Source: Pavona decussata
Taxonomy: Eukaryota
Direction of reading: 5' to 3'
Assembly (NCBI GenBank): GCA_977016875.1
Contig: CDRNST010000195.1
Coordinates: 3,410,001 to 3,474,000 of the forward strand
Length of the DNA: 64,000 nt
Positions 1 to 64,000 of the stretch are shown here, in pieces. The first letter of the stretch is position 1; each line of letters starts with the position of its first letter. The notes beneath the pieces are model-generated. The model did no database searches. It was not told the origin of the DNA and saw only the letters and a program-made list of their open reading frames with translations. The translations under genes and the position numbers were made by a program.

Positions 1-361
1 ATAAATTACATAGTAAAAGGACAATTGAATAAAAAGGTTACTTTTGAGATCAATGAAAAGTATATACAAGCAAGTTGGGCAAGAAGAACATTTTTCACAA
101 TTGAACAACGGAAAATCAAAATCAAAATAAACAGAATGAGAAGCTGATGTGTAATCAGAGAGCTCTTCTACGATTTCATTTGCTTTGGACAACATACAGT
201 CTAGTTGCCGTCATCGTTGCTAAAGCGCTCTGTTGAACTGGAAACCGTGGTGAAGACACCCCAACCGGCCATGGATTAGCTCAATCATCGCACTTGCAAA
301 AAAGCTCTAAAGGCTATATAATTAAATCTTTGAAATGAAAGTTTATTGATAATGTTATTAA

Positions 362-597
362 GGAGGCAGCGTGGTCGAGTGGTTAGGGCTTGAAATCCGG
401 AGGTCCCGGGTTCAAGTCCTGCTCTAAGCACTAGACGGAGTTGTTTCTCGGACGCGCTTGTAAATAGCCAGCTGGTCTGCCTCCTGCCAGTTGGGATTTT
501 TAAACATGTTATTTTCAATTTAAATTATTTCTTTGTGAAGGTTAATGCTCGGCCCCAACAGCACTTGTGCTATAAACACTGCCGAGGGTAAACAAAG

Positions 598-653
<56 letters not shown>
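362..653 (+). mobile_element. tRNA-derived SINE with (ATT)n tail
   Basis: Pol III A box (TGGTCGAGTGG) and B box (GGTTCAAGTCC) in a tRNA-like head with deletions. The body (CTTGTAAATAGCCAGCTGGTCTGCCTCCTGCCAGTTGGGATT) resembles cnidarian SINE2 families, and the element ends in (ATT)n at ~599-653. Confidence 0.8.
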
Positions 654-1485
654 GTGAATAATAAATCGTAAAATTTTGTCACCAGGATGAAATTAATAAC
701 TAAGAAAAAACGGTACCCCCGTCATGCCTATTGTCCCTTGAAGTTGGTCACAATGACCAAGCAGGAGCCAAACTGCGTGCCTCCCACTCCTCAACGATTG
801 ATGAATGATTTCAAAATCCTCCACTTTTTGCATTTTTCTACCTTGTCAAGTGTTTCATTCATTTTCATGTCTGACGGTAATCAGTGAATCAATGTTATAA
901 GAAAAAAGAGCAAAAATCCAGAAAACAGTAACAGGCCAGGGACTGGACTTATCTAGCCTGAGGGGCAAGCATTTCCAAGGAATTCTCTGCGTCGAAATTG
1001 GCTTCTCTGAGTAGAAAAGTGCAGACCCTGGCCTTTTTTCACTCTGTGACCGCTTTCTGGATTTTTTGTTTTTGTACATGATCCAAAATTTATGAAGGAA
1101 AAACACTGAAAGATAGAGTAAAGGATTTCAAAAATACTTGAAAATTAGTCAAACTAGATTGCATTATAAACTGGGGAAAGGAAATAGAAATTATTGTTTG
1201 TTACGTTAGTGGTTTGCTGGTTTTGCTGACGGCCTACTTCGCTGGTTACCCTTGAGCTTTGTGTCTTTTTTCCTCAAGGGCGTTGGGCCCTAAAATGTTG
1301 AAACTCTCGACATGTATGGCAGCAATCTAAACACAAGAAACATGTTTGTCATAATGAGGTAGAAAGAGAGAACGGGGCAAAATTAGTGGGGGTTGCTAAG
1401 TGGAGAAGATTCATAAAAGCTGAGAAATTACTAAAGTTACCCCAACGTACCAAGCAAAACCGAACATTCAAGTGCTCAAAATATT

Positions 1486-2692
1486 TTATGACAGTTTGAT
1501 TGTGTTCGACAACCATTCCCAATCCACAACATAGGTGGCCCAAGCTCTATGATTTGTGTTGACTGTTTTAACGAATAGATTAGCGTCACGATGTATGTTT
1601 TGACAATAGCGAAATTTGTAATGGTTTGTAAGAAGAAAAAGTATTGAGTGAAAAGGCAAAATAAGAAACGATTTTTGACTATTTTGTTTTTCACCTGGAC
1701 GCCTCTTACATACTTTCTCTTGTGTCCCGTGTGGTTTATATATCAACTTTAGGTGACTTCTAGAAGCCGTTGGAAACTCTAAGTTACATTGGCCAATACA
1801 AATCAAAGATCTTGGGTTACCTGTGGCAACGAATGAATGTACAAACAAACAAATGAATTGGTGATTAATACTTACAACTTGGTAGGCAACGACGCAAGTC
1901 ATTGTCTTGTAAGTTGCATCTGAGACCCCCTTCTTCAGCAACTCGACTCCCAGCGTCGTGCCTTTGGTTGTTGGAATCCTTTCTGCTCCATTGCTGTCCT
2001 CTTTTTACTTGTCCATGACTGGGCAATCTTGTAGGAGACTTTTGCTTATTTAAAATTTCCCTTCTACTTTGGCGGCGGGTTGCTTGCCTTTGTTTTGTTT
2101 GTCGCGTCCGCCTTTGCTGTCGCAAATCACGCTGTTCTCTTTCAATATCTGGCTCTAGGAAAGTCATGTCAATGATGTGATCTGTAACATACAAAATGAT
2201 ATATAAATATAACGCAAGTGTAATAATCTCCTTTGTATATTATGATCTGTAATTAATCTTACCTTGTGGTTGAAGAGCCATTGTTGGATCCCTTGACTGG
2301 ATTCTATCAAATATGTTATTGCCTAAAAGAAAAAGGTCATCAATTACAATTTTAATTTTACGGAGACATATTTGGTAGAGATTGAGTTCATCTTTAAGAT
2401 TGCTTACGTTAGCATGCTTTTCTGAGTTCGTATGTGCAGCGCCTGGAAAATGGTCGTTCTGAATACCTGGCAATAAATTTGAAATTCGGAAATTGGGCCG
2501 TTAAGTCATTTTGGATAATGGCTAAATTAGGGTTTCGTCTCATATACCTCTCGCCTTTTGAGCCTTGCGGAGATCCGAATTTTCTTTGCACCATTTGTTC
2601 AAGTTTATTTTTCAATATTACCACCCCAAGAACTAACTCATTTTCAAAACGTACCCCAACCGTCGCACTCTGGAACGTTTGTATTTGATATG
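1486..2692 (-). pseudogene. Five-exon orphan gene remnant; Arg/Gln-rich middle and Cys-rich C-terminus
   Basis: Exons 2692-2408 (285 nt), 2322-2263 (60), 2154-1876 (279), 1820-1695 (126) and 1625-1486. All four introns are phase 1 with GT donors, and the first four exons are multiples of 3. There is an in-frame TAA at 2411-2409, and the last acceptor reads AA instead of AG. Confidence 0.65.
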
Positions 2693-2900
2693 CTGAAGTT
2701 TTGTGTTACATTTCTAGACAACAAAATCTTTACTCCAGCCGGAAAAAAAAAATCATTGCGCCCTTAGAAGGTTGTAGAGATAAGCACAAAATGAATCGGA
2801 AATCGTGAGTGCCGAAAACACAATTTTGTAGGGAAAATCGGTTTTTAAATTGGGAACCCTCACTTTACTGATGCAAATTGGAAATTTCTTTTAATTCGTT

Positions 2901-3229
2901 GGTCGGACCACCACTCAGGGTCTTTAAATAACTGAGGAGAAAGTGCTGCCTTTGCTCTGACAGCTGCAAATGGTTAGACTTTCTAGTCTTCTCGGATAAG
3001 GACAATAAATCGTAGGCCCCGTCTCACAAACCTTGCTTGTAAATAACTCTGTGGGACGTTAAAGAACCCACTCACTGTTTGCAAAGAGTAGCGGACGTAG
3101 TTCCCGGTGTTGTGGTCTGGTCTTTGTGTGTATATTATCATGGTTGGGTGGGAAAATGCTCGGAGACATTAGCTGCATTAAGCTACTCTACAATCCGAGG
3201 GTAAATAAAGATTGATGATGATGATGATG
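2901..3229 (+). mobile_element. 5'-truncated Deu/Nin-domain-type SINE
   Basis: Conserved core CTCGGATAAGGAC...GGGACGTTAAAGAACCCAC...AAGAGTAG...TTCCCGGTGTTGTGG. The tRNA head is missing and there is a (GAT)n tail at ~3213-3229. Confidence 0.7.
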
Positions 3230-3419
3230 AACCTCGGGAATCCCATTTGGCACGTTTTCCGCAAAATTTGTATTGGAACCTGATGCCGCATAATTGTAGC
3301 CAATACAATTTTATCTTGTTTATGCCTAAAGCCCCCCCCCCCCCCCCCTCCAGGAAAATGTGTTTTTCCAAAACTTTACTCTTACCCCTCTAAAACCACC
3401 GGGTAAACATATTTAGGAA

Positions 3420-4151
3420 CTATTTTTTCACACGCTTGAACGAAAAAAGTAAAAATACTAAATTAAAGTTCACCTGGTTGTTGATAGTGTAGTTACAGAG
3501 CCGGGTTGCGCAACTGCAACAGGCCACGGCCTTATGAAGAAGTTTAAGGTACAGTTCCTTGTGACGAATGGGTTTCTGTGGCACCTCCAATTCCAGTTCC
3601 TTACAGATGTTTTGCAGCATCGCAAGCTTGAATTGCTCCAGCGATCCATCCTTCTTCATTGCACAAATATCGTACTGATCGTACGTGATGGGGTGCTGTG
3701 GGGTGATGGAGGTCACCACTTCTCTTGCGCGTGCAAAGTTCTCTTCCTCTTGACAGGCCTGTCTGTTAGCATCATCAGGAATTTGCTTGTGCACCTTCGC
3801 AGGACGGACACGGTTGGTACCTAGTGCATGCCTGATTTCACGGGAAACAACATCCCTGTCCAATTTTTTTCCCATGGTTTTGCCGTTGGCAAACTTGGCA
3901 CCGAGCCCCTGCAGTGATTTCTTTACAGAGGCACTGCATTCAGAGAGTACTCGCAGCATAGTCGACTCACTGAAAGGTTTGAATCCCGTCTCCAAACAGT
4001 ACTGGGTGTGTTGTTGAACCACTCTCTGGGGGATCAATAGGCATATCACACTGGGTACTTCGATCGTGTCACCTGACGACAGCTTCAAATTTTTTAGCCT
4101 GAATGGTAGATCTTGTACCAGATGGGGACTGGTTATAAAGCCCAGAAAGTG
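3420..4151 (-). mobile_element. Internally deleted Sola3-like transposase (N- and C-terminal parts fused, DDE core missing)
   Basis: HFLGFITSPHLVQDLPF..LKLSSGDTIEVP..YCLETGFKPFSESTMLRVLSECSASVKKSLQGL is joined in frame at ~3902 to the C-terminal-type segment KFANGKTMGKKLDRDVVSREIR...CCSC. Confidence 0.55.
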
Positions 4152-4206
4152 AGATCAGCACACAGAAAAAATCCTTCTAGCCAAGCATGGCTGGATGCAA
4201 GCATGA

Positions 4207-6108
4207 CAAATTTATGCCGAGCACAACACTTCGGACCATGCAGAGTATAAACTTAGCCAGTCCGCGAAAGAATGCTATCAGAAGTTTGCCAGGGCAACTC
4301 CAGAAAGTGGCACAGAGAAATCAAACTCCAAAGCTGGGAAAAATGTTTTAAAGTTGGCTCTTGTGCTCCATGTTTTCTACGACCGCCTCAAGAAAGCCCT
4401 GGATTCCTCTGTTGGTACGACACCCAGAGTTATCACAGAGGACCTAATGAAGAAGGCAATCAGTCTATGTTCAACACTTTCACATGTCAAGGCATTGATG
4501 GATCTGGTAAGGATTTCACTGACAGTTCAATAGCAATATTATTCTAATCATATAGTTCAATAAAATATCCATACCTCCCTATAGAAGGTGTTAACCCACT
4601 CATCTTTAAAGTACGACGAGGCTTCTTACATTTCTTTATCATTTGTATCTTAAAAAAACTTTGGAATTTCCACTCTCTTCTTTTTTTTGGGGGGGGGGGA
4701 GGTGGGGAGTATGGAGCTAACACCCCTTTGTATTTGACAAGAATGCTAAGTTCTGAACTTAGAGCACTTCAGTATTTCTTGTAGGTTGCTGATGTACTGT
4801 ATTATTGTAGTCATACAGGGTACAAAGAAGGGCCAGTGGATTTTGCTGTCAGGCTTGGGGATTTTACCCATCTTCTTGCCCAAAAGGGCAAGTGAAAGTT
4901 TTTTGGGGAAGTTTCTTAAGGAATTAATTCGGTCAAGCTGGAAAATGGAACTTCTTTGACAGTATTACATTGTGTGGTCCAGGAATAATCATACCTCCCC
5001 CATGGAAGGTGTTTTCTTTTGAACCTCCCACCCCCTGGAATTTCCAGTTCAGCTTCATACTTTTCCTTAAACAATTTGGCTGTTGAGACCCCCCCCCCCC
5101 CCCCCTCCCCTTGGAATTTCCATTGACATTCCATGAGGAGAGTATGGATATTTGTGGGAACCACACATTTGTATTGTAAGTTTCCATATAAGCAACAACA
5201 ACCTTTATTGACTCTTTAAACTGAATTTTTTTTATTTTATTTGTAAATAACATCAAGAGAGTCTAGGGGGTAAAAGATCCACATTTTTTTTTCGCGTTAG
5301 CCCCCGTACCTGTTTATACTATTATTTTTTTTTTTAAAAAGAGAAGAAGCAGAACATGGAGCTGTAAGAGATGAAACTGGAAACATGGATTTTAAATTAA
5401 TATGCGGGCCACATTTTGATTAAAAAAAAAAAATCACTCCTTGGAAGAAGTATAATTGTATGCATTGGATGTATGGAGACCCTGTTAAAATACAAGCCTT
5501 TATGTTTGTGTTGTATTTTTTTGGGAAGTAGAGCCTACAACGACACTCTTATGCTTTTATTCAGGCCAACTGTACTTGGGTAATAGGTCCCCTGAGCTGG
5601 CCGGTCCACCCTTTTTACCTTTTTTTTTTTTTGAAGTTTTTTTATCATGATGATGATCATCAGTTGTAGTTATTCTTCATTACAATTAATATCATTACGA
5701 TTTTAGGCTGCCACACTGAAGGAAGGGGAGCACACTATTTGAACTGGTGCATCAGCTGATAAAATAAAGCAGAGGGTTTTAGGTGAAACAGCTGACATGT
5801 TCACGACAGCGAAGAGAGTATACACCAGTTTCTCTTCAATTCGTCGCCCATCACCTTCTTTTGTAGTTGACCAGTTCAATGAATTGGAGAGAGAGGGTCT
5901 TGGAGTTTTTAAGAACATCCACCGTTCTAAAGTCTTTTTCAAGAAGGTACCTGAATTATTCATCAACGAAGAATACAAGCTTGGTAAACACAATACCACA
6001 TTCCAGACTTACAAACAATTCTTTGAGAAAACTGATGAATTCTATGACGACAATCAGCGCCTGGAGCTCGTAAGGCAGTACCCATGGAAAGAGGATGCCC
6101 AAAGGTGA
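4207..6108 (+). pseudogene. DUF3987/YfjI-like protein C-terminal exons (4207-4506, 5707-6108)
   Basis: Exon 1 encodes YKLSQSAKECYQKF...SKAGKNVLKLALVLHVF...ITEDLMKKAISL. A phase-0 GT-AG intron spans 4507-5706, and exon 2 stays in frame with ORF 5797-6108. In-frame TGA codons occur at 4204 and 5740. Confidence 0.55.
4971..5167. mobile_element. MITE with TGTGTGGT(T)CC termini, inside the intron
   Basis: Imperfect TIRs TGTGTGGTCCAGGAATAATCATAC / GTATGGATATTTGTGGGAACCACACA. Confidence 0.6.
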
Positions 6109-7470
6109 AAATACCTCCCTGTCCCTGAACTAACCCAACAGCAATAAGATTTAGTGCCCCTTTAGTCTGAAACACTAAAGTATGGTTGTTGACATTATCA
6201 TCAAAAATTATAAATATATAATAATACTGCTCCCATAAATACTTGCATCTGATTGGCCGACAGTAGAACAATTTATCATTGTATCACTGCTGAACAATTG
6301 AAAATTAATTGTATGACTGTCGTTCAGAGTTTCGCGCCAAAAACGGCGGCTGCACCACTGTCACAACTAGTTTCTAGTCTACTTCAGGGGTATTCATTTT
6401 GAGAAATTGTCATAAAGGCTAGATTTTAAGTAGACTCATAAAATCAAAGTAAACTCATCATCATCAACTTTCAAAGCCAAAGTAAGCAAATCAATTCAAA
6501 AAGACCGCCTGGCACATTTTTTAATCTGTTTAAACCTGATCTTGCTGTGCTCGATTGGATGCTTGTATTTATGGTAGCATTATTATCAATAGGAGAACTG
6601 TACTTTTTCTCAAAACAATTAGGGATTAATTGTAGTCATGAACAAATTGGTCTGATCTTTTTACTCATACAATTAATCGCTAAAAATTTTTATTGTTTCT
6701 CGAATAGACCGTTTTCCTATACAAATTGATTTTCAAATTATATTCTTCACAAAAATTGATGATGCTTCACCATTATTTAAAATAAATATGAAATTTTAAA
6801 ACCTTGCCCATGCAACATTTACTTTCATGGTGAGAACATATTTGTTTTAATCACAATTATCATTGTTACCCCCTTGCTTATCATGTTTTGTTTATCGTGT
6901 TGAAGATGTTTCAAAATTGTTAGGGTTGTCAGTGGCACTGCCATTGTTATAATAACTACATTTATTTCAGATAATTATAAATTCTTAAATTCTATAATAA
7001 AAACTATTGTATAGCTATATGAACTGGAACAAAATAATAAACATTTATATGTTAAACTAAAATCACTACATTTCAGATTACCGGTATTATAAGTTCTTAA
7101 TTTTTATTTATATGTATTTTCTCTGAATTTCAATCTATAGTTATTAATAGAAATTATTATTATAATAAAAATTATTGTATGACTACATGAACTGGAACAA
7201 AATAATGAACATTTAATATATGTTACACTAAAATTAGATTATTATATAAATTATCAAAATAATAAACATTGATATTACGAGGAATATACATGTGGTAGTT
7301 TATTTCAACTGTGTTATCATGAACAAGCCATAGTCAACTGACACATCCTTAAAAAAATCATGGAATTCCCTGCTTTTCATGAACAATCTATAAAATTCAA
7401 TCGATTTTTTCTTCCACATTGATTTGAATCAAATGAATACTATTGGAATCACATAATAATCATTATTAAT

Positions 7471-7898
7471 TAATTATTATATGGCCATGTCTCATAAGGA
7501 CTGGGGACTACTGAATTGACAAATTTGATTGCCTGAAATCAATATTGACTGTGGTCTAGATCCTCCCATCCAGACCAGTTAAATTTTACGGTAAAAAAGT
7601 TGCAAACTAAAATGCCAAATATTGACTATTTTCTACTAAAAGTGCCAAAAAGCCTAACAAGAAAAAAAAAAGAGTAAAGAGGGAGGACAAGCAAACTTTG
7701 GCAGATTTAGGTTCAGCTCATTGCCATTCCCAATCAAAAAGGTCAGCCTGTACGAACCAGTTTCATTGAACAAATTACATTGTAGTTTTCTTGTTTGGCC
7801 ATATAGTAAACATCTTATTAACCGAGCTTGGTCGGTCTGTATGGGAGAATCTTGACCTCAGCCGTGAGTACAGGCCTCACTGCATTCGGTATGTACTC
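7471..7898. mobile_element. Truncated non-autonomous Crypton-like repeat
   Basis: Starts TAATTATTATATGGCC...GATTG and carries a ...TTAACCGAGCTTGGTCGGTCTGTATGGGAGAATCTTGACCTC... segment resembling cnidarian Crypton-type non-autonomous elements. Recognised from memory only. Confidence 0.35.
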
Positions 7899-8000
7899 AT
7901 CTCTTAATCTCTTATGATTTTCAAGGTCCTAATAATGATTACAGTACTAAGATGTTACATTTTTTGTGTTGGCTGCATACAGGAGTTCCATTTCCTTTTT

Positions 8001-11000
8001 TTACTCACTTAAAGCTGCAACCTCTTTCTTCATCATGAGAGAAAAAAGGTTTTTTTCTCTGATGATCTTGTCCACCCACCTTTTTACTTTTTCATATGAG
8101 GGAATGCTAGTGACTCCAGCAGTTGTGATAACTTGCTTAAAGAGCTTAAAAATGTTTTCATAGTCAGGAGCGGCATTTTCTTGAGATCCCATCAGGCCAT
8201 TGACCAGCTGCTGAAGGACAAAAATCTCAAAGTCGCCCAGTTTTTCAGGTGCCAGTGGCTCATTCTTTCTCTCCAAGTACTTCAATGAAGACAATGTGAT
8301 GTCATCATGTTTCCTTCGTTTTCTGGTCTGCCCTTCTTTGACGGCTGCATTTTTAGGTCCATATGGGTTACCACAATTAAAGCATCTACATGATGGACTG
8401 CATCCTTGCAATGCTTGAAAGCATTTGCATCGTGAACCAAAGTTGCTGCAAAATGACCTTTCTTTGTCTTTTGCACCTCCTCGTCCACAAGAACAACACT
8501 GTGTCCTGACTTTGTCTGGACTTGCCTTGTTTAAGTCTTGGCATACTGCTCTCTCTTTTGGGAATACAGGGTCATAGTGACCTTTTCCTGACTGGTTAAA
8601 GGCCATGTATAGGGGTACACTGGTGAGTGGGCTCACCCTTGGCAGCAAGGGTATCACAGGGTAGCTGACGATAGACGAGAACACTACTATTGGGAGTTTT
8701 AGTATGTTCGTCAGGGCAAGCAAAACACTGTTTCCAAGTTCATAATCGAAGATGCCTGGTTCCAAGAATGATTGTGCAGTGTCTTCCAATGAAGATTTCT
8801 CAGAACTGGTTAAAAAACATGCATATTCCTCACTGTTAATCCCTAGCCATTCAACTACCACCAACTCTCTCAGTACAATGTTCCTGTTAGAGAGGTCTTG
8901 GTTCCTGTATATGTTTAAGGACTGTAAATGTTGCTTAACTGCATCATTATCACACTCAAGCATTTTATCAAGTGCAAAGGAGATTGAAGTGAAGCAGCAG
9001 TCACCATCACCAGGAACTGACATTTTCTCAAAACCATGGTTAGATACAATTTCGTCTAGTTTTTTCTCTGCCACCAAATATTCACTCTGTTCATGACAAT
9101 CAGTGTGGGAGAAAAGGAGAAGTGTTGAGGGAGCATGAATCCAGGAATATTTGTTTGCAAGTAGTGGAATTTGTTCCTTTGAGAAAGTATGTGATGTAAT
9201 TTTAGTCATAGCAACAGCTCTGTTTATGATTGTTTCTTGTGATTCCATAGTTAAATTTTCATTGTCATCATCTGAATCAGATTCATAACTGGATGAGGCA
9301 CTTTCCTCCTCGAGATCAATGTCGAGGTTGTCACATAACATACTTAGGCTTTCACTTTCTTCTCCAAGGGCAGAAAAACAAGGAATATTATTACCAATGC
9401 CAAACTTTTCACGACACATTTGTTCCCCCAAAGTAAGAAATGTCTGAAACCATTGACTCACAGACTTGCATATTCTGTGTTCTCTTCCTTTTTGTTTTGC
9501 ATCACAAACATTTAGTTTGTAAAATGCAGTGGTTAGAAGTGCAACTGCTAAAGCAACACCAATGCGGTCTTTCTTAAGCCATTTACGCAACCTCTTGTGG
9601 ATATTCTCGTTGCGGTTTGTTCCAACTCCTGGTGGAATACCTGATAAGCAGCCCAATCTAACATGCTTCATAACTTTGTTTATTTCAGCTACAGCTTTAT
9701 CTGGTAGCACCCTTAAGTCATTTACGAGCTCAGTTGACCATTTTCTCAAGAAGTCCTGCAAGTTCTTTTCCATCTTGTCTGGTGGGGGTGTTGATCTTTT
9801 CCTAGAATGTCCAAAATCATTGTCATCCCGAAAACATAATCTCAAATTTTTAATCATAGCTTGTCTGACTCCTCTCAAGTCAGCTGTAACACCTTTTCTT
9901 GGTATTTGATCCAAAATACGTTTGAGGGCGTGGAATAAATCTAGTTTGATGGGGACATTAGATCCAAATATGGCATTGATCTTTTTCTTAACAGAACAGC
10001 AATTGTCAATTATAATACCTTCCAACTCTTTTTGGGCAATTTGATGCCGTTCCTTCAGCCCAGTTAGAAGGGACTCCACTGTGTCAATAGATGTACCTCT
10101 CGCAAGCTGCCATGCAAGTACCTTATTCTCCTCATTCATGACAATAAACACGGAGTTATACAGCTTGACCCACCGCTTGTTTTGCCAATAGCCAATGTTA
10201 GCAGATATTTTGAACGTGTGGTCTGCTGATAGCCACTTACCATACTGACTAGCCATATGCTGAGTGTACATATTCTCACAGTCACTAAAAGCTCGCAAGA
10301 ATGCCCTTGTGATTAACATTCTTCCAATGAAATCCTTCTTTGGATTGAAAAGGGGAAAATTAGCTGCTGCATTTTGGCGTTGTGAATAGTACAAGAAAGC
10401 TCTGCTGCAGTGGTAAGAATTGTGCAAATTCAAAAGCATGTTCTCAATGTCCTGTATACAAAGCCCAGCCTGAGTACTGCTTGAAATAAAATCAAAAAGT
10501 TCCTTTGTCATCCCAGACTTGTGAAACAGAATAAACGGAATTCTAATACCTGCCTCACGGATTGCCTTCAACAGCTCAGGGTCATGTGCAACAACCTGGT
10601 GATGTTTACCACTGCAGAGATACACACATGAGACAAGAAGGACTTGCTGCTGAATCGAGAATATGGTGCGAGGCGATGTATGGGAGCTTGTTCCATCATT
10701 CCATCTCCACACGCGAAGAGACGACTGACAATATGGACAGGCTAGATCGCATTCTGTTTGGACCAGGGGATTCCATAGAATAACCGGTGGAATCATATAA
10801 GCCTCCGGGTCGTCACTGGGCGCGTGTTGCCCGCTAGATGGATAAAACACATTGCTGAAGCATCGTTTCGCAGCCGATGACTTTGAGGAAGCAATACAAT
10901 TTTGTATGAACTCTCGCCACGTTTGCGGAATATTAATTGGAACTACCACCGGCAAAGAAATACTTAGAAAAAGCACGCAAAAAATGACAAAACTAAGGTT

Positions 11001-11054
11001 GGTGGACGCCATTTTTTGAGACCGCAAGTTAGCAAAACAGCGGATTAAAACCAT
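8001..11054 (-). CDS. Intact Dada/MULE-type DDE transposase (DUF6729-like N-terminus) fused to OTU cysteine protease and CXC domain
   Basis: Uninterrupted 1017-codon ORF; the likely start is AAAATGGCG at 11012. Motifs: zinc finger CPYC...YLCSGKHH; catalytic SADHTFK, IDNCC, LDLFH (DxxH), GTNRNENIH; acidic linker; OTU VPGDGDCCF...GHYD; Cys-rich CSCGRG...RCKCFQALQGCSPSCRCFNCGNP; basic NLS-like TRKRRK. Confidence 0.85.
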   Translation of the reverse strand: MVLIRCFANLRSQKMASTNLSFVIFCVLFLSISLPVVVPINIPQTWREFIQNCIASSKSSAAKRCFSNVFYPSSGQHAPSDDPEAYMIPPVILWNPLVQTECDLACPYCQSSLRVWRWNDGTSSHTSPRTIFSIQQQVLLVSCVYLCSGKHHQVVAHDPELLKAIREAGIRIPFILFHKSGMTKELFDFISSSTQAGLCIQDIENMLLNLHNSYHCSRAFLYYSQRQNAAANFPLFNPKKDFIGRMLITRAFLRAFSDCENMYTQHMASQYGKWLSADHTFKISANIGYWQNKRWVKLYNSVFIVMNEENKVLAWQLARGTSIDTVESLLTGLKERHQIAQKELEGIIIDNCCSVKKKINAIFGSNVPIKLDLFHALKRILDQIPRKGVTADLRGVRQAMIKNLRLCFRDDNDFGHSRKRSTPPPDKMEKNLQDFLRKWSTELVNDLRVLPDKAVAEINKVMKHVRLGCLSGIPPGVGTNRNENIHKRLRKWLKKDRIGVALAVALLTTAFYKLNVCDAKQKGREHRICKSVSQWFQTFLTLGEQMCREKFGIGNNIPCFSALGEESESLSMLCDNLDIDLEEESASSSYESDSDDDNENLTMESQETIINRAVAMTKITSHTFSKEQIPLLANKYSWIHAPSTLLLFSHTDCHEQSEYLVAEKKLDEIVSNHGFEKMSVPGDGDCCFTSISFALDKMLECDNDAVKQHLQSLNIYRNQDLSNRNIVLRELVVVEWLGINSEEYACFLTSSEKSSLEDTAQSFLEPGIFDYELGNSVLLALTNILKLPIVVFSSIVSYPVIPLLPRVSPLTSVPLYMAFNQSGKGHYDPVFPKERAVCQDLNKASPDKVRTQCCSCGRGGAKDKERSFCSNFGSRCKCFQALQGCSPSCRCFNCGNPYGPKNAAVKEGQTRKRRKHDDITLSSLKYLERKNEPLAPEKLGDFEIFVLQQLVNGLMGSQENAAPDYENIFKLFKQVITTAGVTSIPSYEKVKRWVDKIIREKNLFSLMMKKEVAALSE

Positions 11055-11084
11055 ACGTCAAGTATGTGCTCTTTTGTGTGACAT

Positions 11085-11468
11085 CGAGCCATCGAACCAT
11101 CGAACCAACGATCCAACAATTCACCGAACCAACGATCCACCGAACCAACGATCTATCGAACCAACGAACCACCGAACCAAAGATCCACCGAACCAACGAT
11201 CTATCGAACCAACGAACCAACGATCCACCGAACCAACGATCTATCGAACCAACGAACCAACGATCCACCGAACCAACGATCTATCGAACCAACGAACCAC
11301 CGAGCCAAAGATCCACCGAACCAACGATCTATCGAACCAACGATCCACCGAACCAACGATCTACCGGACCAACGATCTATCGAACCAACGATCTATCGGA
11401 CCAACGATCTATCGAACCAACGATCCACCGAAGCAACGATCCATTGAACTAACGAGCCGCCGATCCGT
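11085..11468. repeat. Minisatellite: 48 in-register 8-bp units (CGAACCAA/CGATCCAC/CGATCTAT)
   Basis: Parses exactly into 48 octamers with no indels, and 44 of them begin with CG. It lies 30 bp upstream of the transposase ORF. Confidence 0.95.
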
Positions 11469-11929
11469 TAGACCACCAATCATCAGTCTCTCGTTACGGA
11501 GTGACGTCACTGCTGACTTGGTATATGGTGCACCAGCCAACCACGGTCTGAAAAGGAACTTTCAATATTTAGAACAACTTTGTATTTCACGCTACGCGAA
11601 ATACAGTTTTATCCTGGAAATGCGAGGATGTATTTAGCCATGTGGGACAAGCTCATGTATGTATATGTTCTGCGCCATGTAAGTAAATGAGTTGATATTC
11701 TAAAACACTAGTAAAATTTGTCTTGGGTAATTTTATCTACGCTTTGTTCGAGCGACGTAAAGTTTGAGAAAATCTTCTAAAATACTGCAACTTGAAGTAA
11801 ACAAGTTGCCCGCCGCGATTCTGTTTTCGCTGAGATTTACCGGAAGTTAAAAATAATTGGTTCTCATGTGACATTTGATGTGACAGTGTTGCCCCCAAGG
11901 GAGCGACGCCATTTGAGGGCATTCGTAAA

Positions 11930-12071
11930 ATGTCTGGGCTCAGCGGCAGGCGTTTCCTTTCCTTCCCCGCCCCTCCCCCCCGCTCCTGCTTTTTGCTCCT
12001 TTTTAACAAATGCCCTCGCGCGCTTGCCTCACTTGGCTTGAAGGAAACGGAAATGACTGCTACGCAGGCTA
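11930..12071. mobile_element. Academ-type non-autonomous element end
   Basis: Terminal CTGCTACGCAGGCTA (reverse complement TAGCCTGCGTAGCAG) preceded by a pyrimidine-rich subterminal tract. Confidence 0.5.
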
Positions 12072-14624
12072 ATTGTCATTCTCTTAGTTCCCTATGTATT
12101 GTCTTGTTGGACATTTTTAATTTTAGGTTTCGTTGTAAATCCTGCTGTGCGGATGTGCTTGGCATCTTCATCGGAAAGTTTAACGGTCCATCGCAATGAC
12201 AGTTCTTCACCATTCCATGGTGTCAATTGACTTCGTAGTGGTTTCTTGATGAACACGATCTTTACTGATGCAAATTGGAAATTTCTTTTAATTCGTTGGT
12301 CTCTATTTCTCGGTTTCCAAAGAGCTGTTGCCCCGACATGAAGCTCACCTTCGGAAATTGCTTTATAGCGTGACAGACAATGTGCATCCTCCCCTGATGG
12401 TCTTCACTTTAAATGCCACGTAGGCTGTGGTTTTCTTCCAATCAGTTTTCTGGGATACTTTTCAATGTGCCATAGGAATCATACTGGATTATTAAAAAAA
12501 TGATACTATTTCTAATATTTAGTACATGGTGGCTCAATTTTGTGTAGCATTGGGGCCCAACCATTTGGATTTTTTTTTTTTTGCATAGTTCATCAATGTG
12601 TAGATAAATTATACCATGTTCCTGTCAAGAGTTAAACCTGGCTAAAAGTTTCTGTGAAGGGAGATTTTAGTCTTATCAAGTATTGTCTCCAAGCATGGGG
12701 CTGTGTTGACCTGGCTTTCTAGCGATATGCGTCCCTGTAATCAGCAGCAAATTAATGTTACGCACAAAATAAAAATATACAAAGAGAGTTGCCAAATTTA
12801 GCAAAATTCGGAACTTCACCATATAATTAATATTTTATAAACTAAGTTAAATTTAGAGCAATCATGCAGTGAGGCAAGGGAGTGTACAACTGCTCTAATT
12901 CTACAAAACTTTGTGCATAACTTGCATTCAGGAGTTGAAAAAGATTCAAAGTAAGCTGTTGATTAACAGAACTTAACAGTGCACAAATGCATTGCTTTTT
13001 AATTATCCGCACTTCTATTTTTTACCTTGACAGCCTCAGAGTGATGGCTTTCATCCAATGTTGATTCCTCTTGGCTTTGGTTGAACTCTGTGGTAACAAG
13101 AGTAATAAAAAAATGACCTGAACATGTTTTAGTTAACCACTTATCTTGGAATCTATCCCTTTTGATTTACATAGACAAAATGCTAAGTTATTTAATTTTG
13201 CTAACAGTAACCTACTCCTTGAAACAACATGAAACACAATACTGCTGGGTTGACCTAAGTGATACATTTGTTTTGGGGGCTTGTTGCATACATTAGCATT
13301 TATCAGATTTGTCACTTAATGTTTGGTGCAAAAGTAAGCCTATAACCAAAAAAGGAAATACTACGATTTGTATATCAATTAAAGGCAATATATTTAACAG
13401 CATTGTAGTGTCGGAAAACAAACAGTACCTTGACCCCTTGCAAACAATGTATCCTCGAACAGGGCAACCTCAGCTTCCATTTCTGTTGGAGGCATTGCTT
13501 GTTGGCTCTCCTCCTCAGGTCCCGGGCTGTAGTCTACTTCTGGTCTACTGGACAGACCAAGGGCTAAAATCTCCAAAACAGACAACCAGGTTTGACAAAG
13601 AAAGGTAAAAAAAAAAAAAATAGTAATTACGTAAATACTGGCAAAAATATTATTGTGAGATCACTTAGTCCTCAAATTTAATTTATATTTAACTTAATGC
13701 TTGAAGGCATGTTGAGGACCTGCAAGAGCTTTAATTTATGGTTTGTTTTTCTCAGGTTGAAAACTTTCATTTTTAAATGGAAACAAGAAAAATAATATGG
13801 CATTTATAAAGACTAAACAACATTTACTTACCATATCTAACCCATTCTATGAACATTTGGTTCAAGAAGCTCAGTCGAACTTTGTGAGCCCTCCTGGAGC
13901 TCACAGCAACCTCTCCCCCCTTGCCCTTTTTCCTACAGTCTGCCAAACTCCATTGGCAAGGGAAACTGGTACAGATACGCCTTTCTCTACTCCTGCATTT
14001 AAAAAATCCGTGATTTCCTGCAGAAGAATAAGGACATACATTAATTGGGCCTACTGCACAGTTCACTGGATTTGACCTCTCAGTGTCCACACATACACAC
14101 ACAAACCAATGCTATTTCCTATTTAACTAGTTGTATTTTACACTGCCACTAATTCTTCCTTTTTTTGTAGCATAACCAACACATTTTGTCAAGACAGAAC
14201 AATCAATGTTTTGTAAACAGCATTGGCTTCCTTAGGTAGATTGCCCTCTCATTTTTATTTCCCTTTCAAAGGAATTAAACTTTTATTTAACGTGTGTTAA
14301 TATCAAGTTAACCACCACCTCAAATTTTAAATTACTGATCAAGAAATGTTTAAAATAAATATCCCATTTAGACCTCCTGCACCAAGGAGGTTGATGAGTC
14401 CAGAGAGAGGGCATACGGCTTCTCTCCACTTTGTTCCCCAACCATATTCACTGAAGCAAATGGGTTTATCCAGATGTGGACCTGAAAAGGGTGACATTTT
14501 AGCAATCAATTGAAAATGAAAAGAGGGACATCGGGGTTAATGGGAATCGAAGAATAACGGTTGTGAAAAGTTGAGAGAAAAATGGGAGAAGAGAGGGTGC
14601 AAACTAGGAATCACAAGGTGATGA
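12072..14624 (-). mobile_element. Spliced MULE-like element remnant, copy A
   Basis: Homologous to 48312-50161 in three blocks (12072-12462, 13550-13960, 14410-14624). GT-AG exons include ...SSRRAHKVRLSFLNQMFIEWVRY|G and ALGLSSRPEVDY...GQ|G. The 3' block encodes a degenerate PARP-zinc-finger-like WHLK.RPSG..AHC...GELHV...RNF segment. Confidence 0.5.
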
Positions 14625-14631
14625 GTGTTAT

Positions 14632-15352
14632 TCAATAGATCTCTCTCAAATAAAAATTAAATAAGTACCAGAAGCGTTTCCACAGTTCCAGTTCTTGTGA
14701 CGCATTACTTGGTGATGGCAGATCAGGAGAGTAATGCTCGATAAGCTTCTCTTGCGAACACTTGACAAGCTTCTGCAAGTTGAAAGGTATCAGCAGCAGT
14801 CCAAGCAACGCTGCTTCTGACAGAGCATTAAAGCGGGTACTCATTTGCTGCAGCAGGTTGTCAAAGAAGGGAAGAAATAATGTGCATCGAAAGTAGGCGA
14901 CTGGTGTCTTGGTATTGGTGTTGTTGGGCAGTGTCTGTCTACCACAAGTGCGCGGGATGGTGATCTTTACGTCTGCTTTCTTAGCCATTTTTTGGATCGT
15001 TCATACACTGAATGCGCAAACACTGTTTTTGCATCCTTGTTAATATCTGCCAGCTGATCTTTCACCACATTAATATGCCTGTATGCCTCAATAACATCCA
15101 ATGTCGAACCCTGTAACTAACGGCTAAGTCCTACAGTGAATCCAAAAAGATGCTTGGCAGTGTAAAAGGCTGCAATGAACACAGGGTTCTTGATTTGATG
15201 AAGCAGCCCTTATTAACGCCTGTTACGTTGAAAAAATCAAAGACTGCTTACAAAATGATAAAATTATTGTATATTTTGACCAAAAAAACGTATCTGACGA
15301 GCTGAAAGGGGGGATCGCGGCGCCCTTGCCACCCCCCCTAAATCCGTCCCTG
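14632..15352 (-). mobile_element. Deleted hAT (Tip100/ZMYM1-like) transposon
   Basis: LQGSTLDVIEAY and IPRTCGRQT..N....P..YFR..LFLPFFDNLLQQMSTRF motifs. A hAT-like terminus CAGGGACGGATTTAGGGGGGG lies at 15352 on the minus strand. Confidence 0.7.
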
Positions 15353-15354
15353 CA

Positions 15355-15489
15355 ATAGGCCATTTTACAGTTGTGTTTTTTAGTGACTTGCCTTGGATTG
15401 GAAGCAAGGCTGGGGGTGACCTTGTTTTGATACAAACCTCACCGTTTTTCACATGTAAAAGCAGACTAGTTAGCATAAGAACAGCATGA
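15355..15489. mobile_element. Half copy of the palindromic MITE at 58471-58711
   Basis: ATAGGCCATTTTACAGTTGTG...ACTAGTTAGCATAAGAACAGCATG aligns to the left arm of the 58.5-kb MITE. Confidence 0.75.
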
Positions 15490-15830
15490 AAAAATAATTG
15501 AAAGACGTTCTAATAATGACACTCATGCACAAAACTCTCGTTTCCGGTTCTGCTGGACAAGGGTAAGAAGAGCTCTGGGAACAAACTTGGTAAGTTTGAG
15601 TAAGTTGATTTTCGGGACCGAAACGTTTTCCGCATTTTTGAGAAATGCGCCCCTGGTACTGTTAGTAGTAACATAAACAATGATTACAATATGGCCCTTT
15701 CAGAAACATGCTGAAATACGGTAAATAAGTTTATAACTGAGAACAAAGTTCAGAAGTGTTGCTTTCAGAGGGCAGCAAAGCGCAGGACAGCATTAGTTTT
15801 TGTGGGACAATCTTTAGGTCATTCTTGATG

Positions 15831-16620
15831 TTACTTCACTTGATTTATTCTCGGAAACATTGAAGATGACGACGATTTTTCATTGCCGTCATCTTCCTTG
15901 TGTATTTCCTCTGAGTCCAAAAGGGCGTGGGAAGTAGACAGTTCCATTGGTAAATCTTTTGAAAGTTCATGTCTGCACTCAGGGCAAGGGATGCCACAAT
16001 TAAAGCAAACTGGTATGTTGTCAAACCAAGGCATGGTACAGGGCTCGTTCACAGAGAAGGCACAGTCCCATTTAGCGTAGGCTGGATTTTTTCTTCACCA
16101 TTGATCTTGGCACCACTCAATCATTCTTCTTGTTGCTTGCTCTCCTGGTTTCCAACCCTCTTTTGCTGTTTTTACTTCTTCCTTCATTGCCGTCATCCAC
16201 TTCCTTGTGTATTTCCTCGGAGTCCAAAAGGGCGTGGGAAGTAGACAGTTCCATTGGTAAATCCTTTGAAAGTTCATGTCTGCACTCAGGGCAAGGAACA
16301 CCACAATTAAAGCAAACTGGTATGTTGTCAAACCAAGGCATGGTACAGGGCTCGTTCACAGAGAAGGGACAGTCCTCTTTAGGGTAGGCTTGATTTTTTT
16401 TTTCGCCATTAATCATGGGACCACTCAATCATTCTTCTTGTTGCTCTATCTCCTGGTTTCCAACCCTCTGTTGCCGTTTTTACTCCTTTCTGGATCCTGG
16501 CTTTTAAATGGTCGAACGTCTCGCATTCAACAGTTTGCAAACAAAATTTGCGACAACCTTGTGCATTTTCCAGGTGAATTTCAGGTCCGACATGTTCCTT
16601 CTTTGTTTCTTAACAAATCC
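15831..16620 (-). pseudogene. Cys-rich coding remnant with ~300-bp tandem duplication (15881-16181 / 16185-16482)
   Basis: Two near-identical units encode GWKPG.ATRRMIEW...CPFSVNEPCTMPWFDNIPVCFNCG.PCPECRHEL, with stops and frameshifts. Confidence 0.6.
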
Positions 16621-17401
16621 TAACATTAGAATAAACTGCCAGACAGCTATATCATAGAGTGGTCAAGGAAAAGACAAACGGTTTGAAGACGGCATGTTCA
16701 GATTAGAGTTGTGAAGACCGGACTGAAGACCCTGGGAACGCTTACTGGTTCCCAGGGTCTTCTCTGTCATTCTGAATCCGGGAAAGGCCCTGGGGACAGG
16801 TCGTATCATTCTTCCTTCACCTTTCTGTTCTCACCTTCTATTTGTTGGGAATATGGCGTCCTCGTCATCTACTCTTCGGCGGTTATGCAAACAGAGCCTT
16901 CGAAGAGTAACCTTGATGCAAAGAAGAAGAATAAAATTAATATGGATCAGTTTGGTCTGAAATGACACTTTGATAACCAAATTTTGTAGGGTTTACCTAA
17001 AATACGGAATCCGGTAATCAGAAAAGACTTCTCATCTCAGTTTTAAATACCTTTTCATACTTACATAGAGGACAATATATATATGAAACCAAATGTTTTT
17101 GCAAATGGCTTAACTCTTTTCAGCAGTCACTGAGTGAGTATTGCTAATATCCATAGGCAAATATGTTTTATTATTAAACGAAATTTTGGTGGCAAAACAA
17201 TCTTCTTTTGTATAGTTACGTTCTGTTATGATAAGAACAATCTCAGTATGAAAAAAATGCAATTCAGTAACTAGGAAAGCTGTAAGACAAGGGTAAGATG
17301 TTTCTTTTCTTTCTTTCTTTCTTTTTTGTTGCTGTGTAACTTATGGGTCTACAGTGTCCCACTGAATATCACTTTCGTGATGTTGGCTCCCTGTGTAAAG
17401 A

Positions 17402-17405
<4 letters not shown>

Positions 17406-17441
<36 letters not shown>
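17406..17441. repeat. (TTA)n microsatellite
   Basis: About 12 perfect TTA units. Confidence 0.95.
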
Positions 17442-17442
<1 letters not shown>

Positions 17443-20343
17443 GTCACATGCTGATTGGCTTGTGTCTAGGGATTGTTGCTATTTTGGTAGAGCTAGAAGC
17501 GAGTGGTGGTGTTTTGACAAGTACAAAGCATCATGGAGAGATTTTTGGTGGACATCAAGTACTACCGGTCTGTGGGAACATTGGTTGGCTGTTGATCCGG
17601 AAACTTTCGAGTCATAGTTTGGCCATTTGCAGAGATGATCACTTTAAGAGATAAGAAGTCTCTTCTAATTTCCAGATTCCATGTTTTGGCTAAACCCATT
17701 TTGATATGCCTCCAGCTGGCAGTGTAAGAATAAACCAAGTTGAAGGGAGCAGGTACACTGAAATTTGTGTCAGCTTAAAGTGCACCAAATCAAATAACTT
17801 AACTCTGCACTTCCTGGCCATTACTGCGCAGCAGCACACTGCCTTTGGGGGCATACAAACCTGATTGTGTGAAATTCACACAAAATGGCGGATGAGCAAG
17901 GACTGATAAGAGCACATGTATCTCCCAGGAAACGCTGCACAATGCAGGCTCGAATGAATTACTTATATGAGTATAACATATACTTCCCCTTTTAGTTTTT
18001 TTTTGCTCAACAGGTCAGGCCATTGCACTTACCGCAGTACAGTTAAGACTAACAGAGACAACGAACTGCGAAAATCCTGACAACAGAGAATGCACAAATT
18101 ATACACTGTACAAAGATATTGCACACTTCTGACAGACAATCAAGAATGTGTTTAGGGCAACTAAGAGAGATGTGGGTATATAATAGCTAATAGTTATTTA
18201 ATAATGATTATAGTTGCATATGCAGATATCCCAGAAGTGCTCTGTTTTCCTCCTGAGAGGAGGAGCGGGTGATGTCTGCTTGCCAGACCGTGTAGCTTAT
18301 AATAATAATAATAGGTAAGTTCATGGTCAGGCTTTTTCCACAGTTCTTTTCAGCGAAGTAGATAAGGCCTATGTTGCTTTCACCTACCAAATTAAGAAAA
18401 ATACTTTTATAATAATAATAATAATAATAATAATAGCTCTAGTGGTACATTCAATCAAAAGACTCAGTTGTCGTTACACATAACTTCAGTTTGGGGCCTT
18501 CCCGTGGATTAATGGCTTGGGTTCGGTTCAGCTTAGAGTATTATCTTACGTGGAGATGTGGACTCCCTTCTGGTAAAATATAATTAGATATGAGTTCACT
18601 GACCCTGCTTTTTGGCAGGAAGCATAAAGATAAAGATAATCATTGATGACATGAATCAAAATTTTGTAAGCTTAATTTCGGTGAATCCCCAAGAAATATG
18701 ACAGTCCAGCATTTTCTTGTGAGAAGACATGGATGAAGGCGCTTTCAACTACGAGTACCTTCAAGGTTGGTCGGCATTTTGTTTGAATTTACGAGATCAT
18801 TGAAAACTTGCTTTCCAAACAAGAAGGACTTGGTTATTTCTAAGACCCCAGGACTATAATTCAAAAAATCTACCGTGTCCATTGAAATATCTAATGTTGG
18901 GAAATCTGTTTTCATGGGTAGTCTATATGAACTACTAAAATCAAATACAGAAATTGAGAAAAAACTGAACAAACCCGAAGTGCAAGCGATTAACTGGTCC
19001 ACAGAACTATAATGTACCAAGTTAGAAGCCATACTTGCTCTATAAAAACAGGTCCCGGCCCTTTGTCTGTGAATTAAAATTTGTCTTATTTTATATCAGT
19101 TGTGTAATAGTAGGGAGAGGAAGTGGGCAATTATGTTCATGTTATATCACAAGGACCAAAGAAGATTTTAAATAATTATCGATGTTAATGAATTTTTAGG
19201 TACTAAATATTTAGATTTATTACTTATTGGTTAACTGTTTTATCTTTCTTTATCATACTTAATTAAGTGATTTAAAAGAAAACTATTTAGGAATAAACTG
19301 GCAAATTTCTAATGACTTTTATATTCTTTATGATGCAGACCCTCTGGTGTCAACAAGCGACCATAGTGACAACCGAGAAACCCCATATACGTCTTCATAT
19401 TATTCTGATTTTGATAACTGATTTGAAAGAGCAAGGAGGGAAAGCCAGCAAATACGCCCAAGCCACATCAATGGGACCTAAATGTCATGATATTACGTCC
19501 CAAAACACTTTTAAGGCCAAATTTATTACATTAATAGTTAAACGCTTTGGTTAATATTTAGATTTATTAAAGAAAAATGATGGAAAAATGAATGGCAAAT
19601 CCCCCAAAGATAAGGCAGGGAAGAGGCAGCTGACGAACTAACGAAAGCGAATAAACAACGGGAACAACACATGTGATTTACAACTGATAAATAATTAATA
19701 AATATTGCTTTCTTCTACTGAGTACAGGTTTTGTTTTTTTGAAAATAACAATAATATCTGTTATTTTATAAAAATTGTATACAATGTTGGTCCTTATTTT
19801 GATGACTCGATAATGCGATCGGCCAAGCGGTCTAGCTGACCAGCCATTAACCAGAGCTGGGCAGCTACCCGCTTCGCGTCCATAGTAGATTTTTTCAATT
19901 CCTTTGCCTTTTTGATGAGTAAAAGTTGTTGCTCATTCAATCAGGCCTCCATCTCCAGTAGTTGTTTTTCTTTTTCCAGTTGCTTCTGATCTCTTTCATG
20001 AGCCTTGATGGCCTGGATGGCTCCCTTGATTTCGAGCTCTTCTTCCGGTGTTAACTGCAACAATGATGCGCCAAGCATTCTTAACTAACATTACTTAGAA
20101 AATTTAGATACCGAAATAGATGAGCTCATCTATGTTATTTAAAACAATAAACAACCACAGTATTAGCAAAAAGTTGAATGCCTTGTCTCTTCAGGAGCTC
20201 AGAAGGCAAACAAGGAAATAGGCCTTAGGGAGGGAGGGGATAGAAAATACTCGTAGAAGGTTAGGGACGCTTCTCATAACTCGAGTGTCACGTTTCTCTT
20301 TGTTTTAAAGGAAGTATTTAAAAGGAAATTAATATGGTGTATA

Positions 20344-20709
20344 TGTTTGCCCGATATACCATGATTAAAATCTAAATTAATGCATAATGCAATTCCATGG
20401 TTTAGTTTGAGTGAGGTACTATCTGCCAAAGGTTGACACATTTAAAACAAACAAACAAAACAGTGAAACCACTTTCAAATGTCCATTTAGAGAATACACA
20501 TTGTTGCCAACACAAGGGAATACATAGACAAGCTACTCTCAACAAGAAAAGCTATCCAAGGGAATACATAGACAAGCTACTCTCAACAAGAAAAGCTATC
20601 CACATTTTATCCGATATTTTGGAATATGAATTTTTTTCTGGGTTCAAATCCACTCTAATCCACTCTAATCCTAGCCATCCAAAGCTGCAGCAGACAGGTA
20701 TAGCTTCAG
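20344..20709. repeat. Dispersed duplicate of 23993-24308
   Basis: Direct repeat of ~320 bp at high identity; this copy carries an extra internal tandem duplication (CAAGGGAATACATAGACAAGCTACTCTCAACAAGAAAAGCTATC x2). Confidence 0.9.
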
Positions 20710-21099
20710 TATGCTAATACGATCCTTGGTTAAAAAAAAAGAAAGATAATGGCTAAAAGTAAGGGACACTGCATTTTAGACAATTATTCTTTCATTCCCA
20801 TGTGGCGTGTCAGTCCTGATTGAAAGGAGAACTCGTTTTGTTCATTTCATTTCAAACCAACAAAGTGGCATTGCTTAAAATTTTGGAACATGTACCATAC
20901 AAGAAATTATAGCAATTTCTGAAACTGACCTTTTTAGTATGTTTGGAAGGGTTTTGCAATAGCATCTTGTCCATTGTTTGCACTGTCCAGTTCACACTGA
21001 GTACACAAAACACAAATTGACCAAATTGGGTGCGCAAAATGAATGCTCAACACTTAATAGGTAGAGTATCGCATTGCTTAACCTACCTGCGTTTTTCCT

Positions 21100-22340
21100 C
21101 GCGGATTTGGTTTGCTACTTTGTCGCATACATCGCTTACAGTCACTGATTTGTAGTTGCTAGTTTCTGCCTCTTTCAAAACGCTATCGCTGGGAATAAAC
21201 TGAAAGCCGTTTGTGAGTCTGTCAATAATAAAGTCCCTGTCACGATCTGTTGCAAGATTTCGTATCCAGGCCTGTTGGTTAAGTGAGGATGTGATTGTCT
21301 ATGTGTTTATGTGTGTTTATAAGTCACGCTGTGGTTGCTGTTGGATGTTCGTGCTGTGGGTGACCCTGGTTGCAATTTGGCACCAAGCAAACATGCTGAA
21401 ATTGGCAGTTTGGCCAGTGGCATCTGGTTTGGGAATTAAATTGGCGGCAGATAGGAGTTGTGGGTGACGTTTGTGGTTGGCGGTTAAGGCGTGGGGGAAG
21501 TCTCTGTGCGTTGGGTGAGGTGGTAGCTGGGGTCTGCGAAGGACGGTGTTTAACGAGAAATCTGGTGTGAAGGTGCTGCGAGTTGCTCCCCCACCGAAAA
21601 CCATATGCGCACTGTAATTTACAATACCTGTTATCATATGCCAAAGCCGATGCGAGTGTATGAGACTCGAGGAGCGTGTCAAATTTTATTGTATAAGTCA
21701 AGTAATCAGAAATGGCGGTAGTGGTTGCAGACAGAAGCTCGTGCATAATTCGCGAGTTTGCGGCAACCCACAAAGAAAGGGTGATTTGTTCCAATTTTGG
21801 TTTTCCCCTTGCTGAGCGAATTATGATTTTTGCCCCACTGGAATAGCCTTTTTCACGGTTAACTCTGCTCATTTGAATTACAATGAAATATAGCATGTAT
21901 GTGAGGCAATTTCGGGCTATTTTGTAGTTTTAGCCCGAAATTGCCTTGCATCCACGTTGGATAACATTGTAATGCAAATGAGATAAATCAACCGTGAAAA
22001 GGGCTATTGTTTCGAATTTCTTGCTCTTCTTTACGATAGTCATGCGTTTCCAGGTTTACAAAGTCTGGAATTAACAGAGGTTTCTCACCTTGTTTAGCGC
22101 TCGCACCCTTATGCTGTTGGCCGAGAAACACGTGCGGATTGGTATCCAGTCTGGGAAGAGTTGATGGTGTTTAATGCAGCAGGCGTTTTGCATGAAGAAA
22201 AATCGGTCAATCCTAGGACCAGAAGAGATTCATCCAGTGAGCTGGCACTTTCGAATTTCTTTAGAATTTCCTCTAGCCCTCCATCGCTCGCCAGGGACTT
22301 TGTCGTGACTGGGTCGTGCGCATCAGTAGCATCGCCAATC
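21100..22340 (-). mobile_element. DIRS/Ngaro-like retrotransposon gag fragment plus start of pol
   Basis: PLLIPDFV and W..AN.RIM..L...DY..Y...YD..Y..LQ...GFRWG motifs; CRQFN...C.WPNCQFQHVC..C...H zinc fingers; then pol-start-like LNQQAW...DRDFIID...NGF. Confidence 0.7.
21842..22008. mobile_element. Palindromic MITE inserted in DIRS gag
   Basis: TIRs AATAGCCTTTTTCACGGTT / AACCGTGAAAAGGGCTATT. The gag frame resumes on both sides. Confidence 0.75.
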
Positions 22341-23992
22341 GAAGATTGTGGGTTGACGTCCTGTCACAACTGTCTCAACTTTTTCAGTGCTTATGTCTTG
22401 CACTTCACACGGTTGGAATTAATTTAAGATAGAGTGTGAGGGGAATAAGACTGATAATGTCTGTGCAATTTATATTCGTTTTTTATAAGCTGCCTACGAT
22501 GATTAGTCGAAATTCATCTTTTCCACTACAATCGGCCTCCTCCATAAAATGAAATGTATTGTCTCCATTTCAGTTTGTTCCATGATTAAAAATGAGAACA
22601 TTAGCAGCATTTCTTCTAAACCTAAACAATTAATTTTTCATGTTATTATAAAACGAAATCATAATCACAAAAGCTTACCACAAAGTTTAAATTGATTTTG
22701 AAATCCACCCCTCTAAGTGGGAAGTTTGAATTTCCGAAAACAAATAAAAGGAGAAGTTAAGCCACAACAATTCATTTCGAAACGCCGCCAGTTATCAGAA
22801 ATGCTGCAAAGGCTTGATTAGTCCTGTATCTAAGCTAATATTTTATGAAATTATTATATTTCAACCTTGATTTGAGGGTCAGTAAAGGCATGTCCATCCA
22901 AGGCTTAGTGGAAAGTTAAATGGTCTGACTCCTTCAGCCAATATACATTGTAACATTTAACGATCGACCACGGTCAGCAGACAGACCGTCCAGAGTTCTG
23001 ACCATAGTCAGTATAAAACAACAATACCATGAAACCAAAATTTTGCAAATGAGAGTTTTGGACGGTCAAAGGCAGATTGTGTGTTTTTTTTGTGTAAAAA
23101 AAGAAAAGAACAAAAGAAAGAAAAAAAAGAAAAAATGCAATAAACAACCTAGGTTGGGTTCTTTGAACTGTCTGACTTTCGTGATGGCTGATCCAAACAT
23201 GTTAAGCAGTACCTCGTAGAACATGCTGTGTGTGTTCGTACTGGTGGATGTCGCGAAGGACTTAGCTTTATCATTACACAAGGTGTAGTAATGAATGACT
23301 AAATGGCTTTGCAAAAAGGAAAATGAAGACAAATGGCTCCGTTAAAAAGGAAACAATAATGCGGAATTTAACACTATTAGAATTACATTCCGTAAGTGAG
23401 TATTTGGTGAGGCACGTACATGTGCTAGACCTTTATTTACAAATTTGGGCGTCATCAGAGGGAAAGAGAACATAATTTCTAACAGCGTATCAAGTGGAAG
23501 CGACGAGAAAGCTTGCCTTCACTTATGACAAGCTTACATTTAATTTCAATAAGAAAATACTTACTTTTAAATAATGACGCTGTGCTGAAGCTCAGTGATC
23601 CTCCCTTTGTCATACTTTCAAGCAAAAGAGGAATGCCCACAACTGGATGTCTGGTTTACTTTCAAACTTGATACGAGTGTTGCCACCTTTTATATCAAGC
23701 ACAGCGAGATGCCCTTCGGCCAGAAAATTCTCTCACTTTTGGATGAGGGCCATTCAACGCAATTGATCTGGGCGGAATCCAGATTTAAATTTTAATAGCA
23801 TACATGTACACTTTTCCATTGGTCTATTCAAGTTAAATGACAGTCATTAGGAAAGTAATTATCAGTTTGAAAGTGATCATAGGCTATGAAATAATACTTA
23901 TAGTTGCCAGTGGCAAATGAGGCACTCCTGAGTAAAACTCCTCCGTTTCTGGGAACTTGAATGTAAGGTTTGTCTTTGTTTTTATGGTTTAT

Positions 23993-24308
23993 TTGTTGGC
24001 CTGATATACCATGATTAAAATCTAGATTAATGCATAATGCAATTGTGTGGTTTAGTTTGAGTGAAGTTCTATCTGCCAAAGGTTGACGCATTTAAAACAA
24101 ACAAACAAACAAAAAAGTTAAACCACTTTCACAATGTCGATTTAGAGAATACACATTGTTGCCAACACAAGGGAATATATAGACGAGCTACTCTCAACAA
24201 GAAAAGCTACCCACATTCTATCCGATATTTTGGAATATGAATTTTTTCTGGGTTCTAATCCACTCTAAACCTAGCCATCCAAGGCTGCAGCGGACAAGTA
24301 TAGCTTCA
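23993..24308. repeat. Dispersed duplicate of 20344-20709
   Basis: Direct sequence match; it abuts and truncates the recombinase gene at 24309. Confidence 0.9.
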
Positions 24309-24425
24309 AAACTCCCTATGGACTCTGATGTCATGCCCCAGGTGCCGTGCCAACCAGTCCAAGTCCACTTCTGTAAGGGCGGCTGTCTGCAAAACTGTCA
24401 CTATATACTTTCTAAGCTTTGTGCT

Positions 24426-27400
24426 TGTCATGAGAGACTAGTTTTTGATCATGTTTGTTTATTCCTGTATTGCGCATGTGCGTGAGTAGTTTCCCGGACC
24501 TCGTGGTTAGTTGAACGAAGTTGGAATGAAACACGAAGATTGATGTATACTTAGGACCTGTCTAATTAAATAGTATTGTTCCTGTTTAACTGAGCGTTCA
24601 TGTGTAGCATCAACCAGCGGTCAACTAAGACAAAGACGAAATGCTGAAACTCGACCCGCCGGAGAAACTTGACTTCACAAAGCCCCAAGAGTGGCTGGAG
24701 TGGAAGCAGCGATTCGAGCGATTTAGGTGCGCTACGAAACTTAGCGAGGAAGATGAAGTTCTACAGATAAATGCCCTTATCTACACTATGGGGAAAGAGG
24801 CAGAACATATATTCAAAGCGTTTACATTCACGGGTGGCAACGAAAAGAAGTATGCCAAGGTTATCGAGAAATTCGACGAGCATTTTATACCGAAGAGAAA
24901 TGTCATTCATGAGCGAGCATGTTTTCATCGACGCGTTCAAAAAGAAGGAGAAACCGTGGAAGCTTTCGTCCGAAATCTCTACGAGTTGGCAGAACATTGT
25001 GAATTTGGAACACAGAGAGATGAGCAAATCAGAAACAGGATTGTTATTGGAATTCTTGACAAATCACTCTCGCAAAAGCTTCAAATGAAATCGGATCTCA
25101 ATCTCGACACGGCGATACAAATGGCGCGTCAGTCCGAACTAGTAAAAGTTCAGGTTGCGGACCAGTCTGATGGTAAGCATTTGGGAGAAGTACACCAAAA
25201 GAAAGGCAAACCGAATCCAGTAAGAAGACCAGTCCGTAATGACCGTAACGTGCGTGACAAGAATCCTAAGAACGTTCCGATAGTTCACCCTTGTTCTCGA
25301 TGTAATCGCATACACAAACAAGATGAAACTTGCCCAGCGACTGGGAAGCGATGCTCGAAATGTCACAAAAAGGGCCATTTTGCTGTCGTGTGCCGTTCTG
25401 TGAGAGAGGTAATGTTCAATTCGGGAGGAGTTGATCAGCAATTTTTCCTTGGCGCCGTTAGTTCATGCGATAAGCTCGAAGAGCCGTGGAGTGTTGTGTT
25501 ACACATCAACCGGAAACCCGTACAGTTTAAGATTGACACAGGAGCCGATATCTCTGTAATCTCAGCCTCGACCTATCAATCCCTAACTCCGCGTCCAAAG
25601 CTGAAGCCTTCAAATGCCATGCTGTCCAGTCCAGGTGGGTTGCTGAATTGTAAAGGCCAATTTACAGCGGAAATCTCCCTTAAGGACAAACAGTACTTTG
25701 TTGATATTTATGTTATTGAAGGGTCATGTGTAAACAACCTACTCAGTCGTCACGCAGCATGCCAGATGGGTTTAGTCCAGCGCATCGAAGAAACTACTGC
25801 TAATGTGTTTGGTGACATGGGTCTAATGAACTGTGAGCCAGTTTAGATTGAGCTCACCGACAATGCAAAGCTGTATTGTGTTAATTCTGCGAGAAAGATT
25901 CTATTTCCTTTACTTCCCAAAGTGAAAGAGGAGCTCGAGCGCATGTTGCAAGAAGGAATCATCGAGGAAGTTAACGAACCGACCGACTGGTGTGCTGCTA
26001 TGGTTCCTGTTGCTAAAACCAACGGCAAAGTCAGAATTTGCGTCGACCTGCGGAGATTAAATGAAGCTGTTAAAAGAGAAAGATACATTCTTCCGACCTT
26101 AGAAGATGTTGCTCCAAAGCTGGCTGGAGCCGAAGTATTTTCAAAACTGGATGCATCTAGTCGTTATTGGCAAATACCTTTACACCCAGAAAGCTCAAGG
26201 TTAACCACCTTCATCACTCCCAGTGGCCGTTTCTGTTTCCGCCGTTTGCCATTTGGGATAACCTCCGCACCAGAAATTTTCCAGAAAAGAATGACCAACC
26301 TTCTAAATGACCAAGAAGGTGTGGCAGCTATCCAGGACGACATTATTGTCTATGGTAGAACTGTCGAAGAGCATGATGCAAGACTTCAGAAAGTGTTTGT
26401 AACCATCGCAAAGTCTGGACTTAAGCTGAATGAGAAGAAGTGCGAAATCCGCAAACCAAAGATATGCTACTTCGGAAATGTTATTAGTAAAGAGGGAGTC
26501 AGCCCAGATCCAGACAAAGTTAGAGCCATTCAGGAACTTCCAGCACCAAAGAATGTACCTGAATTGCGTCAGGTGCTCGGAATGATGAACTATCTGGGAA
26601 AATTCCTGCCAAACCTGTCAGACGTGATTAGCCCAATGAGTGTGTTCCTTAAAGCCGATAGTACCTGGAATTGGTCCCATCGCCAGCAGGAAGCTTTCGA
26701 CAAGGTCAAAGCCATGATAACCACAGCGCCTGTACTAGCATTCTACGATGTAAAGAAACCGACAGTGGTCTCTGCAGACGCCAGCAGCTATGGGTTAGGT
26801 GGTGTCCTCCTACAGAAGCATGGTGAACAACTACGTCCTGTTGCATTCGCCTCCCGTACCCTTACTAATGCAGAGAAGAAGTATGCTCAGATCGAGAAAG
26901 AGTGCTTAGCGTCAGTATGGACATGCGAGAAGTTTTCCCGCTACCTATGTGGTCTTGAGTCGTTCCAACTGATGACAGACCACAAGCCGCTAGTACCACT
27001 GTTTAATCATCAACACCTTGATCGAGTACCCTTAAGGTGTCAGCGCCTTCTTATGCACATGATGAGATTCAGGGCAAAGGCTCAACATGTGCCAGGAAAG
27101 CAACTAGTGGTGGCTGATACGCTTTCAAGAAATCCCCTCTCTGTCCCATTCGAGACATCTGACACAGAAGAAGAAGTTAGAGCCTATGTGGATGCAGCAG
27201 AAATGGTACGACCAGCATCACCTGAGAAGATGGAAAGGATCAAAGAAGCTACTTCTTCTGATCCTCAGCTGAGTCGTGTTCTGAATTATACTGCTAATGG
27301 TTGGCCAAAGTACGCTTCAGATGTATCAGAAGAAATCGGTCCTTATCATGCGGTCCGTGGTGTGCGGTCCGTGGTGATCTATCAGTAACAGACGGCAAGG

Positions 27401-28918
27401 TCATCTATCGAAACCGCCTTGTTATACCTCCTGCCCTACAGTCTGAGGTATTGGAGCGTATCCATGATGGTGATCAGGGCATAACCAAGTGTTGTGAAAG
27501 AGCTAATTTGTCAGTTTGGTGGCGACATCCAGAACAAAGTTTCAATGTGTGACTTTTGTCAAGAGAACTTACCTACTCAGAGAAAGGAACCACTTATCAC
27601 TACACCTCTCCCAGAAAGAGCATGGAAGAAGATTGGCACAGACTTATGCGAACACGAAGGGAAGCAGTTCCTAGTGGTTACTGATTATTATTCGAGATTT
27701 CCTGAGATAGCTTTCATGTCCAGCACCACCAGTGATGCCGTGATCAATAAGCTTAAGGACTTATTTGCCCGATGGGGAGTACCAGACGAAATTGTCAGTG
27801 ACAATGGTCCACAATTTTCCTCTGATCAGTTCCACAAGTTTAGCCAAGAATATGACTTCAAGCATACTACCACTAGTCCATATCATCCACAAGCAAATGG
27901 TCAATCGGAAAGTGGAGTTCGCATTGCCAAGAAGATATTAAGACAGCGTGATCCCTTTCTTGCACTTATGTCATATAGAGCTACACCTCATACAGCCACT
28001 GGTGTAAGTCCTTGCCAGCTTATGATGGGAAGAGAAATTCGCACACTTCTACCTACTTTAGAATCCAACCTAAGGCCAGTTTTACAAAGCCAGGAAGCAG
28101 TTACCAGGAAGGATGAGAAAACAAAAGCTGCCTACCGTCAGTACTTTGATCAGAGACATGGAGTGCGAACCCTTCCTGACTTACAGCCAGGCGACTCGGT
28201 GCATGTGAAATTGGATCAGCAGAAAGGATGGAAGACGCCTGGGAAAGTCATTGCAAGAAGCCTTACCCCTAGGTCGTACGTCGTCCAGACACCTTTCAGC
28301 GTGGTGCGTAGAAACCGTAGACACCTACGCCCAGCAACCAGTCCCAGGAGATTGGAAATACGTGATGAGCAAGATTTGGATCAAGATCCAGAGACACAAG
28401 CAGAAGGCCCAGGCTTGGAATCCTCACATGCTGAAGCAGAGCAATTACCGCAGATTGTTAAACCTTGTAAAGTGATCCCAACTGTACCCTCCTCTGCAGA
28501 AACACAGTCCAGTCTACCACAACCAGAAGTTAGGACCTCAAGTGGTCGTGTCGTTAGGAAACCTGTCCGTTTTAGAGACTCTGTTTGATCAGTGTTTACT
28601 TTTCTTTGAACTGTTATTGAGACATTGACTGATTAAAATGCAAGGCACTAAGCCAGTTGCTATATATATTTTCATGTTCACGTTTTGTATTCGCTAAGTC
28701 TTTAAGAGCTCAAAGGAGGGAGATGTCATGAGAGACTAGTTTTTGATCATGTTTGTTTATTCCTGTATTGCGCATGTGCGTGAGTAGTTTCCTGGACCTC
28801 GTAGTTAGTTGAACGAAGTCGGAATGAAATGCGAAGATTGATGTATACTTAGGACCTGTCTAATTAAATAGTATTGTTCCTGTTTAACTGAGCGTTCATG
28901 TGTAGCATCAACTTGACA
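24426..28918 (+). mobile_element. Full-length, defective Ty3/Gypsy (Mag-like) LTR retrotransposon
   Basis: LTRs 24426-24614 and 28724-28918 (TGTCA...TGACA), 5-bp TSD GTGCT (24421-24425, 28919-28923), PPT AAAGGAGGGAGA at 28712-28723. Confidence 0.97.
24641..28588 (+). pseudogene. Gypsy gag-pol (CCHC knuckles, aspartic protease, RT, RNase H, integrase)
   Basis: CSKCHKKGHFAVVC; FKIDTGAD; RLPFGITSAPEIFQ; IQDDIIVYG; DASSYGLG; DNGPQF...ANGQSE. Disrupted by TAG at 25844, a 14-bp tandem duplication (TGCGGTCCGTGGTG) near 27350-27377 and a deletion near 27522. Confidence 0.95.
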
Positions 28919-30371
28919 GTGCTAGTGATATTTTTCGGCTTCTTTTTAAGTGTGTTCGATCTCCTTTACGTTGCCTGATACACAGTCCCATCCTGGGAGA
29001 TGAACCAAAGACCCCTGGCTAGCTCAGGCGAAGACATACTTGGTTTGGAGGGGAATACTCTCTGGTCTTTCAACGATCAAAAGCTGCGCCGCTGCCTTTG
29101 TCTCTGGTTTCAGAATGATTGGAACTTTCTTGTCCCGTTTTCCCCAGATTTCAATCAGATCTAGCCTGAGGAATTAATATACAAAAGAGAACAGTAAGCA
29201 AGAAACTTAAAGTTATCATCTTGATATTTGGGTAGAGCCAACTGAAAACTTCAATATGATGAATGAGAGAATTAACAATAAATTAACCCATGAAAATCTT
29301 ACTGAGGGTAAGCTTTAGTTGGAGACCACACAAATTGACCTCAGCCAGAATCCAGACCTGGACTTGTAATTGCAGCAGATGTGAACGTGAAGGATACAAA
29401 TGAACTGATGCTGTGACTCAGCCGCATTAAAATTACAAACTTCAGTATATCCACCTTAGCCTTTCCTTTTACTAAGGGGTTAGGTTTTTTTAGCCATTTC
29501 GGTCTGATAACGGGCATGAGCCCTTTCCATTGGGATAGACAACCTTAAAAAAAGTTTTTTAAAAAGTTTTTTTCCTTGAGGTGCGTGGGGTTACTAGCTT
29601 GGAATATCGAATTTCTCTTGCTGTCCTAGAGTTTATTACACAGCATCTTTATGCTTTCCGTTCTCCATTTGAGTAGTTTAATAATCATGACAACAAAAAC
29701 TTTTCGCGAACTTCAAAGTATTCATTTTGGAAACGTGCTGGTGACATGACCTTAGAGCAAGTGGGCCTTTGCCAAAAGGATACTTTTTAAAAACGGACAG
29801 TTCAAGGATTCTTATGGGAAAAACCGTGTTCTAATGATAGCTTAATCATACGAAGGACTTTAAAGTGACGTTGATTCATTTTTTGTGTCATTTTGTGCTT
29901 TTGGGTCAAGCTGATACTAGATTTTGATCGGGATATTGTTTCTGTTACAGTTACCTTTGAAGTAATGTTACCTTTCACATAGTCGCCTTTCCAAGGGTGT
30001 CAAGGACTCCTTGAAGGAACTGCTTACACTTGTCCAGTTTGGGCGACTTTGAAATTGTTCTGTTTCAAGTGTAGCTGTCTCGCCAGACCTTCTTTTGTTA
30101 AAAATGATGATCCTGGCCAGCGTTGCCTTCGCGAGTCTGTTCCAGTCTTCATTTTTCTTTCCTTGCGTTAGTACATTAGAAACGCGTTCAGTCTTTTCAA
30201 CAAGGTGCTTCCTTATTAGCGCCAGGTCTTCAGCTAGGGCCAGGTACTCGATCTTGTTCCGTTTCCTTGACCCCAATGACGCCAGAGACCTAGAGTTGAT
30301 TTTAGTGGTCCAGTCAGCTTCATAGAGGTCAAGGAAACGTTTCGCCCTTTTTATGGCTACTTCGTCTTTTA

Positions 30372-30791
30372 GTAAGTAAGTAAGTAAAGCCTTTATTTAA
30401 AGAGGGTAGCACTTAATAGCCAAAGGCTAATAAACTTGTGGCCCTCACAACTATTTACAATCTAAAATACTGAAAGCTAAAATATATATATATATATATA
30501 TATATATACAGTTAAAATATAAAATATGACAGGATTCGATTATAAGATAAAAAATAAATTATTAAATTATGAAATGATGCAAAAATTGTTGTTCCTTAAA
30601 AATCTTGGGAAACATGTTCTTTTTAAAACATGCTACAGAATTTAGTTACCTAATTTCAATTGGTGTACTGTTCCACAGTCTTGTTGCCGAAACAGCGAAA
30701 GAGCGTCCTCCTTCTGTTTCTCTTTTATATTTAGGACAAACAGCATTAGTGCTTGAATATGTAGTGTTGCGGGAGTGCCGCTTAGGGCGGA
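30372..30791 (-). mobile_element. CR1/L2-type LINE 3' fragment
   Basis: RETEGGRSFAVSATRLWNSTPIEIR...FKK ORF2 C-terminus, followed by a 3' UTR and a short (CTTA)n tail. Confidence 0.75.
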
Positions 30792-32259
30792 TCTTTTAAG
30801 AACTTGCGCTCACTTTTTTAGGCTGTGACCTAATTTTAGAGCAAGGGAAGGGATGCTGATTTCTAGCCTTGACTCGGTGTTGAATTGACACAGTTCCTTG
30901 ACGGCATCCACCAAGGCATCGAACATAGGCGTATCAATATAGTCCTGTAAAGTTGCATCCTTTTTCTTGGCTTTAATCCAAAGCGTCTGGAGAAGACGCG
31001 CCAGCTGGCGCATCCTCTGAGAAACATAGTTGGCATCTTTTATGCCAACTTTTTCAAAGATGGCTGCCCCGAAGTCCGTGATCAATTGATCGCGGCGAGC
31101 TACGGATACAATGTCGTCGTTTTTCATGGACGAAATTAAATTACACTTTGGTACAGTTCCTGGTTGACGGTTGCAGTTGAAAATGAACTCGTTGGTAAGA
31201 GGAGCTTTGCCTCAACCTGCACTTTCTTCCATTTTTTTTCGTCCATTGTGGCATGGTGGGGACAGATGAGGCAATGCCACCAAAGCTCATCTCCCTTGAA
31301 GAAACCCAGGCAGTGAGGCCATGGCCAAAAATTGGGGTGAGAGTTTTGTTTGCTGGGGTTTCGCACCACAATTAACTCGCCCTCGCCAAGCGCCAACACT
31401 CAGCATTTGTGGTGGTAATCCCCCATTAAACGAATTCTCTCAAACGCCAAAATTTGCTCCTCAGAGCCTTCATTTAAGGACATGGCTTCAATAACTTTGG
31501 GTTCACCATTGTGGCGTCTATTTCGGTGTCTACTCAACTTCTGAAACCTTTGCTCGCAAAACATGCACATGTGTGCTTTGCTTGTAGAAATTGTTATGTT
31601 TGGAGATGTCCCTACAAAGAAAATCGCTTGAATTACATCAAAAGAATATTATTATCTTAATTGCGATAGCTAGGCCAAAGCATTACGACAAGAAAATTTT
31701 CAAAAAATCTTAGTTCTCCTAGTAATATTCAAGTAAATCTAGAAACGGCTTAAAAAGTTGTAGGGGAAGGGTAGTGGGATCTGGGAAATCTATCTTCAGG
31801 CACTTTAGCAATTTTATCCTTCTTGAAACCTTAACTAACATTTTACCAGACAGTTCTATGCTTGCCTGTCAGTTGAATTTTGCAAAAGCTACAAATAAGT
31901 TTCCATTGAAAAAAAAAAATGTTTCCATTGGTGCTTATCCCCCCATAAAATCTCTGTTTCCTGAAACTATTCTTTAAAATGATCTCTGAGTTCCCAAGCA
32001 TCTATTTACTTACTGACTGACTGACTGACTTACTTACTTTACTTCATTCACACCTTCAACATTAACACATTATATTTACATTTGTTATATATTTAGAAAT
32101 TAATTACATAAAGATTTTTAGTCACATTTTACACTAAATATAATTTCTACGTAAGGAAATGTGTCAAAACGTCGGGTGTTAGCAGATTACAATTGATTAA
32201 CTGATTATCAGGTTCAACTGATTTAATTTAAGTTATATTGAACAGCAGAAGAATAAAAT

Positions 32260-32703
32260 AGCTTTTTCAGCCCATGGAAGTAGAATGTGATTGGCAGTGG
32301 TGCAAGGCCCTCCACTAACCTCAAGCATATAATCTTGCGAAACCGAATGGATAAATCTATTTACACGGGATGTGAAGGGCTTTTCTGAGTCACCAAGTAC
32401 AAGGGTTTTCAAAAATTCCGTTAGGAAAGGAGTGAAAGGACGATAATCCTTATCCAATTCTTGTGGTTGAGGAGGCCAACGAAGGTTTGCTTGTGCTTCA
32501 GATTTCTTAAGCTCAGCTTTTATGCAAACGGCTGCCTTTCAGATCAGCTGTAATGGATCAGTATTACCTTCTTTAAGGGAATTCAACTATCCCTTTATTC
32601 TCATCTGCTCTGCAGCAAGGGTAGTAGTCTTAAGATTGTCAGGAATGACGAGGAGTTTTCCAGTGTCATCAGGGAAAATCAGCAGGCTTTCCCCAAATTC
32701 CCA
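32260..32703 (-). mobile_element. Academ-like transposase N-terminal fragment
   Basis: KAAVCIKAEL...WPPQPQEL...FLKTLVLG...RVNRFIHSVSQD...HILLPWA. Confidence 0.55.
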
Positions 32704-33776
32704 ATCCAATGCACTTTGAGTGAACCAGGAGTCCTGTTTGGTGTCCTTTACACTAAACTCCAGATTCACGGTTTCCCTCTCCGGTCTTGGCTATGACATA
32801 GACGCCATGCAGAGAAAGGCCTTGCTTTCCATAAAACTGATGCTGTGTTTCTCTGCAATATTTTCACAACTCCAATTTCATTTTGTAGTGGATGATGACT
32901 ACAAGTTTGTCAAGTTTTAGATTTGAAACAACAAACTGGAAATAGCTAGCCTGATGCTTTGTGTGTAGCAGGTGTGGCAGATAGAGTTCACATTTTGCCA
33001 CAGATTCATCCAGCTTCTCAGACAGAGGGGCCTTTTCAGCAGCTGTGGGCACATCTTAAATGCCTTCCTCAATTGAATGAATAGTGGAGTAAAATGCATC
33101 AATCTTGGCACTGGTGTGTGGATGATCTACAGAGCAGCTCCCAAATGCATAAGAGAGGCAAAGTTCCATGGCACTGGAGTGTGTTTCTGGTTCCTTTCTG
33201 AATTTTTTCTTAAAATACCGAAAATGTACTGTCAGCTGCTTGATCAAATCTGATGCCAAAATCTTGCCACGTTTGCTTGCAACTTCTTGCACAAGCTGCT
33301 TCGTGGAATCAAAGGTTGCATGTCCATGTTCATCACATATGTTACATAACCCAGCCGGCACTGTGTTGGTACAAATGTTAAGTGGTAGATGTGTGTATAT
33401 GTAGGTACGCTTGACACCTCCTGGAAACTCTTAAGAGGTACTGGTCAATGGTGGTTTTCACAGTGTCAACCCAGTAATGCACTGCAGTCTCATTTCCATG
33501 AACAAGGACACTTCTACAGGAGAATGGTCTTGGAATATCACTCCGGTTGAGAAAATCTGTCAGGGTTTCCAACACCTCCTGGCTCACTCGTTGACATGTA
33601 AATTTTGAATCTGATGGTGGTACACCTTCACCACCAAACCAAATTGCGTGAACCTTGGCTGCTGTGATTGTGTTGGATGAACAGCCAAACTTCTTTTCTA
33701 AATATGCATATGAAAAATCATTAGCAACAATTGACAGTAATCTCCTCTTGCGAACAGTGTGTTGGTTCTTTAACAT
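32704..33776 (-). mobile_element. Sola3-like transposase fragment including the first catalytic region
   Basis: AGLCNICDEHGHATF...; HYKMKLEL*KYCRETQHQFYGKQGLSLHG (DYKMK/DWAMK-type motif, D mutated); DTKQDSWF. Contains frameshifts. Confidence 0.55.
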
Positions 33777-33973
33777 CCCACATAGTGATCATGAACAGGG
33801 GTTGTAAGACGGGACCTACGAAATATATTGTATACCTCCTTATACACACTGCACTACTAGTACAGTATGCATATAGTTTATTACTCTCACCAGGGTAGTC
33901 CATGGACGAAACACTTACCCGCCACCCCAATGGACTACCCTAACCCTAACCCTGATCATTTTTTTGGGGGGTA

Positions 33974-34402
33974 CCATGTAGGACAAAAAATTTGCATGAG
34001 TTTTATTTTGCAGATTGGTGATTTTTTTGTGGTTTGCGGGAACAAATTTTTTGTGATTCTCTTTTCAAGCAGCAGAACATTTAAGTGGAAGAAACCTCAA
34101 TATTTAACTTTAATTGTACGGTATCTTGAGTCACAGTTCACTGTACTTACATATTACAGACACAGTATCGCTGTAATGCCTAATAGCCCAATGCTTAACG
34201 CATCATTTTGTTTGTGATACAGACTGCCATATGTACACTGTATTTGCCAGCACGTTATAAAATAGAGTTTTTAATTTGACTGAAGGATTTAATTTTTGCA
34301 GCATTATATATTTTGTGGGTATTTTTTTCTGTGGGAACTAATGTTTGCGGATCGAGGTCAATCCACAAGACTTAGAACCCGCAAAATTTTCATGCCATAC
34401 GG
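33974..34402. mobile_element. Tc1/mariner-type MITE with TA TSD
   Basis: TA|CCATGTAGGACAAAAAATTTGC ... GCAAAATTTTCATGCCATACGG|TA, nested in a GGGGTAGTCCATGGAC repeat. Confidence 0.6.
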
Positions 34403-36019
34403 TAGTCCATGGACTGGGGTCCGTGTCACCATCCAGTGATCATACTCAATAAAAGATCTGAGTTGTACATTGCCCTATCACCTAACCTGTTTGGGAACAA
34501 GTCCTCTTTAACTGTCCCAGCTGTAGTTCAAAATATAAAATAATACAATATTAAGACAGTTTTTAGTGTAAGTTGTATTTCGAATATAATGTATAATTAA
34601 GGATCAAATGTTTGAAGTCATTACAAATAATTGAAATTTTAGCAATGATACCAAAGGTATTGATATTAGTGGTCAATTTGAATTAATATGTGGGTTTCCA
34701 TTATGGTTCAGGAGGTAGTTGCAATGGCAATAAGTTACTATATGTATTTACCCCTGATTCCATCTCCTTAAAATGGTGTGCCGTAGAATCCTAAAACAAA
34801 CCATTATATACAAGTGTATTTGGTTATAAAGTGCTTTAAACCTTTTGTGCCATTGCAGTAAAACCAAAAAGGATTTAAGCCTATTAAAACAACTCAAGTG
34901 AACGTGAGCAAATATCAGTGTAATGGACATTTATTTATTTTCCTTCTTAAAATCAACTTGTCCATAAAGACAAGACCATAGTCATCATGGAAGTCCACCT
35001 GTTCACTCTCACTGTTGTCAGCACTGTGGTCAGGAATTTTAACACCACTACAGCCTTCCTCTGAGTCATCTTGGGCATGATGGTGTTGATTACCTTTTTA
35101 ATGCTTGACGACTCCAGCTGAGTGGTGTTGACGTTCATTTGACCCACTTTTTCTTTGTATTTTGCCTCTTTTTCTTTCGCCATGTTCTCCAACCCCTTTC
35201 TTAGGGCTTCCTGGCATTTCTTTAGCTCCGTCATTTTACCTTGCATTTTTTCTTCTTATGGCGTGTCATATTGTCGGCCCTCTTTAAATTTCGAAGCTCT
35301 TTGTCCAGGCGAAGAAGACTTTCGTGTTCGTTGAGCATGTTCAAAGAGCCCTGGTAGACTGTTTCTACTTTTTGCTTGCCCGTTTTTTCTTCAACTGGCT
35401 TCTGATCGATGAGACGCTTTGCGTGATTTAACAGAAGGGTGGTTTTCTTTAGAGACCACTTTGTTGCAATCAGCCCAGTTATTGTAGTCTTGGACCTTTT
35501 GGCAAAGCTGAAGAATATGCTGAAGAATCCTAACTACCTGCATTGACTCTGATTTCTTTGGGCTATGCTAGTATGTACATCATCATGTACATTACATGAA
35601 GACATACACAACCTCGATCTGTGAGGTTTCAGCAATGGATGTGTGAAAACAATAAATTAAGTTTGTGTTATCTGTTTATATTGTATTATGGAATATTTTC
35701 AGTTCCAATTAAAGTGGCTGCATTGGCATACCTCAGCCACTGATGGTGTAATTTAACATTGAACCTGTGTGAATTAACATTGTCCCGACACATGCAAAAA
35801 TTCAAACCAAAGAAAATTACATGCCACTGTCACATCAATTCACAATATTATGAAACTAAGTAAGCTCTCCATGATACGCTGCCATAGATTTGTCAGTAAA
35901 ACAGGCAAAGTACACATTTACGGAACTGTTTGCTGACAATCTGAGCCCCACATGAACCTGCACAAATACACGTTATGATGTAGTTGTAAGTAGGGTATTC
36001 AAAGCCTGGAATAACTACG

Positions 36020-36270
36020 CACTCGTTTTCTGAAGTGCCACCTCATCAATGGTAAGTTTTAGCATTCTTGTCCCTTAATGATGACGCCACCTGTTTGAGG
36101 AAAGTGGTGTTGGTAAGTGCGAGAAAATCCTCGTGCTCCGTCACACACGATATCCTTTGGATGCTGCCATTGAAAGTCAGCTTCCCACGAGCACAGTCCA
36201 CTTCTCTGCAGCATCTAAACTCTCGTGCTGATACAAGCGTCGAGTCGCTACACAGTCCACGAGTACACCT
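36020..36270 (-). pseudogene. P2X7-C-terminal-like (Kolobok KolX-type) Cys-rich exon remnant
   Basis: DCSDSTLVSAREFRCCREVD...ISCVTEHEDFLALTN...LRDKNAKTY...SENE, with an upstream AG acceptor. Confidence 0.55.
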
Positions 36271-38558
36271 GTAATTGCAATGTGAATCTACTTACATGGT
36301 CTGTGTTGGTTCAAAGAAATTGAGATAATGCTAAGAAAAACGGTAGTTCAACACTGACATTTCAATTTGGTTTGAACATTTCATTTCGCCACTGACTACA
36401 AATCGTCTTTTAACCTTGCTAATAAAGGTTTTCAGTGAACAAAATAACGGATTTCATACTTACCAAGTACTGACTGGTACGGTTTTTTCAAATCTTCGTT
36501 CTAGAATTGAGGCAGTAAGCCCATCTTCATCTCCTTCGTCTTCCTCATCAAGTCCTCTGCCATTGTCTGAGCTATTTGGTCTGGCGCTGATTCTTCCTCT
36601 TCCTCCAGACTTTGCATGGAATCCACATCATCTTCGGACGTGCTTGAACTATAATCTTGCTCGTTTTCCGCCATATTCAATGAGCAGAACCCCTTCTAAT
36701 TCTTGCAAAGCAGCACACAGATTCTTTCATTTTCTTTCAATTGATAAAAGATCTTTAGATAGATAATGAACTGGTTATTTTTCTTTCATCCCACACTTGT
36801 TAACATTGACAATAACAGTTTAAGTAATAATAACAGTAAAACATCACACTTCACACCTAATCTGAAGAACCTGGGCAAATTAATTTAATGAGGCCTTGAA
36901 AATCATCAGCAGCTTCCCCAGTTAAATTTTGTCTTAAAAGAAATGCGATCACTGCTAAAGACTGTAACTGGAGTGCTGTAAATTTACAGTCCTGTTTATA
37001 GTTATTGCTCTCTTATTCTCCTTCCTCATTTCCGTTGTCAGAAACACTGTCACTGCTTTCACTTTCACTAGAGGAAGTATCAGACTAATCAGTACTCAAG
37101 TCTGTATCTGACTGAGAGTCATTCCAATTCACTTCCTTCCGAAAATTCATCATTTTGCAACTTTTTATTATGTTGCTTATTATATCCTAGCACTACTGTA
37201 GACCCACCATTCGAACTATTTTCAGTCCCTCATTTAGGTATAGCTTCTTAACCCTCTTTAGTACAGCTAGCAAGGTTACTACGTGGGCTAGTACAGGTAC
37301 TACGACCACTAACGTAACTAGGGCTACTGCTGCTACTAGGACTATTATTTGGGTGTGGCAGGGACATAATTTTTTATCATATACTACACAAGCTGAATAA
37401 CTAGTGGACCAAAGAAATCCTTTAATTTTGACAGTATACCAACAAATGGTAAGAAATTTTAAAATCTTGAACGCCACGCGGTGAGCCTGGTTGTAAGCGA
37501 TCTCTTATTGTAGGCGGTTCCATCTCGCTTTCTTGCGAAGAAATAAAACTTTTAACGGTACTTGTTTGGTTGCTAAGGTGTTATTTCTTCAATTGTTGTG
37601 TAAAATTCGTCTTGTTGTTCAGTTGAAACAAGTATGAGTAAGTGTCGAGGATACTGTAATTTGTTGAGAGTAATAATTCAATGATTTTATGGATTTCTTT
37701 GTGCTAGTCCAAGAAAAGAAATTTGATGCAATTTTTCCATAATCAGTCCCCAATCGCGTGATTGCACGTGTGCTGTTTCCTTTGTTTTTTCCTGAGAAAC
37801 ACGCTAAACGTGACACAGTCACGCTCATCGGTACGCTTATTTTTCAAAGACCATTTGAGACTCAAGAATATTGTAAGCTATATACCCTCCGGTCACGAAG
37901 ACAACTTAGCCCGTTTGTCTGCGATCGGCAAAATGCATGGGACACTGTTTTCTTTCTCTTGCTTTCTGCGGCTCTTCTGTTTAAACACTGATAAAGAAAT
38001 ACACAATGGCAATCACATAAGTGGTGAAAGATCTACCTGTTATTACATTTTATTTTAAAAGGTTCCTTCATATAATAAACTGCATGCCAGCATCGTATTC
38101 CTCATACGCAACTTCAACCATAGTAACTGGAAATTTAAAGAGCAGCGAGTACCTTCATCTACGGGTAAATTGCGGTAGCAAGAAATTAATGGGAAAATTC
38201 CAGCAGATATATGCATTTGAGCTCTTTTAATAACGAATATTGACTGCTAATAGCCTGTATATATATTCCATAATTAATTTGCTGATTGAGACTCAAGTAC
38301 AGGGATCCTTTGGGACAAACTTCTAATGCATTAAAAGACTTAGAAAGACGGCGTGTTTAGAAAATTTGAGCTGCTCGGAATTGATTTGGTGCTTAAAATC
38401 AAACACCAAAGCGAGTCAGGTAGTACACAAAAATAAATGATTAAACTTTTAGTGCCCGAATTTTTGTGGCCAATTATTTGAGGAAGATAAAGGTATGTTA
38501 ATTATCATACAATTATTATAACCGTTACGGTAAATTTATTATTAAATTTTAATCTCAC

Positions 38559-38713
38559 CATCTTTGTCCTCGGTAAGATGATTTGGACATCTTTCCACAA
38601 TTTCCATGAAGCTATCAGGTTGTTGATAGACCACAACAACCCTCACATAGAAACCAGCTGGGGCATTAGCTGGGAACAATGTAACAAAAGTTTTCCCCAT
38701 GCCTTGCACAAAA
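38559..38713 (-). pseudogene. p53-family DNA-binding-domain exon (TP53 exon-5 equivalent), copy 1
   Basis: FVQGMGKTFVTLFPANAPAGFYVRVVVVYQQPDSFMEIVERCPNHLTEDKD|G compared with human [54 protein letters not shown]|G. The exon ends at a phase-1 GAT G|GTGAG donor. Confidence 0.7.
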
Positions 38714-39706
38714 CGCATTGTGGCCAAGTTGTTTCGCCCTTTTTATCTGTTCCCAGTGTTTCTTCCATTGACGTTGGGTGTATGATGGTCCAGTCCCACC
38801 AGCAGCAGAGCCTTGTTCATAAGCTTTTAGCTCTACGTCTAGAGTTACTGCGTCCCTAACATCGGCTTGACAGGCATCCAACAATGACAGATTTGGTTGA
38901 TCTCGATGGACCCATGCTGAGAATCAGCTAAACGTGACACAGTCACGCTCATCGGTACGGTTATTTTTCAAATACCATTTGAGACCCAAGAATATTGTAA
39001 GCTATCGGTAGCATTTGACTTGGCCTTTTTGTACCGTCTGGTCACGAAGACAACTTATCCCGTTTGTCTGCGATCGGAAAAATGCATGGGACACTGTTTT
39101 CTCTCTCTTACTTTCTGCGGCTCTTCTGTGTAAACAATGATAAATAAATACACGATGGCAATCACATAAGTGGTGAAAGATCTACCTGTTATTACATTTT
39201 ATTTGGAAAGGTTCCTTCATATAATAAACTGCATGCCAGCATTGTATTCCTCATACGCGGCTTCTACCATAGTAACTGGAAATTTACAGAGCAGTGAGTA
39301 CCTTCATCTACGGGTAAATTGCGGTAGCAAGAAATTAATGGAAAAATTCCAGCAGATATATGCATGTGAGCTCTTGTTATAACGAATATTGACTGCTAAT
39401 AGCCTGTATATCTATTCCATAATTAACTTGCTAATTGAGACACAAGTACAGGGATCCTTTGGGACAAACTTGTAATGCATTAAAGACTTAGAAAGACGGC
39501 GTATTTAGAAAATTTGAGCTGCACGGAACTGATTTGGTGCTTAAAATCAAACACCAAATTAAGTCAGGTAGTACACAGAAATAAATGAATAAACTTTTAG
39601 TGCCCGAATTTTTGTGGCCAATTATTTGAGGAAGATAAAGGTATGTTAATTATCATACAATTATTATAACCGTTACGGTAATTTTATTATTAAGTTTTAA
39701 TCTCAC

Positions 39707-39860
39707 CATCTTTGTCCTCGGTAAGATGATTTGGACATCTTTCCACAATTTCCATGAAGCTATCAGGTTGTTGATAGACCACAACAACCCTCACATAGAA
39801 ACCAGCTGGGGCATTAGCTGGGAACAATGTAACAAAAGTTTTCCCCATGGCTTGCACAGA
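39707..39860 (-). pseudogene. p53-family DNA-binding-domain exon, copy 2
   Basis: Same peptide and same donor site as copy 1. Confidence 0.7.
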
Positions 39861-40172
39861 ACACATCTTGGCCAAGTTGTTTCGCCCTTTTTATCTGTTC
39901 CCAGTGTTTCTTCCGTTGACGTGGGGTGTATGACGGTCCAGTCCCACCTGCAGCAGAGCCTTGTTCATAAGCTTTTAGCTCTATGTTTAGAGTTACTGCG
40001 TCCTTACATCGGCTTGACAGGCATCCAACAATGACAGATCTGGTTGATCTCGATGGACCCATCCAGCGTGGACTACCTCGGCTTGGTTCATATGAGGTGC
40101 CTGACTTGGAGCAAATGCTCGAAAAATAAACCCTCGTCTGTCATGCCACCACGCCAACCAAGATTTTAGGAA
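39861..40172 (-). mobile_element. MULE-like transposase segment around the catalytic Glu (partial copy at 38714-38915)
   Basis: FLKSWLAWWHDRRGFIFRAF...APHMNQAEVVHAGW...LSLLDACQADV...ELKAYEQG..GGTGPS...RAKQLG. Confidence 0.55.
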
Positions 40173-40374
40173 CGCCATACCTGATGCCATATGTTTTGCT
40201 TCCTATTTTTTCGCCTGTTTACATGTTCTTCTTAGCCTACTTTGCCAGACTAATATGCGACACGGCTCATCATTTATGGTAAACCACAGAGTGTCACTTT
40301 TCTCTGTCACCAGGGAACCAATAAAGTTTCACTTGTTATAGTTTGACATGCGCCATTCTTTCCTTTAAATAAGT

Positions 40375-42740
40375 GTGACCCTCCTTGGGAAAACGGACAC
40401 TAACGCTTTTCCGTTAAACGGTCAAGAAAAACGGTTGTAAACAGATACTAAACGGTTAACTTAAGCGTTTAAACGGTTTCCAAAACTGTTTAAACGAATA
40501 GCAAAAAATTTAAACGGTTGACCAAAGTCCAAAAACGGATAGCTTAAAGCATTAAACGGTCAAGCAAAAAAATAAACGGTTAGCTTGAAGCGTTAAACGG
40601 TTGACCAAAGTCCTAAAACGGATAGCTCTAACCGTTAAATGGTTGACCAAAGTCCAAAAACAGATAGTTCACACCGTTTATAAACGGTTGATCGAAGTCA
40701 AAAAACGGACAACTTAAATTGTTCAACAATTGACTCAGTGAGATTGCTTGAGGAAAAACTATCAGCCTTTTAATGTTAACTTTGAGCGTAAACATGGAGC
40801 ATAATAATGTTAACTTTGAGCGTAAACATAGGGCATAATTGGTATATAATAACCAGGATACCTTCTGTGAACGAAAAAAGTACTGTCGTATCTGATGAAC
40901 TTTAGCCCGGACTTTAGTTGGGTTACTTCAAAATTTATTTATGCGCTTGCTTTCTTGCTTGTGTATTCTATTTCTGGGTAAATTTTGCCGTTTTCGTGCG
41001 ACATGACGTTGATTCTCTTCCCTGAAGTTTGTTGAAATAAGCACAATTATTTATAAAGGACAGTTTCGCTGCCAATATCTCAACCCGAACGGCTACTGCA
41101 ACGTGTCATAACAAAAACCGTAACCTCGGGAATTAATATGTTGACAAGAAATTTTCAATACACGCGTTCAACAGGCGCAACTAACTCTTTATACTATCAC
41201 GAAACCATAGCCATCAGAAATTTTTCATCATCTTCTCCTTTGTTTATTGTTGTTTTGTTTTGAAGTTGCCCGAAACAAATTTGCATACGCAATGAACCGC
41301 AAATGACATGACCTTGTTAGAAGTCGAGACGCGTCAGGGTCAAATAACGCCAGAAATGATTTGCTTTCTAAAGATTTTATACGCCGATTGCGGCGATCAG
41401 CCAAAATCGTAATCGCTGCACCGGGGACACCTGGCGATTTTCCCCGATCGCCGTTTAAAATCGCCAAGTGTTTCGCTGGCTTAAAAAGTTTGAGGTTTGA
41501 AGATTACACATCTTAGTAATCGATCAGCCGAACTCACAACAAAATTAATTTTGCATGTTCGGTAACTTCTGAATTCTCTATTAATTGGTAAAATAAAGCC
41601 TCTGGTGCAAAACAAAGACCGTTTTTCTGTACTGAATAAGGAAACAGAAGTTTTAATCAATTAAGTTCGGACTTTGAATTCAATGGTCAGTGTGCAATTT
41701 GCATTCTCTTGACTACTCAAGGTTTTTACGTTTACCTGGTTTTTGCGTTTTTGTTTTGTTTCCCAAAGAAGGTCACAAAGGCCGTCGCTGTTCTCTGTCC
41801 CTTCCAAATCAAGTTCTTCATTGCATAGAATTATAATTCAGAACAGATTGAGGTCGTCGTAAAAGACTGTTATCAGTGTCTTGGGAATTTTCGAGTGAGT
41901 TTTTCGTCAGTGAGGTGCAAATCATTACTGTTTGGTAATATAATGCGAGACAGGCGAGGAAGTGACATCACAATCAGATGAGCGCGCGCACGCTATTTTT
42001 ATCTTCTTCCTGCCGCTACGCGTTACGATTGTGTGATCAAGTTGGCTACAGAATTTGTTAGAATAAACATCTGCTGGAAGATTGTAACCCCTCACAATCC
42101 CACCAAGCGATGACCTAAATTTCTGAGCTAAGTAACTTGTCTATGAGGAACGATTCAAAACTAAGACACAGGAACTAAGATAGCGTCATCCGGTCAAAGT
42201 GATAAAGTGCACTCAGTTTTCTGAACGAACAAGATCAATGGCAGAATCACGGTCGCCGAATGAATGGCTTCATCGGCTCTCATGCTGTACGTTTGTCCAA
42301 ACCGATATTTTAATTTTTTTTGTCGTTTGTCCAAGGATGCGACGATTACTTGCTTTCTATAAACTCGGATAAGTTGGGACAAAAATGTAATCCCATTGTT
42401 CTGCAGTTCATCAGTTCCGGCGAGTATCGAGCGATTGTTAGCTTGATAGTTCTGCTCGCAGGGTTAGGTTTAATCAGATGCTGGGTTTCTTTATAAATGG
42501 ATAAGCAAACCGTTTAAACGTTTTCCCTAGAGCGATAAACGGATGCAATATTTAATAAACAGATGAGCAAACCGTTTAAACGTTTTTGCCAAAGCATTAA
42601 ACGGATGCAAATGTTTTTAAACGGATGAGCAAACCGTTTAAACGCCTGAATGAACCGTTTAAACGGATATAAACGGATAGTAAACAGTTTATCCGTTTAA
42701 ACAGAAAAGCGTTAGTGTCCGTTTTCCCAAAGAGGGTCAC
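40375..42740. mobile_element. 2.4-kb non-autonomous DNA transposon with 4-bp TSD (Sola1-like, tentative)
   Basis: ~40-bp TIRs GTGACCCTCYTTGGGAAAACGGACACTAACGCTTTTC, TSD AAGT on both sides, and subterminal arrays of TAAACGG/CCGTTTA at 40410-40710 and 42500-42705. Confidence 0.85.
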
Positions 42741-43434
42741 AAGTTTGCTCATTCGCCACACCAGTTCGTTTGACCCATTTTGACTGTTTTGTATGTAATC
42801 TTATCCAAAACTACAAAATTTGTTGAGTTTAAAACTAAGCTTACCTGTAAGCACCTCCCCCATTCTGGAGAAAAGGCATCCTGGTGTAGGTATGTCACCC
42901 TGACACTTTGGGCTATTCCCGGAGTTTTTTGTTTGGCTCTTGCACAATTGTTTTTTAAACGTTATGAAGTCCTGCGCAGTCATAGCTATCAATCAGGTTT
43001 TACGTTTTTGTAAAACGATGGTTGGATCACAAGGCACAAACCCCATCCGTCTGGCTGACACCAACAACCTGTTTGACCTGTTGACAAAGAGAGTTAAAGG
43101 AGTGTAAGTCAACCAAGGGTTGACCTCTTCTGACCAGATAACTAAAGCTGTCCCTCTCAGATGGCATGTTCTTGGGACCTTTAGGCCTATCTGTTGAACT
43201 CACTTTTTTGAAGAGATACAGAAGAGTGACTGTGTACCTCCTGCTGACATAGAATAACATTGCAATGAGCTTTTTATTAAACGCAATTATATCCCAGAAA
43301 CGATACCTTATGCTCCCCATCGGAATCAACATTTTGCTACCAAATATGGAAACTTAGACGACAGTCAATGAGGCGACAGTCACTTTTACTACAATTGAAC
43401 AAGGTGTTGCGTGGTTTTTGATAACTATCAAATA

Positions 43435-44293
43435 CAGTCAAACCTGTATATAGCGGTCACCCTTGGGAAATGGCCAGGTGACCGTTATATACAGGGTGAC
43501 CGCTGTACACAGGTTTCCTTTAAACTCCCCCAGAATTCAATAAATAGCATTTTTATGTGCAAATAATCACTCAATTTACGTTTAATTGACCATTACGAGT
43601 AACAGCAACGCAATAATCACAATAAAAAAGGCCGATAAAATGTCCGTGGTGTACTTTTAGGGAGGTGCAGTAAAAGTCTATTGGAAGCTAATGAACAACG
43701 GTTTTAAGTGGAAAATCAGTCAATTTACATTTATTGACAACAATTTTAAACAGAAATACGACAAAAATGCCCTTAAAATGTCCGTGGTGTACTGTAAGGG
43801 AGATGCAGTATACTTTCAGTAAAAAACCGCGGCTGTCAACTTGATAAGTACAGTACAGTGCAGGGGACTATGACGAAAGTGAAACCAGTGTGGTACGGTT
43901 GTGTTGTTACAGTTACAGTAACTATTGTTACGGCACTTTAATGTTATCTGCCGCAAGCATGTGTTGAACGTAGGTGATGACTGTATTAGTAGTTGTGTTT
44001 AGTACTAATATTTGTATTTTTGTTAAGCCCCTGCCTTGGTGCCTATTTAACAAGCTGGCGAATAAAGCTTATCATTATTCGTTAATTATAACCCAATTTC
44101 GTGACTTTTATATACAGGTAGAAGATAATGAAATTGTGCATTCAGGAAGTCTAAAGAGTGACCACGTCTGTTATACACAAGTGACCGCTATATGCAGGTC
44201 AACTTAACAGTAAATGTAAGGGACGATTTGTTCAGTGACCGTTATTCACAGGTTGACCGCTATATACAGGGCTGTTATATACAGGTTTGACTG
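43435..44293. mobile_element. pogo/Tc1-mariner-type MITE with TA TSD
   Basis: TA|CAGTCAAACCTGTATATAGCGG ... CTGTTATATACAGGTTTGACTG|TA, with subterminal GTGACCG repeats. Confidence 0.9.
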
Positions 44294-46339
44294 TAAGATG
44301 AATTTTGGCTGATTGTCTAGTCCTTAAAAAGCAATGTTATTTATCCTACATGTAACTCATCTGGGTCTTTTTTCCTGACAAAGGTGTCTACGGTTGACAT
44401 TTTGGAAAGCTGTTCCTTCTCTGTTTGTTTGTTCTGGTGCTCTATTGCGAATGGCAACACCACATCGATAAAATACTGCCTTATTTCTTCGGACAACGGA
44501 TCTGCCTCTGTTTTGTTGTCTGAGTATAGCTCATCACAAAACTTTCTTGGTCAAGTCGGCGTACATTTATTATTTCAGAAACAACTTAAAACCTTTTCAG
44601 TCTCAAACATGTAATAATAAGAACGATCACCCTTAGCCTCAAAATTAGACTTTGTTTTGTAAAAAAGGGTGTGCGCCTACCACACAGGTACTACAACTAC
44701 TACAGATATAACGGTTACTACACCTTCTACACCTACCACAGGTACTATTTACTACTCTATCTACCATTTCCCGGGACATAATACATACCTTAAAATGGCT
44801 GTTCACCTTCCGCCTTAGTGGCCTTGCCTTTAAGTCTCGTCTTTTTTTAAATTCAGTGCGCAGGCTAGTGATTTTTGTAAAAAAAATGAGAGTGGTTCGA
44901 GATGTTTTTGGCACACTCTTTTGTTGGTTCTGCTCCTCAAGATTCATAATTTTTTTCTATAAAACCGGTTATTTTGAATTTAAGGAAGCATATGCCCCCT
45001 GATGGTAAAGTTGGAGTAGTAAATTTACATGGAAAAGTTAGGACAGTTGGAAAGTTATGTTAAAAAATGTTTGTCATACAATGTTGGTTGGATTGCAACT
45101 CAACAGCAACGGAGGATCAGCAACTTTAATTTGGCGATTAAAGATGATTGACTCTACAGGAACGTAACACTATTTTTTACATTCAACTGTTTTATTTTAG
45201 GCTTATTGTAATAACGGGTAGTAGTTTTAGAACCGCGCATGGAGTTTAACACCTTTCATTTAACTTGCGACATTAAAGCTTATTCCAACAGACTACATAC
45301 AAGCAAAGGTCGAATGACAGACAACAGTATCAACAAATGAAATGCAAAATTCCATTGATCTATCAATCAAACAAACTTACAACAAAGTAATTCAGTTGTA
45401 TTACTGTTGCTTAAACCTGAATGATCAGCTTGTATTCATGACACAGGACGATCGGGAAAGTAGAATCTAGTTCTACTTTCCCACCATTACGACTAAGACA
45501 ATTTCTAATGGAGACATTTTTCTGGGACGGTCTGCGGCCTATTGGGGACACTATTGTTTGTGTTGAAACACGTGTCGTGTAGTGGCAGCTGATAGTAATT
45601 TGATGTGTGACTGTCTACTCACACCTTCGGTGTGATGTGCACTAACGGCGGCGGGTACATGTACACTCACACCAGGTCTTTCACTTTCCTCTTTTCTCAG
45701 ACGCTTGTTGGCTGCAGATGCTAGTTTCGTTTCTACCCATTTATTCAGGTTGGGACAATCAATTACTTCTGCTCCGTTTGGCTCAAAACTATATCATAAA
45801 TTTTTTAAGGGGAAAGTTAATTTGAAGATGGTTCAATTGAAGGCATTAAATGTTGAGGGTAAAATTGAAACACTCCCTTCCTAAGGAGTTCGTCACCAAA
45901 GTTTTTCCATTCAGGCACATCTTATATGACGGAACTGGCATTGTGGAAGTATTGTGTTGGCAAAAGGGAGGCAGTGTTTGGAAAGACGGGGCTAAATATG
46001 GGTTAGTTACATGCCTATTCGAAGAAAACAAGGGGTTAGTCATGCCATTCTGAGAAGAACTATAGAAAGAGGGTTATGTTGCAAGTTTTATTGCTTTGAC
46101 TGAATACAAAACGGGAGTGTGAGGAATCGATGAAGTAATCCTGATAGTAAGAGTGTTAACACTTATAGCAAGGTCTTTCTAGTAAATTTCTTTAGTATTG
46201 TGCCTCCCCCACCCCTGCCACACACACATACCCTTGCAAGGTGGTTTGTTGAGACTGGTTCTGGAACCAGCGTTATGAGGACCAGTAGAATTACGGGTGA
46301 TATTTCCTTTCTCACGTGTCTGCTGGTACGCTTGGCGAA

Positions 46340-46760
46340 GAGCATGAAGACTTGCTTTAAACCAACGCAAAGGATATGTCCTATGAAGACCGATGCAAAT
46401 TACTAAAATGGCCTACTCTTTCCTACCGTAGAACTTATTTATCTTTAATTGAATGTTTTAAGATAGTTTTTGGATTTTATCATTTAAAATTTGAAGACTT
46501 TTTTTATTTCGCCACAGCACGGTCTACGAGAGCAAATCATCAATACAAACTCTATGTCAAACCAGCACAATTCAATTATTGTAAACATTCTTTTTTGGTT
46601 AGAACTGTCAAACTATGGAATGAATTACCGGGTGATATAGTGTAAGCTGACAGCTTTCAGCATTCTAAATCTAAGCTCAAAATATATTTGAATATATTAC
46701 TGTAAAGATCTTGATTTATGTATATTTCTTTGCCTTTTTCTTTTTATAGGGCTAACCTCC
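46340..46760 (+). mobile_element. CR1-type LINE 3' fragment
   Basis: MSYEDRCKLLKWPTLSYRR...YKLYVK...SFLVRTVKLWNELP; same family as 59160-59850. Confidence 0.8.
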
Positions 46761-46839
46761 AAACTTCCTTTTCTAGAAGCACTTTTCTTCTCGGTTTTTT
46801 TATTTGTATATATAGTCTGCTTCTAAATTAAATAATGTA

Positions 46840-47500
46840 TGTAAGAATGTATGTATGTGGTAGGCCAGGTCACTAAGGAAAGATAAAGTGGACTTGTAGT
46901 AATGTTTTCGTTGCCATGATATGAACAAAATAGCCAGCTGTGCCATCAAACATTCATATTCCTCAATGTTACCACTTTGAAAGTTTGATAGTGAAGAAAA
47001 AAACAAGTGGCACCACATGATCAAGCAAGTAAAAACTGATGTGAACTGGTGACTCTTGGATAAACTAAATTTAGGTACCACTTTGTCTCTTACAAGAAAC
47101 CATGCTAGAAAGGCTGCTGTAATACACAAAGATGAATGGAATGGCTTTGGCTTTCGTGGGAGAAGTCCTCCAAACACAAATTTGTACATGTCATCGAAGA
47201 AAAAACTTAAATATTAAGACCACATCCTCTAAAGCATTTAGGTAAACATGAAATGGTCCTTGTTCTGGTACAATTAAACTGATTCTTTTTTCTCTCCCTT
47301 GTGCAATTAATTTTTTGGGGTTATAAAATCCTGGCCAGTCTGCTGGAAGTGGAAGAATGTGATGTTTACAATACTCGTCCAAGGCTGGATACAAGTTAAA
47401 AAGGTAGTGGATTGCATCTTTGTAGTTTTGTTTACTCTTAAGATCCTGTTCAAACACATCCAATACAGTGCACGACTCCAATGTGGCTAGGTCCTCTTGG
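46840..47500 (-). mobile_element. Academ/DUF6589-like DDE transposase fragment
   Basis: PADWPGFY...PEQGPFHVYLNALE...LPRKPKP...RKHYYKSTLSFLSD; frameshifted. Confidence 0.45.
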
Positions 47501-48311
47501 CTTGTTCCATGGTAAACCCTGTAAAAAAGTACAGAACTGAGCAAATATTTTGCGATATTGAATAATGTTGATATTTTTGCTTCAGTTTTCTATTTTCTAT
47601 GTAAGTGTGGTTCTGTAAGTTTTAAATGTCAGGCCTTATTTTTCCGAGAATTTTACTGTTTTTAAACCATTGCGCGCTTGAGCCCGCTTAATAGACTGCT
47701 TACCTGTGACGTAGCTGTTTCATTATTCAGCTCTGTTATGTGAATGCGTGACGGAACATAAGCCCAAAAACTAGATCAGCGGTAGTGTTAATAAATTATT
47801 CAGGGGTCTCGCGGGATGATAATCGAGAAAAACAGTTTATTGCCGTCCAAAAAGATTTCATTCAGATTTCATTTCAGATTTCTCGTTTTAAAGCTCCACA
47901 ATATAGTTTTCTGGTTCCCTTTCAAATTTGGAGCCTGGAACGTTGTCATCTTCGGTAAGAATGGTTAAAGATGAAGCAAGGTGCTCACAAATGACATTTT
48001 TCCACATACTGCTCTTAGAGAAATGGCACATGGAGTAGTTTGTTCGTCTGAGTCATGCAGGGTGTCAAATTTTGTGATGTCTTCAGTGCACAGTGCTATT
48101 CCGATAGTAACGAGGGTTGTTTACTCTTGGAATTTTAGGTTTATTCTTAAATATAGACGTCATAAGAAAATAGCTAGATTGACAAAAGCATTGTGTGGCC
48201 CTTTGAATCCAAAGGTATTTATGATTTTAATAGTCGATCAGTTTATTGAAGGAAGGCCCATTGTTCAAACATTTTTGTCATTGAAATAAGAATGAATTGA
48301 ACCATCGTGTT

Positions 48312-50161
48312 AATTGTCATCCTTGTAGTTCCCTACGTATTGTCTTGTTGGACATTTTTTATTTTAAGTTTCATTGTAAATCCTGCTGTGCGGATGTGCT
48401 AGACATCTTCATTGGAAAGTTTAATGGTCCATGACAATGTCAGTTCGTCACCATTCCATGGTGTCAATTGACTTCATTGTGGTTTTTTGATGAACACACT
48501 CCTTACTGATGCAAATTGGAAATTTCTGTTAACTGGTTGGTCTCTATCTATCTATTTCCAAAGAGCTGTTGCCTCAATGCAAAGCTCACCATTGGAAATT
48601 GCTTTAAAGCATGACGGATAATGTGCATCCTTCCCTGATGGTTTTTGCTTTAAATGCCACGTAGGCCATGGTTTGCTTCTAATCAATTTTCCGCGATACT
48701 TTTTCGGGAGACTGTTGGTGCTTTAACAAAATAGACGACACTTCAGCCTCAGTAAGAGCTATTTCCTGTAGTATCTATCCTGTCATCCTGATGCAAACTC
48801 AGTACATTTGTAAATACCCATATGATGTGCTTACAAACTTGTCTGGGCTTGTTTGTCTTATATGGACATATGCAAGATAAGGACTTGAAAATTTTTACAC
48901 AATACATACTACCCGAACTGCTTTTAACTTCCATGGTGATATCAAACTGAAAGTGCCTCACCTAAACTCTCTTTAAAATTATTGCTCCCTGTGCTTCGAA
49001 AGCGGGCAACTCTGGAGTTCCCAATTTTCTTTGAGCGCTTACCAATAGGCTCCTCATCCAAAGATGTCCCTGAATCGACTATCCTTTGTCTTTGTTTTTT
49101 TTTTGTCCAACCTGTGGGACTTTCGGGGAACAACACTGTAACTTTTTATTGCTTCATCCCTTGTTTCTATCTGATCTAGAAGCGAATCACTCAAACTGTC
49201 TTGTTCCAAAAGTGAGGAAGCTCCCAGTTCTGCCCTTGCAGGTTGATGCTGTTTCTCTCTCGTATTGAGATCTGCTGCTGTTGGTCGCCAACAGTTGGTA
49301 TTTACTGAAGCTGCCTTTCATACTCTAGTTTTAATAGAAAACTGGAAGCAACATCCAGGAGTACTGCATCAACCAATGCCATCATGTTGCCTCCAACGTT
49401 TACAGTCACTGCATTGATGGTTTCTCCTTTTGACGTACCAGGTGCGTTAAAACGTGGTCTGTAACAAGATGCACTATTGGACAGACCAAGGGTTAACATC
49501 ACCACAAAGAGATACAAACAACCAGGTTTGACAAAGAAATGTTAAAAAAAAATAGTGATTACGTAAATAATGGCAAAAATATTATGTGAGCTCACTTTGT
49601 CCTTTAACTTAATTTACATTTAACGTAGTGCTTGAAGGCATGTCGAGGACCTGCAAGAGCTTTTATTTACTGGTTTGTTTTTCTCGGCCTGAAAACTTTC
49701 ACCTCTTAATGAGAACAAGAAAAAATAATATGGCATTTATAAAGGCTACACATCATTTACTTACCATATCTCACCCATTAGATGTACGCTGGTTTTAAGA
49801 TGCTTAGCGGAATTTTGTGTGCCCTCCTTGTGCTTACGTCAACCTCTTCCCCCTTTCCTTTTTTCTTAAGGTCTGCCAATGGAGTGTCAACATTGGTGGC
49901 AAGGGAAACTGGCACAGCCACAATAAGGACTTCAGCGCTGAGGAGGTTAAAGAAGTCTTTCGACAAAGTATACGCCTTCTCTCCACTTTCTTCCCCGTGG
50001 GTGTATCCACGTGTGGACCTAAAAAGGATGACATTTTAGCAATCAGCTGTGAATGAAAAGGGGGAGACAGAGGTTAATGGGAATCCAAGAATAACGGTCG
50101 TGAGAACTTGAAAGAAAAATGAGAGAAGGTAGGCTGCAAACTGGGAATCACAAGGTGATGA
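48312..50161 (-). mobile_element. Spliced MULE-like element remnant, copy B (catalytic-E region, SWIM finger, PARP-zf-like tail)
   Basis: RPRFNAPGTSKGETINA...MALVDAV..DVA; ARFRSTGSNNF; SWIM SCICPY...VCKHIIWVF; homology blocks shared with copy A. Confidence 0.6.
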
Positions 50162-51619
50162 CAATACCATGGGAACAGATGGGAGTCACTGAAAACGATG
50201 CAGCAAAAGGTATGGATAGTTGGGATTTCAGAGTACCCAGTGGTGGACTAAACCCCTCATCATCACCCGTCTGCGAAAGGGTATGCTATGGACGGAAAAG
50301 TTATAAATATCCATATGAAATGTCAGGCCAGTTTTGAGTTAAGTGACACATCCCAAATTACTTATTAAGAGCTCCCCCAGTGCCCCTACAGCCCTCCCCT
50401 AATTGTCACCACCTTCCTAAGGTTTGGTACAGGATGTACTTGTAAGAGATAGCTGAGTATCTAGTGGAGGGAATGTGGCATTGAAAGTCTATTTATGTGA
50501 TGATTATTTTGTGGACCAAAAGAGATTTCACTGGATCAGATTATGCCTCCTGACATTAATACAAAAATGTAATATATACCTTTCCAGCCTGGTTTTTTAT
50601 CTTGTCAAACACAGCCATTTGGAACCTGGCCATGCCTAGTAGGGCAGGTTGGAATGTTGATGGCTGAACATCTGCCAGCACACGCATTACACTACATTTT
50701 CTTTTAACTGTTGCCTGAAACTGGTAATAGAATAGATTAAATAGTAGTGTTATATGACTGTGTGGGTTGGTGGCTTGAGTCCATGCTTAAGTTGGTACTT
50801 TTTTCAATCGACAAAATATCTTTAGATACATAATGGTTATCTCTCTTTCATCCCACAGATGTTAACAATTTTAATAATAATAACACTAAAACATTCATTT
50901 GAAAAAAAATTCCCTTTATATAAAGGGGCAAGTCACTTCGTTGCTTTTTAGGGGTGAAATGTAAATTTTTACACTATTCATGAGAGGTTGTTGAATTCAG
51001 TGTCCTCAGAAAAAAATATGCCTTGATCAAACTGTTACAAAATCACCAAAAAATAATATGTCATCAGGGCCCAGTTTTTCGAAGCCTGATGAAGCTAATC
51101 CTGGATTAACGTGAACTTTGATTAGAGTTTAATAACTAATCAATAAAGATTCTTCCAAAAGAGTTTGGCCCTCAGTTTTGACATAGACTTTTCTTTACCT
51201 TCAGCTATCAGTAAGTGTTGTAGAAAAAAACGCGTTTTTAGTCAGTGGTTTGCACTGTGATGGTTGATTGACAAAAGGTTACTTTTGTTTCTCGTCCAAC
51301 GAAAGATGTCCAAAAGAATCCGCCAGGAGAACTGAGTTTTTTTGCAAACGCTTTTTCTCAAAAACGAAGAGCAAACCAACGAAAAAAAATACAGGGCAAT
51401 GTTTGTTGACTAAAACGAAGCCCACATGCAAAAATTGAGACAAATCCGAAAAAAAAAAAAAACAGCCCAGCATTCGACATAAGGCGGTTATGCATCCAGC
51501 CCTTCAATTGAATGAATAGTGGAGTAAAATGCATCAATCTTTGGACCGGTTCGACACGAGGACAGCCGGTTTTTTTTCTCTCTCTCTTCTCCTTGAAACC
51601 AAAACATCCGTTAAAAAAC

Positions 51620-51830
51620 GACCGTGTATCGGTCGAGCATCAGCTGATATATCAACGGATGAGTGTGTCGACCGATACGGTTTTAGTCTCGTTGACAATC
51701 GGCCGATACCTTATTGATACTTTACCGATAGTCTTCCGATACCTTACCGCTACTCGGTAGATACTCGGCCGACCAAGTGTTAGTCGAGTCTCAGTCGATA
51801 TGTCGGTCGTTAATTGCCCAACACTCCACT
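51620..51830. repeat. Degenerate CCGATA/GTCGA short-repeat tract (MITE subterminal-type)
   Basis: Repeated CGACCGATA/TACCGATA/GTCGA motifs. Confidence 0.5.
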
Positions 51831-53280
51831 GATGCTGTGTTGATATCTTACTTTTAAGCATCGATATAAAAAAGTTTTATCAAGTTTTATAGTCGGGGGA
51901 ACTTGAGGCTTGCTAGAACAAATTATTATTGTTATGATTATCATTATTACTTTATTGGCCATTATATGACAGTCGGACTATAGCAGGCAGGTTCTGTGTA
52001 GATGTGTCGCCGGGAAGAGTTTTCAAGTAAAAGACAAGACAAGTATAACATTGAAATCTTCATTATGTAAATAGACTATTTGTCCTTCTTCCAAGAAGTA
52101 CAACTAGTCTTATTTTTCCAGATAATCATTTTCAATTACAAGGAAACCAAAACGTAAAGTATATCTACCTTCACAAATTTGTAACAAAATTATCCTAGTG
52201 TAAATGATAAACATATTCTAGCTGAATTCAACATCACATTTTCACGTCACGGACGGTCAGTCTCTTCCGAAGTTTGTTTCCCCATATTACGTTTGTCTTA
52301 ATTTTCCTTACTCTTAAACGTTTATTTTCAGTTTATTATTTTTAATATTATTATAGTACTTATTATCCAGTGTTTTCTACTTTAAAAAAAAACGTAAAAT
52401 TATTTCTTGTAGGTTCTTCTTCAGTTTAACAGAAAACTACAGGAAAATTACTCAAAATATCGTGATATGGCTGCTTTAAATTTAGTCTACCGACATTGAT
52501 CTATAGTCTGGAATGATGGCTTTTGAGATCTCTCAAAATCAAAGGTAGTCCAGGCGTAATGTCAGACTTTTTTTAAAAAAAAATATGGCAATTTCGGACT
52601 GCCGTTCGACTTAACTAGAAACAATTAAATCATTAATTAAAGGTAATTCGAGCGATTTTTGTTCATTTACCCTAACAGCCATTAAATGGTAAGAGCCAAG
52701 GACTAGAATTTCCAGTTCACCTTCAAGACTCTTTTTCGAACACGGCTTGAAAGAAAATAATACCATGAACTCTCCAGTCCGAATTTTCCATTCAAACTCT
52801 TATGCTATAACGGTGATTTTTTTGAGATTATTATATCCAACAATGCCGACTTCTACTCTAAAGGACAATGTAATGAGAATGAGGCTTATTTTAAGATGGA
52901 CAGCAACAGTTTCCAGCTTTTTTTTTCTGTACAAAGGCTTTTTTGATTCAGTGGATCAATACTATCACCCCCTTTCAGTAGATGCTACAATATAATTCAA
53001 TAATAAAGCACATCCCTGCTCGTTTTAGAGCTATAATATTTTATATCTAAAACTGAGGGTGTTTTTATCAGGTTGTATTGTTGCTATGGAAACCTTTCAA
53101 AGTCAAGCAAATGACAATTACATGTTAACCAAAAATTAGGCGTTTGTTTGATTTCACTATTATAGCATCAACTGAAAAAAAATGGTAGTATTTACCCCTT
53201 AAAAAGTGCTAAAAAATTATCAAAACCGTTGTGAGCCACCTTACAGGCGCTCGGGAAATTACAGTCCTATCCGTAATTAA

Positions 53281-53624
53281 TTATTTATCGGCATAGAAAT
53301 CGGCTAGCTGAAAGAAAAGTAGAAGTTTCCTTTCGTCCTTGTACCTTTTTAATACCGCGCCGTACTCAGCTAAGGCAGCCAGACAGCGCGGCTCAATACC
53401 CCTTACGGATGGCCTTCCTTGACTCCCTCTCGCCATTGCAGTCACATTGTTAAACTTATCCTTGTTGAGTATTTTCAACTCGCAAAACCCAATGAAGTTG
53501 CGGAGGGTGTTCCTGGCCACACCGTAGATCTTCATGGCTTGGGCTAATGAGCACTTTCTCTCATTCATCACCTCTAGCACACCTTCATAACGGGTATGGA
53601 TCACTTTTAAATCCAGGCCAGTCA
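53281..53624 (-). pseudogene. CCDC106-like helix-turn-helix exon
   Basis: VIHTRYEGVLEVM...SLAQAMKIYGVARNTLRNFIGFCELKI...ERKLLLF, with an AG acceptor at ~53625. Confidence 0.55.
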
Positions 53625-53954
53625 CTATAAGGTATTACATAAAGTATCAATTATACTGTGAATAAAAAAAAAAAAACCTCTGTTCAGTGGTTTTCCTTTC
53701 TTCTAATACCATACATGAAGGGCCGTAAGTTATTAGAAGTAACTTTTTATGTTAAAAACTGGTTGATGGTAACCTTCAAAGGTCAAATTGTTTAAAAAAG
53801 AACATTTTTCGCTCAAGTTAGCAAGTAGAAGTCTCTAAATCAAATTTCTATATAGGGTTCAGTTTTCAATTGTTTTTCAGTCGTCTACTGAAAAATGCAA
53901 AAGAATTTAATCAGATTTCACATTGACTCCTGCCCAGACGAAACATTTGTTGTT

Positions 53955-54194
53955 CTAGACCATTCGACACTTTTCGTTGATGGCCCTCTTTATCTCCGAC
54001 AACATGTGATTTTCATCCTCGGGAAGTCTTCTTTCAACCTCTTTGTGAACTGCAGCCAGTCTGTTGGGGTCTAGTCGGGAGAGCTTTTCACCCTTTTCCT
54101 TGACACTGCCATCTTTAGCCTCGTCTCTTCCAAAGACCAGTTCAAATAATTTCAGAGCAAATCGTTTAAGGAAACTTGCTTCAATTGACACCAA
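53955..54194 (-). pseudogene. BEN-domain coding remnant
   Basis: RFALKLFELVFGRDE...SV...RLDPNRLAAV...EIKRAINEKCR matches the BEN consensus; the upstream part is frameshifted. Confidence 0.7.
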
Positions 54195-56239
54195 TCTTGC
54201 TTTTGGGACATTAACGCCTCGGCCTGGTCGCTGTTAGGACAAAATAAGCCTGTGTTAACCCAGAGGAAGGGGCGGAAATCGTCTGCAAGGCCTCGACATT
54301 GTTCATAGGGCAAATAATGCATCTTCCCACCCATCAAATACCATCTAACATATCTGGAACGGGCTGCAGGGTGTGTGACTGGAACAAGGCCGAGTCATCA
54401 AAGATGGTTGTAGTGTACTTGTCTTTCCATGTCATCTTTATCATGGATCCAGTTTCGCTGATAAGGAATTGGTAATCTTCAGCATAGTCGCCCTGGAAAT
54501 TATCACTCAAATCCCAAAGAACACACAGTTCCTTGCTGATTGCATTAGATTTGGACTTGTATTGGAGTGAACATTCGAGCTTTCATTGTTTTGTCAATGC
54601 CAGAAAAGTGTGCATGTTTTCTTCATCGTCAAAATGAAGTCTCCATTCTTGACCCCTCTGACGGACAGTAATGGCTGATCCCAAATCTTCCATGACTGAA
54701 AACTCCACTAACTTCCTCTGCCATCTGTTTCATTGCCTGTCTGTGCTCCACCGTTTCAGTAGCTGATGTGACTCTAGTGAAGGGTCCATGTTTTGCCAGC
54801 TATTTTTCTTCCACTGTGTGCACACGTTCAACTGGGTTGCGCTTACTGTGGTACTCAGCAAATGACACCTGTGTAATCTTTTCTAGGCCCAGATATCTTC
54901 TAAGGCGCACAAGAGACATCTGTACCAAAGGACGTTGAGGCATGTCCACACCGTTGTTGACAACAAACACAATTTTTTTTTAGTTTTCCAGTTTTTGGAT
55001 TATGGAAATATGAATCCAATTGCAGCAGTGTCATCAAGTACAGAAGCTTATTGATTGCTTGGAATACTGTGTTGTTTTCTTAATATGATAAATATGATAA
55101 CCTGAGAACGGTTGTCGCCTTTCCAGTTCTCTTTTGATGCATCAGAGTTTCTTGTCTTCCGGAAGCCCCGCTAAAGAAATCAACATTGTTTTCGTATCTA
55201 CTGGATCAAGACTTGTGATGACTTTCTTCAAGAAAAGGTGACTCATTGGCGTTTTTTCTTGACTGGTCGTGTGTATGGTGTTCATATTCGCAGCGTCTCC
55301 ATGTTTTCCTGTTGTGCCTATTGTTTCGGTGTACAACTTTCTTTGTATCATACGAGTCAACAAAGGTTTCACATGGATTTTCAGCTGCTTCATCAAGAAT
55401 GGCGTTTACATTAGTGGAATTCCAGTGTAAGTTGGGGACTGACTGCTTTATGGGAGCTGTATCTGGTGCTTTATGAAGTGATACACATGCGTTTATGTGT
55501 TTGAAAGAAGTGATACGTAGTTGAAGATGGTTATTTTCTTGTTGCAAGGTTGAGATGGAGTTTTCAGCTTCTGATGCAGTAGATGAAGTAGAGGTAGATT
55601 TGTTTCTAGAGTTGATGGATGATTTTTTGTTTTTGAATATGGAGGTATAAAGTTTTGCTTGTAGATTGTGAATGAGGGCTTGGTTTCTTTCTTTGATAGA
55701 ATAAAGCTTGTGGATGTTGAAGAGTTTCCTTTTTTGATTAAGCGTAAGAACTGGAGTTCTGAGGACTTTCTAAGTCCACTGTCACCTGCTTGAAGTTTTT
55801 TGGAAGGAGCATTTGGCTTGTTTGTCTTACGTTTGAGTTTTTTTTTTTTTTGGCGGTATTTAGCCTTCCGACTCCTGTTTCATTGCATTTTCTTGGAGTC
55901 AGAGGCTTGATCAGGCATAGTCATATTTTCTAAAATAAAAACAGAGAAGGATGTGGAGGAATGAATATCATGATAATTTTGTTTGTGAAAAAAGATTAGA
56001 ATTTGTTATCCAGACTAACATTAATACTGAAAAGGAATATCAAGGTCTAACTGAAAATGGACTGATAACAGGATATAAAATGGGCTGAGTGAAAATGGAC
56101 AAAGTCTAACAGAAAATGGGCTAATAACAGGATGCAAAATGGCCTAAGTGGGAATGGACAAAGGATGAGATAGCCCTCTAAAGCAAACTCTGTATTAAAG
56201 TAACATGTATTAGTATAGAAATTATGGAAAACAACAAAT

Positions 56240-56890
56240 TAACCTGTGGTGATGGAAAGGTATGGACACCTGTACTAGTGAATTCCTCAGCAACTGTTTT
56301 GATTTTGGCAATCGTCTGGTTTGTCTCAATAGCGCTTATGACGCCCTGTAAATATTGTTCTGTAGGCTTGAATCTAGGATTGTCAGGTAAACTTTTCCGT
56401 ATTTTTTTCTTATATGTCTTTACTGGTCTACGCCTGGGAGTGCAGGAGTGATTCCCATACTTTTGTTGTTTGAGATTTGTGTTTAATTTCAATAATTTTT
56501 AGGGCATTGCACTTAACTTTATGTATGGAAGACACAGTGCAGGCAACGATTATCCTTCATTTTGTCCGCAGGATATCTCCTTGCTGATGTTCCTGGAAGA
56601 ATTCCCAGCTTTTATTTTGGCATATCCACATACCTTCCCAATTGGTCATGGAACGCATGTCTGTGACAATTGTTTTATTGGACATCCTGTAGCGCTGCCA
56701 ATTCCGTCCATCGGTGGCTGTTACCTTCATTGTATTCAAAGAATCGTAAGGCAAGACATACATTTTAGTACCGTTAATGTCATAAGGCAATTCGTTGACA
56801 TGCTGTTTTTCTATTCCTTCCCATACAGTGTCCAAAACATACAATCTGTTGCCAACACAGTTAACTGGATCCTCCTCCACACTGCTATCA
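56240..56890 (-). mobile_element. MULE-like transposase N-terminal (GCM/WRKY-like) fragment
   Basis: VNELPYDINGTKMY...DGRNW...EGMWICQN...; YGNHSCTP...NPRFKPTE. Frameshifted. Confidence 0.5.
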
Positions 56891-57510
56891 CTGTGAAATA
56901 AACACAGCAAATGAAACCCGTTGAACAATGTTGCAGAACTCTCCATCAGTGACAGTACCTAATGTATAAAAGGAATATTGGATCAAGTTTGTACTATCTA
57001 CTAAGTCCATAGTCCATGCTGGTTTTTGGACATAAAATTCAAGCTAAAAACTGAGTTTCACAAAATCTGTCCCCGATTTTTAAATCTGAGCTCAATCCCT
57101 GAATTGGTTTGATATAATCCTACATCATTTCCCATCCAAACAAAGATTCAAGGAGTTTTCGTTATTTTCAGGGTCAGCACGAAGCTCTCGGAACGTCGTC
57201 CCTGATTGGTCGACCACCAGCTGACGGCAAACGCTTCTGTTACGCTGCTTCTTTTCAAATTGAATTTAGTGCGACAATATTGACTTCGCTCAACTTTGAG
57301 TACTCATTTATCATACCTTACAAGATTGGAATGACACTGACAATCAGTCCTGAAGTGTCAATCAACAGAAAACTGAAATATGACGGTTTGCGTTGTCCCA
57401 CTGTAAGAATTAAATATCGCGATGTTATTCATCTTGTTCCGATGCTCTTGTTCTTCTTCTTATGTGAATGTAAATACAACAAATAAAAATTCTTAACATT
57501 TATACTGTGG

Positions 57511-57581
57511 CTCGCATGACTCGCGTGACTCGCATGGCTCGCACGGCTCGCATGGCTCACACCTTGGCTCGCATGGCTCGC
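57511..57581. repeat. 9-bp tandem repeat (CTCGCATGG)
   Basis: About 7 degenerate units. Confidence 0.85.
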
Positions 57582-57611
57582 TGACTTGCAGATTTTTATC
57601 ACTCTTATTTT

Positions 57612-57766
57612 ACATTCAACTTTTCATTTAATATTCAATTCTTCATTCAACATTCAACTATTCATTTAACATTCAACTATTCATTCAACATTCAATTCTT
57701 CATTCAACATTCAACTATTCATTCAACATTCAATTCTTCATTCAACATTTAACTATTCATTCAACT
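57612..57766. repeat. ATTCAAC-based minisatellite (~19-bp higher-order unit)
   Basis: Repeating ATTCAACTATTCATTCAAC / ATTCAATTCTTCATTCAAC. Confidence 0.85.
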
Positions 57767-58299
57767 TTGTTGAGCCCTCACTATTTCTGGTCAGTGATGC
57801 ATAGCATTGCTTGGGTATGTACTTTAAGTAAAGTTATTAGTGTATCATAATTGTATGAGAATAATTGTCACCAGCCATGTACACCTCTTTTTAGCAATCT
57901 ATAGCCATGTGTTTTTACCCGAAGATTATGGCAAGAGGATTATTTCGCAGTTTATCATCTGGCATAAGTACTCCGGACCATCAAGGCATCTATCTTGAGC
58001 ATAGTTAATTGAAGGCAATGGTTATGAAACCTGACAAACTTCTTTGTTATATGTTTTTGTTTGCCATTTTGGCCTTGACCCTGCACAAACAACAATAGAA
58101 TTTGGAATGTGTTGGAGCAACTGACGAATCGAAATGTTTTAGTTAAGATATTCAACTGTGGTGTGAACGTTGAAACAAAGGATTGTGCAGGGTCGGGGCC
58201 CTTCCAACATAAACTGCAGCACCATTGTTTTCACGGCAAAGTTTCATAACCAGTCCCTCAAGTAACTATGTCTTGAGTAACGCCCCCTGTTAGATTAAA

Positions 58300-58447
58300 G
58301 CCATGTATCGCATTTAAAGATGTACGTCACCATGTATTGCCACGTAAACCATGTATCACTATGTATTCCCATGTAAAGGGAATTATTACCATGTATTTCC
58401 ATGTAAAACCATGTGTTGCCATGTAAAGCCACGTATTACCACGTATA
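58300..58447. repeat. Degenerate 10-bp repeat (CCATGTAWWN)
   Basis: About 14 CCATGTA/CCACGTA units. Confidence 0.75.
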
Positions 58448-58470
58448 AAGGGGTTTGTTTAATCTCTAGA

Positions 58471-58711
58471 AATGGGCCATTTTACAGTTGTGTACTTAGT
58501 TACCTGGTCTTGGATTGGAAGCGAGGCTGGGGTGACCTTGTTGTTATACAGACCTCACTGCTTTTCATATGTAAATGAAAACTAGTTAGCATAAGAACAG
58601 CATGGTCTAAATCTGAAATGCAGTGAGGTTTCTATCGAAACAAGGTCACCCCCAGCCTCGCTTAGAATCCAAGACCAGGTCACTTAGCACACAACTGTAA
58701 AATGGGCTATT
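58471..58711. mobile_element. Palindromic MITE (PIF/Harbinger-like)
   Basis: Long imperfect arms AATGGGCCATTTTACAGTTGTG ... CACAACTGTAAAATGGGCTATT. Confidence 0.8.
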
Positions 58712-59159
58712 GTGGTGCTGCGTCAGTTGGGTAGTGAAACACGAAAATTTGGTTTAATGTACTTTAAGGTTGCTGTATACCTTCAGAAGTGTCTTGGGTT
58801 GTGGATAAAACCTGGGCCCAGGCCCATGGGCTACCCTATGGGCCACCCTCCCAACGATGACTGGATTAATTATTAATTATTATTATTAATTATCAATTGC
58901 TAATTATTAATGAGGGTGAACCTGAACCAGGAAACGACAATGTAAAAATACTGTCATCAAGGGAATATTCAAATTAGTTGCACGGTGTTTACGAAAAACA
59001 AGCATGTGATTGCAAATATTTGCTTACATTTGAGCTTCCATCTTAGAATAATGTACGTTAAAATATATCCTCTTACAAATTACCATTAATGCTTTAACTT
59101 CACCAGCACGAAACAAACATAACAACGTAACATTTTATTCAGGAGGCTACAACACAATA

Positions 59160-59850
59160 CAAAAAAAACATCCTGAAAAGGGAAATCGTGAGGTTAACCC
59201 TGTACAAAACAATTTCCCTAACTAAAAACTTGCAAATTACTTTAAAATTTTTAGAACTAGATAAAATTCGATGGCTACTGATTCAATAAATATTCAAATA
59301 AATTTTAAGTCTACTCTTAAAAACAGATAATGATTCGGCATGTACAACATATCCTGGCAAGTCATTCCATTTCCTTACAATGCGAATAAAGAAAGAATAT
59401 TTGTAGCAATTACAAACCGCTCTTCTCAAATAAAGTTTATAGTCGTGGTTAGCTCTTGTACGAGTACTTTTGGCAAACTCAAAGAAATCTGGGAAAGAGA
59501 GGTGATCAATGCCAAAAACTATCTTATAACATTGAACCAGAGATAGAAATTCTCTTCGCTTCTCTAGTGTTTGCCATTTCAGTAAGCTACAACGATGTTC
59601 ATAACTCATTTTGCCACGTTTCTGCCTTAAAGCAAGTCGCGAAGCTCTTCTTTGAACCTTTTCCAGCGCCACAATATCTTTAATCAAGTACGGGCTCCAA
59701 ACAGGAGCCGCATACTCAAGTATGGGCCGGACCAATGACTTGTAGAGCTGCGAAAACTCATCCCGGTTATTTGTTCCAATGGACCGCTTTATGATACCCA
59801 ATACTATATTTGCCTTATTCACCGTTGCAAACACATGCTTGCCCCAGGAC
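59160..59850 (-). mobile_element. CR1-type LINE 3' fragment (ORF2 C-terminus)
   Basis: LSWGKHV...LYKSLVRPILEYAAPVWSPY...LEKVQRRA...YSFFIRIVRKWNDLP...FKSRL. Confidence 0.9.
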
Positions 59851-60378
59851 AAGTAATGTAAGTATATTTTTGTGAGTTTTACCGAAACTGGCGCCGTCAC
59901 GCAGCGTATCAACAATCAAGTCGTAATTTATACAGGGGACCTCTTCATTGACGTGGACTTTGACACCATGACATATCAATCTGGGGTTGTTGATGGAAAA
60001 TGTTGATTATGTAAGATATCTTTATAGCCTTACCTCCATCCTAGCATCAGCACTGCATTGATTAGAACTCACTCATAATAATTGATTACTACTAGTTAAC
60101 AGAATTAAAGGACAGCATGACTTTGACTTCCAAAAAAAAGCGAGTGAGCAGCAGAAGGCAAACCTATAAAGAATAATAAAGGACTTTGACTTTTAGACCC
60201 GATTACTAGCCGCTAGCCACTGTTTGAGGAAGGCACCCTTCCCCCTAAAAGCGGTGTTAGAAGAGCCTATTTAGAACCAATGAACTTATCAGAATTTTTT
60301 TTCACTGGCGAGCACGTTCTTTTTGTTCCCTATATTATTCCTTCCCCCATTTGCTGAGACTTTAAAAACAACACTTTT

Positions 60379-60546
60379 TAGGGGCGTAGGTAGGATTTTT
60401 TAAAGGGGGGTGTCGCACTGTGTCAAAGTTAGGGTAGTCACCAGATTGTCATGTCATTTTCGCCACCTGTTGTGGGTTGTTTGCTTAAATAAGCTTACAA
60501 AAGGGAGGTCACGGGCACCCAAAGGACCCCCCTTGGTACACCCCTG
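60379..60546. mobile_element. hAT-type MITE
   Basis: Termini (T)AGGGGCGTAG ... GGTACACCCCTG; no clear TSD. Confidence 0.55.
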
Positions 60547-60929
60547 CTTTTAATGACGTGGCTATGTTGTTCATGTGTAAACGCCAACCGGTACGTGGGC
60601 CACCCTTCCAAAGATGACTGGATTAATTATGGCGGCCGTAAAGTAACAGAAACATCTGTCATCGAAATTAATACACCGACACATTGAAATTAATACTTGT
60701 TCTAGAGCAAGAACTGTTTAGTTAGCAAAAACTTGTTTTGACCTACTGGAGAGCCTTATCGGGCCACTATTTTTAATGTCACGTAAAACATAAACTTGAA
60801 AATTCAAACGTGATCTACTACATAATGAGGAACCCTGTCGGGCTTAAACATTACAAAACGTTAAGTTATTAGAGAATCTTACTTCTGATGAAACTAAAAC
60901 TTCAGAGGGATTAATATAAAACACTGATG

Positions 60930-61390
60930 ACAAATGGGTCGAAATGTAACTGTCATGCAAAACCAAAGGGGACTAAAATGTGACCTGTACATGTCAAGCA
61001 ATACTGGTTACGTGATGACTAAAAGATGATCCATTATGCCACATAATACTGCTAAAGAAATGACCTGTAACTGTCACGCAAATCCAAACGTGAGTAAAAT
61101 GTGACATGTAATGGTCAAAAGATGACAAAAAACCTATAACTGTCACGCAATGCTGTTGAAGTAATAACCAAAGATGACTAAGAGATTACCTATTAGTGTC
61201 ACGAAATAGTGTTTGAGTAATGACCAAAGGGGTAGAAATGACCTGTCTTGCACTGTTTAAGTAATGGTCAAAGATGATTGAAAGGTGACTTACAACTGTC
61301 ATGCAATACTGTTTAAGTAATGACCATTGGGGTCTAAAAATTGATCTCAAACTGTCACCCAAAACTGTTTAACTGTTAAACTGTCATAAA
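60930..61390. repeat. Degenerate ~60-bp tandem repeat
   Basis: Recurring TGACCTGTAACTGTCACGCAATACTGTTTAAGTAATGACCAAAG variants. Confidence 0.7.
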
Positions 61391-61759
61391 GTAAACATGG
61401 CTGTGAAAGGTGTCCTTCAGCTGATAAGTAGACTTAAGTTCGTGTCACAGCCTGATTAGTACCAGGTCCTATCCAACCGGAAGTGAAATTTCAGGTTCTG
61501 GAAACATAAGTCTACTTTATTTTCAAACCGAAGAAATAAGGTAAATACCCTATGAAGTAGGCTATCAAGTTGGCTCAACCGGAAGTGAAAAATTTTCCTG
61601 AAGGCTGAAAAACAATGAAAAGACGACGATATTTTTAGATTTCCATGTCACGATATCATGCTGATTACATAAAGCAAATAATATCTGTTACACAACTAAT
61701 ATAACCTTTCCTTGAAAATAGAAATTTCATCACTTGAAACTGTGCTGGGAATCTGCAGG

Positions 61760-64000: not shown

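Follow-up and report, generated by a model that had tools for sequence, protein, structure and literature searches.

Our analysis indicates that positions 4208 to 11538 (minus strand) of the window, i.e., the whole 64,000-nucleotide stretch of Pavona decussata DNA considered here, are a copy, truncated at one terminus, of a two-gene DNA transposon that is young and low in copy number, a reading to which we assign a probability of roughly 85%. The transposon is unusual in type and seems not to have been described before. The window copy comprises the right terminal inverted repeat (TIR), a gene encoding a transposase fused to an OTU cysteine protease and a CXC domain, a spacer, and the 3′ end of a second gene, which belongs to the DUF3987 family.

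Extent of the window copy and structure of the complete element

The copies on contigs C250 and C166 match positions 4208 to 11391/11541 at 99% identity, and the flanks of the copies diverge from 4208 and past 11538. The transposase-OTU-CXC gene is intronless and occupies 8001 to 11054 (minus strand) as an intact frame of 1,017 codons with an ATG start, exactly as reported in a preliminary description of this DNA, which had deemed it the only intact ORF; it is the sole ORF longer than 500 amino acids in the window, but three others of 364 to 488 amino acids are found at 24641 to 28588 (plus strand). Of the second gene, the last ~103 codons persist at 4208 to 4515 (plus strand; tblastn, amino acids 259 to 361, 98% identity). 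The spacer between the convergent genes (4516 to 8000) contains no long ORF and harbors small nested high-copy repeats at about 4968 to 5169 and 7787 to 7897; Logan contigs of four runs, whose RNA label is a guess, also cover this noncoding region. On the left, ~2.2 kb with the left TIR are lacking, and no inverted copy of 11053 to 11541 occurs anywhere within the 64-kb window, the TIR structure being visible only through comparison with other copies. Devoid of the left TIR and of a functional second gene, the window copy is immobile by itself; it could still provide transposase in trans to mini-elements and other copies that bear TIRs at other places in the genome.

The complete element measures about 9.5 kb and features two ~480-bp TIRs and two inward-facing genes. 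In each TIR, a conserved tip of ~40 bp (GGCT...TGACGTCA) precedes a tandem array of about 24 units of 16 bp. The array of the right TIR, at 11085 to 11463 in the window, holds 23.7 copies of the 16-bp unit (48 × 8 bp) with a CpG in each half-unit and stops 30 bp upstream of the transposase ATG, and the same array is found, inverted, at the opposite end of the full-length copy on C166. The terminal 75 bp of the element (11464 to 11538, minus strand) begin with 5′-GGCTGGTGCACC and include the palindrome TGACGTCA at 11502 to 11509. This terminus occurs 10 times in the genome, each time between flanks unrelated to the others, and contigs from other sequencing runs depart from the window sequence at 11538, revealing other insertion sites there.

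Within this genome, the family counts roughly six loci, which are 97 to 99% identical, with 8-bp target duplications (TSDs). They include the full copy on C166 (TSD CGAAACGG) and deletion derivatives on C186 (TSD AACAGTAC), C20 (TAAACCCC), and C318 (GGATTATG), the last of which is the shortest at 358 bp; a copy with both genes intact plus both TIRs is absent from this assembly. The identity among copies, the TSDs, the deletion derivatives, and the other insertion sites in other runs uphold, for the family, the earlier suggestion of recent activity, and the genome copy number proposed as a check turned out to be that of a low-copy family.

The layout of a transposase-OTU-CXC gene and a DUF3987 gene between array-bearing TIRs is shared by at least five further lineages and species. 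By walking the TIR arms outward to read the TSDs in the other-species loci, we found TIRs around both genes together with an 8-bp TSD in L030 (9,005 bp, CAAAATTA), L033 (GAATTTGG), L035 (TGTAATTT), and L031 (AAATTTTT). L021 displays inverted arrays at both contig ends with both genes between them, the TSD being unreadable there, and the C91 lineage has TIRs and the TSD CTTTCAAG. The terminal pattern GGYT..TGACGTCA is common to five other lineages, and TIR lengths in other lineages range from 360 to 950 bp. Internal palindromes in the other-species loci are TGACGTCA and TATCGATA. All nine independent insertions, from six lineages, carry 8-bp TSDs whose sequences are mutually unrelated, and Rfam detects no family at its gathering score at five insertion loci (80 kb around four others plus positions 1 to 16000 of the window). 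Insertion shows no specificity for a sequence or a small-RNA gene.

Domains and conservation of the fusion protein

At its N terminus the protein bears a hydrophobic, signal-peptide-like stretch (codons ~18 to 40; 10935 to 11003, minus strand) with a Kyte-Doolittle 19-residue mean of up to 2.74. Of the 60 family members that have an N-terminal extension, 27 show a similar stretch, versus 7% of internal control segments. A conserved N terminus of this kind is hard to square with a nuclear enzyme and falls outside the reach of the model favored here. It is followed by a CCCH zinc finger and a helical region resembling DUF6729 (amino acids ~85 to 270; 10245 to 10802, minus strand), in which C106, C109, C147, and H152 are conserved. 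DUF6729 matches the corresponding part of the relative P0020 and exceeds the Pfam threshold in the relatives P0215 to P0217, whose precomputed annotations include both DUF6729 and OTU.

The DDE catalytic core with its helical insertion (9375 to 10244, minus strand) contains D278, D350, D372-x-x-H375, and E483 within the motifs DHTFK (278 to 282), DNCC (350 to 353), DLFH (372 to 375; DxxH), and NRNEN (with E483). Since searches of the PDB by sequence, with the whole protein and with the transposase profile, returned nothing useful, fold prediction was needed. The AlphaFold2 model of the core (pLDDT, 87; pTM, 0.82) matches the IS256 family transposase ISCth4 (6XG8/6XGX) with a Foldseek E value of 5e-8 and a VIA-align Z score of 14.9 over 328 aligned residues, whereas the P element (Z, 9.8), Hermes (Z, 9.0), and integrases (Z, about 9) are weaker matches.

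A long acidic low-complexity linker (amino acids ~560 to 660) separates the transposase from the OTU domain (8550 to 9074, minus strand), which harbors the motifs GDGDCC (682 to 687, with the catalytic C686) and GHYD (825 to 828). Although Pfam yields just subthreshold OTU and Otubain matches with this protein alone, relatives pass the OTU threshold, and the OTU profile retrieves OTUD3 (2.4e-5) and A20 (2.7e-3) from the PDB. The top Foldseek matches are all OTU deubiquitinases, with target-normalized TM scores of 0.82 for Otu2 and 0.80 for OTUD3; the best ones are the cellular enzymes Otu2, OTUD1, and OTUD3, and nairovirus OTUs are also among the matches. The fold match and the conservation of D683, C686, H826, and D828 support a catalytically complete OTU, as proposed earlier, whose protease activity is predicted.

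The CXC domain (8358 to 8498, minus strand) contains nine invariant cysteines between residues 854 and 894 and is of the MSL2 type, given a profile match to the MSL2 CXC domain 2lua_A (3.7e-7) and Pfam MSL2-CXC matches in six relatives (best, 7e-7). The protein ends in a basic stretch, RKRRKH (911 to 916), and a conserved helical tail (8004 to 8354, minus strand) that is modeled as three helices (pLDDT, 75 to 91) and whose profile was recovered from 38 of the 57 long members of the family. The DDE/DxxH residues, the OTU Cys and His boxes, and the CXC cysteine cluster named in the preliminary description are all present, and profile and fold searches confirm a DDE transposase, an OTU protease, and an MSL2-type CXC domain.

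Conservation across the family indicates that these motifs are not chance matches. The transposase residues are retained in 197/208 (D278), 204/218 (D350), 205/218 (D372), 197/218 (H375), and 166/176 (E483) family segments, the OTU Cys and His in 69/77 and 67/77 (60 to 69 of 77 for the entire catalytic set D683, C686, H826, and D828), and each CXC cysteine in 74 to 75 of 75. The transposase profile matches 4,166 protein clusters, which are annotated merely as "uncharacterized" or "hypothetical." Among the members of at least 750 amino acids, 48 of 57 contain the OTU domain and 43 of 57 the CXC domain; the transposase-OTU fusion is the standard architecture across the whole family.

Relationship to known transposons

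Dada transposons are among the closest described elements, and the element might be an ordinary, already catalogued Dada (e.g., in Repbase) in which OTU, CXC, and DUF3987 are a known lineage feature, a possibility that we consider doubtful but deserving of attention. By eye, we identified five motif blocks in common with the Dada alignment in Dataset S1 of PMC3706591, namely, LWxPL..CPxC, D(H/S)T(F/K)K, VD(N/R)xCC, (R/K)LDxFH, and H..C(L/I)..(D/G)(P/I)P with G(S/T)N..E..H after it, which are conserved in 218 segments of our family. The first block belongs to the N-terminal finger, the (N/R)xCC motif comes after the second Asp, and G(S/T)N..E..H is located at the Glu. The D-D spacing is likewise similar (72 amino acids here versus 68), both groups occur in marine invertebrates, and the precomputed DUF6729 and OTU annotations of relatives would also agree with an ordinary Dada. 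However, Dada elements as defined (Kojima & Jurka 2013, PMC3706591; PMC8869645) have no TIRs, only short subterminal ones, 6- to 7-bp TSDs, strict snRNA or tRNA gene targets, and mostly multiexon genes encoding an N-terminal CCCC zinc finger plus a C-terminal one of the CCHC type. Instead, the present group combines TIRs of 0.4 to 0.9 kb built of arrays, 8-bp TSDs in all nine insertions, unspecific targets with no Rfam RNA gene at five insertion loci, an intronless gene, and a second gene, while its N-terminal finger is CCCH and OTU, CXC, and the helical tail take the place of the C-terminal CCHC finger. The element therefore misses the traits by which Dada is defined, i.e., the absence of TIRs, the 6- to 7-bp TSDs, and the small-RNA-gene targets. 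Moreover, the set of Dada proteins that has been published lacks DGNC/DGDC and GHYD/GHYN motifs alike, neither Dada paper (PMC3706591, PMC8869645) mentions OTU or a protease, and in the literature searched, no paper connects a transposon to DUF3987, to DUF6729, or to the combination of OTU and CXC.

With MuDR, other MULEs, and IS256, the element shares the fold, ISCth4 being the best match, the long TIRs, and a TSD within the 8- to 11-bp range. In maize MuDR, the convergent genes mudrA and mudrB each start beside a TIR, and the TIRs act as promoters; two convergent genes each starting next to a TIR are present here as well, but the second one bears no relationship to mudrB. Ulp1, rather than OTU, is present in some MULEs. 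In 22 members, neither PF10551 nor PF00872 was matched at an E value of ≤0.1, and the motif is DxxH instead of CxxH. The earlier assignment to a Dada/MULE type stands as regards the fold, which is of the Dada/MULE/IS256 kind, and the five Dada blocks, but not as regards the MULE Pfam domain.

OTU domains are also carried by Ginger1 transposases and Helitron proteins (PMC2836005, PMC11417382), fused to or alongside the transposition protein and, in Ginger1, C-terminal as here. Ginger1, however, has a Gypsy-type integrase core (GPY/F), Helitrons have Rep/helicase, and neither comes with CXC or a DUF3987 partner. Membership in Ginger1 (Gypsy-type core, YPYY plus GPY/F) was discarded, with no rve/integrase Pfam match and a Z score of about 9 for integrases versus 14.9 for ISCth4. 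Likewise rejected were KDZ/Zisupton, weighed for its CxC domains and 8-bp TSD (no KDZ Pfam match in 22 members), and hAT and P, weighed for their 8-bp TSDs, whose structures fit less well than that of IS256.

The CXC domain of MSL2 binds DNA. The cysteine cluster described here agrees with those of MSL2 (PDB 2LUA, 4RKG) and tesmin/LIN54 in its nine cysteines and their spacing; it differs in being C-terminal to a transposase, in an element with short-repeat arrays at its own ends, and its DNA binding is putative.

Regarding novelty, the proposal of a transposase with its own deubiquitinase was overstated in the preliminary description, since Ginger1 and Helitrons carry OTU and the fusion is standard in this family. 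No paper describing this group was found in the literature, Repbase lying outside the search, and DUF6729 appears in no paper. We tentatively propose, with more doubt than confidence, a clade of eukaryotic DNA transposons, undescribed and of superfamily rank, that occurs in cnidarians, sponges, and other marine animals and in which a Dada-related DDE transposase would be permanently fused to an active OTU and an MSL2-type CXC domain, would need its own phage-derived DUF3987 helicase of replicative type, and would have its genes driven inward from array-bearing TIRs.

Second gene, proposed mechanism, and significance

The second gene begins near the TIR opposite the transposase gene and is intact in C166 and C250. 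In C166 (L014:3384-4466) it encodes 361 amino acids matching Pfam DUF3987 (PF13148) at 3.9e-22 (79.4 bits versus a cutoff of 27), with the Walker A motif APSGAGKT and the Walker B motif CIDEC. DUF3987 is an SF6/MCM-like P-loop helicase family found in phages and integrative elements, and helicase activity has been described for it (PMC11724360, PMC4889955). The gene could be a passenger, picked up by a single lineage and without a part in transposition, which we regard as rather unlikely. A search next to the transposase at 12 loci failed to find it at 4 of them (L034, with a short flank, L036, C91, and C318), it is absent from all deletion derivatives, which still transposed, and it lies upstream instead of downstream of the transposase in L031, L032, and C90. 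Yet non-autonomous derivatives are expected to be without trans-acting genes, and DUF3987 is located inside the TIRs of lineages whose transposases are just 36 to 70% identical, its frames are intact, and in this genome it also adjoins homologs of the transposase on C8, C354, and C90. In addition, the paired identities of the transposase and DUF3987 genes are congruent (70.6/68.9, 54.4/61.8, and about 45/38%), which argues that the two genes travel together. The pairing of a DDE transposase with a separately encoded P-loop NTPase recalls MuA/MuB of Mu, IstA/IstB of IS21, and TnsB/TnsC of Tn7 as a functional analogy only, since MuB, IstB, and TnsC are AAA+ regulators whereas DUF3987 is of the SF6/MCM-like helicase family.

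In the complete element, gene 1, starting 30 bp inside from the TIR, encodes a single polypeptide composed of the hydrophobic N terminus, CCCH finger, DDE/DxxH core, OTU, CXC, and tail. The geometry of the element suggests that each TIR may be the promoter of the neighboring gene, as in maize MuDR. The transposase would bind the terminal and subterminal repeats with its N-terminal finger, its CXC domain, or both, D278, D350, and E483 would cut and join the element ends, and the DUF3987 ATPase might assist DNA unwinding or the handling of targets or ends. OTU would cleave ubiquitin, or a modifier resembling it, off its targets, which would be either the transposase itself or, at the break, chromatin and repair factors of the host; the anti-silencing or self-protective role envisaged in the preliminary description is putative.

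Alternatively, OTU could be a self-processing protease that cuts the fusion protein, freeing the transposase from a hydrophobic anchor or splitting the modules, and not a host-directed deubiquitinase. OTU proteases of nairoviruses, arteriviruses, and tymoviruses are capable of polyprotein processing, and the nairovirus OTUs among the structural matches, the hydrophobic N terminus in 27 of 60 members, and the acidic linker before OTU would suit such a role; nevertheless, the idea is purely inferential and the best structural matches are cellular deubiquitinases, so we deem it improbable.

When compared with the 70%-identical gene in L021, the window transposase gene has a dN/dS ratio (ω) of 0.16, and values by domain between species range from 0.08 to 0.39 (OTU, 0.15; CXC, 0.08), which points to purifying selection on every domain between species. 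Between the two intact copies in this genome we counted 10 nonsynonymous and 2 synonymous differences, consistent with neutral drift between copies within the genome, and C352S in the other intact copy strikes an invariant residue. That the ORF is a domesticated host gene derived from a transposase, with OTU and CXC used for a cellular function, as the preliminary description had also envisaged, is highly improbable: the intact frame, the low ω, and the immobility of a copy without one TIR would fit, but long-term purifying selection is also expected of an active transposase lineage, and a second 99%-identical copy resides at a nonhomologous locus, further copies have TIRs and TSDs, and the intact copies differ mostly nonsynonymously.

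IS256 transposes by copy-out/paste-in. With IS256 as the nearest structural relative, the helicase may, by analogy, hint at a step assisted by replication that is unknown among eukaryotic cut-and-paste elements, and the signal-peptide-like N terminus may allow the transposase to be controlled through tethering to a membrane. We found no counterpart to a eukaryotic DDE transposon with a separately encoded SF6/MCM-like helicase in it, which offers a testable handle on accessory ATPases in eukaryotic transposition. Superfamilies are defined jointly by transposase, ends, and target duplication; a Dada-like transposase with Mutator-like ends, 8-bp TSDs, and no target specificity decouples traits thought to be linked, which bears on the origin of the RNA-gene targeting of Dada. 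Finally, OTU has been recruited independently by Ginger1, Helitrons, and this group, whose compact natural system of a 358-bp mini-element and intronless genes opens up the long-standing question of the role of ubiquitin-type proteases in transposons.

The transposase-OTU-CXC protein

The open reading frame at 8001 to 11054 of the window (minus strand) begins with ATG and comprises 1,017 codons. All the motifs listed for it in the preliminary description were found in the encoded protein: DHTFK at residue 278, DNCC at 350, DLFH at 372 to 375, and E483 within NRNEN in the transposase, GDGDCC (682 to 687) and GHYD (825 to 828) in the OTU domain, and the CXC cysteine cluster at residues 853 to 894. 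An N-terminal finger consists of C106, C109, C147, and H152. The frame had also been described as the only intact one, which holds insofar as no other in the window exceeds 500 amino acids; however, it is not the sole sizeable open frame, since three consecutive ones of 401, 488, and 364 amino acids lie on one strand at 24641 to 28588 (plus).

When the protein was searched alone against Pfam, OTU and Otubain matches were obtained below threshold only. The reading as a DDE transposase joined to OTU and CXC domains is nevertheless borne out by homologs, profiles, and predicted folds. A word search retrieved 23 homologs with 25 to 70% identity, in whose alignment D350, C352, C353, D372, H375, E483, and H486 are invariant and D278 is near-invariant. 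In the wider family, the DDE/DxxH residues are retained in over 90% of the 218 segments compared, the OTU residues in 60 to 69 of 77 domains, and every one of the nine cysteines of CXC in 74 to 75 of 75. A profile of residues 640 to 1017 matched, in the PDB, the CXC domain of MSL2 (3.7e-7), OTUD3 (2.4e-5), and A20 (2.7e-3). With the AlphaFold2 model of the C-terminal third (pLDDT 74), the top of the Foldseek list consisted only of OTU deubiquitinases (Otu2, OTUD1, OTUD3), for which the target-normalised TM-score reached 0.82. The model of the transposase region, residues 75 to 560 (pLDDT 87, pTM 0.82), has as its best match the IS256-family transposase ISCth4 (Foldseek 5e-8; VIA-align Z 14.9 over 328 residues), followed by the P element transposase (Z 9.8) and then by retroviral integrases, Hermes, and RAG1.

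The start of the transposase harbors a hydrophobic, signal-peptide-like stretch (window 10935 to 11003, minus strand, codons ~18 to 40), after which comes an amphipathic helix that is conserved. Among 60 family members whose N-terminus is extended, 27 have a comparable hydrophobic stretch, compared to 7% of internal control segments; it is also present in the protein relatives P0030, P0042, P0111, P0128, and P0151. Such an N-terminus is odd for a nuclear enzyme, and our model of the element leaves it unexplained.

Copies, ends, and selection

In the 602-Mb genome, contig C250 carries a second intact copy with 99% identity, whereas the copies on C166, C20, and C186 (97 to 99%) are decayed or partial. 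Several divergent lineages with 29 to 38% protein identity are present as well, at least one of them intact. When the copies are aligned, the window copy ends on the right at 11538, exactly where contigs of two other sequencing runs depart into differing flanks, and the terminus 5'-GGCTGGTGCACC... is found ten times in the genome, between flanks that are unrelated. In the C166 copy, the terminal ~480 bp recur in inverted orientation at the opposite end, and the target-site duplication (TSD) is CGAAACGG, which sets the full-length element at ~9.5 kb; in this sole full-length copy the transposase frame is broken. On the left of the window copy, similarity to the other copies ends at 4208, where unrelated repeats adjoin, and its right end has no inverted counterpart anywhere within the window; the C250 copy likewise has no left terminal inverted repeat (TIR). 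The "8-bp CpG lattice" upstream of the gene is an array of a 16-bp unit (11085 to 11463, 23.7 copies), which makes up the subterminal portion of the TIR and ends 30 bp from the ATG. Deletion derivatives on C186 and C20 retain both ends, each with its own 8-bp duplication (AACAGTAC and TAAACCCC, respectively). The shortest of the family's mobilised derivatives is a 358-bp mini-element consisting of one TIR array and the two termini, located at C318:939523-939880 (positions 224 to 581 of locus L029) and flanked by the perfect 8-bp TSD GGATTATG.

Other repeats were observed in and around the window copy. Nested in its spacer is a ~110-bp repeat (7787 to 7897) with more than 30 genome copies at 89 to 91% identity, often with an inverted partial copy adjacent, which resembles a MITE or SINE. 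The spacer also contains a short direct duplication (6993 to 7063 and 7161 to 7234, 88% identity), over which contigs of other runs are length variants, with skips at 6869 to 7005, 7046 to 7272, and 7197 to 7255. Left of the truncation lie a young ~330-bp unit (2901 to 3231; more than 25 copies, 94 to 97% identity) and a ~575-bp unit (3229 to 3802; 85 to 90% identity).

It had been suggested that the transposase might be domesticated. Between the intact genes of the window and of C250 there are 10 nonsynonymous but only 2 synonymous changes, and the C250 copy (C250:1158457-1161504, locus L002) carries C352S, at an invariant residue of the DNCC motif. When the comparison is with a gene from another species that is 70% identical, ω is 0.16 for the whole gene, with 0.15 for OTU, 0.08 for CXC, and 0.105 for the DDE core. 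This pattern marks a transposon lineage rather than a domesticated gene, other copies bear TIRs and TSDs, and the suggestion of domestication is rejected.

A second gene, DUF3987, and the layout across lineages

In other assemblies, a neighbouring DUF3987 gene was repeatedly found in the contexts of homologs. In this genome, tblastn located an intact 361-amino-acid DUF3987 gene in the C166 and C250 copies, convergent with the transposase gene and, in the C166 copy, within the TIRs. It matches the Pfam family at 3.9e-22 with 79 bits (cutoff 27) and harbors Walker A and B motifs; DUF3987 is an SF6, MCM-related family, and 5'-3' helicase activity has been demonstrated for one of its members (PMC11724360, PMC4889955). 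The window retains a remnant encoding residues 259 to 361 only, at 4207 to 4515, and DUF3987 fragments also adjoin transposase homologs on contigs C8, C354, and C90. At five other loci, L021, L030, L031, L033, and L035, from other lineages or species, TIRs surround both genes, and the pairwise identities of transposase and DUF3987 are congruent among four elements. Among the 12 loci examined, DUF3987 was not detected at four, and its position varies in three. At locus L036, which belongs to another lineage and where no DUF3987 was detected, a 9-bp unit repeated ~305 times in tandem (13352 to 16109) lies directly downstream of the transposase homolog.

TSDs are 8 bp wherever they could be read (CAAAATTA, GAATTTGG, TGTAATTT, and AAATTTTT in other lineages, CTTTCAAG in the lineage on contig C91). 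The termini share the pattern GGYT, ~30 nt, and TGACGTCA or a sequence close to it (in L031, ACGTCA), while the array units measure 8/16, 9/17, 9/19, 17, or 37 bp according to lineage. The 9,005-bp element at L030, in another species, lies between a protein-primed B-family polymerase gene and an rve integrase gene (2952 to 3599 and 21524 to 22390), and may have inserted into a Polinton/Maverick-like element. A transposase profile run against a library of 1.8 billion proteins matched 4,166 clusters, 710 of them with E <= 1e-30. OTU is present in 48, CXC in 43, and both in 35 of the 57 retrieved members of at least 750 amino acids; the few named members are "uncharacterized protein" entries from a jellyfish and a sponge.

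Relation to known transposons

Five motif blocks are common to this protein and the published Dada protein alignment (Dataset S1, PMC3706591): the N-terminal finger (Dada LWxPL..L.CP.C, here LWNPL..CPYC), the first Asp (MDSTKK or MDHTFKL, here ADHTFK), the second Asp (VDRxCC or VDNCC, here IDNCC), DxxH (VRLDI(F/W)H, here KLDLFH), and the Glu block (H..C(I/L)QDP and then RGS(N/T)SLE.FH, here HV..GCLSGIPPG and then GTNRNENIH). Judged from these blocks, "Dada-type transposase" is thus a fair label for the enzyme. Its feature-based look-alikes are DUF6729 clusters, and precomputed Pfam matches to DUF6729 and OTU exist for relatives that the transposase profile retrieved. Neither the Cys-box nor the His-box motif of OTU occurs in the published Dada proteins, and a protease is not mentioned in the two Dada papers (PMC3706591; PMC8869645). 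Dada elements are defined by the lack of TIRs, by 6- to 7-bp TSDs, and by the targeting of small RNA genes, whereas the present element has TIRs and 8-bp TSDs, and no Rfam match above threshold was obtained at any insertion locus examined. The enzyme resembles Dada, but the element departs from it in all three of these features.

The organisation of the element recalls MuDR, in which the TIRs are long and a convergent pair of genes begins at them. The motif here is DxxH, and no MULE Pfam domain was detected in the 22 family members searched (E <= 0.1). The analysis shows the ends, TSDs, gene content, folds, catalytic residues, selection on all domains, and mobility of deletion derivatives. We propose that the transposase would bind the terminal and subterminal repeats via the finger and/or the CXC domain, and that the TIRs could act as promoters. 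The substrate of the OTU domain may be ubiquitin-type modifications, either on the transposase or on repair and chromatin factors of the host, a kind of role proposed for Ginger1 by Bao et al., and the DUF3987 ATPase might serve as a helper. OTU domains fused to transposition proteins are known from Ginger1 and Helitron-like elements (PMC2836005, PMC11417382). Among the papers searched, none connects DUF3987, DUF6729, or the combination of OTU and CXC to transposons. The elements described here form a coherent group of transposons with two genes each, whose enzyme is Dada-like and whose layout is Mutator-like. The window copy is a truncated member of this group, predicted from its sequence to be still transposase-competent, and the group itself is a larger finding than the open reading frame.
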